Shown here: positions 1 through 64,000 of the stretch, piece after piece
Layout of the letters: every line of letters begins with the position of its first letter
Numbering within the stretch: the stretch's first letter is position 1
Source of the DNA: Candidatus Saccharimonadia bacterium
GTDB taxonomy: Bacteria > Patescibacteriota > Saccharimonadia > CAILAD01 > BJGX01
Assembly (NCBI GenBank): GCA_039738635.1
Contig: JBCLLN010000001.1
Span: 42,806-106,805 of the forward strand
DNA length: 64,000 bases
Direction of reading: 5' to 3'
Made by a program: the position numbers and the translations under genes
The notes under the pieces: model-generated
Told to the model about the DNA's origin: nothing
Database searches by the model: none
Seen by the model: the letters and a program-made list of their open reading frames with translations, nothing else

Positions 1-438
1 AAATATTTTGAATGGGAAAGAAAAGGCATTCCACTCAGGCTTGAAGTTGGACCTAAAGATATTCAAAAAGAATCAGTTGTAGTCGTGGACAGAATCCTAG
101 GCAAGAAGGAGTTTGTTCAAAATGTAAAAAGAGCTCCTTATATAAAGGAAAGTTTGGAAAATATGCAAAAAACCTTACTCGAGAAATCAAGAAAGTTTAG
201 GTTAGAAAATACTCGTGAGGTTTCAGATTATGAAGAATTTAAAAAAGTTATGAATGAAAAATCCGGTTTTATCTTTGCTCATTTATGTTTGAATAAAAAT
301 TGCGAGGAAAAAATAAAAGAAGAGACAAACGCTAGCAGTAGATGTATCCCTTTTGATGGGGGTCTAGATAATACTGGTAAATGTATTTATTGCAAGAAGG
401 ATGCTCCTAATAAAGTCTTGTTTGCGAAGGCTTATTAA
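1..438 (+). CDS. proS: Prolyl-tRNA synthetase, 3' portion (5' truncated at window edge); archaeal/eukaryotic-type with C-terminal Zn-binding domain ending in conserved Tyr
   Basis: Frame-1 ORF is open from base 1 with no stop until 436-438. The translation KYFEWERKGIPLRLEVGPKD...CKKDAPNKVLFAKAY matches the ProRS C-terminal region and the Cys-rich Zn-domain/terminal Tyr signature. Confidence 0.75.
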   Translation, partial: KYFEWERKGIPLRLEVGPKDIQKESVVVVDRILGKKEFVQNVKRAPYIKESLENMQKTLLEKSRKFRLENTREVSDYEEFKKVMNEKSGFIFAHLCLNKNCEEKIKEETNASSRCIPFDGGLDNTGKCIYCKKDAPNKVLFAKAY

Positions 439-446
439 TCTTCGTT

Positions 447-3400
447 ATGAAAAATGTAGTTTCTTATTTTGAAAATCAGGTTACTAAATATCCTGATAAG
501 ATCGCTATTGAATATAAAAATTCAGTTATCACCTATTCAAAACTTAATGAGAAGTCAAACGAGCTTGCTCATTATTTATTGGGACTCAATGTTAAAAAAG
601 ACGATACGATCGCCTTGTTTTTAAGCAAATCAGTCGGGATGATATCGAGTATTTTTGGTATAGAAAAAACAGGTTGCGCTTACTTGCCCATAAATACCAA
701 TTACCCGATCAGTCGAGTGTTAGATATTTTAAATGATTCAAAAAGTAGGGTTTTGGTGACTGAACATAAGTTTAAAAATATAGCTCTGGAAGTTTTCTAT
801 AATGCTCCAATTGTAGAAAAGTTGATTTTTCTCGACAAGGATAATGGGCCTAAGACAGATTTCACCAATAGTAAAAAGTTATGGAATTTCGTATCCACTA
901 AAGATGATTTAATAGAATCTTCCGGATGGATTAGTAGTTATACGAAAAAGCCATTTAGTCGTTTAGAAATTGATGAACTGGTCGGAAATGTTGTTTCAAA
1001 AATTTCCGCTAATCTTAATAAAGATGCTACGGTATTGGAAATCGGGTCAGGTAGTGGTCTGATCGTAAAAGAAATAGCTCCAAAAGTGAGCAAGTACATT
1101 TGCGCGGACATATCTGACATAGTTTTGAAAAAATCAAAACAAATATTTCAGCATGAAGGAATAAATAATGTCGAATTTTTGCAAATAGATAATAACAACG
1201 CCTTTGATTTGAAGGATAAAGTAGATGTTGTAATTATTAACAGCGTTGTTCAATTTTATATAAACTATGGCGAATTAGAAAAAGTAATATTGCATTGTTT
1301 AGATAAGATAAATGAAGGGGGCATTGTTTTTATTGGCGATATTAGAGACCCTGAATTACGGGATTCCTTTTATGAGTCATTGTTACAGGAAAGTGAATCT
1401 ACCATTGATAAGAGCAGAGTCAATGCTATTGCCTTGAAGAAAAGTCTCGATAAAGATTTGTATGTGAACAAAAAATTCTTTATTGAGCTTTCAAAAAAAG
1501 CCACGAGAGTAAAATCCGTGGAGCTTTCCAATAAAATTGGCAAGCTCAAGAACGAGCTTTCGCTGTATAGGTATGACGTAGTCATTAAAAAGAAAAATAA
1601 TAGTACATCAAAAAATCTTGATAATTCAATAGTGTGTTTACCTGACATAAGGCATCTATCTGTTAATAATCCAAATATTGCAATTGATAATCAACAACTT
1701 GCGTATGTGATCTATACATCTGGTTCAACTGGAAAGCCCAAAGGAGTAATGATTGAACATGGTTCATTGTTCAACAGACTCAATTGGATGCAGAATGAAT
1801 ATTTTTTAGATGGGAATGATAAGATACTATTCAAGACCCCATATTCGTTTGATGTTTCTGTTTGGGAAATATTTTGGTGGTCGATGTACGGTTCACAACT
1901 CGTAATTCTTGAGGATGGCTTCGAGGGTGACCCACAAAAAATATTGGAAATAATTAGGATAAAAAATGTATCTATTTTGCATTTTGTTCCGTCGATGTTG
2001 AACGTGTTTCTTTCTTACATTGATACAAACAAAATTAATCTCTCCAGCGCCTCCCCTAAAAAGGTTTTTACGAGTGGTGAGACTTTGACGGTCGATAGTG
2101 TGAATAGATTTAAAAGATTGTTCAGCGTAAACGGCACAGAACTCCATAATCTTTATGGTCCCACAGAAGCTGCTATCGATGTCACGTATTTTGATTGCGA
2201 CAATCTATCTAAATCGAGCAAATTTGTACCTATCGGTAAGTCTATTCCTAATAATAAGGTTTTCATTGCCGACAAGAATCTAAACAAGGTGCCAAAGGGT
2301 GAAGAAGGTGAAATAGTAATTCAGGGAATAAATTTAGCAAGAGGTTACCTTAATAGTAAAGTAAAGACTGATGAGAGTTTTGTTATAGATCCATTTGGTG
2401 TTAGGACGTACAAGACCGGAGATTTTGGGGTTGAGCTTCCTGATGGAAATATTAAGTATTTGGGCCGTAAAGATAATCAGGTAAAAATCAGGGGTAATAG
2501 AATAGAGTTGGATGAAATTTGGAAAGTGATTTTGGAGAACTCGAGTATTCCAGAGTGTTGCGTTATTGATAGTGATGAGTTAAATGAGGATAAAAAAGTA
2601 ATCTGCTTCTACATATCCAACCAACCAATACACGAAGAAGGTCTTGTTCAAATTTTAGGACGTTATCTTCCAGCTTATTCCATTCCAAATCTTTTTATCA
2701 AAATTATAGAAATACCTACAACTTTACACGGAAAACTGGACAGAAACAAGTTGTTAAGTCTAGTTAATCAGGATGTTTCTATTGTTGCTGATAGTGAACA
2801 AAAAACATATACACAAACCCAACAATCTATTATTAAAATACTAAAGAATCATCTCAAAACAAAAGTAGGGATTGATTCTGATTTTTTCAGAATGGGTGGC
2901 AATTCCCTGCTTGCAATGGTTGTTATCAATGAAATTAACACCGAATTTAAAATAAAATTGTCAATAAGCTCTTTCTTTAAAAATCCGACTCCGTCGAAAC
3001 TTGCACATATCATTGATACACAAGAAAAGGAATTACGAAATGTAAATTTTAATCTGAAAATTCCAGCCGGAATATACCCTGCAAGCCATAATCAGATAAG
3101 AAGTTTTTTTCTTAATAACCTCGATAATTTTAGATTTTATAACATTGTGCAAGTTTGCGAATTGACTGCAAACACTGATTTAGATCGCCTAGAAAAGGCA
3201 ATAGAACTTGCTTTAAATAGCCATGACATTTTCAGAACTCTCCTTGTTGAGCACAAAGGTGGCATTTATCAAAAAATAGATAAATCTTCGAAGATAAAAG
3301 TGTCGCGACTTGAACTGGATGAAGTCGGGATGGAACAATTTATCAAAAAACAAAAAGAGTCTAGGATTGATCTGTGTAAAGATTTACCGATAAAGATTTT

Positions 3401-6400
3401 TCTAATAAAGAAAGGGCTGAAAAATCTTTTACTAATGAATATTCATCATTCAGCTTGCGATGCCAGGTCCCTTGAAATTTTAAACACCCAAATTTCCAAG
3501 TTTTATATAGATCCAAATAGTAAAGGTGGTAACCTGCCTAGCACATATATTGATTTTTCTTTGGCCGAAAGAGATACGGTGGCAATTGAAATGGAGAAGT
3601 CAGAATTTTTCTGGAGAAACTACTTACATGCATATACAGATACAAAATTGCCTATTGATCTAAATTTCAAAAGAGATGGCACTTCGGATGGATCACGATT
3701 ATTGAAACTCAAGATTAGTAAGAGTATTTCTAAAAGCATTTTAAAATATTGCCATAATAATGGCATTACAGAATTTAACCTTTTTATAACGCTTTTCACC
3801 ATTTTCTTATCAAAGATATCTTCCGAGCCAGAAGTTATTATAGGCACACCTATCGCCAATCGTATTGAAGAAAATTTTTGGGAAACCATTGGGTACTTTA
3901 CAAACACCGCACCCTTAAGGCTCAAGGTTGATAATAAATCAAGCTTTAGAGAACTATGTTCAGCCTTCAGGGGAAACTACTTGGAATGCATGGATAACGC
4001 TTTTGTTCCTTTTGACAAACTTATCGACAAGATAGGAGTTAAAAGAATTCCAAATACAAACCCTGTTTTTCAAACGCTATTTAGCTTCAAGGAAGCCTCC
4101 ACATTAAGGGAAGATTATATTCTTTCTGGGTCGCAGATAGTTTCTGATGAAGCTGGAGATATGAGTTTGATTTTTGACGTGATAAAGAGAGAAGCTAATT
4201 TTGAAATAAACTTAAGATTCAATTCTAAATTATTTCTACAGGATACTGTCAATAGATTTTTAGAGCACTTCGAGATCTTGGTACAAGCTATCTTTTCACA
4301 AGATATGGTTGATACGGAAATCGGAAAAATTAAAATAATGAATGAGAGACAAACCAAAGAGATAATTAGATTGTCTACGGGCAAAAGAGTGCCGTTTAAT
4401 AAAAAAAAGAAACTTTTCGATTATATTATAGAAGGTGCCCTCTTGAATCCGAAACGTATTGCCATCATCGATCATGACCGTTCTATAACGTACAAGGAAT
4501 TGGCTGAAAGAATCTTTAATTACGCCTATTTCTTGAAACAAAATGGGATAAAAGAGGGTGATTCTGTTCCAGTGATCATGGATAGGAATATTGCTTCGCT
4601 GGTATCAATATATTCAGTTATGTATTGTGGAGCGGCATATATACCCGTTGTTCCAGAGTATCCTGTCGAGAGAATCAGAAATATTATTGAAAGTAACGGG
4701 ATTTCAACTATTGTGAATGCAAGTAATTCTCACGAACTTGAAACCGAGCTAAGGAAAACATCACCCGAATTGTCTTGGTTGGATTACGCCGAGAATATCA
4801 GTGATATAAAGGCATTAGCTTTCAAAATCAAAAGGGATGAAGCAGATATTGCCTGTATATTTTATACATCCGGCTCAACGGGCAAACCAAAGGGTATTCT
4901 GTGTCCCCATTCTGGATATATAAATATTTTTGATTACATCGCACAAAAATATTCTTTAACCAAGAAGACGGTAGCTGGTCATACCTCCAATTTTACATTT
5001 GATATTTCTCTCGGGGTAATGAACGCCGTGTTCAGCAAGGGCGGTACTCTGATGCTATTTTCGTCCGATGAACTAAAAGATCCTGAACAAATCAGGATGG
5101 GTTTGATAAGAAACAAAATTAACTTTGTGCATTTTGTACCTACCATCCTAAATCATTTAAATCTAGAAGACATAGAATTGGAGTCCCTCGCTTCGGGTGC
5201 TGAAAAAATTTCACCGAGTTTAGCAAAAAGTTTATCTACCAAATTCAGTTTTTTCTTTGAGTACGGTCCGACTGAATCATCAATTTTTACAACAGTGTGG
5301 CAAAGGAGTGGTGAAGAGGTCATTGACGTAGTCCCTATCGGGAAACCAGTTGACAATACTAGAGTATATATTTTGGATGAGAATTTAAATTTCGTGCCAG
5401 TCGGAACTCCTGGCGAGATTTATATTGCTGGCGTTGGGGTGTCTAATGGGTATTTGAATGATCTTGATAAGACAAAAGAAGTTTTTATTCAGGACAAACT
5501 GAAGCCGACACAATACATGTATAAAACCGGGGATATCGGAAAATTTATTCATGACGGCAACATCGTATTCCTAGGCAGAAAAGACAATCAGATAAAAATC
5601 GGTGGTTACAGAATTGAAATCGGTGAAATCGAGAATCTGGCATTGAAGCACGAAGATGTATCCTCTTGTTTTGTTGACCTTCAAACAAATGACTCTGGAT
5701 TTTCAAGTATTATTTTGTACTACTCCTCAAAGAAAAAAATTGAGGGCCGAATTTTGAAAGCGTACTTGAGAGAATTCCTCCCTAATTACATGATCCCGGC
5801 TAAGGTGGTTTATGTGTCCAAGATGCCAAATAGGGTGAACGGGAAGATAGACGTCGATAAACTCAGACAAATCAAGGATGCATACGATATTCTCAACGAA
5901 GACTTAACACCAGAACAGAATATCATTAAAAATATATGGTGTAAGACACTAAACATTACCACACTAGATCTGTACAGTGACTTTTTTGAATTGGGCGGTA
6001 GTTCTTTGAAGATACTAGAGACAATCTATTATTTAAGGAAGGACTGTAATATAACTGTCTCAGTATCTGATTTTTACAGAAATACTATATTCAAAAACTT
6101 TTGTGATATTGTTTACTCTAAAAATGAACCTACTGGTGAGATGGCTAAAAATTTATTTGAAAAACCGATAAAACAAAAAATTAAAATACGAAATTTAACA
6201 ACAAGCAATAAAAAGGTTTTATTGACGGGCTCCACTGGTTTTCTTGGTGCACATATACTTAAGGAATTGATCGTTTCAGATTATTTCAGTAGTATTTGCT
6301 TACTTTTGCGCGGTCGAGATTTATTTGAAGCAGAGGGTAAAATTAGAGAAGAATTTAAGTTTTATTATCCCCATATAGATTTAGCAAAGACCAAGGTGAT

Positions 6401-7256
6401 CTTGGGTGAGCTTTCCATTAAGGATCTGGGAGTATCCAAAAAAGATAAATCGATTTTAACGGATGTCGACATCATAATTAATTGTGCAGCTAAAGTGCAG
6501 CATCTTGGAAAGCAAGAGGACTTTGAAAAGATCAATGCATATTCAGTAAAAAACATCATTGAAACTATAGGAAAGAAAGATCTTGAGTTTATTCAAATAT
6601 CTACATTGTCAATATTTGGAAAAGCACCTAATGACAGGGATGTTGTTTATGAGAATGACCTAGGAATAGGTCAAACTTTTCATAATTTTTATGACGAGAC
6701 GAAATTTAAGGCAGAGGTTTATCTAGAAGATTTTTATAAATCTGGGGGTAGAGGCGGTATTTTTAGATTGGGAAATATCATGAATGAATCTGACACAGGG
6801 CTTATGCAGAAGAATCTTGAAGAAAACGCATTCACGATGATGTTTCAATCAATTATCAACACAAAGAATCTTTGGGGGTTAGATAAGTATATAACAAATA
6901 TATCGCCAGTCGATAAATGTGCTGAATTTATTGTTAAATCAATCTGTAATTATAATTTACAAGGCAATACTGTTAATGTTTATAATCCAAATCTTATTTC
7001 CATGGGCGAATTAGTACAATTCGTAAACCACATGGGAAAATACGATATATCTGAGCTAAACAATGAGTCGGAAATGCCTGAAAAATATGTACCCTACTTA
7101 ACTAATTACTTAAATGCGGAAAAAAGAAGTGCTGTAAGGTACGATAGCACCAACTTCAATAAAATAGCAGAAGATCTGAAGTTTTCTTGGCCAATAATAG
7201 ACGCACCCTATGTGTCAAAAATTATTAAGTATATGATAAAATGTAAAATAATATGA
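447..7256 (+). CDS. Two-module non-ribosomal peptide synthetase: A(MT-interrupted)-T-C-A-T-R
   Basis: A1: A3 motif YTSGSTGKPKGV near nt 1714, NLYGPTE, YKTGD, GRKDNQVKIRGNRIELDEI. SAM-MT motif I VLEIGSGSG near nt 1032, inserted between A2 (AYLPINTNYP) and A3. T1: FFRMGGNSLLA near nt 2883. C: HHSACDA near nt 3445. A2: YTSGSTGKPKGI near nt 4862, EYGPTE, YKTGDIG, GRKDNQIKIGGYRIEIGEIE. T2: FFELGGSSL near nt 5982. R: Rossmann LLTGSTGFLGAHIL near nt 6221. Confidence 0.9.
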   Translation: MKNVVSYFENQVTKYPDKIAIEYKNSVITYSKLNEKSNELAHYLLGLNVKKDDTIALFLSKSVGMISSIFGIEKTGCAYLPINTNYPISRVLDILNDSKSRVLVTEHKFKNIALEVFYNAPIVEKLIFLDKDNGPKTDFTNSKKLWNFVSTKDDLIESSGWISSYTKKPFSRLEIDELVGNVVSKISANLNKDATVLEIGSGSGLIVKEIAPKVSKYICADISDIVLKKSKQIFQHEGINNVEFLQIDNNNAFDLKDKVDVVIINSVVQFYINYGELEKVILHCLDKINEGGIVFIGDIRDPELRDSFYESLLQESESTIDKSRVNAIALKKSLDKDLYVNKKFFIELSKKATRVKSVELSNKIGKLKNELSLYRYDVVIKKKNNSTSKNLDNSIVCLPDIRHLSVNNPNIAIDNQQLAYVIYTSGSTGKPKGVMIEHGSLFNRLNWMQNEYFLDGNDKILFKTPYSFDVSVWEIFWWSMYGSQLVILEDGFEGDPQKILEIIRIKNVSILHFVPSMLNVFLSYIDTNKINLSSASPKKVFTSGETLTVDSVNRFKRLFSVNGTELHNLYGPTEAAIDVTYFDCDNLSKSSKFVPIGKSIPNNKVFIADKNLNKVPKGEEGEIVIQGINLARGYLNSKVKTDESFVIDPFGVRTYKTGDFGVELPDGNIKYLGRKDNQVKIRGNRIELDEIWKVILENSSIPECCVIDSDELNEDKKVICFYISNQPIHEEGLVQILGRYLPAYSIPNLFIKIIEIPTTLHGKLDRNKLLSLVNQDVSIVADSEQKTYTQTQQSIIKILKNHLKTKVGIDSDFFRMGGNSLLAMVVINEINTEFKIKLSISSFFKNPTPSKLAHIIDTQEKELRNVNFNLKIPAGIYPASHNQIRSFFLNNLDNFRFYNIVQVCELTANTDLDRLEKAIELALNSHDIFRTLLVEHKGGIYQKIDKSSKIKVSRLELDEVGMEQFIKKQKESRIDLCKDLPIKIFLIKKGLKNLLLMNIHHSACDARSLEILNTQISKFYIDPNSKGGNLPSTYIDFSLAERDTVAIEMEKSEFFWRNYLHAYTDTKLPIDLNFKRDGTSDGSRLLKLKISKSISKSILKYCHNNGITEFNLFITLFTIFLSKISSEPEVIIGTPIANRIEENFWETIGYFTNTAPLRLKVDNKSSFRELCSAFRGNYLECMDNAFVPFDKLIDKIGVKRIPNTNPVFQTLFSFKEASTLREDYILSGSQIVSDEAGDMSLIFDVIKREANFEINLRFNSKLFLQDTVNRFLEHFEILVQAIFSQDMVDTEIGKIKIMNERQTKEIIRLSTGKRVPFNKKKKLFDYIIEGALLNPKRIAIIDHDRSITYKELAERIFNYAYFLKQNGIKEGDSVPVIMDRNIASLVSIYSVMYCGAAYIPVVPEYPVERIRNIIESNGISTIVNASNSHELETELRKTSPELSWLDYAENISDIKALAFKIKRDEADIACIFYTSGSTGKPKGILCPHSGYINIFDYIAQKYSLTKKTVAGHTSNFTFDISLGVMNAVFSKGGTLMLFSSDELKDPEQIRMGLIRNKINFVHFVPTILNHLNLEDIELESLASGAEKISPSLAKSLSTKFSFFFEYGPTESSIFTTVWQRSGEEVIDVVPIGKPVDNTRVYILDENLNFVPVGTPGEIYIAGVGVSNGYLNDLDKTKEVFIQDKLKPTQYMYKTGDIGKFIHDGNIVFLGRKDNQIKIGGYRIEIGEIENLALKHEDVSSCFVDLQTNDSGFSSIILYYSSKKKIEGRILKAYLREFLPNYMIPAKVVYVSKMPNRVNGKIDVDKLRQIKDAYDILNEDLTPEQNIIKNIWCKTLNITTLDLYSDFFELGGSSLKILETIYYLRKDCNITVSVSDFYRNTIFKNFCDIVYSKNEPTGEMAKNLFEKPIKQKIKIRNLTTSNKKVLLTGSTGFLGAHILKELIVSDYFSSICLLLRGRDLFEAEGKIREEFKFYYPHIDLAKTKVILGELSIKDLGVSKKDKSILTDVDIIINCAAKVQHLGKQEDFEKINAYSVKNIIETIGKKDLEFIQISTLSIFGKAPNDRDVVYENDLGIGQTFHNFYDETKFKAEVYLEDFYKSGGRGGIFRLGNIMNESDTGLMQKNLEENAFTMMFQSIINTKNLWGLDKYITNISPVDKCAEFIVKSICNYNLQGNTVNVYNPNLISMGELVQFVNHMGKYDISELNNESEMPEKYVPYLTNYLNAEKRSAVRYDSTNFNKIAEDLKFSWPIIDAPYVSKIIKYMIKCKII
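955..1350 (+). other. SAM-dependent methyltransferase domain embedded in NRPS A1 between core motifs A2 and A3 (approximate bounds)
   Basis: VLEIGSGSGLIVKEIA (motif I), DVVIINSV (motif II-like), NEGGIVFIGD (motif III-like). Flanked upstream by AYLPINTNY (A2) and downstream by YTSGSTGKPKG (A3). Confidence 0.7.
6180..7253 (+). other. C-terminal thioester reductase (R) domain of the NRPS, SDR-type, NAD(P)-binding (approximate bounds)
   Basis: KVLLTGSTGFLGAHILKEL (TGxxGxxG Rossmann motif) follows directly after the second PCP and runs to the stop; Y..K region YDETKFKAEVY. Confidence 0.7.
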
Positions 7257-8458
7257 GTAATATCTACAGTGAATTGTATCCTTTTCATTCTTGGGGAATG
7301 AAAATCGTAAGAGCAGAAGGAGTTTATTTATTTGATGAAGCTGGTAGAAAATTTATAGACTTAACTTCTTCTGCGAGTGTTGCAAATATTGGATATGCAA
7401 ACGAGAGAGTAATCTCAACGATGCGAACACAACTTGGTAAATTAATTTTCTGTCCGCCGTGGTGCATATCAGACGAAGCAGAAGAGCTCTCAGGAAAATT
7501 GATACGGTTATTTCCAAAATATTTGGATACGATTTTGAGAGTTACAACCGGCAGTGAATCCGTAGAAGTCGCTTTGAAGTTGGCGAAAAAATATACAGAA
7601 AGATCTAAATTTTTAAGTTTTGAACATTCTTATCATGGACACACAATCGCCTCAATGGCGATTGGCATGAATGATGGAACTAAGAAAGACTTCCTACCCC
7701 TCATAGAGTCAGACACATTGAAACATCCACACATTGCCAACGGGATACATATGACCGAATCAGATTTATCCAAGACTCTTGCTGAAATAGAAACAAGACT
7801 TAGTACAAAGGAATATGCGGCATTCGTTACGGAAACAATGGCTACAAGCGCGGGGAATTATATGCTTCCAAAAAGTTTTTTCGCGCACCTTAAAGAAATT
7901 TGTAGCAAATACGGGACATTATTGGTTATCGATGAAGTGTTAACAGGATTTGGAAGAGCTGGAAGAATGTTTTCTTTTGAAAGATTTGAAATCCAGCCAG
8001 ATATTGTTTGTATAGCCAAGGGGCTTGGGTGCGGTTATTCTCCGATAGCTGCCGCAATTACAAAAAAAGAAATTGCTGAAGGTTTTGATTATTTCGCAAC
8101 TTTCGCATGGAATCCATTAGCTTGTAAAACAGCGTCTGCTGTTTTAGATGAATATAAGAGATTAGATCTTGTAAAAAACTCTGAAAATGTGGGCTCAGAG
8201 GCTTTGTTGGAATTACAACAAAAACTTGGTAGCAATTTAAATGTTAAAGAAATTAGGGGGGCAGGCCTAAGGATCTCGATTGAGTTTAACAACGAACATT
8301 TCTTTAAGAAAGTAAAAGACAAGCTGTTGGTAAATGGTATTTTTTCTGGCTCGGCTGACTTGCCCAGTATATTAATTATTAGTCCGCCCCTATGTATTTC
8401 TTTAGAGGAAATGAAGTATGTTATTGCCACCATAGTTAATTGTGTTAACAATGAATAA
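7253..8458 (+). CDS. Class-III PLP-dependent aminotransferase (acetylornithine/GABA aminotransferase family)
   Basis: DEVLTGFGRAGRMF and PLP-lysine context CIAKGLGCG. ATGA start/stop overlap with the NRPS stop. Confidence 0.8.
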   Translation: MSNIYSELYPFHSWGMKIVRAEGVYLFDEAGRKFIDLTSSASVANIGYANERVISTMRTQLGKLIFCPPWCISDEAEELSGKLIRLFPKYLDTILRVTTGSESVEVALKLAKKYTERSKFLSFEHSYHGHTIASMAIGMNDGTKKDFLPLIESDTLKHPHIANGIHMTESDLSKTLAEIETRLSTKEYAAFVTETMATSAGNYMLPKSFFAHLKEICSKYGTLLVIDEVLTGFGRAGRMFSFERFEIQPDIVCIAKGLGCGYSPIAAAITKKEIAEGFDYFATFAWNPLACKTASAVLDEYKRLDLVKNSENVGSEALLELQQKLGSNLNVKEIRGAGLRISIEFNNEHFFKKVKDKLLVNGIFSGSADLPSILIISPPLCISLEEMKYVIATIVNCVNNE

Positions 8459-9104
8459 AATATCTGACGTGTTAATTTATCGGATCCCACTTACTAGAAC
8501 TGATAAATATACACCCAGAAATACAAATAATAATCTGCCATGTACTAACGCAAAAAATAAGTTTAGTGCAGGTCTTTACTTCTGCTCACTAATTTTGAAA
8601 AAAGATTTTAGAGTTTTTGCCAAAAAGTATATTTTCAATACAAATGGAAAGCCCATTTTGGAATCAGGAGAATGTGAATTTAGTATCTCCTATACGGATG
8701 ATCATGTATATATAGCAATAGTTAGAAGCGATATGATTGGTCTTGACGCTGAGAAGATTAAAGTTATTAATCTCAATGTTTCTAAGGAATTTATGTCAGA
8801 AAGAGAATTAGTAAAATTAAAGAGAACAACAAATAAATACAAATACTTCTATAAAATATGGACACTTAAGGAATCGTATATAAAACTCATTGGTTCAGGA
8901 ATTGATAATTCAATAACCGACATAGAATTTATCGAGGATAAAAACGGAAAAATCTCCATAGCTAAAGAAATTACCCCAAAAATATATTTTAGTAATTTTG
9001 TATCAAAAGATTGTATAATATCAGTTGCTTCGTTTAATTTAGTTAATTTCGAGATTATAGAATTTGATAACGCGAAAGAATTTTTAAAAAAATATGGCTA
9101 TTAA
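8451..9104 (+). CDS. Sfp-type 4'-phosphopantetheinyl transferase
   Basis: PPTase motifs GLDAEKI (GxD..E) and WTLKESYIKLIG (W/F-x-x-KE-x-x-x-K). The ORF begins at 8442; the ATG at 8451 (MNKISDVL) is chosen as start. Overlaps the aminotransferase stop. Confidence 0.7.
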   Translation: MNKISDVLIYRIPLTRTDKYTPRNTNNNLPCTNAKNKFSAGLYFCSLILKKDFRVFAKKYIFNTNGKPILESGECEFSISYTDDHVYIAIVRSDMIGLDAEKIKVINLNVSKEFMSERELVKLKRTTNKYKYFYKIWTLKESYIKLIGSGIDNSITDIEFIEDKNGKISIAKEITPKIYFSNFVSKDCIISVASFNLVNFEIIEFDNAKEFLKKYGY

Positions 9105-9840
9105 TACCCCAAATAACTTACCAGAGAAGCAATTAAAGGCATTTGCGGATATTGCAGAGAATCTTTTAAGTAATACAGAAATTGACACTTTATTTTTTTC
9201 AGGTTCTTTTTATCATGGCGACTCTGGACCTAATTCAGACCTAGATTTTATTGCAATTACGAAACCTGAATTTGATTATTCTCAGAGAATACAAGACATA
9301 AGTAATGGAATATTTTATGAACTATTTATTTATTCTGAAAATCAATTAAAAAAATCTTTTGAACGAATGGACTATCAGGACATGCATATGGTCGGTTATG
9401 GTTTCTTGGTTTTCTCAAAGAGTCAAAATTTTGAAAGTATTAAAAAACTTGCCAAAAGCTTGTTTGAAAAGGGACCAGCCAAGATATCAGATAATCAATT
9501 TGAATATGAAAAATATTTATTGTGGGATAAATATCATGATATTCTAGATATTATAATTAAGGATTCTAACTTAGCTGAGTCGCTTATGAATATATTGTTA
9601 TGGGATGCCCTAAGGCTTTTATATGTTGATAAGCGTATCTGGTTTCCTAAGCAGAAAAGATTATTTGAATCACTTATTAAGATTGATAGCGATATCTATA
9701 ACTTGGTTTGTGAGTTTCTAAATTCAGATAATGATAAGAAATATTTATTAGGTAATATTGCAAGAATAGTAGAAAATATAATTTACCCAAATAAACTTTC
9801 TGATCCGTTCATCTGGCAGAGTGAGAAAAAGGTCTTGTGA
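9094..9840 (+). CDS. Pol-beta-fold nucleotidyltransferase domain protein (aminoglycoside/KNTase-like NTase fold)
   Basis: FFSGSFYHGDSGPNSDLDFIAI fits the hG[GS]...D.D nucleotidyltransferase signature. Overlaps the PPTase gene by 11 nt, so it is the last gene of the operon. Confidence 0.5.
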   Translation: MAINTPNNLPEKQLKAFADIAENLLSNTEIDTLFFSGSFYHGDSGPNSDLDFIAITKPEFDYSQRIQDISNGIFYELFIYSENQLKKSFERMDYQDMHMVGYGFLVFSKSQNFESIKKLAKSLFEKGPAKISDNQFEYEKYLLWDKYHDILDIIIKDSNLAESLMNILLWDALRLLYVDKRIWFPKQKRLFESLIKIDSDIYNLVCEFLNSDNDKKYLLGNIARIVENIIYPNKLSDPFIWQSEKKVL

Positions 9841-10038
9841 TTATTTTGGCGAGGTTCCATCATCCTTCTGGGAACGTCGCGGTAAGATTATTGTTGATTC
9901 CCTACTCTGTATACTCATTCTAGCTATACTAGTTTTGGTTATTAAATTACTTAGCTCCTAATTGACTTATAATAACTGTATTAAGATGTTGGGAAACAAA
10001 ATTCACACTTAGTGGTTATAGTTAGGTGGTGGTTTTAA

Positions 10039-10374
10039 TTATTTGATAGCTTCAAGGTCTTTAAGACACTTATCGTATTGATCCTGTGCATCTTTCCGGC
10101 TTTCGGGGGTGTCTCCAGGGCGGTAAATTCGTGTACCCCTCTCACTTAGTTCTCTGAAGGTTGGGTCACTTGATAGGGGTTCTGCGGCTACGACATGCGC
10201 CTTTTCGATTATCGCTCTTCTTTCGTTATATGTAGTTAAGCAGCGTTGTTTCAGTTCAGCTTTTTTGACGCTTGCTACGCGTGCTTGATATGTATAGATA
10301 AAATATCCACCCAAGCCAAGTAATATCACTGTGGTACAAATTATTAGAGTATATTTGACTTTATTATCTTTCAT
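10039..10374 (-). CDS. Hypothetical small membrane-anchored protein (one N-terminal TM)
   Basis: 111-aa ORF with hydrophobic segment LIICTTVILLGLGGYFIY; no recognisable domain. Confidence 0.35.
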   Translation of the reverse strand: MKDNKVKYTLIICTTVILLGLGGYFIYTYQARVASVKKAELKQRCLTTYNERRAIIEKAHVVAAEPLSSDPTFRELSERGTRIYRPGDTPESRKDAQDQYDKCLKDLEAIK

Positions 10375-10482
10375 ATTTTCTCTTGATAGCCAAAATATAC
10401 TCTATTTCTGAGCAGATGTCTATGAGTATGCCATAAAAAGCGATGGCAATACGGGAGTTACCGTCATGGAAGAAGATGGCAT

Positions 10483-11274
10483 TTAACTCCCTGCCTTCCA
10501 CTTCTCATTGGAATCTATATATTTTCCGACTGTCGGGTGAGTTGTAAATGTCGATGGAAACCAAAGTATTACATAGGCCTCGTCCTCTTTGCTTGCCCTA
10601 GCTTCACCAAAGACAACTCCGCCATTATATATAGCGATTAAAGTTGTTTCAGATTTACTACCCATACTTTTTACATATGCTACGTTTGCCTGTATCTGCT
10701 CTTGTGTAGCAGAAAAGCCGTCGGGATACGGAAGTTGTGGGTCATAAGAATATTCCAGAACTTCTTTATCAGTATAAATATGGGCACCAAACTCAGGTTT
10801 TCCAGCTTTTTTCGCCAAGTCGGTGAATATTGCTTTAATTTGAGTTTTGAATGCGTCATTTGATAAATCAACTGGATTAATGAGTACATAATATTGTTCG
10901 TTCTTGGCAATACCTACATTATACTTTGTTTTAACTATTTCGTATTTTGGGATAACTACAAGTTCTTCTTTTTTCGTCTCTGCATTCTGTTGTGTTTTTG
11001 TTTCAGAGTTTGGTTTATTATTAGCTGGCTGTTCTACATCAGTATTTACTATAGCTGTCATAATCGGTAACATAACAATAGCTACAACAAAAGTAACTGC
11101 AATTTTAATATTTTTGCTCCAACTTGACTTAGCCCAAGCATACCAAATTAAAAAGTAAGGAAAAAATAATATTACTAAGACTAATCCCCAGCCGTGCTTA
11201 TACCATTCTTTTTTCTTGACTTCGGGTGTTTTAACTTCTGGCGTTGTTGGTTCTTTATTCTTTTTTTCTTCCAT
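10483..11274 (-). CDS. Membrane-anchored protein, paralog 1 (conserved N-terminal leader+TM, unique C-terminal domain)
   Basis: N-terminus MEEKKNKEPTTPEVKTPEVKKKEWY is identical to the downstream paralog, followed by a TM segment; 263 aa. Confidence 0.5.
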   Translation of the reverse strand: MEEKKNKEPTTPEVKTPEVKKKEWYKHGWGLVLVILFFPYFLIWYAWAKSSWSKNIKIAVTFVVAIVMLPIMTAIVNTDVEQPANNKPNSETKTQQNAETKKEELVVIPKYEIVKTKYNVGIAKNEQYYVLINPVDLSNDAFKTQIKAIFTDLAKKAGKPEFGAHIYTDKEVLEYSYDPQLPYPDGFSATQEQIQANVAYVKSMGSKSETTLIAIYNGGVVFGEARASKEDEAYVILWFPSTFTTHPTVGKYIDSNEKWKAGS

Positions 11275-11286
11275 AAGTCCTCACTA
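11200..11286 (-). repeat. 87-bp direct repeat, copy 1 (5' coding end + RBS region of paralog 1)
   Basis: Identical to 11824..11910: ataccattcttttttcttgacttcgggtgttttaacttctggcgttgttggttctttattctttttttcttccataagtcctcacta. Confidence 0.8.
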
Positions 11287-11898
11287 GTTATGGAACCTGA
11301 AGGCGCCGTAGCGTGTATTCCCATTTATCTTACACTTGATGACTACATTTTTAACAGCTGTTGTATCAGGATTAAACCTTGTGCCGTCACTTTTTGTAAA
11401 TAGTGGGTAAGGGTTGTTGAGTGGACTGTTTGGTTGAAGTGGATTTCTAATAGTTCGTTCATAATCACCGTTTAGCTTGATTTCACATTCGTCCCAAGCG
11501 ACAGTTTCAAGGTTTGTTACTTCAATACCTGGGACATCATAGGCTTTCTTGATTTCAGCTTTTAGGTCGCTAGTATCTTCCTTTGGCTCTTCTTTTTTAG
11601 GCTGTGCAGTTTGTTGTGTCTGGGTGGGCGTTTCGGTAGGGCTAGCAGTATTTGTAGTCGAATTGTTGCTGCCAGTTGACACAACACCCACGACAATCAA
11701 CAAAGCAATTAAGCCTGTTAACACCCATTTTATTTTATTGCTAGCTTTGGTTTTATTCCAAATCCACCATATACCAAAAAGTGGTAAAAATAGTATTGCA
11801 ATCACAACACCCCACCAATTCATATACCATTCTTTTTTCTTGACTTCGGGTGTTTTAACTTCTGGCGTTGTTGGTTCTTTATTCTTTTTTTCTTCCAT
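11284..11898 (-). CDS. Membrane-anchored protein, paralog 2 (same leader, different C-terminal domain)
   Basis: First 25 aa are identical to the 10483..11274 product, followed by a TM (W-rich), a Thr/Asn/Ser-rich linker and a distinct C-terminal domain; 204 aa. Confidence 0.5.
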   Translation of the reverse strand: MEEKKNKEPTTPEVKTPEVKKKEWYMNWWGVVIAILFLPLFGIWWIWNKTKASNKIKWVLTGLIALLIVVGVVSTGSNNSTTNTASPTETPTQTQQTAQPKKEEPKEDTSDLKAEIKKAYDVPGIEVTNLETVAWDECEIKLNGDYERTIRNPLQPNSPLNNPYPLFTKSDGTRFNPDTTAVKNVVIKCKINGNTRYGAFRFHN

Positions 11899-11910
11899 AA
11901 GTCCTCACTA
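11824..11910 (-). repeat. 87-bp direct repeat, copy 2 (5' coding end + RBS region of paralog 2)
   Basis: Identical to 11200..11286. Confidence 0.8.
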
Positions 11911-12095
11911 ATTATAGTTTTAGCATACTCCGAATTTTATATATATCAAACTAGGCTGGGCATACAATAGCAGAGTATACCTAAGCAATACAAACTTAAG
12001 AGTAGTTACCATATATAGTGAGTTAGATGGTGGGGTGTATAATAAGAAGAGTTCTAACCTGGTTCACAATGGCCAGCCATTAATGTGGTGTAATA

Positions 12096-12390
12096 TTGAC
12101 AAGGCGCTTATGATGTGCTAAGTTATCCTTACAACTGAATAAGCCAAAAAAGCGATTTAGTTGGGAAAATGGTCCCAACGAGCTGACTTGTGAACCATCC
12201 TACGGGAAAGTAGCAAGCTCCGGAAGAAGTCCGTTATCATACTTCAACCAACGCCACCCCCTGGGTAAACTGAGTTGGTACAGAGGTTAGCCTAGCAATA
12301 GGCTGGCGAAGCAAGGTGGCACCACCATAACGGTCCTTGCAAGTTCTTGAAGCTGTATAGCTTTGGGAGTTTGCAAGGGCTTTTTAGTTG
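12096..12390 (+). ncRNA. Candidate structured non-coding RNA (about 250 nt) or long structured 5' leader; family not identified
   Basis: TTGACA (12096-12101), 17-bp spacer, TAAGTT (12119-12124). No convincing ORF. Long-range complement ggttcacaa (12061) / ttgtgaacc (12188), hairpin AGCCTAgcaaTAGGCT (about 12288-12303), and terminator-like CCTTGCAA(12335)...TTGCAAGG(12378)-GC-TTTTT(12381-85). Confidence 0.2.
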
Positions 12391-12573
12391 GAGACTAAAG
12401 ATGAAGAACAAAACTATATCAATTTGGTGGCGATGGTGGCCTATGCGTAGCACGGATTGTCTTTGCTCCATCGCCAATGTCTCGTCCCCTGAGAAGCGTT
12501 TGTTTGAAACCGGCAGATAAGCACAAGTTTGTCTGCTGGAACAGCCAAAAGCCCTTTCACAAGGAGGAACAAG

Positions 12574-13158
12574 ATGCGCATCACCAGGACAACACCCGAT
12601 CTTGGGCTAGCAACCGAGATCGCGGCTAGCGGGTTCTGTCAACCAGTCACGCCTGAGTTAGAGCAAGATGTAGCAGGCCATCTAGATGGTGGCGAGCTTG
12701 TTTACACCGTCCACGAAGGTGAGCAGACGGTAGGCTTCGCCATCTTCAATGTCTGGGGTAGTAATGTGCTCTATTTGAGCGGGATCATCCTCGACACCGA
12801 CCATCAGCGCCAAGAGGCGGTCTCCAAGACCATTCATGCCGCCAGAAGTGTGGCAAAAGAAGTGGCATACCTATCACTACGCACACAATCTCTGCGTATG
12901 TGGGTGGCAGGGTCGAAAGTTTGTCGGGAGTGGCACCCAACCCACACAGACGAGGAAATCCCGCCATACTTGACCGAAGTCGGCCAAGAGACCGCTGATC
13001 GAATCAAATCGGTATTCCCGATAGAAGAGGGTTGCTATGACGGCCCACTTTACGGAGAGAAGCCGGTCTACCACGACCAGATACTCCAATTATGGTGGGA
13101 TGGCATCTGTAACTTCGAGCGAGGTGACGCAGTCATCTGTGTTGGTGTTCTCTTGTAA
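12574..13158 (+). CDS. Hypothetical protein in GC-rich (about 55%) island; no recognised domain
   Basis: The ORF opens at 12529, but the AAGGAGG RBS (12561-67) plus the ATG at 12574 is the likely start. Product MRITRTTPDLGLATEIAASGF...; composition is sharply different from the flanking AT-rich DNA. Confidence 0.4.
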   Translation: MRITRTTPDLGLATEIAASGFCQPVTPELEQDVAGHLDGGELVYTVHEGEQTVGFAIFNVWGSNVLYLSGIILDTDHQRQEAVSKTIHAARSVAKEVAYLSLRTQSLRMWVAGSKVCREWHPTHTDEEIPPYLTEVGQETADRIKSVFPIEEGCYDGPLYGEKPVYHDQILQLWWDGICNFERGDAVICVGVLL

Positions 13159-13287
13159 AACCGCTCAGATGATAGTAGGCGTTTAAGTCAGCATGTACCG
13201 TCATTCTGCTGGACATAGGCTGTCGTGGGTGGGTAGGTCTTCCGATCTACCCACCCAGCAACATTTAACTAAGTAAGGAGAAATCTC

Positions 13288-14013
13288 ATGAAGGTTATCC
13301 AAGGTAGGGGCAAAGTAGAATTAGCGGTCGTCTGCTGTCTACACGGCGACGAGGTTTTTGGTGAACAAATTTTTAGACATTATCAAGAATTGCTCGGCTC
13401 CAAAAGTGGTTTACGCTTAATACTGGCTAACGAAGAGGCGTTTAGGAAAGGTGTCCGCTATATTGATGACGATCTAAATAGAAGCTTCCCAGGCAGTACG
13501 AGTGGCAATCATGAGGCAAAGCTCGCCACAGAAATGATGCCGATTATTAAGGACGCACGATTTGTGCTTGATATACACACCACAACTTCGGATATAGAAA
13601 TGACCCCGATTGTATGTTCATTAAATCGCGACGTCAAAAAGGCTCTTAATTTAACGACAAGCAAAGAGATAGCTAAAATGGGCAAGCAAATCGCAAACCA
13701 TGCCTTAATTGGCCAAGTCAACGCTGGCATCTCATTAGAGTTCAATGAGGAGTATGCTAAGACCGGAAAAGCACTTACTGAAATGGTGAACGTGATAGAG
13801 GGCTTGTTGGGTGGTAAACAGAACCAACCTATCCAGAGACGTGTTTTTCAAATCAGTGGCACGATCCCCCTAACAGATAATTTGCCCGAGGAGACCCAAA
13901 ACTTCAGTAAGGTTGCGTCTCTCGGCATCTACCCATTCCTGTTACATGAAAGAGCATATAATAAGGCTCATCAAGGCTTTGCGGCACCTAGCTACACAAG
14001 TGTGGAGATTTAA
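13288..14013 (+). CDS. Succinylglutamate desuccinylase/aspartoacylase (AstE/AspA) family Zn hydrolase-like protein
   Basis: VVCCLHGDEVFG resembles the GxHGNE Zn-binding motif; DIHTTT downstream; RBS aaggag precedes the start. Confidence 0.45.
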   Translation: MKVIQGRGKVELAVVCCLHGDEVFGEQIFRHYQELLGSKSGLRLILANEEAFRKGVRYIDDDLNRSFPGSTSGNHEAKLATEMMPIIKDARFVLDIHTTTSDIEMTPIVCSLNRDVKKALNLTTSKEIAKMGKQIANHALIGQVNAGISLEFNEEYAKTGKALTEMVNVIEGLLGGKQNQPIQRRVFQISGTIPLTDNLPEETQNFSKVASLGIYPFLLHERAYNKAHQGFAAPSYTSVEI

Positions 14014-14150
14014 CGATGTCTCATGGCCGTAGGCCACAAAAAAAGTTCGGAGAATGTCCAGTAAACAATCAGGCTTCTGTATTTTTTTATAAATTATTAC
14101 GCTAGTGCTGCAAGTTTGCTGTAATAGAGCTTCTCACTGCTAGTCAATAT

Positions 14151-14795
14151 TTAATCAAATAAGTAAGTGTGCGGTGCCTCTAGAAATACCGGGAAGGCAT
14201 CATCTGCGAAGTGATGGTCTGCTCCCTCGGCAACTATGACGCTCATATGGTCTTCTGCGCCCTCAGGCACAAATTGCATGGCCTCATCCTTGGACGGATC
14301 TTCACTACCCACGAGAATGGTTACTTTGTCGCCCTTGAAATTCTTGAGACCCTGCTTAATCTTACTACCCCCAAGTCTTGCGGCAGGGTTGATAAGTAGT
14401 AGCCTTGATATATTAGGATACTCCCAGGCAATCTGCGCAATTATTGAGGCGCCGGCAGAGTGAGCCATGATTCGCAGCTCAAGATCGTCGGTGCCAGCAA
14501 TAGCCTTGGTATTGTCATTAATAAACTCTAATATGTGCCTGGCATTGCTCTCCCAGTGGTATGAAGAAATAAAGGGATTCTCCATACGTACCACCGCGAC
14601 CCCAAAGCGTTCCTGTGCAGTCTCGGCAATCGTCACATACTTGTCCTCATAGCCATCGAGTGAACCATCTACGCCCGGTATGGTCAGCAAGATTACGCTT
14701 GATTCAGCCGGATGTATGGCAATAGCCAGCGAGCAGTCTATTGCGAACTCGTTCATGCTCTCTTTCCATTCAATTGTACTGTGTTTTGCTAGCAT
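14151..14795 (-). CDS. Alpha/beta-hydrolase fold protein (esterase/lipase-like)
   Basis: Nucleophile elbow AHSAGAS (GxSxG); downstream Asp/His candidates (GSEDPS, GADHHF). Confidence 0.55.
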   Translation of the reverse strand: MLAKHSTIEWKESMNEFAIDCSLAIAIHPAESSVILLTIPGVDGSLDGYEDKYVTIAETAQERFGVAVVRMENPFISSYHWESNARHILEFINDNTKAIAGTDDLELRIMAHSAGASIIAQIAWEYPNISRLLLINPAARLGGSKIKQGLKNFKGDKVTILVGSEDPSKDEAMQFVPEGAEDHMSVIVAEGADHHFADDAFPVFLEAPHTYLFD

Positions 14796-14998
14796 TAATT
14801 CCTCTTTGACAATTATAACATGGGCTATTATCTCTAAAAGGCCTGGCCTTTATCATGTTAGGAATTTACATATTTGCCAGTAAAGTACTTTTGGGCTACC
14901 ACAGCCTTCTTAGCGTCTGTTGCATACCGCTTTGTACACCTTTTCATTCATCCCAGGGAGACACCCTGGATCACAATAGTTGAAGTTAATCCGGTTAC

Positions 14999-15556
14999 CT
15001 ACACTAAGGGCACGAAAACAAAACCAGGATGAATATTTGTTTCATATTCAGTAGCAGAGGTTTTGGTAATTTCTAGGATATTATTTTGGACGGGTATAAC
15101 CAGTTTGCCACCAACCTTTAGCTGAGCTAGCAATTCCTTTGGGAGTTTTTGTGCAGCAGCGCTTACTAAGATTCGATCGAATGGTGCGTGTTTAGGAAGC
15201 CCATAGCCATCACCAGCTTGAAAAAACCGAGCATTCTTAACCCCAATTCGTTCACAATTGTTGCGGCCAAAATCTACAAGTTCTGGTATACGCTCAGTCG
15301 CATAGACGCTACCCTTTAAGCCGACTATGTGAGAAATCAAGGCGGTAGTCCAGCCCGAACCAGAACCAATGTCTAAGACTTTGTTACTTGGCTCGGCTTC
15401 TAGCCATTCCAGCATAAGCTTGACTGTACTGGGTTGACTTATTGTTTGGCCAAAGCCGATAGGCAGAGGGGCATCAATAGCAGCCAACCCACGCTGGTCT
15501 GTAGTTACAAAATTAGCGCGGTTTATTTTTTGGAATGATTTTTCGATGTGATCCAT
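14999..15556 (-). CDS. pcm: Protein-L-isoaspartate O-methyltransferase
   Basis: TISQPSTVKLML, VLDIGSGSGWTTALISHIV (SAM motif I), FDRILVSAAA: canonical PIMT signature. Confidence 0.85.
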   Translation of the reverse strand: MDHIEKSFQKINRANFVTTDQRGLAAIDAPLPIGFGQTISQPSTVKLMLEWLEAEPSNKVLDIGSGSGWTTALISHIVGLKGSVYATERIPELVDFGRNNCERIGVKNARFFQAGDGYGLPKHAPFDRILVSAAAQKLPKELLAQLKVGGKLVIPVQNNILEITKTSATEYETNIHPGFVFVPLV

Positions 15557-15737
15557 ACAAGTTATTATATATCATTACAACTTTCATCAAAGCACATACA
15601 AGGAACTGAAATGGCCCCAGACCAAGATCTCCATCCATGACAAGTACTAAGTGATTGTAATAAATAGTATGTTAAAACATACTTTTATTCTGTTTTCAAT
15701 GGTAGACTGTTGTGATATTAAAAAGGAAGCAAATCTA

Positions 15738-17582
15738 ATGTGTGGCATTATAGGTTATCTCGGAAAGAAGCAATCAACACCTCTACTTATAGAGGGGTTA
15801 CATCGTCTAGAGTATCGAGGATACGATAGCGCTGGGATTGCAGTTGTTAACGCCGAAGGCATACATATCACAAAGACCAAGGGTCGAGTTGACGACCTAG
15901 AAGCGGAATCAAGTAAGTCAATTATAAAATCAACAATAGGCATCGGGCACACTCGTTGGGCTACTCACGGTATCCCTAATAAAATTAACGCACATCCTCA
16001 CTTAAGTGCAGATGGCAGTATTGCTTTAGTACATAATGGCATTATTGAAAATTACGCCCAGATAAAAGAAGGGCTATTAAAAAAGGGCGTCATCTTTAAA
16101 AGCCAGACCGATACAGAAGTTCTTGCAAATTTAATTGCTACTATTCAAAAAGAACAAAAAATATCAACTTTTGCGGCAGTTCAGGCGGCCTTAGCTCTAG
16201 TTAGAGGTGCCTATGCAATTGCCGTACTAAACAATGAGGACACGGATACACTGGTCGTAGCAAAAAAGAGCAGCCCATTAGCTATTGGCATCGGCGAGAA
16301 CGAGTTTATAGTCGGGTCTGATGCAACACCGATCGTCGCGCATACACAGCAGGTAATTTACATTAATGACGACGAGGTAGTTGAACTGCATCGAGACGGC
16401 ACCTACAATATAGTTTCTCTGCTCGGCACAAAAGTAAGCCCTGAGGTTCTGAAAATAGATATAGATTTGGATAAGCTTGAAAAGGGTGGCTATGCTCATT
16501 TTATGCTAAAGGAGATTAGCGAACAGCCGGAAGTTATCAGAAACACTATGCGAGGTCGGTTAAGCCTTGATCAGAGCACAGTCATGCTTGGGGGCATTAT
16601 CGATTATGAACAGCGCATATTGCGTGCGCCAAAACTAACTATTGTAGCCTGTGGTACCTCTTGGAACGCTGGACTCCTAGGCAAATACATAATTGAGGAG
16701 CTTGCCGGAATACCCGTAGAGGTTGAGTATGCTTCAGAATTTCGTTACCGAAAATCACCGCTTAATGAAAATGATGTAATCCTTGCAATTTCTCAATCAG
16801 GGGAAACAGCAGATACTTTAGCGGCAGTCGAACTTGCTAATAAGCATAAGGCCCTGACCCTTGGACTCGTAAATAATGTGGGTTCTTCGATAGCTAGAGC
16901 TACATGCGCAGGAGTATATACTCATGCTGGTCCAGAAATAAGCGTTGCTTCTACTAAGGCTTTTAGTGCACAGGTTACTGCCCTAACACTTATGGCTTTC
17001 AGGTTTGCTCAACAGCTTGGAACAATACAAAAATCTGAATTACAAAAACTATATCAACAGTTTGCGCAATTGCCTTCCTGGGTAGAAGAAACGCTCGAGA
17101 CCAAGAAAAAGGCACAAGACATATCTAAATATATAGCTGGACAAAAAATAGTTCTTTTCCTGGGTAGAAACAAATGCTATCCAGTAGCCCTGGAGGGAGC
17201 CCTAAAGCTTAAAGAAATTTCATATATTGCTTCAGAAGGTTACCCTGCCGGCGAAATGAAGCATGGCCCAATTGCATTAGTCAACAAAGGAACGCCTGTG
17301 TTTGTCATCATCCCAACAGAGACTGAGTTGAAAGACAAAATAATTAGTAGCATCCAAGAAATCAAAGCAAGAGGCGCTTATGTTATTGCTATCGGTGATG
17401 GTAAAGATAAGGAAATAAATAAAAGTATTGATGAATTGCTACAAATTCCCAGTGTTCCGGATCTTTTTTTACCAGTGGTTGCTACAACACCCCTGCAGTT
17501 TATCGCTTATTATTCGGCACTGACACTAGGAAATGATGTTGATAAACCTAGAAACTTAGCAAAATCAGTAACTGTTGAATAG
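15738..17582 (+). CDS. glmS: Glutamine--fructose-6-phosphate aminotransferase (isomerising)
   Basis: The ORF opens at a GTG at 15651, but the canonical MCGIIGY N-terminus (catalytic Cys2) marks the true start near 15738. Two SIS domains: SQSGETADTL and the C-terminal ...GNDVDKPRNLAKSVTVE. Confidence 0.9.
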   Translation: MCGIIGYLGKKQSTPLLIEGLHRLEYRGYDSAGIAVVNAEGIHITKTKGRVDDLEAESSKSIIKSTIGIGHTRWATHGIPNKINAHPHLSADGSIALVHNGIIENYAQIKEGLLKKGVIFKSQTDTEVLANLIATIQKEQKISTFAAVQAALALVRGAYAIAVLNNEDTDTLVVAKKSSPLAIGIGENEFIVGSDATPIVAHTQQVIYINDDEVVELHRDGTYNIVSLLGTKVSPEVLKIDIDLDKLEKGGYAHFMLKEISEQPEVIRNTMRGRLSLDQSTVMLGGIIDYEQRILRAPKLTIVACGTSWNAGLLGKYIIEELAGIPVEVEYASEFRYRKSPLNENDVILAISQSGETADTLAAVELANKHKALTLGLVNNVGSSIARATCAGVYTHAGPEISVASTKAFSAQVTALTLMAFRFAQQLGTIQKSELQKLYQQFAQLPSWVEETLETKKKAQDISKYIAGQKIVLFLGRNKCYPVALEGALKLKEISYIASEGYPAGEMKHGPIALVNKGTPVFVIIPTETELKDKIISSIQEIKARGAYVIAIGDGKDKEINKSIDELLQIPSVPDLFLPVVATTPLQFIAYYSALTLGNDVDKPRNLAKSVTVE

Positions 17583-17791
17583 CCTATACCTAATAATGGA
17601 GCTGTAGGTTCTAGACCCATATCCCAGCCAATCTGGACAATATTAACAAAAACCGACTTTTACTACAAAAACCGTTACTATGCCCATTGTATTCCCACAA
17701 TCCCACAAGGAGACTCCTTATAAGGAGGCTCCTTTTTCTATTTTTCTACAGCTACTATTTTTTCTATGGGATAGTGCGAAAGTCCTATATA

Positions 17792-18622
17792 ATGAATGTT
17801 ATGCTTGCAGCAATCGACATTGGTGGCACCAAAATTAGGCTCGTGGTCGCAACATCACCAGAAAATATTCTCGCTGAATCAGTCTTTCCAACCCCACCTG
17901 ACCAGGCCTCCGCTTTGGCAACCATGTCTAGTGAGCTATTAAAGCTGGCTGGACAGTCAGCTATCCGGGCTATTGGTATTGCCAGCCCCGGACCGCTTGA
18001 CCGCTCTAAGGGGATTATTCTTACTCCTCACAATATCCCCTGGCACAATGTTCATATTAATGACTATTTTACTTCAGAATTTGGCTGTCCTGTGGTATTG
18101 GAGCATGATGCCACAGCTGGCGGTGTGGCCGAGGCGCGGCTAGGTGCGGGCAAAGGTAGCCGAGTGGTGCTTTATGTAACTATTGCGACTGGCATAGGTA
18201 CCAGCATTATAGTAGATGGCCAACCGTTGCCTACCAAGTATAATTCCGAAGGCGGCTTGGAAGTTATTGAGCAAGGGGGTAGCACTGCAAAACACTTTGA
18301 AGAACTTGGCAGTGGCAAAGCTATCCTGCGCGACTATGGCAAGATAGCCCGTGACATACACAACAAATCCGACTGGGACCATATCGCGCGCGTGCTGGCC
18401 ACAGGAATCTTTGACATGATTACTATAGTTGAACCAGATGTTGTGGTACTAGCCGGAGGTGTTAGTGTGCATTTTAACAAATTTATTGCCCCGCTCACGA
18501 AACACATGGCCGAACTAGGACCGCTTTATCCACTGCCACCTATTAAGCAAGGCCGGTTTGTGGAGACGGCCCCAGCAGTTGGTATGCTACTATTATCCCA
18601 AGAGTTACTAAAGAAGAAATGA
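17792..18622 (+). CDS. ROK-family sugar kinase (glucokinase/N-acetylglucosamine kinase-like)
   Basis: AAIDIGGTKIRLVVAT ATP-binding motif, GIASPGP, EHDATAGG. The ORF opens at 17687; MNVMLAAIDIGG (ATG at 17792) is taken as start. Confidence 0.7.
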   Translation: MNVMLAAIDIGGTKIRLVVATSPENILAESVFPTPPDQASALATMSSELLKLAGQSAIRAIGIASPGPLDRSKGIILTPHNIPWHNVHINDYFTSEFGCPVVLEHDATAGGVAEARLGAGKGSRVVLYVTIATGIGTSIIVDGQPLPTKYNSEGGLEVIEQGGSTAKHFEELGSGKAILRDYGKIARDIHNKSDWDHIARVLATGIFDMITIVEPDVVVLAGGVSVHFNKFIAPLTKHMAELGPLYPLPPIKQGRFVETAPAVGMLLLSQELLKKK

Positions 18623-19845
18623 AAAAAGTTACTCCAAAAACCACCACATCTATCAGGGCCTATGAAAAAGCCGTAGGTACAGACACTATGGCAGAGCTAG
18701 AACTTGCCAGTAAACCACTCCAAGGATTGCGTATCGCCGAAATTAACGCAACAGCAGTTGGGGGTGGGGTAGCAGAGCTTTTGAACGGCCAAATACCGCT
18801 CGCTCGAGCCCTAGGCGTACTTTCAGATTGGTATGTTCTACCCCCTGACGAGAAGTTTTTTAAAACCACCAAGGGTCTCCATAACTGTCTGCAAGGCCAG
18901 TGCGCCCTAGAGACTGTTTTAGATTTTGAGTATTATCAACAATACCACGACTCAATAGCTCATAGCATACCAGAAGCTGACCTGTATATACTGCACGACC
19001 CCCAAACCCTTGGCTTGGTGCCATTTCTCAAGGGCAAACCAGTTGTTTGGCGATGCCACATTGATTTGACCCAGGCCGACCCCACTAGCCTGGATTGGTT
19101 ACGTAAATACTACCCTTATTTTCAAAAGGTCATATTCTCGCTAGAAGCATATGTACATGGGCTCGAACATTCCAAGGTCTCTATTGTTCACCCTGCTATT
19201 GATCCATTGAGTGATAAGAATATTGAGCTTCTTGGTCCTCAACAGCATGTTGCACTAAAAAAACTCAAGATTGACATTAAAAAACCATATATTTTACAAG
19301 TTTCACGGTTTGATAAATTCAAAGACCCTCTTGGTGTTATCAGGATTTACGAACAGTTAAGGAGAAAAATACCCGATTTGCAATGTGTACTGGCTGGCAA
19401 TTACGCCACCGATGACCCAGAAGGGATTGAATACTATGCCATGTCACAAGCCAAAGCCCAGCAAGTGCAAGGTGGTGGCGTGCACTTTGTACTAGGCGCC
19501 ACGGATACGCAGATTAATGCCTTGCAACAGAATGCGGCAATTGTTATTCAAAACTCTACTCGTGAAGGCTTTGGCTTAACAGTCACTGAGGCATTATGGA
19601 AAAAGAAGATCGTTTTTAGCCATCCGGTTGGCGGTATTGCTCTGCAAGTTATTAACGACAGGACTGGCTATTATATAAGTGATGATACTACCCAAGCCAT
19701 TGGCATAATGAGTGATGTTATTGATCGCCCGCATATCTATGCCATGATAGGCCTGGCTGCCCACGAACATGTCAAAAGACAGTTTGTGCTCCCTGTGATG
19801 CTCAAAGATTACTTCAACACTTATTCTGAAGCTCTTAATTCTTAA
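18619..19845 (+). CDS. GT4-family glycosyltransferase, trehalose synthase (TreT)-like
   Basis: N-terminal INATAVGGGVAELL motif recalled from TreT-type retaining GTs; C-terminal GT-B region ...EGFGLTVTEALWKKK (E-x7-E-like). ATGA overlap with the ROK kinase stop. Confidence 0.45.
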   Translation: MKKVTPKTTTSIRAYEKAVGTDTMAELELASKPLQGLRIAEINATAVGGGVAELLNGQIPLARALGVLSDWYVLPPDEKFFKTTKGLHNCLQGQCALETVLDFEYYQQYHDSIAHSIPEADLYILHDPQTLGLVPFLKGKPVVWRCHIDLTQADPTSLDWLRKYYPYFQKVIFSLEAYVHGLEHSKVSIVHPAIDPLSDKNIELLGPQQHVALKKLKIDIKKPYILQVSRFDKFKDPLGVIRIYEQLRRKIPDLQCVLAGNYATDDPEGIEYYAMSQAKAQQVQGGGVHFVLGATDTQINALQQNAAIVIQNSTREGFGLTVTEALWKKKIVFSHPVGGIALQVINDRTGYYISDDTTQAIGIMSDVIDRPHIYAMIGLAAHEHVKRQFVLPVMLKDYFNTYSEALNS

Positions 19846-20009
19846 AGTACCCAGGGTGTCTCCCTGGAATAATAGTAGTAATGTTCTAGACTAACACGCC
19901 CCAGCCAAGCTGGGCAATATTAACAAAGACCGGGTTCTATGACCCGTTTTTTTATTTTTTACTATAACTTTGTGTTGTTATATACTAAGGTGTATCAAAC
20001 CAATACTAA

Positions 20010-21458
20010 ATGATAGCCTACACAAACTACTTACTTAAGAGATTTTATGAATCTAGCAATATTCGCTTGCACCGGTTTGCCCAAAAAACTATTTTTGGGC
20101 AAAGACAGAGTGAGATTACTGATAAGAATTTCATAGACTTAGAGTCAACTGGTATAAACGTTGTAGTGAATAAGAAAATACCCAAGCTTGCTTGGCTTTG
20201 TGAAATTACTAAAGACCAATATACATTTTTTATTGGTCACATGGTAGAACATTCCAATAATTATATCTTCGAAGGTGCCTGGAATGGATCATTTAAGCAA
20301 GCAGATTTTGACAGAACAGAGTTTGTATTTGGCTCTGGAGCTAGATTACGTAAAAACAAAATTATCTTTGTACCGCCCAAACATGGGCTAGAGAGTATTT
20401 TTGTTTTGTATGACAAAAAACTTGATAAATATTATGTTTCAAACACAATTTGTTTTGTTCTTGCTCAATCAGCACTAACTATAAATGATAAGTTTTATAA
20501 AAAAACTGCCAAAGTATTATATGAAACCGGTAGAGTTGCTACTGAGATTGGCGTAGATAGGTATAATCGCATATTAGTAGAAGACAAAAATTATAAATTG
20601 CTAAGAATGACATATTATAATTTTTCTGTTGGCAAAAGTGGAAATATTAAACTCTACAATACAGCTATAGGTAAGCATTTTGAGTCTTACGCTGAATATA
20701 AAAAATTACTTCTTTCTACAGCAAAAAAAGTCATGCAAAACGCGACCGACAAAACCAGAAAGACAAAATATACAGCCATATCCTCAATATCTAAGGGCTA
20801 TGATTCTGTTGCGGTAACATCACTAGTAACGAGTCTGGGCCTAAAATCTGCCTTGACTCTGAGTGGTACTGTCTATAACTACAATGATTCTGGTGAAGAG
20901 ATAGCGAAAAAGCTGGGTCTAAAAGCATTTACCTTTAGACACATGTTAGCAAAAAACATTAAGAACCTAAACACCGACTTTCATAAAAGAAAAAAGAAGC
21001 AAGCGCTTGAGTTTATAGCTACCGAAGGGTTGGGCGACGATGTTGGATTTTTGCCGTTCGAGCCCAAACTTGGTAACAAACTGTACTTTTCGGGTGCTTA
21101 TGGGGACATTGTTTGGGGAAAGAACAAAAAACTACTGCCTGGCTTTATTAAGCCAAAATCCTTTGCCAAAAGCCTAACTGAATTTAGACTAAGAGTCGGA
21201 TTTGTTCATATTCCGCTTATCGCAGTGGGGTCGCGTTATGCCGCGCCACTAGCAAAAATTTCTTTTGGTAAAGATATGAAGCCGTATTCTATTGGTGGAG
21301 ATTATGATAGGCCAATCCCGCGGAGAATTGCTGAGGAGGCGGGGGTTACTCGGGAATCTTTTGGCATACAAAAAAGTGCCTCTTCTCCTCTAATAACTAA
21401 CAGGGCTGATATATTTGACGAGAGCATTACTTGTATTACAAAAAGATATAAGATATAG
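20010..21458 (+). CDS. Hypothetical protein; weak asparagine-synthetase-like PP-loop resemblance (SKGYDS)
   Basis: 482 aa, AT-rich; TAISSISKGYDSVAVTSL is loosely SGGxDS-like; no confident family assignment. Confidence 0.25.
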   Translation: MIAYTNYLLKRFYESSNIRLHRFAQKTIFGQRQSEITDKNFIDLESTGINVVVNKKIPKLAWLCEITKDQYTFFIGHMVEHSNNYIFEGAWNGSFKQADFDRTEFVFGSGARLRKNKIIFVPPKHGLESIFVLYDKKLDKYYVSNTICFVLAQSALTINDKFYKKTAKVLYETGRVATEIGVDRYNRILVEDKNYKLLRMTYYNFSVGKSGNIKLYNTAIGKHFESYAEYKKLLLSTAKKVMQNATDKTRKTKYTAISSISKGYDSVAVTSLVTSLGLKSALTLSGTVYNYNDSGEEIAKKLGLKAFTFRHMLAKNIKNLNTDFHKRKKKQALEFIATEGLGDDVGFLPFEPKLGNKLYFSGAYGDIVWGKNKKLLPGFIKPKSFAKSLTEFRLRVGFVHIPLIAVGSRYAAPLAKISFGKDMKPYSIGGDYDRPIPRRIAEEAGVTRESFGIQKSASSPLITNRADIFDESITCITKRYKI

Positions 21459-21544
21459 CCCTTTTTGTAATGAATTAGCTTGACAGACCTATATAAAATA
21501 CATAACAATAGAGCATAAGCATTTATTGCTAATAAATATTTGGT

Positions 21545-22384
21545 ATGATTCATAAGAAAAAATCAACAATGGTTAAATCAGATAAGTTCTACAATAAAGA
21601 ACTGATTTTTACTCCTCCCAAATTATTTGATAAAAAAATGTTAGTTTTTGTTGTCTTGTTCGTGGCAATTGGCAGTTACCTTCTCTTTACTAGCTTTGCA
21701 GCAACCATTCCACTCAGCAGTTATTATCCTAACTCTACTAGATATAAAGCTGGTTATTACCTAGAAGGCAATAACTACGCCAATCCTCAAGCACCAAGTC
21801 GTTCAGTGCTTTGGTTCCAATCAACTGGAGGAGGCTCATTTAAGCAGTTTAACTCTGCACCTTATGAGCAATGCCACTGGGATTTACTGAACTGGACTAA
21901 GACCACTCTTATTTATACCAAGACTCACAACCAGTGCGGTACAAACAATAATGAGATCGTTTACTCACCTGGTGTTAGCTTTATGCCTAAAAGCTTGAAT
22001 AGCAGCCAAACTTGGTCTGTGAGCGGAACTTCGGCAGCAACCTACTATAACCAAGGCAAGATAGTATGTACTGGTACAAATACTTGGAATTCCAAGGTCC
22101 TTGGTTGGGTAGCGCTTACTCCCGCCCAACAAGCATTGCATATCCAGAATAACCAATCCACCTATTGGACATCCGGATCGGATCCATCAGGTTGCTCAAT
22201 GGGATCTACCACCAAATGGCAAGAAAACTTCTATCTTGTAGCTAGTCTACCAATTACAGGAACTACAAATTCGGACCTAGCCCTTAAACGACAAGTAGGA
22301 GGCAACGTTGATAGTTACAACGCAACTCATCGGTGGAGTTATGATGTTTGGTTTGATAGCTGGAATAAATTGCCTACAAAATAA
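21545..22384 (+). CDS. Exported/membrane-anchored Ser/Thr/Asn/Trp-rich hypothetical protein
   Basis: N-terminal signal-anchor MLVFVVLFVAIGSYLLFTSFAA; the remainder is hydrophilic S/T/N/W-rich with several Cys. Confidence 0.4.
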   Translation: MIHKKKSTMVKSDKFYNKELIFTPPKLFDKKMLVFVVLFVAIGSYLLFTSFAATIPLSSYYPNSTRYKAGYYLEGNNYANPQAPSRSVLWFQSTGGGSFKQFNSAPYEQCHWDLLNWTKTTLIYTKTHNQCGTNNNEIVYSPGVSFMPKSLNSSQTWSVSGTSAATYYNQGKIVCTGTNTWNSKVLGWVALTPAQQALHIQNNQSTYWTSGSDPSGCSMGSTTKWQENFYLVASLPITGTTNSDLALKRQVGGNVDSYNATHRWSYDVWFDSWNKLPTK

Positions 22385-22404
22385 ATGCGTATCGTATGGC
22401 TGGA

Positions 22405-22472
22405 CTGGAGGACTGTCCTCTAACAGATAGAGCTTATGTGATACTATTCATTCCAGGGAGACACCCTGGATT
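22405..22472. repeat. 68-bp direct repeat copy A (contains two hairpins, including the CCAGGGAGACACCCTGG palindrome)
   Basis: ctggaggactgtcctctaacagatagagcttatgtgatactattcattccagggagacaccctggatt; about 90% identical to 22806..22873. Confidence 0.8.
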
Positions 22473-22514
22473 AAAGAAGCCGTCGAGGCTTCTTTTTGCT
22501 ATAATAAATGCGTA

Positions 22515-22790
22515 ATGAATTTATTAGATATTCTAACTATACTTTCGTATATTGCCCTAAATATAGATATTGCCTTCCAGATGAGACAGGTTTATATAAG
22601 CAAGTCATCAAAAAACCTTTCTTTGGTTGGTCTAACCATCCGTTATATGGCAATTATCATTATCCTCATTAAGTTTATGACCCTAAGTGATTTACCACTT
22701 ATTATAGGGCAAGGGCTGATTCTGGTGACCTTTACGGCCTATTTTGCACTGGCTGTTTTTTACTTCACTAAACGAAACAACAAACATTAA
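22515..22790 (+). CDS. Small hydrophobic membrane protein (91 aa, about 3 TM), flanked by the 68-bp direct repeats
   Basis: MNLLDILTILSYIALNIDIAF...LILVTFTAYFALAVFYFTKRNNKH; AT-rich. Confidence 0.3.
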   Translation: MNLLDILTILSYIALNIDIAFQMRQVYISKSSKNLSLVGLTIRYMAIIIILIKFMTLSDLPLIIGQGLILVTFTAYFALAVFYFTKRNNKH

Positions 22791-22805
22791 AAAGTAGTTG
22801 CTTTC

Positions 22806-22873
22806 CTGGAGGATTGTCCTCTAATAGATAGAGTTTATGTGATACTATTCATTCCAGGGAGACACCCTCGATT
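22806..22873. repeat. 68-bp direct repeat copy B
   Basis: ctggaggattgtcctctaatagatagagtttatgtgatactattcattccagggagacaccctcgatt. Confidence 0.8.
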
Positions 22874-22896
22874 AATCAATAAGAAAGGTTGTAATA

Positions 22897-23433
22897 ATGA
22901 AAAAAAAGATACTTTTTTTTGATGGTGATGGAACCCTATGGTATCCAACATCAACTAAGCGCACCGAAAAACCGCATTGGATATATCATAATCCACTTAC
23001 AAAAGATAATCATCTAGAACACCTTTCATTAACACCTGGAACACGAAAAACTCTTGCAGTGTTTAAGAAAAAAGGCATATATCTTGTCGTTGTGTCGGCA
23101 AATCCAAACCCCGAAGAACAGGCCGTGAAGGAGATTAAAGAACGCTTAGACTACTTTAAAATTAGTGATCTCTTTTATTCTTGTCGGGCTTCCGCCGGAG
23201 ATGATCCTAATGGAAAGGTCGCAATTATCCTTGATATAATAAAAAAACTCAACCTAACTAAAGAAGACGCCTTAATGGTTGGTGATAGTTACTTCTACGA
23301 CTATCTTGCCCCAAAAGAAGCTGGCATTGATGCATTATTCATTGAAAATGAAGTATCGAGAATGCCAGAAGAAATACCAACTAACCTACAAACCATAAAA
23401 GAGGTCTCGGACCTACTTGGTATATTAGAATAG
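22897..23433 (+). CDS. HAD-superfamily phosphatase
   Basis: Motif I FFDGDGTLW (DxDGT), motif II LVVVSANPN, motif IV VGDSYFYD. Confidence 0.65.
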   Translation: MKKKILFFDGDGTLWYPTSTKRTEKPHWIYHNPLTKDNHLEHLSLTPGTRKTLAVFKKKGIYLVVVSANPNPEEQAVKEIKERLDYFKISDLFYSCRASAGDDPNGKVAIILDIIKKLNLTKEDALMVGDSYFYDYLAPKEAGIDALFIENEVSRMPEEIPTNLQTIKEVSDLLGILE

Positions 23434-23473
23434 CTCTCCCCTCCTAATATATATTTGATGATATAATTTATAT

Positions 23474-23830
23474 ATGCACAGATACCTAATGGTCTTAATA
23501 TTCGCTTTGTTTTTCTTTTTGGCATTTTTGGTATCTCCCGAGTTCAAGTACGACAGGGTCTGCGTGGACCAGAACAACCCTTTTAGCTGTGAAGACAAGT
23601 GGAAGATTGATTATAAAAAAGTTAGATTCATGGGTGGAGCAAGCATTATTAAATTCGCCATAACCGGTAAGCCAATCGGTACAAATGGGGATTATGTTCC
23701 AGTTGTAGGCATTACACTAGCTAGCTCTACTATCATGGCACTAATACTGTCTTTTGTGACAATTAGAATATTTAATAACATAAGGCATTCAAAGCACTCT
23801 GTTCAAAAAAATCACAAAAAAAAAGAGTAG
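23474..23830 (+). CDS. Hypothetical small membrane protein
   Basis: N-terminal TM LMVLIFALFFFLAFLV and a second hydrophobic stretch; no domain recognised. Confidence 0.3.
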   Translation: MHRYLMVLIFALFFFLAFLVSPEFKYDRVCVDQNNPFSCEDKWKIDYKKVRFMGGASIIKFAITGKPIGTNGDYVPVVGITLASSTIMALILSFVTIRIFNNIRHSKHSVQKNHKKKE

Positions 23831-23961
23831 CGACACCTAGACGGTACATGACTGCCCGAGAACTTAATAACACTAATTGTGGTTTTAAGGTATAATCACT
23901 ACTCAAGGGCGTTATAGTTGGAGAGCCCGCTAATGCATAGTAATAGTATAAGGAGAATTAT

Positions 23962-25155
23962 ATGAATGAAATTGTATGCCCAAACTGTAAGAAAACATTT
24001 AAGCTAGATGGATCTGATTTTTCTAATATCCTCAAGCAGGTTCGTGACCATGAATTCAAAGAAGAGCTACAGGCGCGGGAGGCCCTTTTAAGACAAGAGG
24101 GTCTAAAAGACATAAAACTTGCCCAGGAACGAACAAAGAATGAATTGCAAGCTGAGCTAACAAAAAAAGACATCTTGCTGGCCGAATTAAATGCTAGAGT
24201 TAAATCGGCAGATACAGAAAAAACACTAGCCATTGCCGAGACAATCAATAGATCAGAAAAAGATCGCAACGAATTGCTGGTAGAATTAGCCACTAAAGAA
24301 AATGAGAAAAAACTGGTGGAAACAAACCTAAGGGATAAATACGAGGGCGAATTAAAACTAAAAGATGAGGCAATTGCCTATCATAAAGACTTTAAGGCCA
24401 GGCTTTCTACCAAGATGGTGGGCGAAACACTAGAACAGCACTGCGAGACAGAGTTTAATAAACTCCGCGCTACAGCCTTTGAGAATGCCTATTTTGAAAA
24501 AGATAACGACGCCAAGACTGGCAGTAAGGGCGACTACATCTATCGTGAAAATGATGGATCTGGAAATGAGATTATTTCTATTATGTTTGAGATGAAAAAC
24601 GAGACAGATACAACAGCAAGTAAGAAAAAAAATGAAGACTTTTTAAGAGAGCTAGACAAGGATCGTGCCGAGAAAAAGTGCGAATATGCTGTACTTGTTT
24701 CACTTTTAGAAGCCGACAGCGAGCTTTATAATACTGGCATTGTTGATGTATCGTACCGACAGACCAAAATGTATGTTATTCGCCCACAGTTCTTTATACC
24801 TATCATAACTCTACTGCGTAACGCCGCCCTAAATTCCATGAAGTATAAAGCTGAGCTGGCGCTGATGAAGAACCAAAATATTGATATCACCGACTTTGAA
24901 GACAATGTAGATCAGTTCAGGGAAGGGTTTGCTCGCAACTATGACCTGGCCAGCCGAAAGTTTAGGACCGCCATAGATGAGATAGATAAAACTATCGATC
25001 ACCTCCAAAAGACCAAGGATAATCTGTTGGCATCCGAGAATAACTTACGGCTCGCCAACGACAAGGCAGACGAGTTAACAATAAAAAAACTGACTCATAA
25101 CAACCCCACAATGACAGCCAAATTTGAGGAGCTTGAGGATAGTAAAGATAGCTAG
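23962..25155 (+). CDS. DUF2130-like protein: N-terminal CxxC zinc ribbon + long coiled coil
   Basis: [36 protein letters not shown], then heptad-rich E/K/L sequence; RBS aaggag precedes the start; terminator-like hairpin at 25311-25337. Confidence 0.4.
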
Positions 25156-25293
25156 AGAACTAGCCAGCGTATAATTATCGAGCTTTTGCCCTACGCTTTA
25201 GGACCGAACCTCCTTACTACATTACCCTCCCTCTCTGCTAAAAATTTAGCAAAAGTGTTTTTGATTGCTTTGGGCGCGCTGTTTACTGCATCA

Positions 25294-25337
25294 GCATATT
25301 TGTAATTCTCTAACCTGGAAAAGGCCAGGCCTTTTTT
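25294..25337. repeat. 43-bp direct repeat copy 1 with terminator-like hairpin (CCTGG-aaaagg-CCAGG-CC-T6)
   Basis: gcatatttgtaattctctaacctggaaaaggccaggcctttttt; near-identical to 26298..26340. Confidence 0.75.
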
Positions 25338-25374
25338 GTAGTGCATTGGGTGTTTTTTTGGTAAAATTAAAGTA

Positions 25375-26166
25375 ATGAAATCCTTATTCCTCACAAATCA
25401 AGAGATGTCGGCCGTTTACGAACAGAGAGAGCACGATGGGTTGAGCAATGAGCTCTATACCCTTAATCTCAATTCCGCATCAAGCCGGTTCATCTTTTGT
25501 GGGAGCCGACATACAAATATCCCAGAAGATAAACAGTTTGGAGAAATAGAAGCACTGTGGGCTGAGTTCACTTCCCTACCGGGCAACAAAGTTGCGTTCT
25601 GCGAAGGTAGGGTTCGGCCAATAGATGGCAAATCTCGTGAACAAGCAATCATCACAGGTGGTGACCCTGGTTTAATTTGTTATCTAGCAAAACGAGATGG
25701 CATCGAACTCATATCGCCTGAACCAGACATGAATCTTGAGGTCCGCAAGCTAGTTGCAGCATTTGGCCCAGAGAAAACCGCCCTCTACTACTTCGACCGC
25801 CAGATGTACCAATGGGCTCGGGCAGACTTTCGGCATCGTGGAAATGTCCAAGAATATATCCTAGGCTTTATCAAACAGTTTCCAACAGCAGAATTACAAG
25901 GTCTTAAGCTAACTCCAAATGTACTCTACAATATTTTTCAAAAGGAGACGGGCAAGGCGTTTTCGTTTATTGAAATACAAACTATCCATAACCTCTTGGC
26001 TCCGAATAGCAATGAGGTTGCGTCAATGTCGAGCCTACACCGCAATGAGAGCATCTTTGATACGGTCAAAAGCTATAAAGGTAATGGTTACAATATCTTT
26101 ATAGTCTACGGCTCGGGCCACGCTATCGTGCTGGAGCCAGCACTGAGAGAGTTATACGCAAAATGA
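25375..26166 (+). CDS. Hypothetical protein (263 aa), bracketed by the 43-bp direct repeats
   Basis: ORF with moderate GC; no recognisable motif. Confidence 0.35.
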   Translation: MKSLFLTNQEMSAVYEQREHDGLSNELYTLNLNSASSRFIFCGSRHTNIPEDKQFGEIEALWAEFTSLPGNKVAFCEGRVRPIDGKSREQAIITGGDPGLICYLAKRDGIELISPEPDMNLEVRKLVAAFGPEKTALYYFDRQMYQWARADFRHRGNVQEYILGFIKQFPTAELQGLKLTPNVLYNIFQKETGKAFSFIEIQTIHNLLAPNSNEVASMSSLHRNESIFDTVKSYKGNGYNIFIVYGSGHAIVLEPALRELYAK

Positions 26167-26297
26167 CACCAGCAGGCCGGCTCAGCGTTGGGGGCGAACC
26201 TATTGGTGACATTACCCTCCCGAAACATTACCGCGTAACCTCAATAACTAATAGTTATTCTGATGAGTCCTAATGTGAGGACGAAAGGTTACGGGGC

Positions 26298-26340
26298 GCA
26301 TATTTGTAATTCTCTAACCTGGAAAAGGCCAGGCCTTTTT
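26298..26340. repeat. 43-bp direct repeat copy 2
   Basis: gcatatttgtaattctctaacctggaaaaggccaggccttttt. Confidence 0.75.
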
Positions 26341-26419
26341 GCTTGGATTTGCAAACCATTGTCTTATATTGAATAAAGCCGTACAATGTCCTTAAGTTCC
26401 TTGACTTTAGGGAGGTAAA

Positions 26420-26899
26420 ATGAGTCCAATCGTCGCCGATAGGGTACGCTTTGTGGTGCGACATCTGCGCGACTTCATTAACACCTGTGGCTATCCGCAA
26501 ACGGAAGCCAGTTTTGACTCTGGTCGTGTTCACTATCACCAAATCACCAACGCTCCAAAGTTCACTGACGGAAATGACGAGCTCTCAGTTCATAAATTGC
26601 GGGTTTTTCATCCTTCTTCATTGAAAGCAAAGAAGGTTGTGGCACAGCTTCAATCAAACATGGGCCACATTGGCAGTTATGAAGTTAGCAGTTATGAAGT
26701 TCGTCTGGTGGTATATGAGCTGCAAATTGACGGAGTGATAACAAAATTTGAGGGTAACGACCAAGAATTTAGTACCGATCGCGTAACATTTTTTGGTTTA
26801 GGCCAAATAATCGAACGGGTCGATCTCGTGGTAGAACATGCCTTTACGGCTACAAGATTAGAGCAAATGCACTTTCCGCCAATTCGGCAACCAACATAA
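26420..26899 (+). CDS. Hypothetical protein (159 aa) with an internal 15-bp tandem duplication
   Basis: RBS gggagg upstream; agttatgaagttagc/agttatgaagttcgt encodes SYEVS-SYEVR. Confidence 0.3.
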   Translation: MSPIVADRVRFVVRHLRDFINTCGYPQTEASFDSGRVHYHQITNAPKFTDGNDELSVHKLRVFHPSSLKAKKVVAQLQSNMGHIGSYEVSSYEVRLVVYELQIDGVITKFEGNDQEFSTDRVTFFGLGQIIERVDLVVEHAFTATRLEQMHFPPIRQPT

Positions 26900-27189
26900 T
26901 CGGGTTATATCAAAAGTATGACCCGATTTTTATTTTACTGGACTTACGCAAAGCTCCCTCATCCCCAGACCAAATATGACCGGTTATACCATGAGCCTGT
27001 CGAATGGCTACAAACTGTTTTTCTTCTATCGACGTATCTACGGATACTTCTCCTTCAGATAAAACAGTTTTCACTCGACCAGATTTACCCTGGGAACGAG
27101 CGATTTTGCATAAGTCCAGTATTAAAAAGGGTGCCTGCAAGGTGAACATAAAGTCCACCCTGCAGGCACTAAGTTCCCTGGCAGGTTTT

Positions 27190-27560
27190 ATCCCACCAAG
27201 AATTGTAGATGATACGGATCGGCCAAGATATCGGCTGCGTCCTGGTTGGTCCAGGTAGCGACCCCAACATGGTTGAGGTCAGCTGGAAGGCATGGGCCAT
27301 CATGAACCATGGCGTCGACATGAAGCCCAGCGAACGCGCCGTGGTCGGTATCGGTGCCTACCACGAGCACGACGAGCTCACAATCGGGTGCTGTATCAAA
27401 CTTGATGACGGCGTCGACATGTCCGACACAGGTACTGACACAGCCAAGCCGTGTATGACGAAGCGCATTGCCCAACTCATTAACTATTGGACGAAGCGCC
27501 ACATTTGCTACGGTTGATCGCTGAATTCTTGAACTTCTACTATGCACTCTCACCTCCAAT
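27190..27560. pseudogene. GC-rich (about 60%) gene fragment of probable foreign origin; strand and frame ambiguous
   Basis: Abrupt GC jump relative to flanks. Overlapping ORFs on both strands (27188..27559 - and 27209..27517 +), with an out-of-frame continuation on the minus strand (26910..27158) suggesting a frameshifted remnant. Confidence 0.2.
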
Positions 27561-27671
27561 GAGTACCCACTTCGGTGTGCAATGTGCCTGCTGCTACGAG
27601 CTCCTGACTCTTAGTAAGAAACTACTCTTTATTATTATACTTACGTTTAAATTGTCAAGGTGTTTTTCGGG

Positions 27672-27715
27672 ATAAAAAAGAGCAGGGCCTGTTCGCATAA
27701 ATGCGAACAGGCCCT
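27672..27715 (-). terminator. Rho-independent terminator (15-bp perfect stem) for the 27730..27972 gene
   Basis: AGGGCCTGTTCGCAT-aa-ATGCGAACAGGCCCT, followed on the minus strand by CTCTTTTTTAT. Confidence 0.55.
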
Positions 27716-27729
27716 TTAATGCTTTGTAT

Positions 27730-27972
27730 CTACCTGCGAGGCTTGTTCTGGACTGGGTGCCGACTGCCCCATGAGCTGATGGCGAGCAGTGGAAAAATAG
27801 CAGATCCTCCGACGAGGGCTGCAAAAACGACGTAATTGGGATTGTGACCCAAGTAGAGGTTCGTCAGCCAAACACCGAGAAGAACCCAACAGACCACAGC
27901 GTACAAGATGTACGTGCCCTCGAATATCTTGCTGGTAATTTGCTTTGACGCTTGTCTCGCATCTCTGCTCAA
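27730..27972 (-). CDS. Hypothetical small membrane protein (2 TM)
   Basis: 80-aa ORF with two hydrophobic helices; strong terminator immediately downstream. Confidence 0.35.
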   Translation of the reverse strand: MSRDARQASKQITSKIFEGTYILYAVVCWVLLGVWLTNLYLGHNPNYVVFAALVGGSAIFPLLAISSWGSRHPVQNKPRR

Positions 27973-28173
27973 TCTATTACCTTCCTCTGATAGGACAACG
28001 AAAAGATGCCTTGATAAGCACTTTTCTAGATACAGAACAGAATTATTATATCTGGATTTACTGTTTTCGTCAAGGTTAGCTCAAAATGTATAAACGCCCG
28101 ATGATACAATTGCCAGCCTACTCTAGGCTATAAGAGTGCTAATATTTATTAGCTTGGCCTAAAGTTACAGAAC

Positions 28174-29175
28174 TTAAAGAGCAGCTACTTTTGTAGCCTT
28201 GCTGGTGGCATGGGATAAGCCTAGTTTAGCAATAGTTAGGATGACACTCTCATAATCTAGCTGGCAATTTAGCCTGCAGGCTCTTGTAAAGTATCCCCCT
28301 CCCAGTCCTGGAGCTAGGTTGGCTTCAAGAAAGTGGAGCTGCCCATGGGCATCCATCCTAAAATCAATCCTGCCGTAATCGCGAGCTCCAAGTGCTACAA
28401 ATATTCGCTTAGCAAGCCTTTTGAGTTCTTCTTCTAGAAAGGCATCCCCGATTGCAATCACCTCTTCGGTATCTTCCGTTTTGACGTCCTTACAAAGTAT
28501 CCTATCTCCTCTGCAATTTTTGACAGTTATTAGCTCGACTGGCATAACAAGAGCATCCCCTCCGTTGCCTAGAATAGCAACGCTGAACTCTCGCCCAGTA
28601 AGGTAGGGCTCTACTAAGGCCTTGGTAGCAAATCTGGCATAGATTGATTCTACCTTGTCACAAAATGACGAGTAGTTGTGCACTACTGAGTCTTTATCGA
28701 TGCCCTTACTCCCACCGGAGGCAATAGGCTTAATAAAGAGCGGGTAATCTATCATGAGCTTGGCCTGAGGCCCGTATTGGCCTGGCAAGGCAGTAAAGTA
28801 AGGCGATGTTTGTAAGCCGGCTAGGGCTGCAGTAGTCTTAGCTAACTCCTTATTGACACTGATTCTTATGGCAGATTTATGAGAGCCGGTGTAATTAATG
28901 TTGTGCTCATCAAGATACTCAGATAACCACACATTGGATGGCACGAGGCTCTCGCTTGGATCTGTACGCACCATAGAGACACCCGCCATAATTAAATCTG
29001 GAGCTTTTAGTATTAATTCATCAATGTCTTGCAAACCATCAACAAAGCTAATGCCAACTTTTCTATACTTCTTAGAAAGTACAGAATATACCATTGCAAG
29101 AGTAGCTTTACTCATACCAGCAGCGCGAGCTCTATTAGTGCAGACTATTTCAATGTGTTTGTTGGTCTTGTTCAT
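28174..29175 (-). CDS. ddl: D-alanine--D-alanine ligase family ATP-grasp enzyme
   Basis: GREFSVAILGN, DYGRIDFRMDAHGQLHFLEANLAPGLG (Ddl C-terminal ATP-grasp signature). The ORF opens at 29211; MNKTNKH (ATG at 29175) is taken as start. Confidence 0.65.
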   Translation of the reverse strand: MNKTNKHIEIVCTNRARAAGMSKATLAMVYSVLSKKYRKVGISFVDGLQDIDELILKAPDLIMAGVSMVRTDPSESLVPSNVWLSEYLDEHNINYTGSHKSAIRISVNKELAKTTAALAGLQTSPYFTALPGQYGPQAKLMIDYPLFIKPIASGGSKGIDKDSVVHNYSSFCDKVESIYARFATKALVEPYLTGREFSVAILGNGGDALVMPVELITVKNCRGDRILCKDVKTEDTEEVIAIGDAFLEEELKRLAKRIFVALGARDYGRIDFRMDAHGQLHFLEANLAPGLGGGYFTRACRLNCQLDYESVILTIAKLGLSHATSKATKVAAL

Positions 29176-29486
29176 GATATTAATAAAGTACAATAAAATA
29201 GCCAGATGCAAGCTAAGTAGCTACACCTAAGTAACTATTACGAAAGTAATTATTATATATAATTATAGCAGATAAAGACTTAATTATCCATGGCCAGTAG
29301 CCGCTACTAGATAAGCTTAAAAAAAATTAGTAATACTATTTGTAATAAATCATAAAATCATGTATAATAAGCGAGTTCTTAGATACTATGCTGCTACGGC
29401 TCTAATGGATTAGGAAATTAATTAAGTTCTGGGTGCAGCTAAACAGCCGACAAAGCTGGGATTCACCAGAGAGATAAGAAGGAACT

Positions 29487-29744
29487 ATGGCAAAGAATCT
29501 ATTTGTTGGTTCACTCCCATGGAGTGTAAACGACGAGCAACTTGCTCAAATTTTTGCAGAGGCCGGTTCAGTTGATTCAGCTCGTGTTATCACAGAGCGA
29601 GACAGCGGCCGATCTAAGGGTTTCGGATTTGTGGAAATGGCTACCGATGAGGAAGCCAAAAAAGCAGTCGAAATGCTAAATGGCAAAGAACTTGAAGGCC
29701 GTGCTATCACAGTGAACGAAGCCCGACCACGCGAAGAGCGCTAA
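29487..29744 (+). CDS. RRM-type RNA-binding protein
   Basis: RNP-2 LFVGSL and RNP-1 KGFGFVEM; RBS aaggaa upstream. Confidence 0.8.
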   Translation: MAKNLFVGSLPWSVNDEQLAQIFAEAGSVDSARVITERDSGRSKGFGFVEMATDEEAKKAVEMLNGKELEGRAITVNEARPREER

Positions 29745-29767
29745 AAGCGCTTTTAAAAATCAATCTA

Positions 29768-29801
29768 CCCCGCTCTGGCTATATAGTTATCGGGGTTTTT
29801 T
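29768..29801 (+). terminator. Putative intrinsic terminator after the RRM gene
   Basis: CCCCG...CGGGG stem followed by TTTTTT. Confidence 0.45.
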
Positions 29802-29821
29802 GATATGTATTTATTATGTAT

Positions 29822-31198
29822 TTATTGAGCTCTATGGACTAGTGTGCCCACCTGGGTATCACTGGCTACAAGGCCATGCTGACTTAAGAGTTTAGCTCGC
29901 AATGAATCTGAGAGACTAAAGTTCTTGTCTTTTCTTGCTAGCTCATAGCTATCTATCACTTCTAGCACTTCTGAGCTTAGTGGATTATCAACTATAATAC
30001 CAAGCCCCATAATATCATCTACCAGCCTCATAGCTTCCCTGGCGTCAACTGTATAGACCTTGCCTTCTATTAGGCGGAGTGCCGAGAGAGCCTTGGGGGT
30101 ATTAAGGTCATCACTAAGGGCCTGCTTAAACTCGGTGATGAACTGCTTAGTTTTTCCTGTATCATCAGCTTCTGGTAACTGCCCTACCCTAGCTAGCATT
30201 AGCTGGTCGGTGTAGGTGCGGATATTTTTAAGGCGCTCCTCTGCCGAGCTAATATCAGCTAAACAAAAGTCCATTTGGCTACGATAGTGAGCGCTGAGAA
30301 TTAAATACCTGAGGGCCATAGGGTCATTGATATCCTTAAGGGTCATGATATTGCCAAGTGATTTGCTCATTTTCTGAGACTTAATACTAAGATGCTCATT
30401 GTGAATATAATAATTAGCCTGCGTACCGCCACATTGAGCAAGCTCGTTCTCGTGATGTGGGAACTTCAAATCAACCCCCCCAGTATGAATATCAAATGGC
30501 TGACCCAAGAACTCCGTACTCATAGCCGAGCACTCTATATGCCAGCCTGGTCGGCCTGGATAATTTTTGCCAGAGATATTAAAATCCCAGAATGGCTCCC
30601 CTGGTTTGTGTGCTTTCCAGAGTACAAAGTCAGCCACTCCTTCTTTTTGATCCTGATCGTTGGTGACACGCGCCCTGGCACTAAAATCCAAGCTAACTAG
30701 CCTTCCATAGGTCTTTCCAGAGGCGATGTAATTTTTGACACTAAAATAGACACTTCCATCGGATACATATCCTATGCCATCGCTAATCAATTGGGTAATG
30801 ATGGTTTGAATGGGCGCAATGAAGTCAGTGGCCCTTGGCAAGTGGCTTATATCGTCTCGCCTAATACCGACCTTTTCGATATCATCAAGGAATATGTCAG
30901 TATACTTATCGGCTAATTTATTGATGGCATCAAGAGGCTCTTGGTTGGGGTAACTCTCGGAGGCTCTAGCTATCATCCTGTCGTCAATATCAGTAATATT
31001 CATGACCCAATCAACATTAAGACCCTCTAGCCTAGCTAGCACTCTCTGTAATAGGTCGGGCATTAAAAAGGCCCTAATGTTTCCGGCATGAATACGATCA
31101 TAGACAGTTGGTCCACAGCTATAAATACTTGCACTACCGGGGTTAATGGGTATAAAATCTTGCTTCTTATTGGTCAGCGAGTTGTAAAGCTTTAGCAT
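29822..31198 (-). CDS. cysS: Cysteinyl-tRNA synthetase
   Basis: HAGNIRAF (HIGH-type), KMSKSLGN, Zn-ligand CGPTVY...HIEC pattern. Confidence 0.9.
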   Translation of the reverse strand: MLKLYNSLTNKKQDFIPINPGSASIYSCGPTVYDRIHAGNIRAFLMPDLLQRVLARLEGLNVDWVMNITDIDDRMIARASESYPNQEPLDAINKLADKYTDIFLDDIEKVGIRRDDISHLPRATDFIAPIQTIITQLISDGIGYVSDGSVYFSVKNYIASGKTYGRLVSLDFSARARVTNDQDQKEGVADFVLWKAHKPGEPFWDFNISGKNYPGRPGWHIECSAMSTEFLGQPFDIHTGGVDLKFPHHENELAQCGGTQANYYIHNEHLSIKSQKMSKSLGNIMTLKDINDPMALRYLILSAHYRSQMDFCLADISSAEERLKNIRTYTDQLMLARVGQLPEADDTGKTKQFITEFKQALSDDLNTPKALSALRLIEGKVYTVDAREAMRLVDDIMGLGIIVDNPLSSEVLEVIDSYELARKDKNFSLSDSLRAKLLSQHGLVASDTQVGTLVHRAQ

Positions 31199-31201
31199 AT
31201 G

Positions 31202-31741
31202 TTAGTTATTATAAACCTTTCGAAGTACTTCTGCTGTAAGCTGGCAATCTTCTAGGGCATTATGTAGATTGCGCTTGGGCAGACCTAAAAATTCAAATGT
31301 CTGCTCGGAGCGCACTATATCTCCTCTGCCCTGACCTACCAAATGCATATAAGCTAGGCTCCAAATATCTAGATAGTGATAATCGTGCTCATAAATATCC
31401 TTGCCAATCCCACCAAGCATTCTACCAAGCATGCAGTGGTCAAGCATTTCGTTCCAGCTTGCCAGATAGACATCGGTGCCAAACTTTTCTAGAAATTGAT
31501 TAATTACTTCATCTTGGCTTGGAGAATTTTGTAGGTTTTCTTGTGTGATGCCATGTATCTTGGCTGACTCAGGGCTCATGCCGCTTAAGTCCTGCTTTAT
31601 AAAGCTCAGAAAATTATCTTGCTCTACTAAACTCTCTTTGTTGAGTAGTACTGCTCCAAGCTGAATAGGTAACGATTTTTTTAGGTCCAGCCCGGTAGTT
31701 TCAAAATCAATTATCAGTATGTCTTTACTAAAACCCTTCAT
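31202..31741 (-). CDS. DEDDh-family 3'-5' exonuclease (DnaQ/oligoribonuclease-like)
   Basis: Exo I ILIIDFETTGLD, Exo III HNALEDCQLTAEV. Confidence 0.7.
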   Translation of the reverse strand: MKGFSKDILIIDFETTGLDLKKSLPIQLGAVLLNKESLVEQDNFLSFIKQDLSGMSPESAKIHGITQENLQNSPSQDEVINQFLEKFGTDVYLASWNEMLDHCMLGRMLGGIGKDIYEHDYHYLDIWSLAYMHLVGQGRGDIVRSEQTFEFLGLPKRNLHNALEDCQLTAEVLRKVYNN

Positions 31742-32341
31742 CTAGAACGCCTGCCTGTTATCAAGTGCTCGGCTTAAGGTTAGCTGGTCGGCGTACTCTA
31801 AATCACCACCTATTGGTAGCCCATGGGCGAGTTTGCTGATTTTACCTTGATAGCCCTGGTCTTGAAGTTTGCGAGATATATAGATTGATGTTGTCTCACC
31901 TTCTATATTGGGGTTGGTAGCTAGAATTATTTCTTCTGGCTCTACAACGGCTACCCTATCTAGCAGGCTTTGAATCTCTAAATCGTCTGGGCCTACTCCA
32001 TCGATGGGGCTAATTACTCCATGCAGAATATGGTATTGCCCCCTAAATAGTCCGGTTCTCTCAATAGCGACTATATCCATAGGGCCCGAGACGACAGCAA
32101 TTAGCTCTGGGCTCCTAGTGGTGCTGGTGCAAATTGGGCAGAGCTCACCAGTGGCATAGTTCTTACAAGAAGAGCATCTTTGTAGGCCCTTGTTTAGATC
32201 CAGCATAACCTTGCCAAACTGATCTACATCACCACTGGCTAACAAATAAAACACCAGCCTTTCTGCTGACTTAGAGCCAATAGATGGAAGCTTTGCGAAC
32301 TCATCGATGAGATTAGTGATATTGTCGGGCAGTATTTGCAT
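31742..32341 (-). CDS. recR: Recombination protein RecR
   Basis: HhH LPSIGSKSAERL, C4 zinc finger CSSCKNYATGELCPIC, Toprim. Confidence 0.9.
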   Translation of the reverse strand: MQILPDNITNLIDEFAKLPSIGSKSAERLVFYLLASGDVDQFGKVMLDLNKGLQRCSSCKNYATGELCPICTSTTRSPELIAVVSGPMDIVAIERTGLFRGQYHILHGVISPIDGVGPDDLEIQSLLDRVAVVEPEEIILATNPNIEGETTSIYISRKLQDQGYQGKISKLAHGLPIGGDLEYADQLTLSRALDNRQAF

Positions 32342-32346
32342 CTTTG

Positions 32347-32655
32347 CTACATACCAGGCAACTTCATACTGCCAGCTATCTCTTGCATTTTAGTTGTGGC
32401 CTCTGCCATAAGTTCTTTATTGGCCTGATTAACTGCTGCCATGATAAGCTCTGACAATCTATCGAGATCTTCGGCTAAATCTGGCTGAATTTCAATCTTC
32501 CTTATCTCAACATTCATGCTTGTCTGGCTAATAGCTAGCCCTGCGGTAACTACTACCTCGCCGTCACCAGCTTCAGCTTCTATTTGCATTCGCTTCAAGT
32601 CTTTTTGTAATTTAAGGGCTTTTTGGGCTAATTTAGCTTTTTCTATCATTGACAT
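32347..32655 (-). CDS. ybaB: Nucleoid-associated protein YbaB/EbfC
   Basis: 102 aa, KLAQKALKLQKDLKRMQIE...GEVVVTAGLAISQ; sits immediately upstream of recR as is typical. Confidence 0.85.
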   Translation of the reverse strand: MSMIEKAKLAQKALKLQKDLKRMQIEAEAGDGEVVVTAGLAISQTSMNVEIRKIEIQPDLAEDLDRLSELIMAAVNQANKELMAEATTKMQEIAGSMKLPGM

Positions 32656-32688
32656 ATTGATACTCCTTTTGTTACTGATTAATACTCT

Positions 32689-34308
32689 CTATTGTATCTG
32701 ATAAAGCCTGGCTTCGCTATATCCCCCGCGATATGACTGCTTAAGCACCCAACTAGGCGGCACAGAATCATAATAATCATGCTGGCCAGTCTTGCCAATC
32801 AGCCAGACTCTGCCTGGTGGCAAGCTAGTAAATGAGTCCGTATAGACACCCTTATCGTAGAGGAGCCCAGACTCACCATAGCCATTAGGCCTACCATTAT
32901 GGGTATAGAGTAGTATTCTAGAGCCAGTTTGATTATAAAAGCTTGAATCAAAATATGTATAGAGCTCAGCTGAGATTATGCTATCACCTGGCAAATACTG
33001 CTGATTTAGGGCATCCATTACATTACCCATCTGATGATTACCCTGGGAGTAAACATTTCTAATCCCCACGAGCTGTAAGGATATAACTACCAGAGCCAGC
33101 GCTACTGCAACTGCGCGATGTTTTTTCACAAGCGAGCTAAAATAAATTGCTAGCAACATACAAACGCTAAGCGCACTAAAAACAAAATAGCGCTGATGGA
33201 AGACCGGCTTGACTAGCGAAATTACAATGACAGATAAAATTGGTAAAAGCGTAAAAATAGCTAGAAGCCGAACAAAGCGCTCCTTAGACTTGTCTAAAAT
33301 GGAAATATATAGGATAGCTGCCAAAACCCCCAGCGGCAGCACCCAATAAGAGATGGGGCCAATCAAGTGCGCGTCAGTAAAAGTAAAAAACTGCCAAATG
33401 GTGTCATTAAAAGTAGCGATGGATGTCTTAGATAGCCAGCCTAGCCCTTGACCGCTAGTAATTTGATTAATCATATTCGGTATCCACGGCAAAAAGATAA
33501 TCACTGCTAAAACATTAGCTCCCCACCAGCGCCAATCTGAGAGTAGTTTTATTTTCTTATTGCCTTTTACAATATAGAGGCTAGCCACATATAGCCAAAA
33601 GCTAGCTACCACTAGAACCGTAAAGTAATGGGTATAAAGACCAGCCGATATTCCAAGAATATACAATGCGTACCCTAGCCAACGATTATTACGACGGACT
33701 ATCATAATAAGTCCTAGCATAGCTACCAACATAAATACTCCCAGCACACCATACATTCTAGCTTCCTGGCTATAGCGAATCAAGAAAGGGTTAAGCGCTA
33801 GGATAACTCCAGCTAGTGCGGCAATATTATGTCGCTTAGTAATTTTATCAACTATTAAGTAGCCTAGCCCCACTACCGCAACTCCACATACAGCGCTTAA
33901 AGATCGCAGCGCAAGGGCTGAATTACCAAATATCACCGACCAGCCATGCAGTAGCTCGTAGTAGAGCGGTGGATGCACATCCCTAGCTGAACCAAGCCAA
34001 ATACCTAGCCAGTCCCTACTTGCCAACATAGCACTATATCCTTCATCGTGCCAAATGCTCGACTTTGTAATCCCAACCCACCGAGCGGTAACTGCCAAGA
34101 CTATAATTACACCAAACACCAAAACCCAATGCTCATTAAGATATTTACTAAACCTACTAGATGAATTAGATTTAATTTTTGTATTGGCCACGGAGTATCT
34201 GCCAGCGAATTTTAAGCAAATCACCAAAGGTCTGCACTGATGCCTTAATGGGTGAGCTACCGCTAATTTTACTGCCTTCCTTGACATCTTTCCAGTCAGG
34301 AACATCAA
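32689..34308 (-). CDS. GT39/GT83 (PMT/ArnT-like) polytopic membrane glycosyltransferase
   Basis: More than 10 TM helices, ArnT/PMT-like topology. True start is probably downstream of 34308, since this ORF overlaps the upstream GT2 gene by 137 nt. Confidence 0.55.
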   Translation of the reverse strand: MMFLTGKMSRKAVKLAVAHPLRHQCRPLVICLKFAGRYSVANTKIKSNSSSRFSKYLNEHWVLVFGVIIVLAVTARWVGITKSSIWHDEGYSAMLASRDWLGIWLGSARDVHPPLYYELLHGWSVIFGNSALALRSLSAVCGVAVVGLGYLIVDKITKRHNIAALAGVILALNPFLIRYSQEARMYGVLGVFMLVAMLGLIMIVRRNNRWLGYALYILGISAGLYTHYFTVLVVASFWLYVASLYIVKGNKKIKLLSDWRWWGANVLAVIIFLPWIPNMINQITSGQGLGWLSKTSIATFNDTIWQFFTFTDAHLIGPISYWVLPLGVLAAILYISILDKSKERFVRLLAIFTLLPILSVIVISLVKPVFHQRYFVFSALSVCMLLAIYFSSLVKKHRAVAVALALVVISLQLVGIRNVYSQGNHQMGNVMDALNQQYLPGDSIISAELYTYFDSSFYNQTGSRILLYTHNGRPNGYGESGLLYDKGVYTDSFTSLPPGRVWLIGKTGQHDYYDSVPPSWVLKQSYRGGYSEARLYQIQ

Positions 34309-34912
34309 TAAGCCCGATACTCATGCCCTTCTTTCGCGCAATAGCTAGTATTTCCATATCAAATCCCCAGCTCTCGATGGTCTGGAGCGGGAATATAATA
34401 TCTGCCGACTCCTTAGTGAAAGCCTTAAACCCACATTGGGTGTCTTTAATACCAGGCAAGAGCAATGTCTGCACTAGCATATTGCCAGTACTAGAAATGA
34501 TTTTACGAAGACCCTTGTGGCTGGCCTGGAGATTCCTAACACATATTGCTACCTGCTTGCCAGAGCCCAGCAGACTAATGGCGTCATCAATATACTTCAG
34601 TGGAGTAGCGAGATCGGCATCCATAAACAACACATACTTGCCCTTAGCTTTGAGCATTCCTTTTTTAACTTGTAGGCCCTTTATAAACTTGTCTTTTGGT
34701 TTGGGTCCTACATTAATTACCTCAAGGTCATTAAATAACGAGCTGCGACTTTTTACTTCATCGACCGTACCATCGGGACTTCCGGCATCAATTATTAGTA
34801 CTTGGGCATTTATCTTAGAATGATCAAGGTATTTTGATAGTTTATCCAAAGTGGCGCCAATCCTGCCAGCCTCATTGTAGGTGGGTATGACAATACTTAG
34901 AAAAGTACTCAT
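34172..34912 (-). CDS. GT2 polyprenyl-phosphate sugar synthase (DPM1/ArnC-like)
   Basis: LSIVIPTYNE, IIDAGSPDGT, LFMDADLATP (DXD). Confidence 0.8.
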   Translation of the reverse strand: MSTFLSIVIPTYNEAGRIGATLDKLSKYLDHSKINAQVLIIDAGSPDGTVDEVKSRSSLFNDLEVINVGPKPKDKFIKGLQVKKGMLKAKGKYVLFMDADLATPLKYIDDAISLLGSGKQVAICVRNLQASHKGLRKIISSTGNMLVQTLLLPGIKDTQCGFKAFTKESADIIFPLQTIESWGFDMEILAIARKKGMSIGLIDVPDWKDVKEGSKISGSSPIKASVQTFGDLLKIRWQILRGQYKN

Positions 34913-36471
34913 TGGCTAACCTCCACTGCGCTAAATAATAATTTGCCATTAAAGTCCGAGCGGATATCTATAACTTTAGCCTTTGGGAATTTGGCCTTGG
35001 TTAGCGTTATTAGCTTGTCGTGCTCATCGCCGGAGGAAATAATAATTAGCTTAGAGCCCCCAGATATTGGTAGCTCGGCTAGTTCTTGACTGCTTAGAAG
35101 CTGGTACTTAAGCTTCTTGTGGGTTAGGTATTGGATTGGATTGGCTTCATAGCCCCCCATAACGATATAATTAGCGGTGTTATTTTGTTGGCTCGTTATT
35201 AGGTATTTTGCGATCGTCACAGAGCCTTCATTGTAGGCCTCGTAGGTCTTAGGATCTTGGGCCCAGGCTACAAAGTACTGGCGATAGGCCAGCACTAGCG
35301 ATAACCCTAACAGTACGCATACAATTACTAACCCAAAGGTCCTGGCAAGCTTATTGATGGGGAAGGTCCTATACCAGATGAATAATAAATAATTAACTCC
35401 TACACCAGCTAAGATATAGACCGGCACAGCTGTGCCAATAGAGCGAAGGGCGTGGGGGAGTCCTTCGGCTGTCAATAGTGCTGGTAAAAGCATTGAACCA
35501 AACACAGCCAGCAATAATGCATAGCGAGGTTTATTAAAGTTAGTTAGGCATATTATAAGCCCCAGCAAGAACATAATACCCACAAATAAATTAAGTAGTG
35601 GCTGTCCTGCTAGATTATGGCGATTGTTTGCATCCCCCACATAGTGATATTGCAAAAGTGTCTTGGCAGTTCCGCTTAGGAGTGTTGGGATGGGCTGGCC
35701 ATTGTTGAGATCCTTATTAAGAAAGCTAGTCCCCCCAGTCCTTGCTGTAGAGCCGCCTGGATCCTTAAGTGTTGTAACAATCAGTGGCGTCATAACCAGC
35801 CCAAATACCACCAGGCTCAACACTAACTTCTTCCAGTGCTCCCCGAGCCACTTTCTGCGAAAAATTAGCATATAGATTGCACCCCCAAATATTGCCGTGA
35901 TAATCATTGCAAAGGCAGTGTAAGTATAAAAACCAAGCCCCAATGAGATGCCCGCTAAAACATAAAAAATAGCTTTATTGGTCTTATAGGCTTTGGCACC
36001 AAAGAGCATTACCAGCCCAATAAATAGTGGTACCAAGCTAGCCCTAAAGCCATCACGCTGAATAGTCACCACCCAAGGGCTAATGGCAAAAAGGAAGGCC
36101 GTAATAAGTGCTGTGCGGCGGCTAAACCACTCTTTAGTGGCAAAAAATATTACAATTACACTGAGTACTCCAAAGAGAGCTGGCGCGATTCTTAGGGCAA
36201 GAATAGTATTGCCCATAGCATACACGAAAATGGCTTGCAGATAAAAGAACAGTGCTTCCCTAGGCCCATTGGTGTCATATATTATTCTCCAGTCGCGGTT
36301 TTCTAAAATTCTAAAGATGTCTAGACCATTGGCTGCCTCGTCTGGATGAAGGCCTGGTGGTAGGCTATTGAGTTGATAGAATCTAAAAAACACTGCCAAT
36401 AATACAATTGCTAACAATAATATCCCTGACCAATATTTCTTAATAAAGTTTTGGATCTTATTTTTTTTCAT
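34909..36471 (-). CDS. GT39/GT83 (PMT/ArnT-like) membrane glycosyltransferase
   Basis: Periplasmic-loop motif PPGLHPDEAANG typical of PMT/ArnT family; about 12 TM. Confidence 0.6.
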   Translation of the reverse strand: MKKNKIQNFIKKYWSGILLLAIVLLAVFFRFYQLNSLPPGLHPDEAANGLDIFRILENRDWRIIYDTNGPREALFFYLQAIFVYAMGNTILALRIAPALFGVLSVIVIFFATKEWFSRRTALITAFLFAISPWVVTIQRDGFRASLVPLFIGLVMLFGAKAYKTNKAIFYVLAGISLGLGFYTYTAFAMIITAIFGGAIYMLIFRRKWLGEHWKKLVLSLVVFGLVMTPLIVTTLKDPGGSTARTGGTSFLNKDLNNGQPIPTLLSGTAKTLLQYHYVGDANNRHNLAGQPLLNLFVGIMFLLGLIICLTNFNKPRYALLLAVFGSMLLPALLTAEGLPHALRSIGTAVPVYILAGVGVNYLLFIWYRTFPINKLARTFGLVIVCVLLGLSLVLAYRQYFVAWAQDPKTYEAYNEGSVTIAKYLITSQQNNTANYIVMGGYEANPIQYLTHKKLKYQLLSSQELAELPISGGSKLIIISSGDEHDKLITLTKAKFPKAKVIDIRSDFNGKLLFSAVEVSQ

Positions 36472-37019
36472 CGCTTAAACACCAAATATTTATATGCTAG
36501 GTAGTTATAAACAAATACAATAGCGACTGCTCCAGCCAGGGCTACATTAGCAGTGTAGAAGGCTTGATCCATGGGTAAATATAATGCTTGACCAATAGAG
36601 TAGGCAACACTAGATGGCCATTGCCAACTCTGCGTGAAAAAACTCAAAATTGGTGGTCTTATGGCATAGAGCCCAAAGGTTGTAACAACAAAAAACATCA
36701 CAATGCCAGAGATTCCGACATTCTTAGACTTAAAAGTGAAACGCTGATTAAAAATAAAGCTATTAATCATCGCCAATGTGCCAGAAATTACTCCAGCAAT
36801 TATCAGTCCGGTTATGGCTAGGCCAAAGATACTAAAAAATTCTTCATTTTGTGGCAAAGTGGTGCGAATTAGGATATTTAATACTGAAAAATCTATTAAG
36901 GTATTGAGCACCCCAACTAAACCAAAGCGACCAACTTGGGCCACCTCAGAGTGTTTTGGAGAAGATTTAGATTTTAGATTTTTATCACTCATAACACTTA
37001 TGTATTTATTATACCCCAC
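36468..37019 (-). CDS. GtrA-family protein (polyprenyl-phosphate sugar translocation)
   Basis: VGRFGLVGVLNTLIDFSVLNILI GtrA signature; 4 TM. Confidence 0.65.
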   Translation of the reverse strand: MGYNKYISVMSDKNLKSKSSPKHSEVAQVGRFGLVGVLNTLIDFSVLNILIRTTLPQNEEFFSIFGLAITGLIIAGVISGTLAMINSFIFNQRFTFKSKNVGISGIVMFFVVTTFGLYAIRPPILSFFTQSWQWPSSVAYSIGQALYLPMDQAFYTANVALAGAVAIVFVYNYLAYKYLVFKR

Positions 37020-37039
37020 ACTAGCTAGATGCCCTATAG

Positions 37040-38395
37040 CTAGTTTTTAGCTCTATCAATAGACCTAAAAAGCGTCTGCTCGGGTTGGAAAAATAGTTCT
37101 ACATTACCCGTTGGGCCATTGCGGTGTTTTTTGATGAGTATATCGGCGATGTTTTTCTTGTCTGTTTCTTTATCATAGTAATCCTCTCTATAAATAAACA
37201 TCACTACATCGGCATCCTGCTCGATAGATCCAGAGTCGCGTAAGTCTGATAGCTGGGGAATCTTAGGCGAGCGTTGCTCGACAGAACGCGATAACTGCGA
37301 TAGTGCGATAACGGGCACATTAAGCTCACGGGCAAGGCCTTTGAGCCCACGGGTGATCTCGGAAATTTCTTGCACCCGGTTTTCACCAGAATTACGCCCA
37401 CTCATTAGCTGTAAGTAATCAATTACAAGTAGCCCTAGGTCATGTTCGGACTGTAAGCGTCTAGCCTTAGTGCGCATCTCCATAACATTAGCCATAGCTG
37501 AATCATCAATAAATATTGGTGCCTCTGCCAAAATCCCCATAGCCTTATTAATTTTTTCAAAATCCTTATCTTCGAGGTTACCTGTTCGTAATTTCCAGCT
37601 ATCTATCCCCGCCTCAGATGCTAGTAGGCGGTCTATTAATTGCTCCTTACTCATCTCTAGACTAAATACACCAACCGGTACGCCTTCCTTGGTGGCGACA
37701 TTTTGGGCAATATTAAGCGCTAAGCTGGTCTTGCCCATACTAGGACGAGCAGCAATTATAATTAAATCGGACTTTTGAAGGCCAGCTAGGATATTATCAA
37801 TTCCTTTAAAACCAGTAGGGACTCCCCGCAGACTGCCCTTGTCCTTGTGCAAGCTATCGAGCCTATCAAAGCTCTCTACGAGCACATCTTTGATGGATAC
37901 AAAGTTTTGGCGGAGGTGCTTTTGGCTAACATCAAAGAGTGTTTTTTCGGCATTGTCTAATAATGTATCAAGCTGCTGATCCTCATCGTAGGCCATGGTG
38001 TTAATTTGGCTGGCTGCTTCAATTAACCTCCTGAGAGTGGCTTTCTGGGCAACAATTTGGGCATACTGTATGACATGGGAGGCTGTAGGAACGCCATTAA
38101 CTAGCTCTGTTAAATAGCTAGCCCCCCCAATGTCTTTGAGCGCTGATTGTTTTTCTAATTGTTCCGATAGGGTCACGATATCTACAGGCTCGCGTTTTTC
38201 ATATAGCCGCAAAATAGCTTCAAATATTAAGCCATTTTTTTCAACATAAAAATCACCAATATGCACGATGTCGGCTATTTTTATGATGGCATCCTTATCT
38301 AGCAATAATGAGCCCACTAGGCTAGCCTCGGCCTGTGGATTCTGGGGTGGTAGCTTAGCGCTAAGCACATCCTTGACACTGATATTTTTAGCCAT
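37040..38395 (-). CDS. dnaB: Replicative DNA helicase
   Basis: Walker A ARPSMGKTSLALNIA, DnaB C-terminal RecA-like motifs (LVIDYLQLM, SQLSR). Confidence 0.9.
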   Translation of the reverse strand: MAKNISVKDVLSAKLPPQNPQAEASLVGSLLLDKDAIIKIADIVHIGDFYVEKNGLIFEAILRLYEKREPVDIVTLSEQLEKQSALKDIGGASYLTELVNGVPTASHVIQYAQIVAQKATLRRLIEAASQINTMAYDEDQQLDTLLDNAEKTLFDVSQKHLRQNFVSIKDVLVESFDRLDSLHKDKGSLRGVPTGFKGIDNILAGLQKSDLIIIAARPSMGKTSLALNIAQNVATKEGVPVGVFSLEMSKEQLIDRLLASEAGIDSWKLRTGNLEDKDFEKINKAMGILAEAPIFIDDSAMANVMEMRTKARRLQSEHDLGLLVIDYLQLMSGRNSGENRVQEISEITRGLKGLARELNVPVIALSQLSRSVEQRSPKIPQLSDLRDSGSIEQDADVVMFIYREDYYDKETDKKNIADILIKKHRNGPTGNVELFFQPEQTLFRSIDRAKN

Positions 38396-39827
38396 CTATA
38401 ACCTCCCCGCCAAGTATGGCCATGGCTGAGCTAACTAGATCCTGGGTAGCATTTTCTGTGGTATGATTTGGGGTAGGCACAAGCTCGGTAACTAAATGCA
38501 TACTATGGCCATAGACCTTGCTAAAGGCTTTCTCAACTAGGCTGGTGTTATGAGCCTCAGAGACTCTGTCCTTATGGAAGCTAAAACGACACTTGACCCT
38601 AATCTCTGTGCCATTAACGCTCATTTCCGAGCCCATAAGTACGGCATAAAGTGAATTATTGTGGTTTTTTATTACACTGAGAGATTTAATCAGTTGCTCC
38701 TCTTGTTTAACGCTCGATGGTACTATAGTGGGCAATATGGGGCTAGCGGGGTGGGTGCCGACTGGTGAGATAACTCTGCTGGGTGTGGATTTTATCTGTT
38801 CTAACTCTGGGGCTAGCTTGAACGAGGTAGGAGCTAATAATGATTGGCTTGATCTGGCTAGCCCGACCTGCAAGACAAGCTGTGGTAGGCTGGAATGGCG
38901 CATATTTGCTTGAGCCCAATGTAGATTCTCGGCAGTTTGAATTAAAAAAGCACTATCATGGGTTTTGCCTTCTAATAAAAGAGCTTGGATGTGATCAAGC
39001 ATTTGTTGGGTTAGGAGTGAGGCATCGGCACCAATATTAAATAAATCCTGCAGTAAGGAAACTACTTTATTTATATCATGGCTTTTACTGGCATCAAATA
39101 TCTGCTCTATTCTGCTGGTGTCTTGAAGGCCAGTAAAATTAGCCAGTATATCAACGGTAATGGGCCCATCAAGAGTTGATATTTGATCTAGGAGGTTGAT
39201 GGCGTCCCTAAAACCACCTCGGCTGATTGTGGTGATTAGCTCTAGGGCGTTATCATCGATATCGATTTTTTCTTGCTTAGCAATATAGCGCAAATGCTTG
39301 GTCATAGCAGCAGGTGGAATGGACCTAAAGTCAAATCTCTGCGTTCTGGATATGATAGTTGCTGGGAGTTTATGGGCTTCAGTGGTAGCAAAAATAAAAA
39401 CCACATGAGCTGGAGGTTCTTCTAGTGTTTTGAGGAGGGCATTGAAGGCTGGGGTAGTGAGCATATGCACCTCATCAATAATATAAACCTTATACTCTAG
39501 CCTGGCTGGTAAAACTTGGACTTTTTCTCGGAGGCTTCTGATTTCGTCGATACCCCGATTACTAGCGCCATCTATCTCAATAATGTCCAAGTAGTCGGCT
39601 ATGACATCGTCCTTGCCTAGACCGTTGAGCTGTTTCGCGATAAGCCTGGCGATGGTTGTCTTACCTACTCCTCTTGGCCCAGTCAGTAGATAAGCATGGC
39701 TATGCTTGCCAGATGAAATTGCATTAGTAAGCGTGCCCACGACATGCTCCTGGCCGACTACTTGGGCAAATTCAGCCGAACGGTATTTGCGATATAGAGC
39801 CAAATTAGACAAAATTACCTCCCTCAT
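38388..39827 (-). CDS. dnaX: DNA polymerase III subunit gamma/tau
   Basis: LLTGPRGVGKTTIARLIAK, DEVHMLT, ATIISRTQRFDF (SRC-like). Confidence 0.9.
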   Translation of the reverse strand: MREVILSNLALYRKYRSAEFAQVVGQEHVVGTLTNAISSGKHSHAYLLTGPRGVGKTTIARLIAKQLNGLGKDDVIADYLDIIEIDGASNRGIDEIRSLREKVQVLPARLEYKVYIIDEVHMLTTPAFNALLKTLEEPPAHVVFIFATTEAHKLPATIISRTQRFDFRSIPPAAMTKHLRYIAKQEKIDIDDNALELITTISRGGFRDAINLLDQISTLDGPITVDILANFTGLQDTSRIEQIFDASKSHDINKVVSLLQDLFNIGADASLLTQQMLDHIQALLLEGKTHDSAFLIQTAENLHWAQANMRHSSLPQLVLQVGLARSSQSLLAPTSFKLAPELEQIKSTPSRVISPVGTHPASPILPTIVPSSVKQEEQLIKSLSVIKNHNNSLYAVLMGSEMSVNGTEIRVKCRFSFHKDRVSEAHNTSLVEKAFSKVYGHSMHLVTELVPTPNHTTENATQDLVSSAMAILGGEVIDG

Positions 39828-39870
39828 TCCATTTCATTATAGCTGATTAGAGAGCTATTTTATAGATAAA

Positions 39871-40413
39871 TTATACAGTAGAGATTAGAGCTTCAATAGC
39901 TGCCCAGGTGGCCTCGGAGTTGGCAGGGACTACAATGGTAACTTCATCGCCTGATTGAGCTTTAAAGTAGGTAACGCTAGCGTACAAGACTCGATATTGT
40001 CTATCGGCTACAACTGCTACATACTGGCCGTTTTCAAGCGACATCTTAGCAATTATTTTCTTTCGCTCCACAGGACCAATTTGCTTGTATATAAAGCTTC
40101 CATCTTGGGCGATAGTGAGCTTTAGGGTATCGCCTTCTACTAATTTGGATTTAGAGGCATAATTAGCGGGTACTGGATAAGCCTTAGAGTCAGGGCCAAT
40201 CATATTCTGACCATCAAACTGGCCTTCGATAATTTTACCTACCGAATCTTGGGAACCCGGCTGAACAATATTTTGTTTTTTAGGCTTGGGAAGATCGCTG
40301 GAGCTAATACCAAGTTTTTTAAGCTCACCTTCTACCTGCTTAATGGTATCCTGAGCCAATTGCATTTGTACTGCTAAATTTTGCAATACTTGTTGTTTAT
40401 CTTTATCCTTCAT
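39871..40413 (-). CDS. Hypothetical protein (180 aa)
   Basis: Clean ORF; coiled-coil N-terminus; no motif recognised. Confidence 0.3.
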   Translation of the reverse strand: MKDKDKQQVLQNLAVQMQLAQDTIKQVEGELKKLGISSSDLPKPKKQNIVQPGSQDSVGKIIEGQFDGQNMIGPDSKAYPVPANYASKSKLVEGDTLKLTIAQDGSFIYKQIGPVERKKIIAKMSLENGQYVAVVADRQYRVLYASVTYFKAQSGDEVTIVVPANSEATWAAIEALISTV

Positions 40414-40610
40414 TTTGTTTGCCTACCTTACATAAATTACTTTTGCTAATAGTGTAGCAAAGAAAAGCCTAAATGCCAAACAAATGTAGTGGTTCACTTG
40501 CATCGTGGACACTTCACTCTCTAGTTTGGCCCTGTACTCGTCTGGTGTCAAATAGCCCAAAAGTAACAGAGGGCTGTCCTCTATCTGGAAGAGGACAGTC
40601 CTCTATCTCT

Positions 40611-40658
40611 ACTACAACTATAAAAAAGACCCCGAAGGGTCTTTTTTATAGTTGTAGC
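40611..40658 (-). terminator. Bidirectional intrinsic terminator within a 22-bp perfect palindrome, downstream of rplL
   Basis: ACTACAACTATAAAAAAGACCC-cgaa-GGGTCTTTTTTATAGTTGTAG. Confidence 0.7.
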
Positions 40659-40739
40659 AATTAAGGGCTTACTGTAATTCTACAGTAGCGTCCTTCGACA
40701 CGTCTTCGACCGTGACCTCAGACCAAATCGGCTCAGGGC

Positions 40740-41219
40740 TTACTGTAATTCTACAGTAGCGCCGGCTGCTTCAAGCTTTTTCTTGGCTTCTTCGGCTTCT
40801 ACGGCAGGGACATCTTCTTTGACCATTTTAGGGGCGCTGTCTACTACGGCCTTGCTTTCAGCTAAGCCAAGTCCAGATACTTCACGGACAGCCTTGATGG
40901 CATCAATTTTCTTCTCACCGGCAGCAATTAACATCACATTATACGAGCTCTTAGTTTCGGGGGCATCATCTTCGTCGCCTGTGGCCGGGCCAGTTTCGAC
41001 CACGGCTGCTGGAGCGCTCGCACTAACGCCAAAATGACCTTCTAAGACCTTAACTAATTCAGCTAGGTCAAGAACGCTTAACTCTGCGATTTGGTCAACT
41101 AGAGCCTTAAACTTTTTTGGTATAATTGTCTTTTCTTGCTTAGAATCCTCTGGCGCAGCAGAAGCTTCTTTCACGACCTCTTCTTTTGGTTGATCTTTCT
41201 TTGTAGTTTCCTCGGACAT
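40740..41219 (-). CDS. rplL: 50S ribosomal protein L7/L12 with about 45-aa Lys/Glu-rich N-terminal extension
   Basis: C-terminal domain ...KAVREVSGLGLAESKAVVD...AGATVELQ. Start taken at MSEETTKK (41219), directly abutting the rplJ stop. Confidence 0.8.
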   Translation of the reverse strand: MSEETTKKDQPKEEVVKEASAAPEDSKQEKTIIPKKFKALVDQIAELSVLDLAELVKVLEGHFGVSASAPAAVVETGPATGDEDDAPETKSSYNVMLIAAGEKKIDAIKAVREVSGLGLAESKAVVDSAPKMVKEDVPAVEAEEAKKKLEAAGATVELQ

Positions 41220-41220
41220 T

Positions 41221-41751
41221 TTACGCTTTTCCTTTCTTTTCCTGAATGGCACCTAGGGCATACAGGAATTGGGTTATATTACCGTTTAATACTCTTACAA
41301 AACCACTAAGCGGGGCGGCAATTGTTCCTACAACTTGAGCGATTAGAACATCACGGCTGGGAAGCTTAGCTAGCTCCAAGACGACCTCACGGCTAAGAGT
41401 CTCGCCAGACTCATTGATCGCACCTAGGATATTAAGCTTTTGATTATCCTTGGCAAAATCTGCAATTATCTTGCAGGTTTGGGCTTCGTCATTACCAAAG
41501 GCGATGGCCATTGGGCCAGAGAATACCGATGTATCGGCATCCTTGAGATTGGTGTTAGCGATAGCAACTTTTATTAAGGTGTTTTTACTCACCTTATAGC
41601 TTATATCTGCCTCTCGCAAATTATTGCGCAATTGACTTATAGCTGAGACATTTAATCCTCGGTAGTCAGTCATAACGGCAATCTTACTAGCAGAAAAGGC
41701 CTCAGCTAGGGCAGCTACATCAGCTTCTTTTTGCTCACGCGTCTTTGCCAT
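41221..41751 (-). CDS. rplJ: 50S ribosomal protein L10
   Basis: MAKTREQKEADVAALAEAFSASKIAVMTDYRGLNVS... typical L10. Confidence 0.85.
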   Translation of the reverse strand: MAKTREQKEADVAALAEAFSASKIAVMTDYRGLNVSAISQLRNNLREADISYKVSKNTLIKVAIANTNLKDADTSVFSGPMAIAFGNDEAQTCKIIADFAKDNQKLNILGAINESGETLSREVVLELAKLPSRDVLIAQVVGTIAAPLSGFVRVLNGNITQFLYALGAIQEKKGKA

Positions 41752-41964
41752 AGGCTCTCTCCAATACTTTTTAGTTAATGTGCTTGATTACCAAACAAAA
41801 AAATCTTTGGACTAAGCCAAAGAATCTAAAGTTTGAAAATCTATTTAAAAGATTTGTAACCTCTTGCTAGCAAATTTAAGTCTTTTGAACTGCTACAGTC
41901 TTTGGTAATCAAGAATAATTCTAACAGATATGCATAAATATATCAAGCTATTGCTAGGTAGCCT
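41752..41964 (-). promoter_or_regulatory. Candidate rplJ (L10) leader with long-range stem
   Basis: 13-bp perfect inverted repeat CTTGATTACCAAA (about 41789-41801) / TTTGGTAATCAAG (about 41894-41906) in the untranslated region upstream of rplJ. Confidence 0.3.
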
Positions 41965-43215
41965 CTATTCGTACCACCAAGCCAGGCTTGTTGCTAGCTT
42001 ACTGGAATAGTCTTGGAGTGCGCTAGAATCTATCTTGCCAAGGATAGCTTCGGCTAATACTTGGCCCAAACCGTTGGCCTGCGCAATACTTAATCCACGG
42101 CTAGTGAGGGCTGGCATACCTAGCCTTAGGCCACCTGGCTTCCATGGCGACTTAACATCGTTGGGTATGGCATTGCGGTTGGTGATGACCCCACAGGACT
42201 CTAGCCTCTGTTGAAGCTCCAAGCTATCAACATTCTCTGGCAACTTACAAAGGGTAAGGTGGTTTTGTGACTTAGCAGTAAGCTCTACTCCCCCACCCAC
42301 CAAGCCATCTTCTAGCGCGCGAGTATTAGCCAGAACGCTTGCAATATAATTTTTAAAGGGTAGCTTATCTGGGTATTTGTCCTGATTGAGAGCCTCAAGT
42401 AAGCACTGCCCTACGGCGGCTATTTGATTCAGATGCGGACCCCCGCTTGTTCCTGGGAAGACAGTCTTATTGATAGCAGAGATATGGTCATTCTTAGCGA
42501 ACAATAATGCTGATCTGGGACCTCTAAGAGTTTTGTGGGTGGTGGTGGTCACAAAGTCCGCTCCGCTATCACCGCTAACAAATGGACTGCTGTGCTCCCC
42601 TACCGCTACCAAGCCTGCGATGTGCGCGATATCAGCTAGCACCAAGCAACCGTGCCGATGAGCAATTTGGCAGTATTGCTCAAATTCATACTTTCTGGGG
42701 TATGAAGAAAATCCCAGTACCACTAGCTTAGGTTTGTATTCTAGAATTTTTTTATTAAAATCATCAACATCTAGCTCGTAGCCATCTGGGCCACGGCTAA
42801 GATGATAGGATTGGTGCTTAAAAAATTTTAGGTAACTGCTGGTGGAATGTAGGTGGCTAAGATGCCCTCCACTAGCCAAATCAAGGCTTAGAACCGTATC
42901 GCCTAGATTTAGGACCGTCAAATAAACCATTGCATTGGCTGGGCTACCCGATAAAACCTGGACATTCACTCTGTATTCACCAGTTGGGTCAAAGAGTTCT
43001 AACGCTCTAGATTGCACAAACTCCTCCAACTCATCTGATAAAACATTGCCCGCATAGTAGCGCTGGCCAGGATAACCTTCGGCATATTTATCATTCCAGA
43101 TAGATCCCAGTAGGCTTAGTACTTTAGGGCTAGGGTAATTCTCTGAGGCAATCAGATTAAGGCTATTTTTCTGACGCTGTGACTCGGCTTGAGTTAATTC
43201 AAATATTTTGTTCAT
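41965..43215 (-). CDS. glyA: Serine hydroxymethyltransferase
   Basis: VTTTTHKTLRGPRSAL (PLP-Lys), SHMT N-terminal NLIASENY. Confidence 0.9.
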   Translation of the reverse strand: MNKIFELTQAESQRQKNSLNLIASENYPSPKVLSLLGSIWNDKYAEGYPGQRYYAGNVLSDELEEFVQSRALELFDPTGEYRVNVQVLSGSPANAMVYLTVLNLGDTVLSLDLASGGHLSHLHSTSSYLKFFKHQSYHLSRGPDGYELDVDDFNKKILEYKPKLVVLGFSSYPRKYEFEQYCQIAHRHGCLVLADIAHIAGLVAVGEHSSPFVSGDSGADFVTTTTHKTLRGPRSALLFAKNDHISAINKTVFPGTSGGPHLNQIAAVGQCLLEALNQDKYPDKLPFKNYIASVLANTRALEDGLVGGGVELTAKSQNHLTLCKLPENVDSLELQQRLESCGVITNRNAIPNDVKSPWKPGGLRLGMPALTSRGLSIAQANGLGQVLAEAILGKIDSSALQDYSSKLATSLAWWYE

Positions 43216-43317
43216 AAGTTTATATTATACATCAAAATAATTATAGCCCTCAGATATTCCGAAGGCTATAAATAAATTGCTTTAAGTAGAATCAATCTTT
43301 TAAAAGATAACTAATGA

Positions 43318-45105
43318 TTACTTATCTTTAGATCTTTTTATGCTTAAGCGCTGTTCGGACGCGGCCCGACTAAGGCCATACGCGTTATGATCAACATAAC
43401 TCATGGCATTGCCAATAACCGGATCTACGGCACAAACTAACTTGTGCATTTGCTGGCCCACTTTGCGATATGCGGGGTGGCCATCTCGGCCGGTGCGCAG
43501 TTCCAGCATAAACATCAACGCCCTGGCGTTAATATTCATTATTACTCGCATCCGATATGCCAAGCAAGTGACATACTGGGCTGATAGCGGGTAGTCTGGC
43601 GAAAGTAACATGTATAGCATGCGGCTAAGATCCATAGCTTGCTTATAAAGCACAGTTTGACCCATGTCCTCAATGACTGGAGACATTGTCCACCCTAGCG
43701 ATGGTCCAACTTCCCCCCACTCCATAGTCAGTAGACGGTGGCGTTTCCAGTCACGCATAATGCCAAAGTCAATTAACATATCAAAAGAGTAAGTGGCATG
43801 TTCAAAAGCTCTTCCAGGCTTCCACCGACGGTTGCCGGTGGCGCTATCAAAGCTTCCACGGTCGCCACAATAGGCAGTTACCAGCCGCTCTTGAGCTTGT
43901 GGGCCAATACTATTGGCTAGCTCACGGCTCTCAAAAAAGGTTTGATTTGTCGAGCTTTGCTCAAAAATGATAGCCGAAGCTACCTTGAGTAGGTTGTCTG
44001 GATCGCTCCAGCCTAGCGCTACCTCATTATCACTTAGCTCGGCTCTGCTAGTGCCAGTGGCTTTAGTGTTTTGCTTTTCATAAGCACCTACCAGCTCTTT
44101 GACGCTAGCCCGAGTATCTCTTTTATATTTAATCCATTCAAGACCCTTTTTAGGGTCATCAACTTGATTAAAAAATGCCGGAGATGCATCAGGATGGCGA
44201 AGCTCGGTAAGCGCCAATAGGCCGATAGCTCTGGCCTCTGGAAGACCGGAGCTCATGAGCCGTCGAAGCATATTAGCGGCTGCTTGAGCACTGCCATAAA
44301 AGCCAACATTACTAACAATGCCAGCAGGCAGAATAGGCCGAACTGCATCCAGAGCCTGGGCTTTAATTGAAGCTTGGTAGGCCCTGTTATCTCCATCAAA
44401 TTCACTTCTGGGATTTTGGGTCTGGAAGTACTCTTTGGCATGCTCGAGCATCTGTTGGTAGATACCAAACAACTGATCCATTGCTTGGCAATAGTGCTTA
44501 CCATGACGCCCGTCCAAAATACTAGAAGGTAGGTAGTAGCGGAAACGGCCATCGGCCATAGCTAACGAGTAATCAATATAGCGAGTGGACTGCTCAAGAT
44601 AAGCAGCCAGCCTTCCCCTCTCAATTTCATTGATTACAATATTACTTACCTGCTCAAAGACAATATGTACTCCACCAATCTGGCTCACCGAATCGTCCCC
44701 GTACTCATCAAAAATCCGCCGATAAAGATTCTCGGCATGGTCCGTTGAAAAGATAGGGTCTTGAGATTCCCTAGCCAAGGTTTTGGCTATATAGTAAAAA
44801 CAGCTTGATGGATTGTCTTCCCAAGCTTTTTCAGCTTCGGTTTGCGAGATAAATTTAGCCATGCATGATATGGCTATCTCCTTTCTTGCTACAAACTCAT
44901 CTAAGAAAAGTCGCCTGGTACTCTTAGGGCTCCGTGAATATCGAGCAAAAAGCGCTCCTATCAGTATCTGGGGCAAGTTAATGGGGCAAAACACTGGCCC
45001 ATCGATATTGGTGAAGTACTGACGAAGGATATATGCTTCATTCTCGGTAAAGCTCTCCACCACATACACACTGCCGGAGTTGGGGATGGCCATGAATTGC
45101 TCCAT
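43318..45105 (-). CDS. thyX: Tandem (pseudo-dimeric) ThyX/Thy1-like FAD-dependent thymidylate synthase domain protein, 595 aa
   Basis: C-terminal half carries RDWKRHR (RHR motif) and NINARALMFMLELRTGRDGH (ThyX ...NAR.L..F..LR...H). The N-terminal half has a degenerate second copy (FARYSRS; ILPAGIVSNVGFYGSAQAAANMLRRL). Confidence 0.45.
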   Translation of the reverse strand: MEQFMAIPNSGSVYVVESFTENEAYILRQYFTNIDGPVFCPINLPQILIGALFARYSRSPKSTRRLFLDEFVARKEIAISCMAKFISQTEAEKAWEDNPSSCFYYIAKTLARESQDPIFSTDHAENLYRRIFDEYGDDSVSQIGGVHIVFEQVSNIVINEIERGRLAAYLEQSTRYIDYSLAMADGRFRYYLPSSILDGRHGKHYCQAMDQLFGIYQQMLEHAKEYFQTQNPRSEFDGDNRAYQASIKAQALDAVRPILPAGIVSNVGFYGSAQAAANMLRRLMSSGLPEARAIGLLALTELRHPDASPAFFNQVDDPKKGLEWIKYKRDTRASVKELVGAYEKQNTKATGTSRAELSDNEVALGWSDPDNLLKVASAIIFEQSSTNQTFFESRELANSIGPQAQERLVTAYCGDRGSFDSATGNRRWKPGRAFEHATYSFDMLIDFGIMRDWKRHRLLTMEWGEVGPSLGWTMSPVIEDMGQTVLYKQAMDLSRMLYMLLSPDYPLSAQYVTCLAYRMRVIMNINARALMFMLELRTGRDGHPAYRKVGQQMHKLVCAVDPVIGNAMSYVDHNAYGLSRAASEQRLSIKRSKDK

Positions 45106-45221
45106 ATCTACTAGGTAATATTGAATTATGAAGGTTCTTTAAAGCCAAAAATATTGTAGTCTTATTATGGATTAAATAAAACCATTAGAACTACTAAGAT
45201 AATGCTTTCGTTGCAATACTA

Positions 45222-46238
45222 CTATTGCTTGGCAGTCTTAACGGCTTCACTGCGATCTAGCTTAATACTAGGGCTCATTGAGGAACTAAGGAACATATTC
45301 CTTATAAAGACACCCTTAACGCCACTGGGTTTAGCAGACGATAAAGACTTAATGGCAGACTTGGCATTAGTAAATAGATCCTCGGACTTAAAGCTCAACT
45401 TTCCGATAGATATATGAACCACGCCATTGGCATCATTTTTGATCTCTATTTTGCCTTGCTTGAATTCTTCGACTGCGTGGGCTGGATCAGTGGTAACTGT
45501 GCCATTTTTGGGTGATGGCATAAGCCCCTTTGGGCCAAGTACCTTGGCTAGCTTACCTAGTTCGCCCATTTTTTCGGGGGTAGCAATTAATACATCAAAG
45601 TTGAATTTTTCCTGAGTGATTTGACTGATGATAGCTTCGGCGTCATACATATCAGCCCCTGAAGCTTTAGCGGCCTCTGCCTCTGGCTCGGCTGCTACTA
45701 CGGCCACCTTAAGAACCTTTCCGGTCCCCGCTGGCAATATTGAGTTGGTGCGGACTATCTGGTCGGCCTGGCGAGGATCGATATTAAGAGTAATGTGCAA
45801 TTCTGCGGTGGCATCAAACTTGACAGAAGATATTTGAGGCAATAGCTCGATGGCTTCCTTAAGTGGATATAGTTTGTCCTTTGAGATAAGTTCTCTGGCT
45901 ACTTTTTGATTCTTGGTATACCTTATAACTCGAGGTTTTTGAATTGGCTTGGGGGCTTCAATGGCCTTTTTAGCTTCTACCTTTTTGGCTTGTCTTGCTT
46001 CTTCCTTGAGCACCTCAGCCTTGACCTTGGCGCTACGCTTACCAGCCTTGGCTACGGCTGTATCCTCAAGGGCTTCGTCTGCTTTGGGTTGAACTATTTC
46101 AGCTTCAGGTTGAGCTATTGCTGGTTTAGATGATACTTTTTTTGTTAGCTTTTTTGGTTTGATATCATTTGACGATTGTTGCTTATCTTTTGGCATTACT
46201 ACTCTTTCCGTGGTGCAAACCCGTTCGACTACGCTCAC
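45222..46238 (-). CDS. rplA: 50S ribosomal protein L1 with about 100-aa Lys/Ala/Glu-rich N-terminal extension
   Basis: C-terminal 230 aa match L1 (FDATAELHITLNIDPRQADQIVRTNSILPAGTGK...); the N-terminal extension KKVSSKPAIAQPEAE...AKKVEAKKAIEAPKP is histone-H1-like. Confidence 0.8.
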   Translation of the reverse strand: MSVVERVCTTERVVMPKDKQQSSNDIKPKKLTKKVSSKPAIAQPEAEIVQPKADEALEDTAVAKAGKRSAKVKAEVLKEEARQAKKVEAKKAIEAPKPIQKPRVIRYTKNQKVARELISKDKLYPLKEAIELLPQISSVKFDATAELHITLNIDPRQADQIVRTNSILPAGTGKVLKVAVVAAEPEAEAAKASGADMYDAEAIISQITQEKFNFDVLIATPEKMGELGKLAKVLGPKGLMPSPKNGTVTTDPAHAVEEFKQGKIEIKNDANGVVHISIGKLSFKSEDLFTNAKSAIKSLSSAKPSGVKGVFIRNMFLSSSMSPSIKLDRSEAVKTAKQ

Positions 46239-46259
46239 GGTCCCACAAAATTAAAATTA

Positions 46260-46691
46260 TTATTCTACTTCTACTCCCATGGAACGAGCTGTTCCGGCAA
46301 TTATCTTTTTGGCGGCCTCAACATCGTTGGTATTAAGATCGGGAATTTTCTTTTCTGCGATCTCGGTCAGCTGAGTCTGTGTTAATTTACCAACCTTATC
46401 TTTATTAGGAACTCCTGAGGCTTTTTTAAGCTTTAGGGCTTCTTTGATGAGTGTTTTGGTGGGAGTTCCCTTAATAACAAAACTCATTGATTTATCAGCA
46501 TAAATAGTTACTAAAACTGGTGTTGGCTGCCCTTTACGGTCTTGTGTCTGCTCGTTAAATGGATTAATAAAGTCCATCATATTAACCCCGTGTTGTCCAA
46601 GTGAGGACCCAACAGGTGGAGCTGGTGTGGCTTGGCCTCCCATAATTATCATTTTGACTCTAGCGTGTGGTTTTTTTGCTTCTTTTGCCAT
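46260..46691 (-). CDS. rplK: 50S ribosomal protein L11
   Basis: MAKEAKKPHARVKMIIMGGQATPAPPVGSSLGQHGVNMMDF... canonical L11. Confidence 0.9.
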   Translation of the reverse strand: MAKEAKKPHARVKMIIMGGQATPAPPVGSSLGQHGVNMMDFINPFNEQTQDRKGQPTPVLVTIYADKSMSFVIKGTPTKTLIKEALKLKKASGVPNKDKVGKLTQTQLTEIAEKKIPDLNTNDVEAAKKIIAGTARSMGVEVE

Positions 46692-46704
46692 AATAATTCC
46701 CTTC

Positions 46705-47238
46705 CTAAATCCTCTTTACCTGAAGTGAATCAAGCTCCACCGGAGTTTCTCTTCCAAACATACTAACTAAGACCTTGATCTTGCCTTTTTGTTCGTCTAT
46801 TTCATTGACCTGCCCATCAAAACCCTTAAATGGTCCGTCGATAATATTAACAACTTCATCAATCTTGAAATCAATACTGTATTTTGGCTCGTCAATGCCC
46901 ATCCGGCGTTGAATTGATTTAACTTCATCATCACCCAGTGGCGATGGTGCGGTGCTGGTACCAACAAAACCCGTCACATTTGGTGTGTTGCGTACCATGA
47001 ACCATGAATCCTCGGTGATGACCATATGGATCATTATATATCCGGGGAATATCTTGCGCTCTACGGTGCGACGGTGCCCATTTTTAATTTCAATTTGCTT
47101 TTCCTTGGGTACAATAATATCAAAAATCTTGTCTTTCATGTCTAGGGATTCAATTCGTTGACGCAAAGCATCGGCTACTTGATCTTCATATCCAGAGTAG
47201 GTGTGTATAACAAACCAATTTTTTTGTTCTGTAGGCAT
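46705..47238 (-). CDS. nusG: Transcription termination/antitermination factor NusG
   Basis: NGN domain WFVIHTYSGYE, C-terminal KOW GPFKGFDGQVNEID. Confidence 0.85.
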   Translation of the reverse strand: MPTEQKNWFVIHTYSGYEDQVADALRQRIESLDMKDKIFDIIVPKEKQIEIKNGHRRTVERKIFPGYIMIHMVITEDSWFMVRNTPNVTGFVGTSTAPSPLGDDEVKSIQRRMGIDEPKYSIDFKIDEVVNIIDGPFKGFDGQVNEIDEQKGKIKVLVSMFGRETPVELDSLQVKRI

Positions 47239-47429
47239 TATGGAATCCTTAAAATTAATGTTTTGAGGACGGTTCTCCAGATAGTATCAAGGCCTGCTAA
47301 AATTACGCCCAGAATAAGTGAGGCAATAATTATCAAAACCGTAAGCTGCAAGGCCTGTTTTTTGGTGGGCCAAACTACTTTTTGCATTTCTGCAACTGAG
47401 TTCTTGATGTAGGTGGTAAATCCGCGCAT
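47238..47429 (-). CDS. secE: Preprotein translocase subunit SecE
   Basis: 63 aa, EMQKVVWPTKKQ + single TM; position upstream of nusG. Confidence 0.75.
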   Translation of the reverse strand: MRGFTTYIKNSVAEMQKVVWPTKKQALQLTVLIIIASLILGVILAGLDTIWRTVLKTLILRIP

Positions 47430-47508
47430 AAATTGTATTTAATCTAAAAAAGCCTTTTTTCGGCCTTTTGTTTATTCTACCTAATAAATATGCCCGTTGT
47501 CAATGATT

Positions 47509-48735
47509 TCATTGGGGTTTGGGAAGGCTAAGCTGGAACGAGGAAGGTAGCTTATTATAGAGCGAGGTTAGAGATTGTATTATCTGGTCTGAGTATAGGT
47601 AGGCTAGAATTAGGTATGCTGCGATTATGGCTAGGGCTATAACAATCACCCCAAGATAGCGCCAATATTTTAATTCCTCTTCCTGGGATAGCACTAGTCC
47701 CAGCATATTACTCTTAGCCTGGGCCAGCTTAGACCAATATCCAGCCTGCCAGGCAGTCCAGATAGTCCAGAGGATATATAGACTTGTAGTAGTAAGAGAT
47801 AATAGCAAAAACAATATAAGACCAGATAAATCTGAGCTAAGAATGTAAATATTTAACCCCACCAGCAACAAGCTAAAAAATAGCACCGCCAAAAAAGAAA
47901 TAAGCGAATTAAGCCCATAGCCAAGGTTAGCTAGGGGATGAAAAAATACTTGCTTAAGGGCTAATGTGGTTTTATTTGGGCCATCCTTGCCACCGACTGC
48001 TACACCAACCAACAGCCAAAACTTAAAGCTATTATAGAGAGTCAATAAAACTAGCGCCACCACTGCACTAACGCCATATAAAATGAGCCCAAGACTTACA
48101 GAGCCATAACTCAGTACATAGGCCACATAAAAAGTTCCAAAAACTATTACCACAAACAGCACGAATGCCATAGACTTAATAATTTTCTGGCCCACAATAC
48201 TAAATACCAACCCTGCTGATTGTTTTAATGATTTACCTATCTTGGGCTTACGGCTATCAAGTTGTTGGAAACGGAATCTTATAATTGCCGGTGATATTAA
48301 TGTGTCCGCTAGTCCGCTAACTATAACTATCAACCCTAAAACTCCCATAGCTACAACTATCTGAAAGGCATTTTGAGGATCAACTACAGACTTAAGGTAG
48401 CTTAATATTTCATCTGGCCTGAGAGTTGCTAAATACTTTACTTGAAAGCTAATGATCGGCAGCGCTGCAATTGATATGACCTTTAGGCTTAAGATATTAC
48501 GAATAAAAGCCAATTCAAATATATCGGCACTAAACACTGCCCCCCAAGATGCTTTAATAAGCGCCAAGTAGCGCAGCTTGCCACTACTGTGCCTGCTCAT
48601 GCGGACCGGCTGATTGGCCACAGACTCTCTGTGAGGATGGATTGGTTTTGGAGGCTGGGTCGGGCTAGTCTTGGGACGGGCGACAATTGGGCCTTTACGA
48701 ACCTTAACGATATCGATTTTTTTTAGATTAGACAT
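47509..48735 (-). CDS. Hypothetical polytopic membrane protein (about 8 TM) with Pro-rich N-terminal region
   Basis: Long ORF; hydrophobic helices throughout; no motif recognised. Confidence 0.4.
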   Translation of the reverse strand: MSNLKKIDIVKVRKGPIVARPKTSPTQPPKPIHPHRESVANQPVRMSRHSSGKLRYLALIKASWGAVFSADIFELAFIRNILSLKVISIAALPIISFQVKYLATLRPDEILSYLKSVVDPQNAFQIVVAMGVLGLIVIVSGLADTLISPAIIRFRFQQLDSRKPKIGKSLKQSAGLVFSIVGQKIIKSMAFVLFVVIVFGTFYVAYVLSYGSVSLGLILYGVSAVVALVLLTLYNSFKFWLLVGVAVGGKDGPNKTTLALKQVFFHPLANLGYGLNSLISFLAVLFFSLLLVGLNIYILSSDLSGLILFLLLSLTTTSLYILWTIWTAWQAGYWSKLAQAKSNMLGLVLSQEEELKYWRYLGVIVIALAIIAAYLILAYLYSDQIIQSLTSLYNKLPSSFQLSLPKPQ

Positions 48736-48931
48736 AATTTTGCTTATGTTTAATTATAACTCTAATCACGCAAGCGAGCAAAACTTTTTTTAAGCCTTAC
48801 GGCCCTGCCCATCGTGGTGTATAATATGAACTCAATTATTAATAATATAATAATCACTTTTCTTGCTTAAAGAATTTAGGTTGCTTGGTGGTGGTGCTCG
48901 TACTCCCCGCTCTATTGAAAAAACTTATGTC

Positions 48932-50956
48932 ATGAACAAGACCTCAACAAAAAAGAATCCCAGGCTAAGCATTAAGGAAATGCTAGCAAGCTCAAGGCCA
49001 CTTAGCTGGGTCAATACAGCAGCTCCGTTTTTTGTGGGATATTTACTAGCCCATGGCTCTATAAATATTGCCTCTATGATAGGTGTTATTTACTTTAGCT
49101 TTTTTTATAATTTTTTATTATGCGGGGTAGGTGATATTTATGATGATAAATCAGATATTAAAAATCCTCGCAAAAACTCCATTGAGGAAGCTGTCGCGAA
49201 TAAGCACAAGCATAAGCTTATGTTTTATTTTATTGCAGGCAGTAATCTGCCAATTGTACTATACCTGCTTGTTACGGGGACCCTTGCTAGTGGTGTCCTG
49301 CTAATAATAGTGATATTTTTAGCTTTGAGCTATTGGGTCAAACCTTTTAGATTTAAGGAAGTTCCAATTCTAGATTCTATTAACTCTAGCCTGCATTTTG
49401 TGATGCCATTTATATTTGGGTTGGTATATGGTAACGCGCAGTCCCTGCCCTGGCCGGCAATTATTGCCTTTTTTATGTGGGGCATAGCCTCACATTCCCT
49501 TGGCTCCATCGCAGACATTAAGCCAGACCGGGCTCGCATAATTAGCTCTATCGCCACTAAGCTAGGGGCTAAATTCACCAATACTTATAGCCTTGTATTT
49601 TACTGCCTGAGTTGTCTGGTAGTTATTATATTCTATTTTCCGTGGGGTTTAGTTGCTGGAATTATACTATCTCCCTACGCGGTTAATGTGGTATTTTTTA
49701 GAAAGTATAAATCCGATGCTAAAAGCGATGAGTACAGGCGGGCCTGGAAGAATTTTATTTGGCTTAATGTGATATGCGGAGCATGGCTATCGCTACTGCT
49801 ATTATTTATATTTGACCCATTTGGTTTAGGTGCAACGAGAGTAGGCTGGGTGGGTGGATTTTTAATTGTCTTTGCTACTGTGCAATTTGCCCTGACCTAC
49901 TATAACTACAAAAAAATCGCCAGACCCAAGACCAAGCGACTTGGAGAGTTGCCCAATATCAATATATTATTACACTCCATCGGGAATCAAGACGACATCG
50001 CCTCTACCCTGCTAGCTTTAATCGGTCAGAATTACCCACACTTTGATATATATTATGCCAATCTAGATCACAATCCACAGTCCTATAAAATAGCCGAGGG
50101 CTACCAAGATAGTAGGCTTCATATTATAAGAGTAGATAAAACTCCAAGTGGGTGGACTCAGCAAGCCTGGGCTACCCATACACTACTAGCTAAAACAAAC
50201 TCCGAGCTGGTGGTCTTACTTGGGGCAGATACTATTCTTTTACCTAATACTCTCTCGGTTATTGCTAGCCTCTTTGACTCCCAAGGACTTGACTTAGTTT
50301 CGTTACTTCCGGCCGACCAAAATAAATCATTTTGGCAACAGTTAGTGATGAGCCAAGAACAGTATTTGCTGATGGGGCTATGCCCACCCGCATATCTTAC
50401 TCAATACTTTCCTTTTCTTGCGACTGCCTACAGTAGTTTGATTGCATTTAAAAAGTCTGCCATCAAAAAAATTGGAGGCTTCGAGGTTGTCCGCTTGAGC
50501 CCCCTAGAAGATCTTGATATTGCCAATAAGGCTAGGGAGAAAGGATTAAACACTCAGTTTTATGCAGCCAGCGAGCTGGCGGTAAGCCAAAATAAGTCTA
50601 GTTTTATAGAGCTTTATAAATACAATAAGCAACGGCTCTACCCCAGCCTGCACTTTAATATGCCGTTGAGCTTGGCGCTGATTTCTGGTGGGCTATTGGT
50701 GATTACATTCCCGCCGATCCTGCTAGTGACCTTACTATTACTGGGCGCCTATGAGGGTACAATATTGCTAGCCATTGCTTGCGTCCTGATGTTATGGAAC
50801 AGGCTATATGTGATGATTCGCTCCAGGCAGAGTATTGTTGGCGGTTTACTCTACCCTATTGGCACAATGATAATGCTACTTGCGGTAATTAGCTCTATGG
50901 CTGGCTACGAAATTAAAAAGCCTCACTGGGAAAGTCGGCTAGATATACCATCATAG
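48932..50956 (+). CDS. Fusion protein: UbiA-family prenyltransferase (N-terminal) + GT2-like glycosyltransferase (C-terminal)
   Basis: UbiA Asp-rich motifs GVGDIYDDKSD and SIADIKPDRARI within a 7-9 TM N-terminal half. C-terminal about 330 aa GT-A-like (LLGADTIL DXD-like, IGGFE) followed by extra C-terminal TMs. The ORF opens at 48863; the ATG at 48932 is taken as start. Confidence 0.5.
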   Translation: MNKTSTKKNPRLSIKEMLASSRPLSWVNTAAPFFVGYLLAHGSINIASMIGVIYFSFFYNFLLCGVGDIYDDKSDIKNPRKNSIEEAVANKHKHKLMFYFIAGSNLPIVLYLLVTGTLASGVLLIIVIFLALSYWVKPFRFKEVPILDSINSSLHFVMPFIFGLVYGNAQSLPWPAIIAFFMWGIASHSLGSIADIKPDRARIISSIATKLGAKFTNTYSLVFYCLSCLVVIIFYFPWGLVAGIILSPYAVNVVFFRKYKSDAKSDEYRRAWKNFIWLNVICGAWLSLLLLFIFDPFGLGATRVGWVGGFLIVFATVQFALTYYNYKKIARPKTKRLGELPNINILLHSIGNQDDIASTLLALIGQNYPHFDIYYANLDHNPQSYKIAEGYQDSRLHIIRVDKTPSGWTQQAWATHTLLAKTNSELVVLLGADTILLPNTLSVIASLFDSQGLDLVSLLPADQNKSFWQQLVMSQEQYLLMGLCPPAYLTQYFPFLATAYSSLIAFKKSAIKKIGGFEVVRLSPLEDLDIANKAREKGLNTQFYAASELAVSQNKSSFIELYKYNKQRLYPSLHFNMPLSLALISGGLLVITFPPILLVTLLLLGAYEGTILLAIACVLMLWNRLYVMIRSRQSIVGGLLYPIGTMIMLLAVISSMAGYEIKKPHWESRLDIPS

Positions 50957-50971
50957 TGCTGGAATAATATG

Positions 50972-51826
50972 CTACCGTTTCTTTTCTTTGATTTTTTTAT
51001 CACTGCGTTTAAAGATGACTTTTGAGATTATTATGCCAAACACACTAGCCCCTGCGATTACAAGAAATACCGGAATTGTCTGAGATATAAGTGTCGCTAC
51101 AATAGCGCCGATCATCCCAACTCCAAAATCGGTCTGCGAGGTAGGTGAGCCGATACCTAGCGCAGAATATAATATTGTCGTTAGCCCGGCCACTATTAAC
51201 CCAATTATTGAACCTGCCAAAAAGGCAGTAAAAACTCTAGAGAGCTTTTTGCTGCCTTTTTTGATATTAAGTAGTGCTACCAATACTGAGCCCCCAATTA
51301 TTACAGCCCACAGAATTGGTATAAGTGTGACAGCAGTGGCATATATTGACCTAGCCTTATCTAGCTGGCCCAATACATTTTGGTCGGTTTTGTCCTTGCT
51401 AATAATAGTAAGATAGTCTGGCAGTATTTTACTAACTTCAAATTTAGCCTTAGGGTCATCGAGTTTGCTGTTGATACTTTTTTTAATAGGCTGCAAATCT
51501 ATTTCTATCTCAATTGATTGTGATGAATTATTGAGCCATTCTATAATACTTATTTGGCTATCCTGTAAGATGCTCTTAACTAATTCTGGCGAGACAGCAC
51601 TGCTAATACCATTTTGAACTATAGTAACCACATCCCCGCTGCCTACTACCTGAGACTTTAGCGAGCTACTAAGGCTCATGGCTGTTGACTTATAAAACCC
51701 AGACTCGTCGAGAACCTGCGTAATCTTTTGGTTAGAAGAAAATACCCCCACAAATGTCATAGCATAAACCAATAACACAACAGATATACAGATAATAAAC
51801 TGAAGGAGTTTATTCAATAGTGACAT
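50972..51826 (-). CDS. Hypothetical membrane protein
   Basis: N-terminal TM plus a C-terminal cluster of TMs; last gene of the ECF-sigma operon. Confidence 0.35.
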   Translation of the reverse strand: MSLLNKLLQFIICISVVLLVYAMTFVGVFSSNQKITQVLDESGFYKSTAMSLSSSLKSQVVGSGDVVTIVQNGISSAVSPELVKSILQDSQISIIEWLNNSSQSIEIEIDLQPIKKSINSKLDDPKAKFEVSKILPDYLTIISKDKTDQNVLGQLDKARSIYATAVTLIPILWAVIIGGSVLVALLNIKKGSKKLSRVFTAFLAGSIIGLIVAGLTTILYSALGIGSPTSQTDFGVGMIGAIVATLISQTIPVFLVIAGASVFGIIISKVIFKRSDKKIKEKKR

Positions 51827-51903
51827 TACTGCTTGGCTTTCATGCTTGATATTTTAAAGCATAAGGCCATAGATAGCTAGCAAATATGAGAGTAGTAATG
51901 GGA

Positions 51904-52653
51904 TTATTTGTTGTAGTGTGTTAAAAACTGCTCTTTAAGGTCAAAGCTGGTCTGTTTAAAGGTGGCCAAAATGGAATCTAAGGCTTGGTTTCTTGTGGTT
52001 ATGAGCTTTTGAATTTTGGCTTTATCTAGCGCCATATTAATCTTAATACTCACAAACTCTTGTTTGGCGGAATTAATATCCGCACTGAATTTTATCTTAA
52101 CATCAGGGCTGGCTTGACCGTTAGCACAGGCCGCGCGAGCTTGGGTCGAGATAGATTCAATGTTGCTCATAAATTTAACCTCTGAGCGAGATACTATATC
52201 GTCATGCGTGGCAACCAACGACCCTAGGCTATCCCTAAACTCTTTCCTTATCGCATCTATACTACTTCGCCTAATATTAATTGCTAGAGTAATTCCCGCA
52301 CGGTACTCTGCCACCGCCGTAATCTGCTCAGTGCTTTTGGTTAATTTGTTAATTTGACCATAATGCTCTACCCGGCTCTTATCGACATCAAGACGCAATT
52401 TGGCTAACTTAGTATCAATGATGTCCTCTGATAGCTTACTCCTAGTATCCTTGGCAGTTGCTTCATTTTCATTATGTCGCTGGTGTATATTTTTATAATT
52501 TTCATTTGCTATAGATTCAATACGCTCACAAAATGGTAGGGCTTGGATGTTGGATTGTTCGCGAGATTGGGCCAAGCCAGTGGTAATAAAAGTAATATTA
52601 AATAATACTAATCCCACCAAAACTATTAAAAATAATTTTTTAATTGCCAGCAT
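51904..52653 (-). CDS. Hypothetical membrane-anchored coiled-coil protein
   Basis: N-terminal TM LFLIVLVGLVLFNITFITTGLA; overlaps the upstream gene by 14 nt. Confidence 0.35.
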   Translation of the reverse strand: MLAIKKLFLIVLVGLVLFNITFITTGLAQSREQSNIQALPFCERIESIANENYKNIHQRHNENEATAKDTRSKLSEDIIDTKLAKLRLDVDKSRVEHYGQINKLTKSTEQITAVAEYRAGITLAINIRRSSIDAIRKEFRDSLGSLVATHDDIVSRSEVKFMSNIESISTQARAACANGQASPDVKIKFSADINSAKQEFVSIKINMALDKAKIQKLITTRNQALDSILATFKQTSFDLKEQFLTHYNK

Positions 52654-53161
52654 TTATAACCTCATCTAAATTAGACTCGTTCGATAGCTTAGCCTCGGCT
52701 TGCTGAGTGGCGGCATTATCTGTGGCAGAATTACTAATGTCGTTTTCGGCATCAGCCAAATTAAGGTTATGAAGATTATCAACCGTGCCATTAGCCTTCA
52801 AGGCTACGCTAGAGAGTGGGTCTGCTGGCCCTCTAGAGTTAAATATAGCTAGCCCTCCGGCCATCATAAATACAACAAACACTGCCAGCACGGAAGTTGT
52901 TAGCCTTAATCTGCTAGGCCATAATTTTGCCGCTAGTGAGCTGGGCCTGTTGGGGGTGGTATCGATAACCTTAAGAGTTTGAGACATGGCATGCTTACCG
53001 CGGCTCGGCTTAGCCCGCAAGCCCATAGCCTGAGTTTGGATATCTAAAACCAGCTGAAGTTTTTTTACTTCAGCTGGGCTAAGCCCACTGGTGTGTTTAG
53101 GGGATGCTTTTTTAAGATTATTATCTAGGTGATATTGAAGTATTTGTTGATAGTTATTCAT
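52640..53161 (-). CDS. Putative anti-sigma factor (single central TM)
   Basis: Immediately downstream of the ECF sigma with an 8-nt overlap; central TM VLAVFVVFMMAGGLAIF. Confidence 0.35.
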   Translation of the reverse strand: MNNYQQILQYHLDNNLKKASPKHTSGLSPAEVKKLQLVLDIQTQAMGLRAKPSRGKHAMSQTLKVIDTTPNRPSSLAAKLWPSRLRLTTSVLAVFVVFMMAGGLAIFNSRGPADPLSSVALKANGTVDNLHNLNLADAENDISNSATDNAATQQAEAKLSNESNLDEVINAGN

Positions 53162-53726
53162 TGGTTTTTTCCTTGTTCATTTCTAGCTGAAGCTTTTGGA
53201 TGCCCCTAGAATATAATTTTCTAGTGGTTACGTCGCTCTTTTTTATTATTCTAGCAATCTCTGGATTGGTAAGGCCATCCACTAGCCTTAATGATACTAC
53301 TTCTTGGTAATTGTTGGGTAGCCGCCTAATGGCAGTAATTATCTCAGAGGTAGCTTCCCTGGAATTTGCCAGCTCATGTGGCCCTTGGGCTGTATCAACT
53401 AACAGCGGTAGTATCGTCTCCGAGTTTGATACTGGGCGAATTTTGTTTGAACGCCAATAGTCTGCTATCACACTTCTGGCGATAGTAAATACATACGCCA
53501 ATGGAGAATAGCCTTGGTCTTTCCAGTTTGCAAGGTTTTTATAAAAGCGAATAAACACTTGCTGGGCTAGATCCTCGGCATCATCACCAGTGGGGACTCT
53601 AAAGGCTATGAATCTTAATATAGGCTCATAGAACTCAACATAAAGTTTCTCAAAGGCCTGATCATCGCCAGCCTGAGCTGAACTAATCAATTCTAGCAAA
53701 TATTTTTGCTGGCTATCTGCAGCCAT
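53154..53726 (-). CDS. ECF-type RNA polymerase sigma-70 family factor
   Basis: Region 2 EDLAQQVFIRFYKNL..., region 4 HTH EIARIIKKSDVTTRKLYSRGIQKLQ. Confidence 0.8.
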   Translation of the reverse strand: MAADSQQKYLLELISSAQAGDDQAFEKLYVEFYEPILRFIAFRVPTGDDAEDLAQQVFIRFYKNLANWKDQGYSPLAYVFTIARSVIADYWRSNKIRPVSNSETILPLLVDTAQGPHELANSREATSEIITAIRRLPNNYQEVVSLRLVDGLTNPEIARIIKKSDVTTRKLYSRGIQKLQLEMNKEKTNE

Positions 53727-53965
53727 AATAACGCTTCATATCCTTAGTTTGTGACATCCGATGATTATACAGCATTTTGACTTATTATTTAAGCTTATTT
53801 ATGCCCCCTACCAGATATGTTATAATAAGCTTTGGTAGAAAATTAAAAAATACGATTTGTAAAACCAAGCCGCTAGGCTGTTTGACAAATCGATAGGAAA
53901 AATATGGCGATAACTGGAGTAATTTGCCTATAAAAATTACGAAAGTCTAAGCCGTATTTAGACGA

Positions 53966-54042
53966 AGGGGTGTAGCTCAGTTGGCTAGAGCGTCGGTCTC
54001 CAAAACCGAAGGCCGCGGGTTCGATTCCTGCCACCCCTGCCA
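53966..54042 (+). tRNA. tRNA-Trp (anticodon CCA)
   Basis: Cloverleaf: acceptor AGGGGTG/CACCCCT, D-arm GCTC-AGTTGGCTA-GAGC, anticodon stem TCGGT/ACCGA with loop CTCCAAA, T-arm GCGGG-TTCGATT-CCTGC, encoded CCA. Confidence 0.85.
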
Positions 54043-54144
54043 TCCTTCGCTGAAGCTCCGGACTGGCAAGCCGGTATGAAGCCTTGTCGAAATACGGTAG
54101 ACCATGAACCAAAGCAATTATCAAAACAAGTGTATAATAAACAT

Positions 54145-54528
54145 ATGAAATTCTGGAAGAAAAAGACACCAATTATTGTACAAAAAAGTTCTGAGCCCTT
54201 AGTATGGCCACAACGACCCTATGCTATACAGCTATTGGTTGATAGCGGTAATAATCTATCTGAGCTAAAAAAACTACTAGCTGGCATAGAACGCCCAGAT
54301 TTGTTACCTTGCCCAGCCTGTAAAAGTAGCGATCTAGTAACTACAATGGACTGGGGGCTTATGCTAGAGCCCGAGGAGCCGTGGAGAAGTTATGGGCTTA
54401 CAAGCTCTGGTGGGTATCCTGGTGGTTGTTGTATAAGTTATCCCGAGGCACGATGGGTATGTCTTGATTGTGGAGCTCAATTTTTCCCGAACGGACGAAT
54501 CCTTACTAAGGCAGAGGATGGAGAATAA
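54145..54528 (+). CDS. Hypothetical Cys-rich (zinc-ribbon-like) protein
   Basis: CPAC...CLDC pairs. The ORF opens at 54076; start probably MKFWKKK (54145). Confidence 0.3.
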   Translation: MKFWKKKTPIIVQKSSEPLVWPQRPYAIQLLVDSGNNLSELKKLLAGIERPDLLPCPACKSSDLVTTMDWGLMLEPEEPWRSYGLTSSGGYPGGCCISYPEARWVCLDCGAQFFPNGRILTKAEDGE

Positions 54529-54555
54529 TTTTATAGATATTGATACACTATATCT

Positions 54556-54990
54556 ATGAAAGTATTTATTGAAAACGAAGCCGGCAAGGCTATCAAGAAC
54601 ATCCATAATGAAAAGACGCTCGAGTTTAAGAAGTCTTACGAACTCAAGCTGGCTTATCCTTATCCGTACGGATTTATCCTCAACACCACCAGCGGCGATG
54701 GTGATAACTTGGATTGTTTTGTACTCACAAATCAAAAACTAAAAACCGGCCAAACAGTTGATTGCGAGCCGATTGCTCTGATGAAACAGGTAGAAAACGG
54801 CAATGAAGACTACAATGTAATTGCTGTACTCAAAGGCGAGTCTACTGAATTAACTCCAGGAATCAAAGAGAAATTAACACAGTTTACATTGCATGTTTTT
54901 GACCACTGGGAGTGGATAAAAGACATGCGAGTAGAAGGCTTTGATAGCAAAGAGGCTGCCCTTAAATACATTGAGTCTTGTAAAGATTAG
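54556..54990 (+). CDS. ppa: Inorganic pyrophosphatase (family I), short form
   Basis: YPYPYGFILNTTSGDGDNLDCFVL matches the PPase active-site signature (YP..YGFIP.T...DGDPLD). Confidence 0.65.
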   Translation: MKVFIENEAGKAIKNIHNEKTLEFKKSYELKLAYPYPYGFILNTTSGDGDNLDCFVLTNQKLKTGQTVDCEPIALMKQVENGNEDYNVIAVLKGESTELTPGIKEKLTQFTLHVFDHWEWIKDMRVEGFDSKEAALKYIESCKD

Positions 54991-55063
54991 TTCTAGCATC
55001 CATAACCACCTGGAGCCAAGTATTATGCTTAAAAGATTAAAGGATTTTTGTTATCATTAGTCT

Positions 55064-55594
55064 ATGAAGTCTCAATTATTACAGAACCCAGAGATTAAAC
55101 GAGAACACCTAGTTCCACCAGTAAAACTGGCTCTAGTGTATCTCAACAAACCACTAGATGTTGCATTGACTGCCCAGCTTACTATTGCTACTGGACATAT
55201 AGAAACGACATTTGTTGGTAAAAGTATGGATTATAAACATAAAAAAGTGGCTGATAAGGTTGCATCCTGGGGGTTTAGTAAAGAATCAATTAAAAGTTTA
55301 CCAGAAGATAAGGTGCAGACAGTAACTGAACTTATAGAGAGAAATCCTAATAGTCGATTAATTGGATGTGTGGTATCTGGTGGTTCTAACCCATTTGAAT
55401 TTGATTGGAGCGATGAAGATATACTCGTAATCGGTGGTGCAAATGGGCTGTCCAGGGCTGACCAAGAGTTAATGGATGGGCTAGTGACGATTCCGACAAC
55501 TGAAGCAACATCATTTATGACTGTTTCAAATGTGGTATCTGCTCTTACCTACCATATCCTTACCCAGCGTGGACTTTGGAATAAGATAAGATAG
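55064..55594 (+). CDS. SPOUT (SpoU/TrmH-family) RNA 2'-O-methyltransferase
   Basis: ILVIGGANGLS and IPTTEATSFMTVSNVVSALTY (SPOUT knot motifs). Confidence 0.55.
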   Translation: MKSQLLQNPEIKREHLVPPVKLALVYLNKPLDVALTAQLTIATGHIETTFVGKSMDYKHKKVADKVASWGFSKESIKSLPEDKVQTVTELIERNPNSRLIGCVVSGGSNPFEFDWSDEDILVIGGANGLSRADQELMDGLVTIPTTEATSFMTVSNVVSALTYHILTQRGLWNKIR

Positions 55595-55820
55595 TAATTT
55601 TTGATACAATGAAAATACTGGCTGATGCGACAGTTAATATGATATTGACTAGGTAGGCGTGTAGCCCCTAGATACCACAGAAAGAAGTTATAATAGCATG
55701 AAAATCATTGAAGCAAGGCTTGCTGGATATGGCCAGTGTGTGGTGCCTTAAACCAGGCAAACATGATATATTGACGAGTGAAAGGCCTATGCCAGCTACT
55801 TGCGAGAGGTCGTAAGTCTT

Positions 55821-56771
55821 TTATCTAGGTTTAGTGCTCGTAAAAGTGATAGACCGCGGACTATCAAGCGCTACGGTCGCACCGCTTATAATTTCTCCGA
55901 CTTTGACCTGACCTGAACGAACAATCCGGTCAATCTCACCAACAGCTCTCCTGCCAGGGTTGATACCTAATCCTACTGTATCGTTAGTGGCACTAACTGC
56001 GACAATAAAATCGTCAGCCTTAGCTTCTAGTTCGGTAACCACCCTTTCGCCCTTCTTGGACTTATCCATTCCAAAACTTGACACCGAGAGGGGTAGGCCG
56101 TTAACCGTTAGCTTATACTTATTAGGCTGTATCTGATCAAACCCCTGACCTTCATTGGTAACAGTGCGTAGTAACCCATCGTAACTTATTGAGATTCTTA
56201 TTACTTCCGTTCCGCTAGCTCCGTAAAAATCTAAACCATTTTTGGTAGGCACCAAGATTGGATTAACCATATCCACCGCATCACCCCCTTCAGTATCCTT
56301 GAAAAATTCTTTACCATCTGGCCCAACCGCTATTAGTTTAGCGGCTGTCATTGGCCCTTCATAATGGACACTGCCGAGTAATATGGACTTATGTTCTTTA
56401 AGTTCGCTCCATTGAATTTCTGCCATAGGACTAGATTCATCAACTACGACAGAATCACCTGCTGGCTTGACTCCAGTATGTTGTAACGTCTCAACCACAC
56501 GTAGGTCAATGCTATCTCCAAGTTTTGCCTTAAGCGCATCCACCTCCGCCTGGGAGTTAATACCCCGATCAGCATTAGCAACAGCGTTATTCAGTTCAAG
56601 CACATGTTCGGATATATCTTGAGCTTCAACTTTGTTTGTATCTTCCACTGCACTATTAATACCTAGGGCGACTCCGGCTGCAGTAACTCCCGCTACGCCT
56701 ATTGCAACATTACGCCAGAACTTACTGTTACGTGTTGATCTTCGTTCGGCAAATCGTTCATTTTCAATCAT
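55821..56771 (-). CDS. Exported/membrane-anchored hypothetical protein
   Basis: N-terminal TM VAIGVAGVTAAGVALGI; 316 aa; flanked by a 45-bp repeat containing AATATGATATT. Confidence 0.4.
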   Translation of the reverse strand: MIENERFAERRSTRNSKFWRNVAIGVAGVTAAGVALGINSAVEDTNKVEAQDISEHVLELNNAVANADRGINSQAEVDALKAKLGDSIDLRVVETLQHTGVKPAGDSVVVDESSPMAEIQWSELKEHKSILLGSVHYEGPMTAAKLIAVGPDGKEFFKDTEGGDAVDMVNPILVPTKNGLDFYGASGTEVIRISISYDGLLRTVTNEGQGFDQIQPNKYKLTVNGLPLSVSSFGMDKSKKGERVVTELEAKADDFIVAVSATNDTVGLGINPGRRAVGEIDRIVRSGQVKVGEIISGATVALDSPRSITFTSTKPR

Positions 56772-56894
56772 TGCGAGACCTTTCTATTATAGGTATATAC
56801 TACAATGAAATACTGGCCGAGACAACAGTTAATATGATATTGTTTAGCTAAAGAATGGCAATGCTAGAGGAATCAATCTATACTAATTAAGAGT

Positions 56895-58985
56895 ATGAAA
56901 TATCCCTTTACTAAGAAAGAATCAGTCAAAGAAATTCTGCATGGCGTTACTATAGTTGATGATTATCGCTGGCTTGAAGATAGTGATAGTAGCGAAGTAT
57001 TAGCGTGGACTAAAAAGCAAAATGAATTTACCCATGAACAAATCACAAACCATGCAAATATAGCGGATTATAAAAATGAGTTAAAGGCGTTTTACAATGT
57101 CGATGATTTTAGTGTCCCTCATCATTGGGCGGGCTACTATTACTGGTCTGAACTAAAAGCTGGCCAGAACCAATTTGTACTCTATAGGAAAAAAGGATTG
57201 AATGGTGAGCCAGAGTTACTTGTTGATCCTAATGGTATAAGAAAAGACGACGCCATTACATTACAAGCTTGGGCAGTTTCACCTAAAGGAAAGTTTTTGG
57301 CTTATACATTATCAGAAAGTGGTAGCGAGTACAGCAAAATATACATTGTAGACTTGAAGACTAGAAAAAAATTGGAAAAAGATACTATACCACTTACTTG
57401 GCATCCCGACATAATCTGGTTAGCAGATGAAGCTAGTTTCTTTTACACCGCTATTCCTGACCCCTCCACTGTTCCAAAGAATGAAGAGCATTATCATCAG
57501 CGACTTAAGTTACATGTAATTGGCCAGAACACAAAAGATGATGATATTATCTTTGGCGAAGGACGTCATAAAGAAGATACTTATGCGGTAGACATATCTG
57601 ATGACCGCAAATGGCTCACAATTAGTGCTGCGCGCAACTGGACTAACAATGAAGTCTATATCTATGAGATTGAAACACAAATCCTGACACCACTTATTGA
57701 GGGAATTGATGCTGAGTTTTATGCCTCTATTACCAAAGGTCAAATTTACGTTTGGTCGGATTATGAAGCAGAATTTGGTAGGGTATATAGTTTGCCTATC
57801 AACAACCCCCCAAATTTAGATAACTGGCCAGTAATTATTGCTGAACGTGATTATGCACTCAGTGGTTTTAATTTAACCAGTGAGTATATTGTAGCCCACT
57901 ACATCAAAAATGCTTGTTCATATACAGAAGTATTGGATTACAATGGCAAAAAAATAAAAGAATTAAAATATCCGGAGTACTCCACTCTAAATAGCTTTGT
58001 AGCAAATTACGATGAAGCTGAATATTTCTACAGTTATACAAATTTTTTAAGCTGTAACGTTATTTATCATTACAATCCAGATGATAAGTCGACTAAATGT
58101 TATCGAGAAGTACCATCACTTATAAACGCAGAAGACTTCGTTGTCCAACAAAAATGGTGCGAGAGTTACGATGGCACGCAAATCCCAATGTTTTTGGTAT
58201 ATAAAAAGGGTTTAAAGCAAAATGGCCAAAACCCAACTTTATTGACTGGTTACGGGGGTTTTAACTCGTCTGAGATGCCATATTTTAATGCTGGTATCAT
58301 GCCCTTTATTGAACGGGGTGGCATATATGTAGTAGCCAATATTCGTGGTGGCGGAGAATTTGGTAGGAAATGGCACGAAGCTGCTATGTTACACAAGAAA
58401 CAGAATTCCTTTGACGATTTTATTGTAGTTGCAGAGTTTCTTAATAAACAGAACTACACAAGTCCAGATAAACTAGCTATAATTGGTGGCTCAAACGGTG
58501 GTCTGTTAGTTGCAGCGTGTGCCGTGCAAAAACCAAAGCTATTTAAAGCAGTTGTCTGTCAGGTACCCTTACTCGATATGATTAGGTTCCCATTATTCTT
58601 GATGGCGAGTCGCTGGACTGGTGAATACGGCGACCCAAAGAAAAAAGCTGATTTTGATTTAATCCTCAAATGGAGCCCTTATCACAATGTTCTTCAGGGT
58701 ACTGAATATCCAGCATTTTTAATCACGACAGCAGATCATGATTCGCGAGTCGAGCCATTACATGCTAGAAAAATGGCTGCTTTACTCCAATCAGTTAACC
58801 GTACAAACCCTATTTTAATACGAACTGAGGTTGAGTCAGGACACGGTGGCGGTGTACCAGTAGAAAAATATATTAACGCACAAGTAGATTTACTCGCGTT
58901 TTTAGACTGGCAGTTATTAATCGGTAGCAGTAAAGCCAAACGACCCAACAGAATTAGCAAATCAAGTAAAAAAACTACTTCATGA
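56895..58985 (+). CDS. Prolyl oligopeptidase (S9A family)
   Basis: N-terminal DDYRWLED signature; catalytic GGSNGGLL (GxSxGG); C-terminal His/Asp region. Confidence 0.85.
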   Translation: MKYPFTKKESVKEILHGVTIVDDYRWLEDSDSSEVLAWTKKQNEFTHEQITNHANIADYKNELKAFYNVDDFSVPHHWAGYYYWSELKAGQNQFVLYRKKGLNGEPELLVDPNGIRKDDAITLQAWAVSPKGKFLAYTLSESGSEYSKIYIVDLKTRKKLEKDTIPLTWHPDIIWLADEASFFYTAIPDPSTVPKNEEHYHQRLKLHVIGQNTKDDDIIFGEGRHKEDTYAVDISDDRKWLTISAARNWTNNEVYIYEIETQILTPLIEGIDAEFYASITKGQIYVWSDYEAEFGRVYSLPINNPPNLDNWPVIIAERDYALSGFNLTSEYIVAHYIKNACSYTEVLDYNGKKIKELKYPEYSTLNSFVANYDEAEYFYSYTNFLSCNVIYHYNPDDKSTKCYREVPSLINAEDFVVQQKWCESYDGTQIPMFLVYKKGLKQNGQNPTLLTGYGGFNSSEMPYFNAGIMPFIERGGIYVVANIRGGGEFGRKWHEAAMLHKKQNSFDDFIVVAEFLNKQNYTSPDKLAIIGGSNGGLLVAACAVQKPKLFKAVVCQVPLLDMIRFPLFLMASRWTGEYGDPKKKADFDLILKWSPYHNVLQGTEYPAFLITTADHDSRVEPLHARKMAALLQSVNRTNPILIRTEVESGHGGGVPVEKYINAQVDLLAFLDWQLLIGSSKAKRPNRISKSSKKTTS

Positions 58986-59096
58986 TGCAGATCTCAGAGC
59001 TCGGCTAGGTAGAAAAGCTAGAGCGCAGGTCCAGCCAGATTGGGCATGAGATAAAAGGATTATGGAACTAGAAAAAGTATTTTAAGAAGGCTCTAA

Positions 59097-59603
59097 ATGG
59101 ATAACATCAAAATGACATGGGTGACAAGTAACCAAATCAAGCAAATTGATGCAGGCTTACCAATATTACAGGTTTATATATGGATTATAACAACCGACAA
59201 GCATATTGTGATTGTGTCAAAAGATGGCAAACATTGGCAGTTCCCTGGTGGTAAACCAGAACCAAATGAGGAGATTACCGACACAGCTATTCGTGAAACG
59301 ACCGAAGAAACCAGCCTAGACTTATCACCATATAAAAACAAGTTAAACTTTTTTGGGTATTATGTTGTAGAGGATAATAACAAACAAAATGATAATCAAT
59401 TTATTCAAGTTCGTTTATACTGCAATATAAATAAACTAGCCAGCGATATGAATGTTCACGCAGGCAAAGAAGACTTAAACCAGGCAGATAGTGAGAAGAT
59501 CAAGTTTGTTCGGGTTGTGACTATTAATGAAGCCACCCAATTGATTCCGTGGCTGAAGAGCTCGGGCGAGTACACTACCCTACTCAAGATGGGAACTATT
59601 TAA
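59097..59603 (+). CDS. NUDIX hydrolase
   Basis: Nudix box GGKPEPNEEITDTAIRETTEETS. Confidence 0.75.
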   Translation: MDNIKMTWVTSNQIKQIDAGLPILQVYIWIITTDKHIVIVSKDGKHWQFPGGKPEPNEEITDTAIRETTEETSLDLSPYKNKLNFFGYYVVEDNNKQNDNQFIQVRLYCNINKLASDMNVHAGKEDLNQADSEKIKFVRVVTINEATQLIPWLKSSGEYTTLLKMGTI

Positions 59604-59823
59604 TTACGAAAGACGACCTGAATATCGAAAGTCAGATGTATATGCAAACAATTGGGATTGCAGGGTCATTAGGAGATGAATGTGGTATGATTCTTTATAA
59701 GGATGCTATCTTGTTTACGGTATTAAACATAAAAAAGCATTAAAAGGTTGTGATATTTGACTAAAAAGCACTTATAAGAAAGTGCCAAATTATTGCGTGC
59801 GATGTAATGAGCACTAGGAGGGC

Positions 59824-60531
59824 TTGGAATTGGGAGTTTATAGCAACACACAAATAGAAAATGCCATAAAGGAAGGGCATATTATATTTCACCCTTACAT
59901 GCCCAGACATATAGGTGGTAGCAGTATTGATGTAACTTTGGGCCATTGGTATTACCGTACAGAAAAACCGAGTGAAGGCGGCTTCTATAACCCCATGGAT
60001 GAGACGGCCGTAAATAAATACTTTGATGGCCCACATCATGCCGAAAATCACGGAACCTGGGCCAAAAAACACGGACGACATTTATTTAAAAACATCCCAG
60101 CCAACCATCCGATAATTGTTCTGCGTCCAGGCCAGCGCATACTAACCCATACTCACGAATTTATCGGCATAAAAGCTCCTGGTACCAGTGCTTTGCAAGC
60201 GCGCAGTACCTGGGGTAAAAATGGCGTGTCAGTATGTTTAGATGCCGGCTGGGGAGATCCGGGTTATATAAACCGCTGGACTATGGAAATTTATAATATG
60301 AACCAGCACGAAAGCGTGGTTATACCAGTCGGTGAGCGTGTGGCGCAAATGGTGTTTTATGATACTGGCCCGGTAAGAGGTGAATATAAAAAGCTAAGTG
60401 GCAAATACCAATCTGGGAAAAGCGATGATTTAAATTACATCATTAAAAACTGGCGACCGGAGCAAATGCTACCCAAAGCTTATAAAGACAAGCGCAATCT
60501 ACCAAAAACCATAAAAGGGCTTGAAGGGTGA
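59824..60531 (+). CDS. dcd: dCTP deaminase/dUTPase-superfamily protein (Dcd-like, longer than canonical)
   Basis: GSSIDVTLG and GWGDPGYINRWTMEIYNMNQHESVVIPVGERVAQMVF resemble Dcd motifs. Confidence 0.55.
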   Translation: MELGVYSNTQIENAIKEGHIIFHPYMPRHIGGSSIDVTLGHWYYRTEKPSEGGFYNPMDETAVNKYFDGPHHAENHGTWAKKHGRHLFKNIPANHPIIVLRPGQRILTHTHEFIGIKAPGTSALQARSTWGKNGVSVCLDAGWGDPGYINRWTMEIYNMNQHESVVIPVGERVAQMVFYDTGPVRGEYKKLSGKYQSGKSDDLNYIIKNWRPEQMLPKAYKDKRNLPKTIKGLEG

Positions 60532-60587
60532 CTAAAACTTAGTATTTAAGCATAATAACTATCCAAATATCGGTTATAATAGTAGCT

Positions 60588-62297
60588 ATGGACAATTCCG
60601 AAAAGCTCGCTAAAACTTATGATGATACAATACTCCGGCCCAAGGTAGTTACACCCCTGGTAATACTTGTGGCGTTGCTAACCTGGCTGGCCTACTACCA
60701 GGGGTTGACCTACACAAAAAGTCCACTACTTGTAGCTATTCTAATTATCTCTTTAATATTATCCTCTTTGATTCACTTCAACCCCCAACGCTTCTTAAAG
60801 CACCCCGCTCTCTACCTTACCTTCTTCCATATCATATTAGCCCTAATGTTGATCTTTGTATTCCCTACGCTATCCCCCGCTATGCTATTTTGGCTATTGA
60901 TGACCTACTTAACGGAATATTATTACAAAAAAGTGGGGCTATTTATGAGTCTCTCTGGACTACTAATTACATTAATTACTAGCACATTATTACAAAAGCC
61001 TCCTTTTAGCTGGACTCTAATGCTAACGCTACTCCCCTGGTTTGTAGTAATATCTGCTGTAGCGATGGTGGTTAGTAGTGTAATAATAGTAAGCCGTGAA
61101 GCACGTCTAGCGGTGGCTAATCAACTAATGCGAGCGGAGTACGAACACCAGAGAGTCATATCGTTAATTAATAGTATGGTTGAAGCCGTGATAGCTGTAG
61201 ACGACCAGGGCATAATTAATATTTATAATTCTGCAGCTATTGAATTGCTGGATACCAATGTAGATTTATTAAACCAAAATATCAACTCTATAATGCACTT
61301 AACGGATATTAATCATAATGAGATTAATATTATAGATATGGCGGCTAATGCCCCCAAGGCCCTAAGCAAGGCCGGAGTGTACTTGGATATTAGCGCTACG
61401 GATCGCCGGGCACTAGAAATTAATATTAGCCGAACCTCGCTATTTTCATCCACATCTCAGCAAAAAGGCTACACCTTCTTAATTCATGATGTAACCGCAG
61501 AAAAGAGCCTTAATGAGGAGCGTGATGATTTTATATCGGTAGTTAGCCATGAGCTTAGAACACCAATTGCGATTGCCGAGGCCAATGTAGCTATGGCTCA
61601 GCTTGCCTATAAAAACCCTAGTCATACACCTCAAGAAATATCTGAATCGCTAGCAAACACCCACAAGCAAGTAATGTTCTTATCCCAGATGATTAACGAC
61701 CTAGCTACTCTTTCTAGAGCCGAACGAGCTGGCGCTGAGGTTGCAGTAGAAAGTTTTGATATAACTAGAGCTATGACGGATATAGACAGCATCTACAGAG
61801 TTCAGGCCGAGAACAAGGGCTTGAGCTTTAATGTCCTAGTTGACCAAAATATCCCAGCCTTTAATGCCTCGGAGCTATACATCAAAGAAATCCTTCAAAA
61901 CCTAATATCTAATGCCATCAAATACACTAGCTCCGGTGGAGTAAAAGTAGTGGCCCATACCACCCCTGAGAGCACACTAATGATAGCGGTTACAGACACT
62001 GGTATAGGTATCAAAAAAGCCGAGCAGCACAATTTATTTCAAAAGTTCTGGAGATCAGAGAATACCCGAACCAAAGAAACAGATGGCACAGGGCTAGGGC
62101 TATATATATCAGATAAGCTGGCTCGCCAAATAGGTGCTAAAATTACGCTAGTAAGTGATGACAATAAAGGCTCTACCTTTACTTTGACTATACCAATGCC
62201 TAAAGCCAGTAGTACCTCACAACTCCCTACTAGGCGTAGAAACCGCGAGCAGGCTGGCACTGAGAGTGAAGGAATTATTCAAAGTGATAAAGATTAG
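60588..62297 (+). CDS. Sensor histidine kinase (6 TM sensor region, HisKA + HATPase_c)
   Basis: H-box FISVVSHELRTPIAI, N-box ILQNLISNAIKYT, G-boxes DTGIGI / GTGLGLYIS. No adjacent response regulator. Confidence 0.8.
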   Translation: MDNSEKLAKTYDDTILRPKVVTPLVILVALLTWLAYYQGLTYTKSPLLVAILIISLILSSLIHFNPQRFLKHPALYLTFFHIILALMLIFVFPTLSPAMLFWLLMTYLTEYYYKKVGLFMSLSGLLITLITSTLLQKPPFSWTLMLTLLPWFVVISAVAMVVSSVIIVSREARLAVANQLMRAEYEHQRVISLINSMVEAVIAVDDQGIINIYNSAAIELLDTNVDLLNQNINSIMHLTDINHNEINIIDMAANAPKALSKAGVYLDISATDRRALEINISRTSLFSSTSQQKGYTFLIHDVTAEKSLNEERDDFISVVSHELRTPIAIAEANVAMAQLAYKNPSHTPQEISESLANTHKQVMFLSQMINDLATLSRAERAGAEVAVESFDITRAMTDIDSIYRVQAENKGLSFNVLVDQNIPAFNASELYIKEILQNLISNAIKYTSSGGVKVVAHTTPESTLMIAVTDTGIGIKKAEQHNLFQKFWRSENTRTKETDGTGLGLYISDKLARQIGAKITLVSDDNKGSTFTLTIPMPKASSTSQLPTRRRNREQAGTESEGIIQSDKD

Positions 62298-62300
62298 AGC

Positions 62301-62516
62301 TTACGATTTTTTGCTATCCGGCATTACCATAGCGCTAAAAATAAAATAAATAATGATTCCCGGTATAATGCCTGTCATAATAATAAAAATCAATACTACT
62401 ATCCGTGCTAATGATACATCTATACCTAAATGCTCGGCCATGCCACCTACAACTCCAAAAACTTTTTTATCTTTTGAGAGTGCTAGTTGGGGTTTATTGA
62501 TAGGCTTTTTTTCCAT
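62301..62516 (-). CDS. PspC-domain membrane protein
   Basis: KKVFGVVGGMAEHLGIDVSLARIVVLIFIIM + TM. The ORF opens at 62555; start taken at MEKKPINK (62516). Confidence 0.55.
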   Translation of the reverse strand: MEKKPINKPQLALSKDKKVFGVVGGMAEHLGIDVSLARIVVLIFIIMTGIIPGIIIYFIFSAMVMPDSKKS

Positions 62517-62525
62517 TGAAATAGA

Positions 62526-62601
62526 TGGGGCCGACGGTGGGACTCGAACCCGCAACCTGCTGTTTACAAAACAGCTGCTCTGCCAATTGAGCTACGTCGG
62601 C
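62526..62601 (-). tRNA. tRNA-Thr (anticodon UGU)
   Basis: RC reads GCCGACG-TA-GCTC-AATTGGCA-GAGC-A-GCTGT-TTTGTAA-ACAGC-AGGTT-GCGGG-TTCGAGT-CCCAC-CGTCGGC-C-CCA. Confidence 0.8.
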
Positions 62602-62602
62602 T

Positions 62603-62688
62603 TGGTGCCGGGTGAGAGATTTGAACTCCCGAAGACATAAGTCAGCTGATTTACAGTCAGCCCCCGTTGACCACTTGGGTAACCCGGC
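62603..62688 (-). tRNA. tRNA-Tyr (anticodon GUA), long variable arm
   Basis: RC reads GCCGGGT-TA-CCC...GGG, anticodon stem GCTGA/TCAGC with loop CTGTAAA, long variable arm, T-arm GGGAG-TTCAAAT-CTCTC, ACCCGGC-A-CCA. Confidence 0.8.
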
Positions 62689-62698
62689 ATGTTATTTA

Positions 62699-62773
<75 letters not shown>

Positions 62774-62819
62774 GTAGGCGGTAATTTACAGATGTAAAAG
62801 CAGATTATAGTCTACCAGT

Positions 62820-63521
62820 TTACTGGAATTTCTTCAAGGCTGGATTAGAGCTTAGGGCCTGCTTGGCACGAACATTATTTGGCTCTAGGTGGATAATAGA
62901 CTTAAATATTTGAGCTGCCTGCTGGGGCTGATTCTGATGCAGGTGGCTTTCCGCTAGTAAAAGCATTATAGCAATACTCTTTGGCTCTAGCTTGAGCGCC
63001 CTATTAAGCATTATAACTTGTTGGTCGTATTGGCCAATAACCCTATAAACTCTAGCCAACGAGACGAGCCGAGCAATAGTTTCCTCCATATCAATAGATT
63101 TTTCTAGGGCTTTGGCTGATTGCTTGAACTTATGACTCTTAAAGAGCATCATCGCCAAATTATAGTAGCTGGCGGCGTTGGGATAATTATCGGCAACTAT
63201 CTCAAAGCACTCAATGGCATCATCGACTTGCCCAAAGTGAGAATAGATAAACCCGAGCCTACTGTAGGCTAGGGAGTTCTTACGATCCACCTTTAATACT
63301 TTGAGGTAGGCCTTCTCTGCGGCTAGGTAGTTTTTCTCGGCGTAGTACCTGCCGGCAATTTCTGTTAAGGACTCTAGCCTAGAATCGTTGCTGACAGGCA
63401 GAATCGCTAGGCTATCGACGATGTAGTCTAGGAATCTTATTTTATACCTACTAAGCAGTAGGAAGGTTAAAATAAATAATAATACAAATAGGGTGACTTC
63501 TAGGGTGACTTCTAAAATCAT
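62820..63521 (-). CDS. TPR-repeat protein with N-terminal membrane anchor
   Basis: Repeated W-LG-Y / A-F-P TPR consensus (YYAEKNYLAAEKAYLKVLKVD..., YYNLAMMLFKSHKFKQSAKALEKSI...). Confidence 0.65.
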   Translation of the reverse strand: MILEVTLEVTLFVLLFILTFLLLSRYKIRFLDYIVDSLAILPVSNDSRLESLTEIAGRYYAEKNYLAAEKAYLKVLKVDRKNSLAYSRLGFIYSHFGQVDDAIECFEIVADNYPNAASYYNLAMMLFKSHKFKQSAKALEKSIDMEETIARLVSLARVYRVIGQYDQQVIMLNRALKLEPKSIAIMLLLAESHLHQNQPQQAAQIFKSIIHLEPNNVRAKQALSSNPALKKFQ

Positions 63522-64000
63522 TCAAACTCCAATGCTAGAGATTCAATTACGAACTTTGGACTACCATTATTGTACAGATGTAGTTGGGCTAAAATCAAGC
63601 TATTAGAGCGCTTTAGCCAAAGTGTAGATGGGCTCTGAGCCTGTAATTTGACAGCTAGGGCGCTAATTATTGCTGCTGCTTTGGGTTTTGAATCAATGCT
63701 AGAGGCCACTATTAGCCTGTCTGGTAGGCTGGTGCTAAGCATAGCTTCGGCCTGAATATTAATTTCAATAATATGATTTAACTCCTCCTGGCTACAAGAC
63801 TGCTCTAGCTTGGCTGGAACTCGGCCGATAATATTAGTGATTTCTGCTGGGATATTAAGCGTTTCAATTAATCCTGCCAGCTGAGCTTTGGTTGGTGCAT
63901 AAAAATTAATTAATTGCAGGCGGGATAGGATTGTTTTAGGAAGTGAATCGATTGAGTCAGAAACAAAAATTATAACAGTAGATGGAGGGGGCTCCTCAAT
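63518..64000 (-). CDS. holB: DNA polymerase III subunit delta' (clamp-loader), C-terminal portion; 5' end lies beyond the window
   Basis: Minus-strand frame is open to the window edge. Manual translation gives ...IEEPPPSTVIIFVSDSIDSLPKTILSRLQL..., which matches the LPTI(L/R)SR(C)Q clamp-loader motif. Confidence 0.5.
   Translation of the reverse strand: MEEPPPSTVIIFVSDSIDSLPKTILSRLQLINFYAPTKAQLAGLIETLNIPAEITNIIGRVPAKLEQSCSQEELNHIIEINIQAEAMLSTSLPDRLIVASSIDSKPKAAAIISALAVKLQAQSPSTLWLKRSNSLILAQLHLYNNGSPKFVIESLALEFE

Follow-up and report, generated by a model that had tools for sequence, protein, structure and literature searches.

A single open reading frame of 595 aa with similarity to flavin-dependent thymidylate synthase (ThyX) is located next to glyA, amid ribosomal protein genes of a Saccharibacterium (TM7). 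Two questions arise from this locus: whether a chain composed of two ThyX-like halves makes a working thymidylate synthase, and whether its position has any history in the Saccharibacteria. All positions refer to the window, i.e., the whole stretch of 64 kb of DNA that was analysed.

Gene order between rplA and rplJ

On the minus strand, the genes are arranged in the order secE-nusG-rplK-rplA-thyX-glyA-(L10 leader)-rplJ-rplL:

40740-41252, minus strand, rplL (Pfam Ribosomal_L12 and L12_N)
41221-41751, minus strand, rplJ (Pfam Ribosomal_L10)
41965-43215, minus strand, glyA, serine hydroxymethyltransferase (SHMT), 416 aa (PF00464, NF000586)
43318-45105, minus strand, two-domain ThyX / flavin-dependent thymidylate synthase, ORF of 595 aa, probably 591 aa
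45222-46238, minus strand, rplA (strong Pfam match)
46260-46691, minus strand, rplK (strong Pfam match)
46705-47238, minus strand, nusG (strong Pfam match)
47238-47429, minus strand, secE (strong Pfam match)

The ORFs of glyA and of the 595-aa ThyX-like protein are found between rplA and rplJ exactly where the first-pass annotation had placed them. It had described the pair as inserted into a secE-nusG-rplKAJL block. The location within this block is correct; rather than being inserted, thyX and glyA more exactly occupy the gap between an rplKA unit and an rplJL unit, upstream of the promoter-like site and L10 leader that belong to rplJ itself.

The true start of thyX is likely the second ATG of the ORF at 45093 (M5), giving a protein of 591 aa, because this codon is preceded by a Shine-Dalgarno-like GGAG 7-10 nt upstream and the NCBI protein model P0001, 100% identical to the window ThyX, also comprises 591 aa. 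GlyA scores 349.6 bits against PF00464 (SHMT) and 373.6 bits against NF000586 (cutoff 335), and carries the PLP-lysine motif THKTLRGPR at aa 226.

Two Thy1 domains in one chain

The complete ThyX protein matches Pfam PF02511 (Thy1) with 103.1 bits in two stretches. When the halves are scanned one by one, aa 1-340 (N half) reach 55.3 bits, with aa 103-302 aligned to profile positions 13-185, and aa 341-595 (C half) reach 52.1 bits over profile positions 49-191, each above the Pfam gathering score of 24.8 bits. A fused pair of Thy1 domains had been proposed at first pass, and the Pfam domain count had been named beforehand as a check, one or zero matches being the refuting outcome; with two domain matches, the fusion is borne out. 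The domains are delimited as follows:

44071-45078, minus strand, N-terminal Thy1 domain, putative substrate-loop donor half, aa ~10-345 (Pfam, hhalign to T. maritima ThyX)
43321-44034, minus strand, C-terminal Thy1 domain, putative flavin-binding half, aa ~358-595 (Pfam, hhalign to T. maritima ThyX)

An AlphaFold2 model, a further check suggested at first pass, is confident (pLDDT 85.5, pTM 0.84), and its N and C halves parallel each other in secondary-structure pattern. Searched against the PDB with Foldseek, it yields ThyX or PolB chains for all 50 matches listed (probability 1.00), the top matches showing E-values of about 3e-6 to 2e-5 and TM-scores, normalised by target, of 0.58-0.72.

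At the sequence level, the family lies far from all characterised ThyX proteins that could be verified, since phmmer against the PDB found no relative of the window ThyX. A family profile reveals a weak match in the PDB to H. pylori ThyX (3ah5), located in the C half. The cutoff of the thyX equivalog TIGR02170, which was built on single-domain ThyX, is not reached (44.8 vs 87.9 bits).

The double-length architecture is neither new nor peculiar to the window genome. More than 8000 word-sharing matches to the window ThyX were obtained, the best 120 of which cover 94-99% of the query. Collinear full-length similarity, at 30-63% identity, extends to thousands of proteins of 500-610 aa with two Thy1 stretches, and both stretches were recovered in 10 of the 10 family members scanned. 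The family amounts to 487 clusters at 50% identity (E<=1e-30), and relatives carry the source names 'FAD-dependent thymidylate synthase' or 'thymidylate synthase ThyX'. The ThyX of Chlamydia trachomatis (Griffin et al. 2005; roughly 529 aa) is reportedly of the two-domain type as well. Thus, the architecture is the property of a large, already annotated family rather than an oddity of one genome, in accordance with Valas & Bourne 2009 (PMC3224940), who noted domain-duplicated ThyX in Chloroflexi 'and a few other species'; the arrangement was described as uncharacterised at that time. No close relative with a solved structure was found, and apparently no structure of the two-domain arrangement exists.

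Catalytic residues are divided between the halves

Residues were mapped by hhalign to T. maritima ThyX (TmThyX; reference verified to be identical to PDB 1kq4/1o26), and their conservation was determined in a census of 120 diverse relatives (30-100% identity). The C half aligns with 72% probability (E 3.4e-5); the N half aligns with low probability (E 0.024), its local motifs and Pfam domain match being in agreement with the alignment. The following elements were assigned:

44611-44619, minus strand, R163-G164-R165, degenerate remnant of the RHR motif, N half (hhalign, census)
44578-44595, minus strand, E171-Q-S173-T-R175-Y176, equivalent to TmThyX E86-L-S88-G-R90-Y91 (dUMP/carbinolamine loop), N half only (alignment)
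44338-44340, minus strand, R256, equivalent to TmThyX R147, N half (hhalign; 120/120 relatives)
43735-43743, minus strand, R455-H456-R457, ThyX RHR motif, C half only (hhalign, census)
43477-43530, minus strand, N526-A-R528...R537...H543, equivalents of TmThyX N163/R165, R174 and H178, C half only (hhalign, census)

In the N half, the substrate loop is retained almost throughout the relatives (E171 in 115/120, S173 in 118/120, R175 in 118/120, Y176 in 116/120). Of the RHR remnant, the third Arg alone is conserved (R165, 118/120); position 163 is occupied by D (40), R (35) or W (33) and position 164 by G (50), S (18), A (14) or P (12). The C half contributes the RHR motif (R455 119/120, H456 115/120, R457 117/120), which in the window continues as R455-H456-R457-L-L-T460 with Thr in place of the Ser of RHRxxS, together with N526 (109/120), R528 (115/120), R537 (117/120) and H543 (113/120). 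The reciprocal positions vary across relatives. The split holds in 109-120 of 120 relatives.

The motifs RDWKRHR and NINARALMFMLELR..H quoted by the first-pass annotation are indeed present in the C half. The RHR and Ser equivalents, the absence of which had been named beforehand as refuting, were recovered in the C half and the N half, respectively. The accompanying description, a bona fide C-terminal copy beside a degenerate N-terminal one, has to be revised: both halves score alike in Pfam, each is incomplete, and they complement each other.

A complete canonical ThyX in the C half, with the N half as a decayed copy of structural or regulatory role only, is the strongest competing explanation, and we consider it unlikely. 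It would account for the placement of all RHR, NAR, R174 and H178 equivalents in the C half, for the better hhalign probability of this half, and for the family-profile matches in the PDB, which stem from the C half only. However, throughout the family, the C half has neither the E-x-S-x-R-Y loop nor an R147 equivalent; its counterpart of R147 is Q510, with Q in 81/120 relatives. Moreover, the N half scores slightly above the C half against Pfam Thy1, and it keeps, in 115-120 of 120 relatives, exactly such residues as Ser88 and Tyr91, which were reported to be strictly conserved and critical for activity (PMC11940539). Conservation this high is unexpected for a decayed copy and argues against decay of the N half.

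A probable flavin-dependent thymidylate synthase with proposed composite sites

We are fairly confident that the gene product is a functional flavin-dependent thymidylate synthase and belongs to an internally duplicated, two-domain ThyX subfamily. In the ThyX reaction, dUMP becomes dTMP; the carbon is donated by CH2-THF, which leaves as THF, and reduced FAD serves as reductant. Three subunits contribute to each active site of the canonical enzyme: the first provides RHR, which contacts the phosphate and ribityl moieties of FAD as well as dUMP, and the R174 equivalent, the second the R165 equivalent, and the third the Ser/Arg/Tyr loop (PMC6514825). From this anatomy and the residue split between the halves, we infer that two fused chains would associate into a homodimer equivalent to a pseudo-tetramer, in which only two of the four sites work. 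In this assembly of pseudo-222 symmetry, the paired C halves would bind two FADs, and each N half would supply its substrate loop to a site, resulting in two competent and two dead active sites.

A methylase of ThyX fold acting on another substrate or towards another product, e.g., in PolB-like UMP C5-methylation or a modified-base pathway, appears distinctly unlikely. Its case consists of the best Foldseek match, PolB of Streptomyces cacaoi (4p5b; E 3e-6, TM-score normalised by target about 0.7, 20-21% identity), the score under the thyX equivalog cutoff, and the distance of the family from characterised ThyX. Yet the matches to PolB and T. maritima ThyX are statistically indistinguishable, and no residue that contacts dUMP or FAD is missing from the two halves taken together. 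In some family members, the two Thy1 domains are fused to thymidylate kinase (P0162, P0169, P0173, P0256) or to dUTPase (P0200); the Saccharibacterial gene adjoins dcd, tmk and glyA; and the positions in Saccharibacteria and Actinobacteria are conserved housekeeping ones. The fusions and the dcd-tmk-thyX neighbourhoods of relatives thus support true dTMP synthesis by the two-domain ThyX, as judged from gene context.

A conserved slot in the Saccharibacteria

All Saccharibacterial loci examined, including those with only 47-48% ThyX identity, carry thyX in the rplA-rplJ slot, always upstream of the L10 leader, and their flanks share one gene order (secE-nusG-rplKA ... rplJL-orf180-dnaX-dnaB). 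On this basis, the placement of thyX is older than the divergence of the Saccharibacterial lineages examined. A dcd-tmk-thyX neighbourhood was identified in L001, L002, L005, L010, and L012. Therein, tmk of L001 and L005 scores 102 and 106 bits, respectively (TIGR00041 cutoff 83), and tmk overlaps or directly borders thyX in L005, L010, and L012. glyA directly follows thyX at its 3' side in the window, L001-L004 and L006. Judged by gene order, the rplKA-rplJL gap is the fixed site of this thymidylate module in Saccharibacteria.

A recent horizontally acquired thyX-glyA island that landed in the ribosomal protein block by chance is most improbable, for the slightly elevated GC content at 42-45 kb (0.445-0.474 vs 0.41-0.43 in the flanks) and the actinobacterial affinity of the nearest non-Saccharibacterial relatives (about 42% identity), with Actinobacteria being hosts of cultivated Saccharibacteria according to PMC10633639, are opposed by the slot and collinear flanks shared by all these loci. 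An ancient transfer of thyX into a Saccharibacterial ancestor is possible.

Transcription signals around thyX and glyA

The promoter, terminator and leaderless assignments given below are pattern-based only.

41788-41923, minus strand, ribosomal protein L10 leader, RF00557 (49.0 bits vs gathering score 44)
41918-41946, minus strand, promoter-like site of rplJL, TTGATA-17-TAGAAT with TG, 10/12 matches, between the glyA stop and the L10 leader (scan)
43224-43231, minus strand, TGTATAAT, extended -10-like box 8 nt before the glyA ATG (conserved pattern)
43241-43271, minus strand, terminator-like 14-bp hairpin with T-rich tail just 3' of thyX (scan)
45094-45221, minus strand, rplA-thyX spacer (scan; RNAfold MFE -16 kcal/mol over 128 nt)
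47474-47503, minus strand, promoter-like site on the secE-nusG-rplKA side, 11/12 matches (promoter scan)

The scan of the rplA-thyX spacer revealed neither a terminator-like hairpin nor a convincing promoter. Read-through into thyX from rplKA is possible, as no terminator was detected between rplA and thyX. In the relatives L002 and L010, a strong hairpin follows rplA.

thyX and glyA are probably separate transcription units rather than one operon, given the conserved terminator-like hairpin and the conserved extended -10 box between them. An equivalent GC-rich hairpin with a T-run occurs in the thyX-glyA spacers of L001, L002, L003, L004, and L006, and TGnTATAAT precedes glyA in six loci including the window, at a distance of 6-10 nt (23 nt in L003 and L004). 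With the -10-like box only 8 nt from the ATG and no Shine-Dalgarno sequence at the glyA start in the window, the glyA mRNA may be leaderless or have a very short leader.

The L10 leader contains its attenuator hairpin at 41804-41823 and ends 36 nt upstream of the rplJ ATG. It was also found directly 5' of rplJ in five relatives (L001, L002, L005, L006, and L012).

Extent of the thymidylate module

According to the first-pass annotation, SHMT makes the CH2-THF that ThyX consumes, and a dcd-like and a NUDIX gene complete the pathway:

59824-60531, plus strand, dCTP-deaminase-family gene, 235 aa (PF22769 DCD, 107 bits vs 27)
59097-59603, NUDIX gene (48 bits)

The first of these links is sound, SHMT being the standard regenerating partner of ThyX (PMC6514825). 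The link to dcd also persists, its homologue in relatives adjoining tmk-thyX: the dcd-like gene of the window is 40-59% identical to the dcd located between rplA and tmk-thyX in L001, L002, L005, L010, L011, and L012. Against the dCTP deaminase equivalog TIGR02274, it scores 75.6 bits and does not reach the cutoff of 92.8. It is likely a supplier of dUMP/dUTP that was displaced from the thyX slot in the window genome, as far as homology indicates.

The link of the NUDIX gene to the module is unsupported. Adjacency to dcd in the window is its single link to the pathway, and a specific family could not be assigned to the protein. The sole tblastn match in 16 loci is a 33-residue Nudix-box segment (39% identity, E 7e-4) of an unrelated actinobacterial NUDIX in L013. 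Nor is a dUMP-to-dTDP module complete in the window: tblastn with the Tmk proteins of relatives found no tmk homologue in the 64 kb, and no dut, thyA, folate-cycle or other nucleotide genes were identified among the window ORFs scanned. The pathway context seen within these 64 kb is thus incomplete.

In the proposed pathway, the adjacent SHMT would recharge THF to CH2-THF using serine, the dCTP-deaminase-family enzyme would feed in deoxyuridine nucleotide, and in relatives a translationally coupled dTMP kinase would carry dTMP on to dTDP. Taken jointly, we give about an even chance to a two-domain ThyX that is an obligate division-of-labour enzyme, combined with a 'last-mile' dcd-tmk-thyX-glyA module anchored in the rplKA-rplJL gap. 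After an ancient internal duplication, one copy would have kept the substrate-loop role only and the other the flavin-binding roles only, such that the homodimer would form a pseudo-heterotetramer with two composite active sites; Saccharibacteria, presumed to be without de novo nucleotide synthesis, would yet retain this 'last-mile' thymidylate module. If true, the family would provide a natural asymmetric ThyX for assigning the catalytic role of each subunit, and possible read-through from the ribosomal protein promoter would tie dTMP supply to growth rate.

Comparison with known systems

The window ThyX has fold and Pfam family in common with canonical ThyX (T. maritima TM0449, 1kq4/1o26; M. 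tuberculosis; H. pylori; PBCV-1), and the catalytic and ligand-binding residue set is matched when both halves are pooled. The chemistry is presumably identical, as is the partnership with SHMT (PMC6514825). In contrast to the identical subunits of ~220 aa in the canonical enzyme, it is a single 68-kDa chain with two non-identical Thy1 domains, neither of which carries the full residue set; two competent sites per pseudo-tetramer would be expected here versus four in canonical ThyX. Invariant motifs of the two-domain subfamily are ARYSRxxKSxRRLFLDEF (aa 54-71) and NRRxKPGRAFE (aa 425-435).

PolB (PDB 4p5a/4p5b), a UMP/dUMP C5-methylase of polyoxin biosynthesis, is the top Foldseek match, but it is a single-domain protein from an antibiotic gene cluster, whereas the context of the window ThyX and the family fusions point to housekeeping dTMP synthesis.

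Domain-duplicated ThyX is widely annotated in Actinobacteria/Acidimicrobiales MAGs, and the relatives surveyed show the same residue partition. Members of the Saccharibacterial clade are about 40-45 residues longer due to an insertion in the N half, which is lineage-variable and located at aa ~72-120. In Saccharibacteria, the gene shares the rplA-rplJ gap with dcd, tmk, and glyA; its actinobacterial counterparts lie downstream of tatC-helY, without pathway neighbours.

Compared with the bacterial rplKA / rplJL(-rpoBC) organisation, the order secE-nusG-rplK-rplA...rplJ-rplL and the L10 leader 5' of rplJ are retained. The gap between the two units, normally short, carries one to six extra genes in Saccharibacteria, comprising thyX, in some loci glyA, in some dcd and tmk, and occasionally others. 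On the 3' side of rplL, orf180-dnaX-dnaB takes the place of the usual rpoBC.

Gene organization between rplA and rplJ

The first-pass annotation had described glyA and a tandem ThyX-like gene within the secE-nusG-rplKAJL block. All open reading frames (ORFs) that it named are present on the minus strand, and Pfam upheld every assignment.

Genes of the block (all ORFs with Pfam matches)
47238-47429, minus, secE
46705-47238, minus, nusG
46260-46691, minus, rplK
45222-46238, minus, rplA
43318-45105, minus, thyX, a 595-aa ORF with two Pfam Thy1 stretches
41965-43215, minus, glyA; NCBIfam serine hydroxymethyltransferase (SHMT) 373.6 bits against a cutoff of 335; PLP-lysine motif THKTLRGPR
41221-41751, minus, rplJ
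40740-41252, minus, rplL

As a slight amendment, thyX probably starts at its second ATG, at 45093, which has GGAG 7-10 nt upstream; the identical NCBI model comprises 591 aa. Ribosomal protein L1 (rplA, 338 aa) is extended at its N terminus by about 110-130 residues rich in Lys, Ala and Glu, its Pfam domain match beginning at residue 137, and similar extensions occur in relatives (327 aa in L005, 302 aa in L010 and 292 aa in L012, where L-numbers denote genomic loci of relatives). The L7/L12 ORF (rplL, 170 aa) has about 45 additional N-terminal residues. Between rplL and dnaX, a 180-aa protein (39871-40413, minus) without Pfam or NCBIfam match is kept at 62-86% identity in every Saccharibacterial locus reaching that far.

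A conserved location in Saccharibacteria

ThyX relatives at 59-63% identity belong to Candidatus Saccharibacteria/Patescibacteria. We compared the order of genes in the slot between the rplKA and rplJL units.

Gene order around thyX (locus; ThyX identity; order)
Window; 100%; rplA-thyX-glyA-rplJ
L003, L004; 59-60%; rplA-thyX-glyA-rplJ
L001, L002; 61-63%; rplA-dcd-tmk-thyX-glyA-(Crp-like in L001)-rplJ
L006; 62%; ...thyX-glyA-x-x-rplJ
L005; 59%; rplA-x-x-dcd-tmk-thyX-rplJ
L010; 47%; rplA-x-dcd-tmk-thyX-rplJ
L012; 48%; rplA-dcd-tmk-thyX-rplJ

The flanks are collinear in all these loci, with secE-nusG-rplKA on one side and rplJL, the 180-aa ORF, dnaX and dnaB on the other. In contrast, Actinobacterial two-domain thyX genes (42% identity) lie downstream of tatC-helY without pathway neighbors. 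Together, these settings argue for a conserved placement rather than a recent insertion, and judged by gene order the slot is a conserved trait of the sampled Saccharibacteria; a recent horizontally acquired island was rejected on synteny. The Actinobacterial neighborhood is itself conserved, as (pafA)-tatA-tatC-helY-...-thyX in L008/L009, L013 and L014.

The dcd homologue of the window (dCTP-deaminase family) has moved out of the slot to 59824-60531. The tie to thyX that had been proposed for it is borne out by its in-slot homologues, 40-59% identical, which precede tmk-thyX in relatives; no tmk (dTMP kinase gene) was detected in the 64-kb window. For the adjacent NUDIX gene (59097-59603), claimed as part of the same module, adjacency to dcd was the sole basis and the link is unsupported; the gene has no specific family assignment. 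A tblastn search with it against 16 loci gave one match (39% identity, E 7e-4), which spans 33 residues at the Nudix box of an actinobacterial NUDIX in L013. Small NUDIX genes do occur 1.4-1.5 kb downstream of thyX in L013 and L014, their likeness to the window NUDIX being confined to the Nudix box.

Putative transcription signals

Pattern and Rfam searches yielded the following signals.

Signals flanking glyA
43241-43271, minus, terminator-like 14-bp hairpin in the thyX-glyA spacer (pattern)
41918-41946, minus, promoter-like TTGATA-17-TAGAAT immediately after the glyA stop (pattern)
41788-41923, minus, L10 leader (Rfam RF00557; 49 bits against 44)

In five relatives, too, the L10 leader lies directly 5' of rplJ and after the inserted genes. 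The module therefore sits at the natural rplKA/rplJL boundary: the genes do lie between rplA and rplJ, as first annotated, but no operon is interrupted.

The hairpin in the thyX-glyA spacer is followed by TGTATAAT, 8 nt 5' of the glyA ATG, and a Shine-Dalgarno sequence is absent. The same succession of hairpin, T-run and TGnTATAAT was found in the thyX-glyA spacers of all five relatives with glyA. This extended -10 element (43216-43231 in the window; L001-L004 and L006) lies 6-10 nt 5' of the glyA start, or 23 nt in L003 and L004. These patterns suggest a glyA transcript separate from that of thyX, and the glyA mRNA may be leaderless or near-leaderless in Saccharibacteria. Since no terminator-like structure was found between rplA and thyX in the window, read-through from rplKA into thyX is possible there; strong hairpins follow rplA in L002 and L010, so coupling to ribosomal-protein transcription is not general. 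No ZTP, THF or other riboswitch was found in the spacers, where Rfam at E ≤ 1 gave the L10 leader alone.

Just 3' of rplL (40616-40652), a perfect 16-bp hairpin, ACTATAAAAAAGACCC-TTCG-GGGTCTTTTTTATAGTT, with A-runs and T-runs beside it, resembles an intrinsic terminator acting in both directions. An Rfam miRNA match at this hairpin was sub-threshold and dismissed as spurious.

Complementary catalytic residues in the two halves of ThyX

Two Thy1 domains had been claimed for the ThyX-like protein, and Pfam finds both: scanned separately, the N half scores 55.3 bits and the C half 52.1 bits, against a gathering score of 24.8. An AlphaFold2 single-chain model, computed with the family alignment as input, is confident (mean pLDDT 85.5, pTM 0.84), and the strand-helix-strand and strand-helix-helix patterns of residues ~146-302 recur in residues ~438-560. 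In a Foldseek search against the PDB, all 50 matches listed were ThyX or the ThyX-like methylase PolB (TM-score normalised by target 0.58-0.72); PolB was nominally the best fold match, yet statistically no different from Thermotoga maritima ThyX.

The T. maritima reference was checked to be identical to PDB 1kq4/1o26, and each half was then aligned against it. Conservation was counted in an alignment of 120 family members (30-100% identity).

Active-site positions (T. maritima; N half; C half)
R78-H79-R80; R163-G164-R165 (R165 alone conserved); R455-H456-R457
E86-L-S88-G-R90-Y91; E171-Q-S173-T-R175-Y176; W463-G-E465-V-G467-P468 (lost)
R147; R256; Q510 (lost)
N163-A-R165; S272-A-Q274; N526-A-R528
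R174; R282 (weak alignment; R in 54/120, K in 35/120); R537
H178; not mapped; H543

What each half retains is nearly invariant. The N half keeps R165 (118/120), E171 (115/120), S173 (118/120), R175 (118/120), Y176 (116/120) and R256 (120/120); the C half keeps R455 (119/120), H456 (115/120), R457 (117/120), N526 (109/120), R528 (115/120), R537 (117/120) and H543 (113/120). The lost positions vary: D/R/W and G/S/A/P at the N-half 'RH' positions, and W/R, L/P/D/A, T/G/S/D and P/T/C/V in the C-half loop, while the C-half counterpart of R147 is Q in 81 of the 120 members. The first-pass reading of a bona fide C half beside a degenerate N half thus stands as far as the C half has the RHR motif; by alignment and census, however, neither half is complete, and the catalytic residues of the two complement each other. 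As this partition is kept across 120 members, it should be as old as the subfamily and under selection.

A proposed active-site assembly

In canonical ThyX, each site is made by three subunits (PMC6514825, section 3.1). Subunit A supplies the RHR motif and the equivalent of T. maritima R174, subunit B a Ser and the R165 equivalent, both in contact with FAD, and subunit C, to which most of the dUMP binds, the Ser/Arg/Tyr loop (PMC6514825); Ser88 and Tyr91 are reportedly strictly conserved and critical (PMC11940539). Under 222 symmetry the four sites are the triples (A,B,C), (B,A,D), (C,D,A) and (D,C,B), on which two C and two N halves can be placed in three ways. On paper, C halves as the A/B pair give two fully competent sites, the A/D pair gives two sites without the R165-type arginine, and the A/C pair gives zero competent sites. 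By this count, at most two sites would work whichever arrangement is realized, and the strong conservation of N526 and R528 in the C half favours the A/B placement.

From the placement count and this conservation, we propose that the homodimer would act as a pseudo-tetramer, in which the N halves lend their substrate loops and the C-C' interface holds two FADs. Such a fused ThyX predicts half as many flavin sites per mass. As a natural fusion with complementary residue losses in each half, it would show directly which ThyX subunit roles are separable.

Pathway partners and fusions

Domain fusions, neighborhood and glyA all favor genuine dTMP synthesis over some other methylation as the predicted function. 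Four relatives (P0162, P0169, P0173 and P0256; 697-781 aa) carry an N-terminal thymidylate kinase ahead of two Thy1 domains, and P0200 (703 aa) a dUTPase domain in the same position (Pfam). In Saccharibacterial relatives, thyX comes after genes for a dCTP-deaminase-family protein and for dTMP kinase; tmk scores 102 bits (L001) and 106 bits (L005) against the TIGR00041 cutoff of 83, and tmk and thyX either share 4-11 nt or are separated by 4 nt. Directly after thyX, glyA follows in the window, L001-L004 and L006. ThyX gives off THF, which SHMT recharges to CH2-THF (PMC6514825); the role of SHMT as CH2-THF maker for ThyX, as first annotated, agrees with this source and with the adjacency of the two genes. 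For the Saccharibacteria and the CPR at large, the conserved dcd-tmk-thyX-glyA set points to the nucleotide step that these reduced epibionts cannot outsource, namely thymidylate from imported or reduced pyrimidines.

Five other relatives (P0180, P0165, P0155, P0141 and P0262) have 100-270 additional residues without Pfam match.

Other features of the window

A nonribosomal peptide synthetase (NRPS) region spans 447-9104 (ORFs 447-7256, 7253-8458 and 8442-9104). The 2269-aa NRPS comprises AMP-binding with embedded methyltransferase, PP-binding, Condensation, a second AMP-binding/PP-binding pair and a terminal NAD_binding_4 reductase; a class-III aminotransferase and a 4'-phosphopantetheinyl transferase follow. 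GC content is 0.30-0.38 in this region (~1-12 kb) and ~0.42 elsewhere. One would not expect such a cluster in a Saccharibacterial genome, reduced as these are; it may have been acquired horizontally and is potentially of more interest than the thyX-glyA finding.

48863-50956, plus, 697-aa UbiA prenyltransferase/family-2 glycosyltransferase fusion; the same fusion lies beside the block in L012
32689-36471, minus, downstream of dnaB, two tandem PMT_2-type glycosyl/mannosyltransferases and GtrA

Relation to known thymidylate synthases

The two-domain architecture is already known. A word-indexed search gave at least 8000 matches, the best 120 of which are all 531-609 aa long and align over 94-99% of the query. 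NCBI or JGI call several of these 120 'FAD-dependent thymidylate synthase' or 'thymidylate synthase ThyX'; most of those named come from Actinobacteria/Acidimicrobiales MAGs and have ~40-42% identity. When 1.84 billion representatives were scanned exhaustively with HMMER, 487 clusters (50% identity) matched at E ≤ 1e-30, and 1860 did so at E ≤ 1e-10. Against the PDB, phmmer with the two-domain protein gave no match at all, and a 40-sequence family profile gave weak matches to Helicobacter pylori ThyX alone (E 5e-4), confined to the C half; a solved close relative on which to draw is thus lacking, and a widespread two-domain subfamily is without a structure in the PDB copy searched.

Natural split forms were also considered. 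In L015 (3001-4693 of a 775-kb contig), the halves are called as two genes (323 and 248 aa) that overlap, but the conserved 'RG..W..YL.D.R' runs on in the frame of the downstream gene, and we rejected the split as a frameshift (assembly error or pseudogene). The 271-aa P0216 comes from a contig of 1 kb and does not inform this question.

The ThyX of Chlamydia trachomatis (~529 aa) was reportedly characterised biochemically by Griffin et al. in 2005, and is probably of the two-domain type. Chlamydial ThyX was too divergent for inclusion in the original phylogeny (PMC6171736). Our literature search found nothing for C. trachomatis CT632 and no publication treating ThyX together with Saccharibacteria; among the papers listed for CPR/Patescibacteria/TM7, ThyX is not mentioned. 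Within the literature searched, the duplication is absent from ThyX reviews and mentioned by Valas and Bourne 2009 (PMC3224940) alone. Compared with what was found, the explicit complementary split of catalytic residues with its two-site consequence and the conserved setting in Saccharibacteria together with dcd, tmk and glyA are new but incremental; no existing knowledge is overturned, and public annotation already names thyX correctly. ThyX is an antibacterial drug target whose mechanism relies on three-subunit active sites.

By domain content, modelled fold and aligned residues, the protein is a member of the ThyX/FDTS family and is predicted to work alike. Only its score against the canonical ThyX equivalog model falls below the cutoff; that model describes a single domain, whereas the protein of the window has two Thy1 domains, and its more exact placement is in a duplicated two-domain ThyX subfamily.
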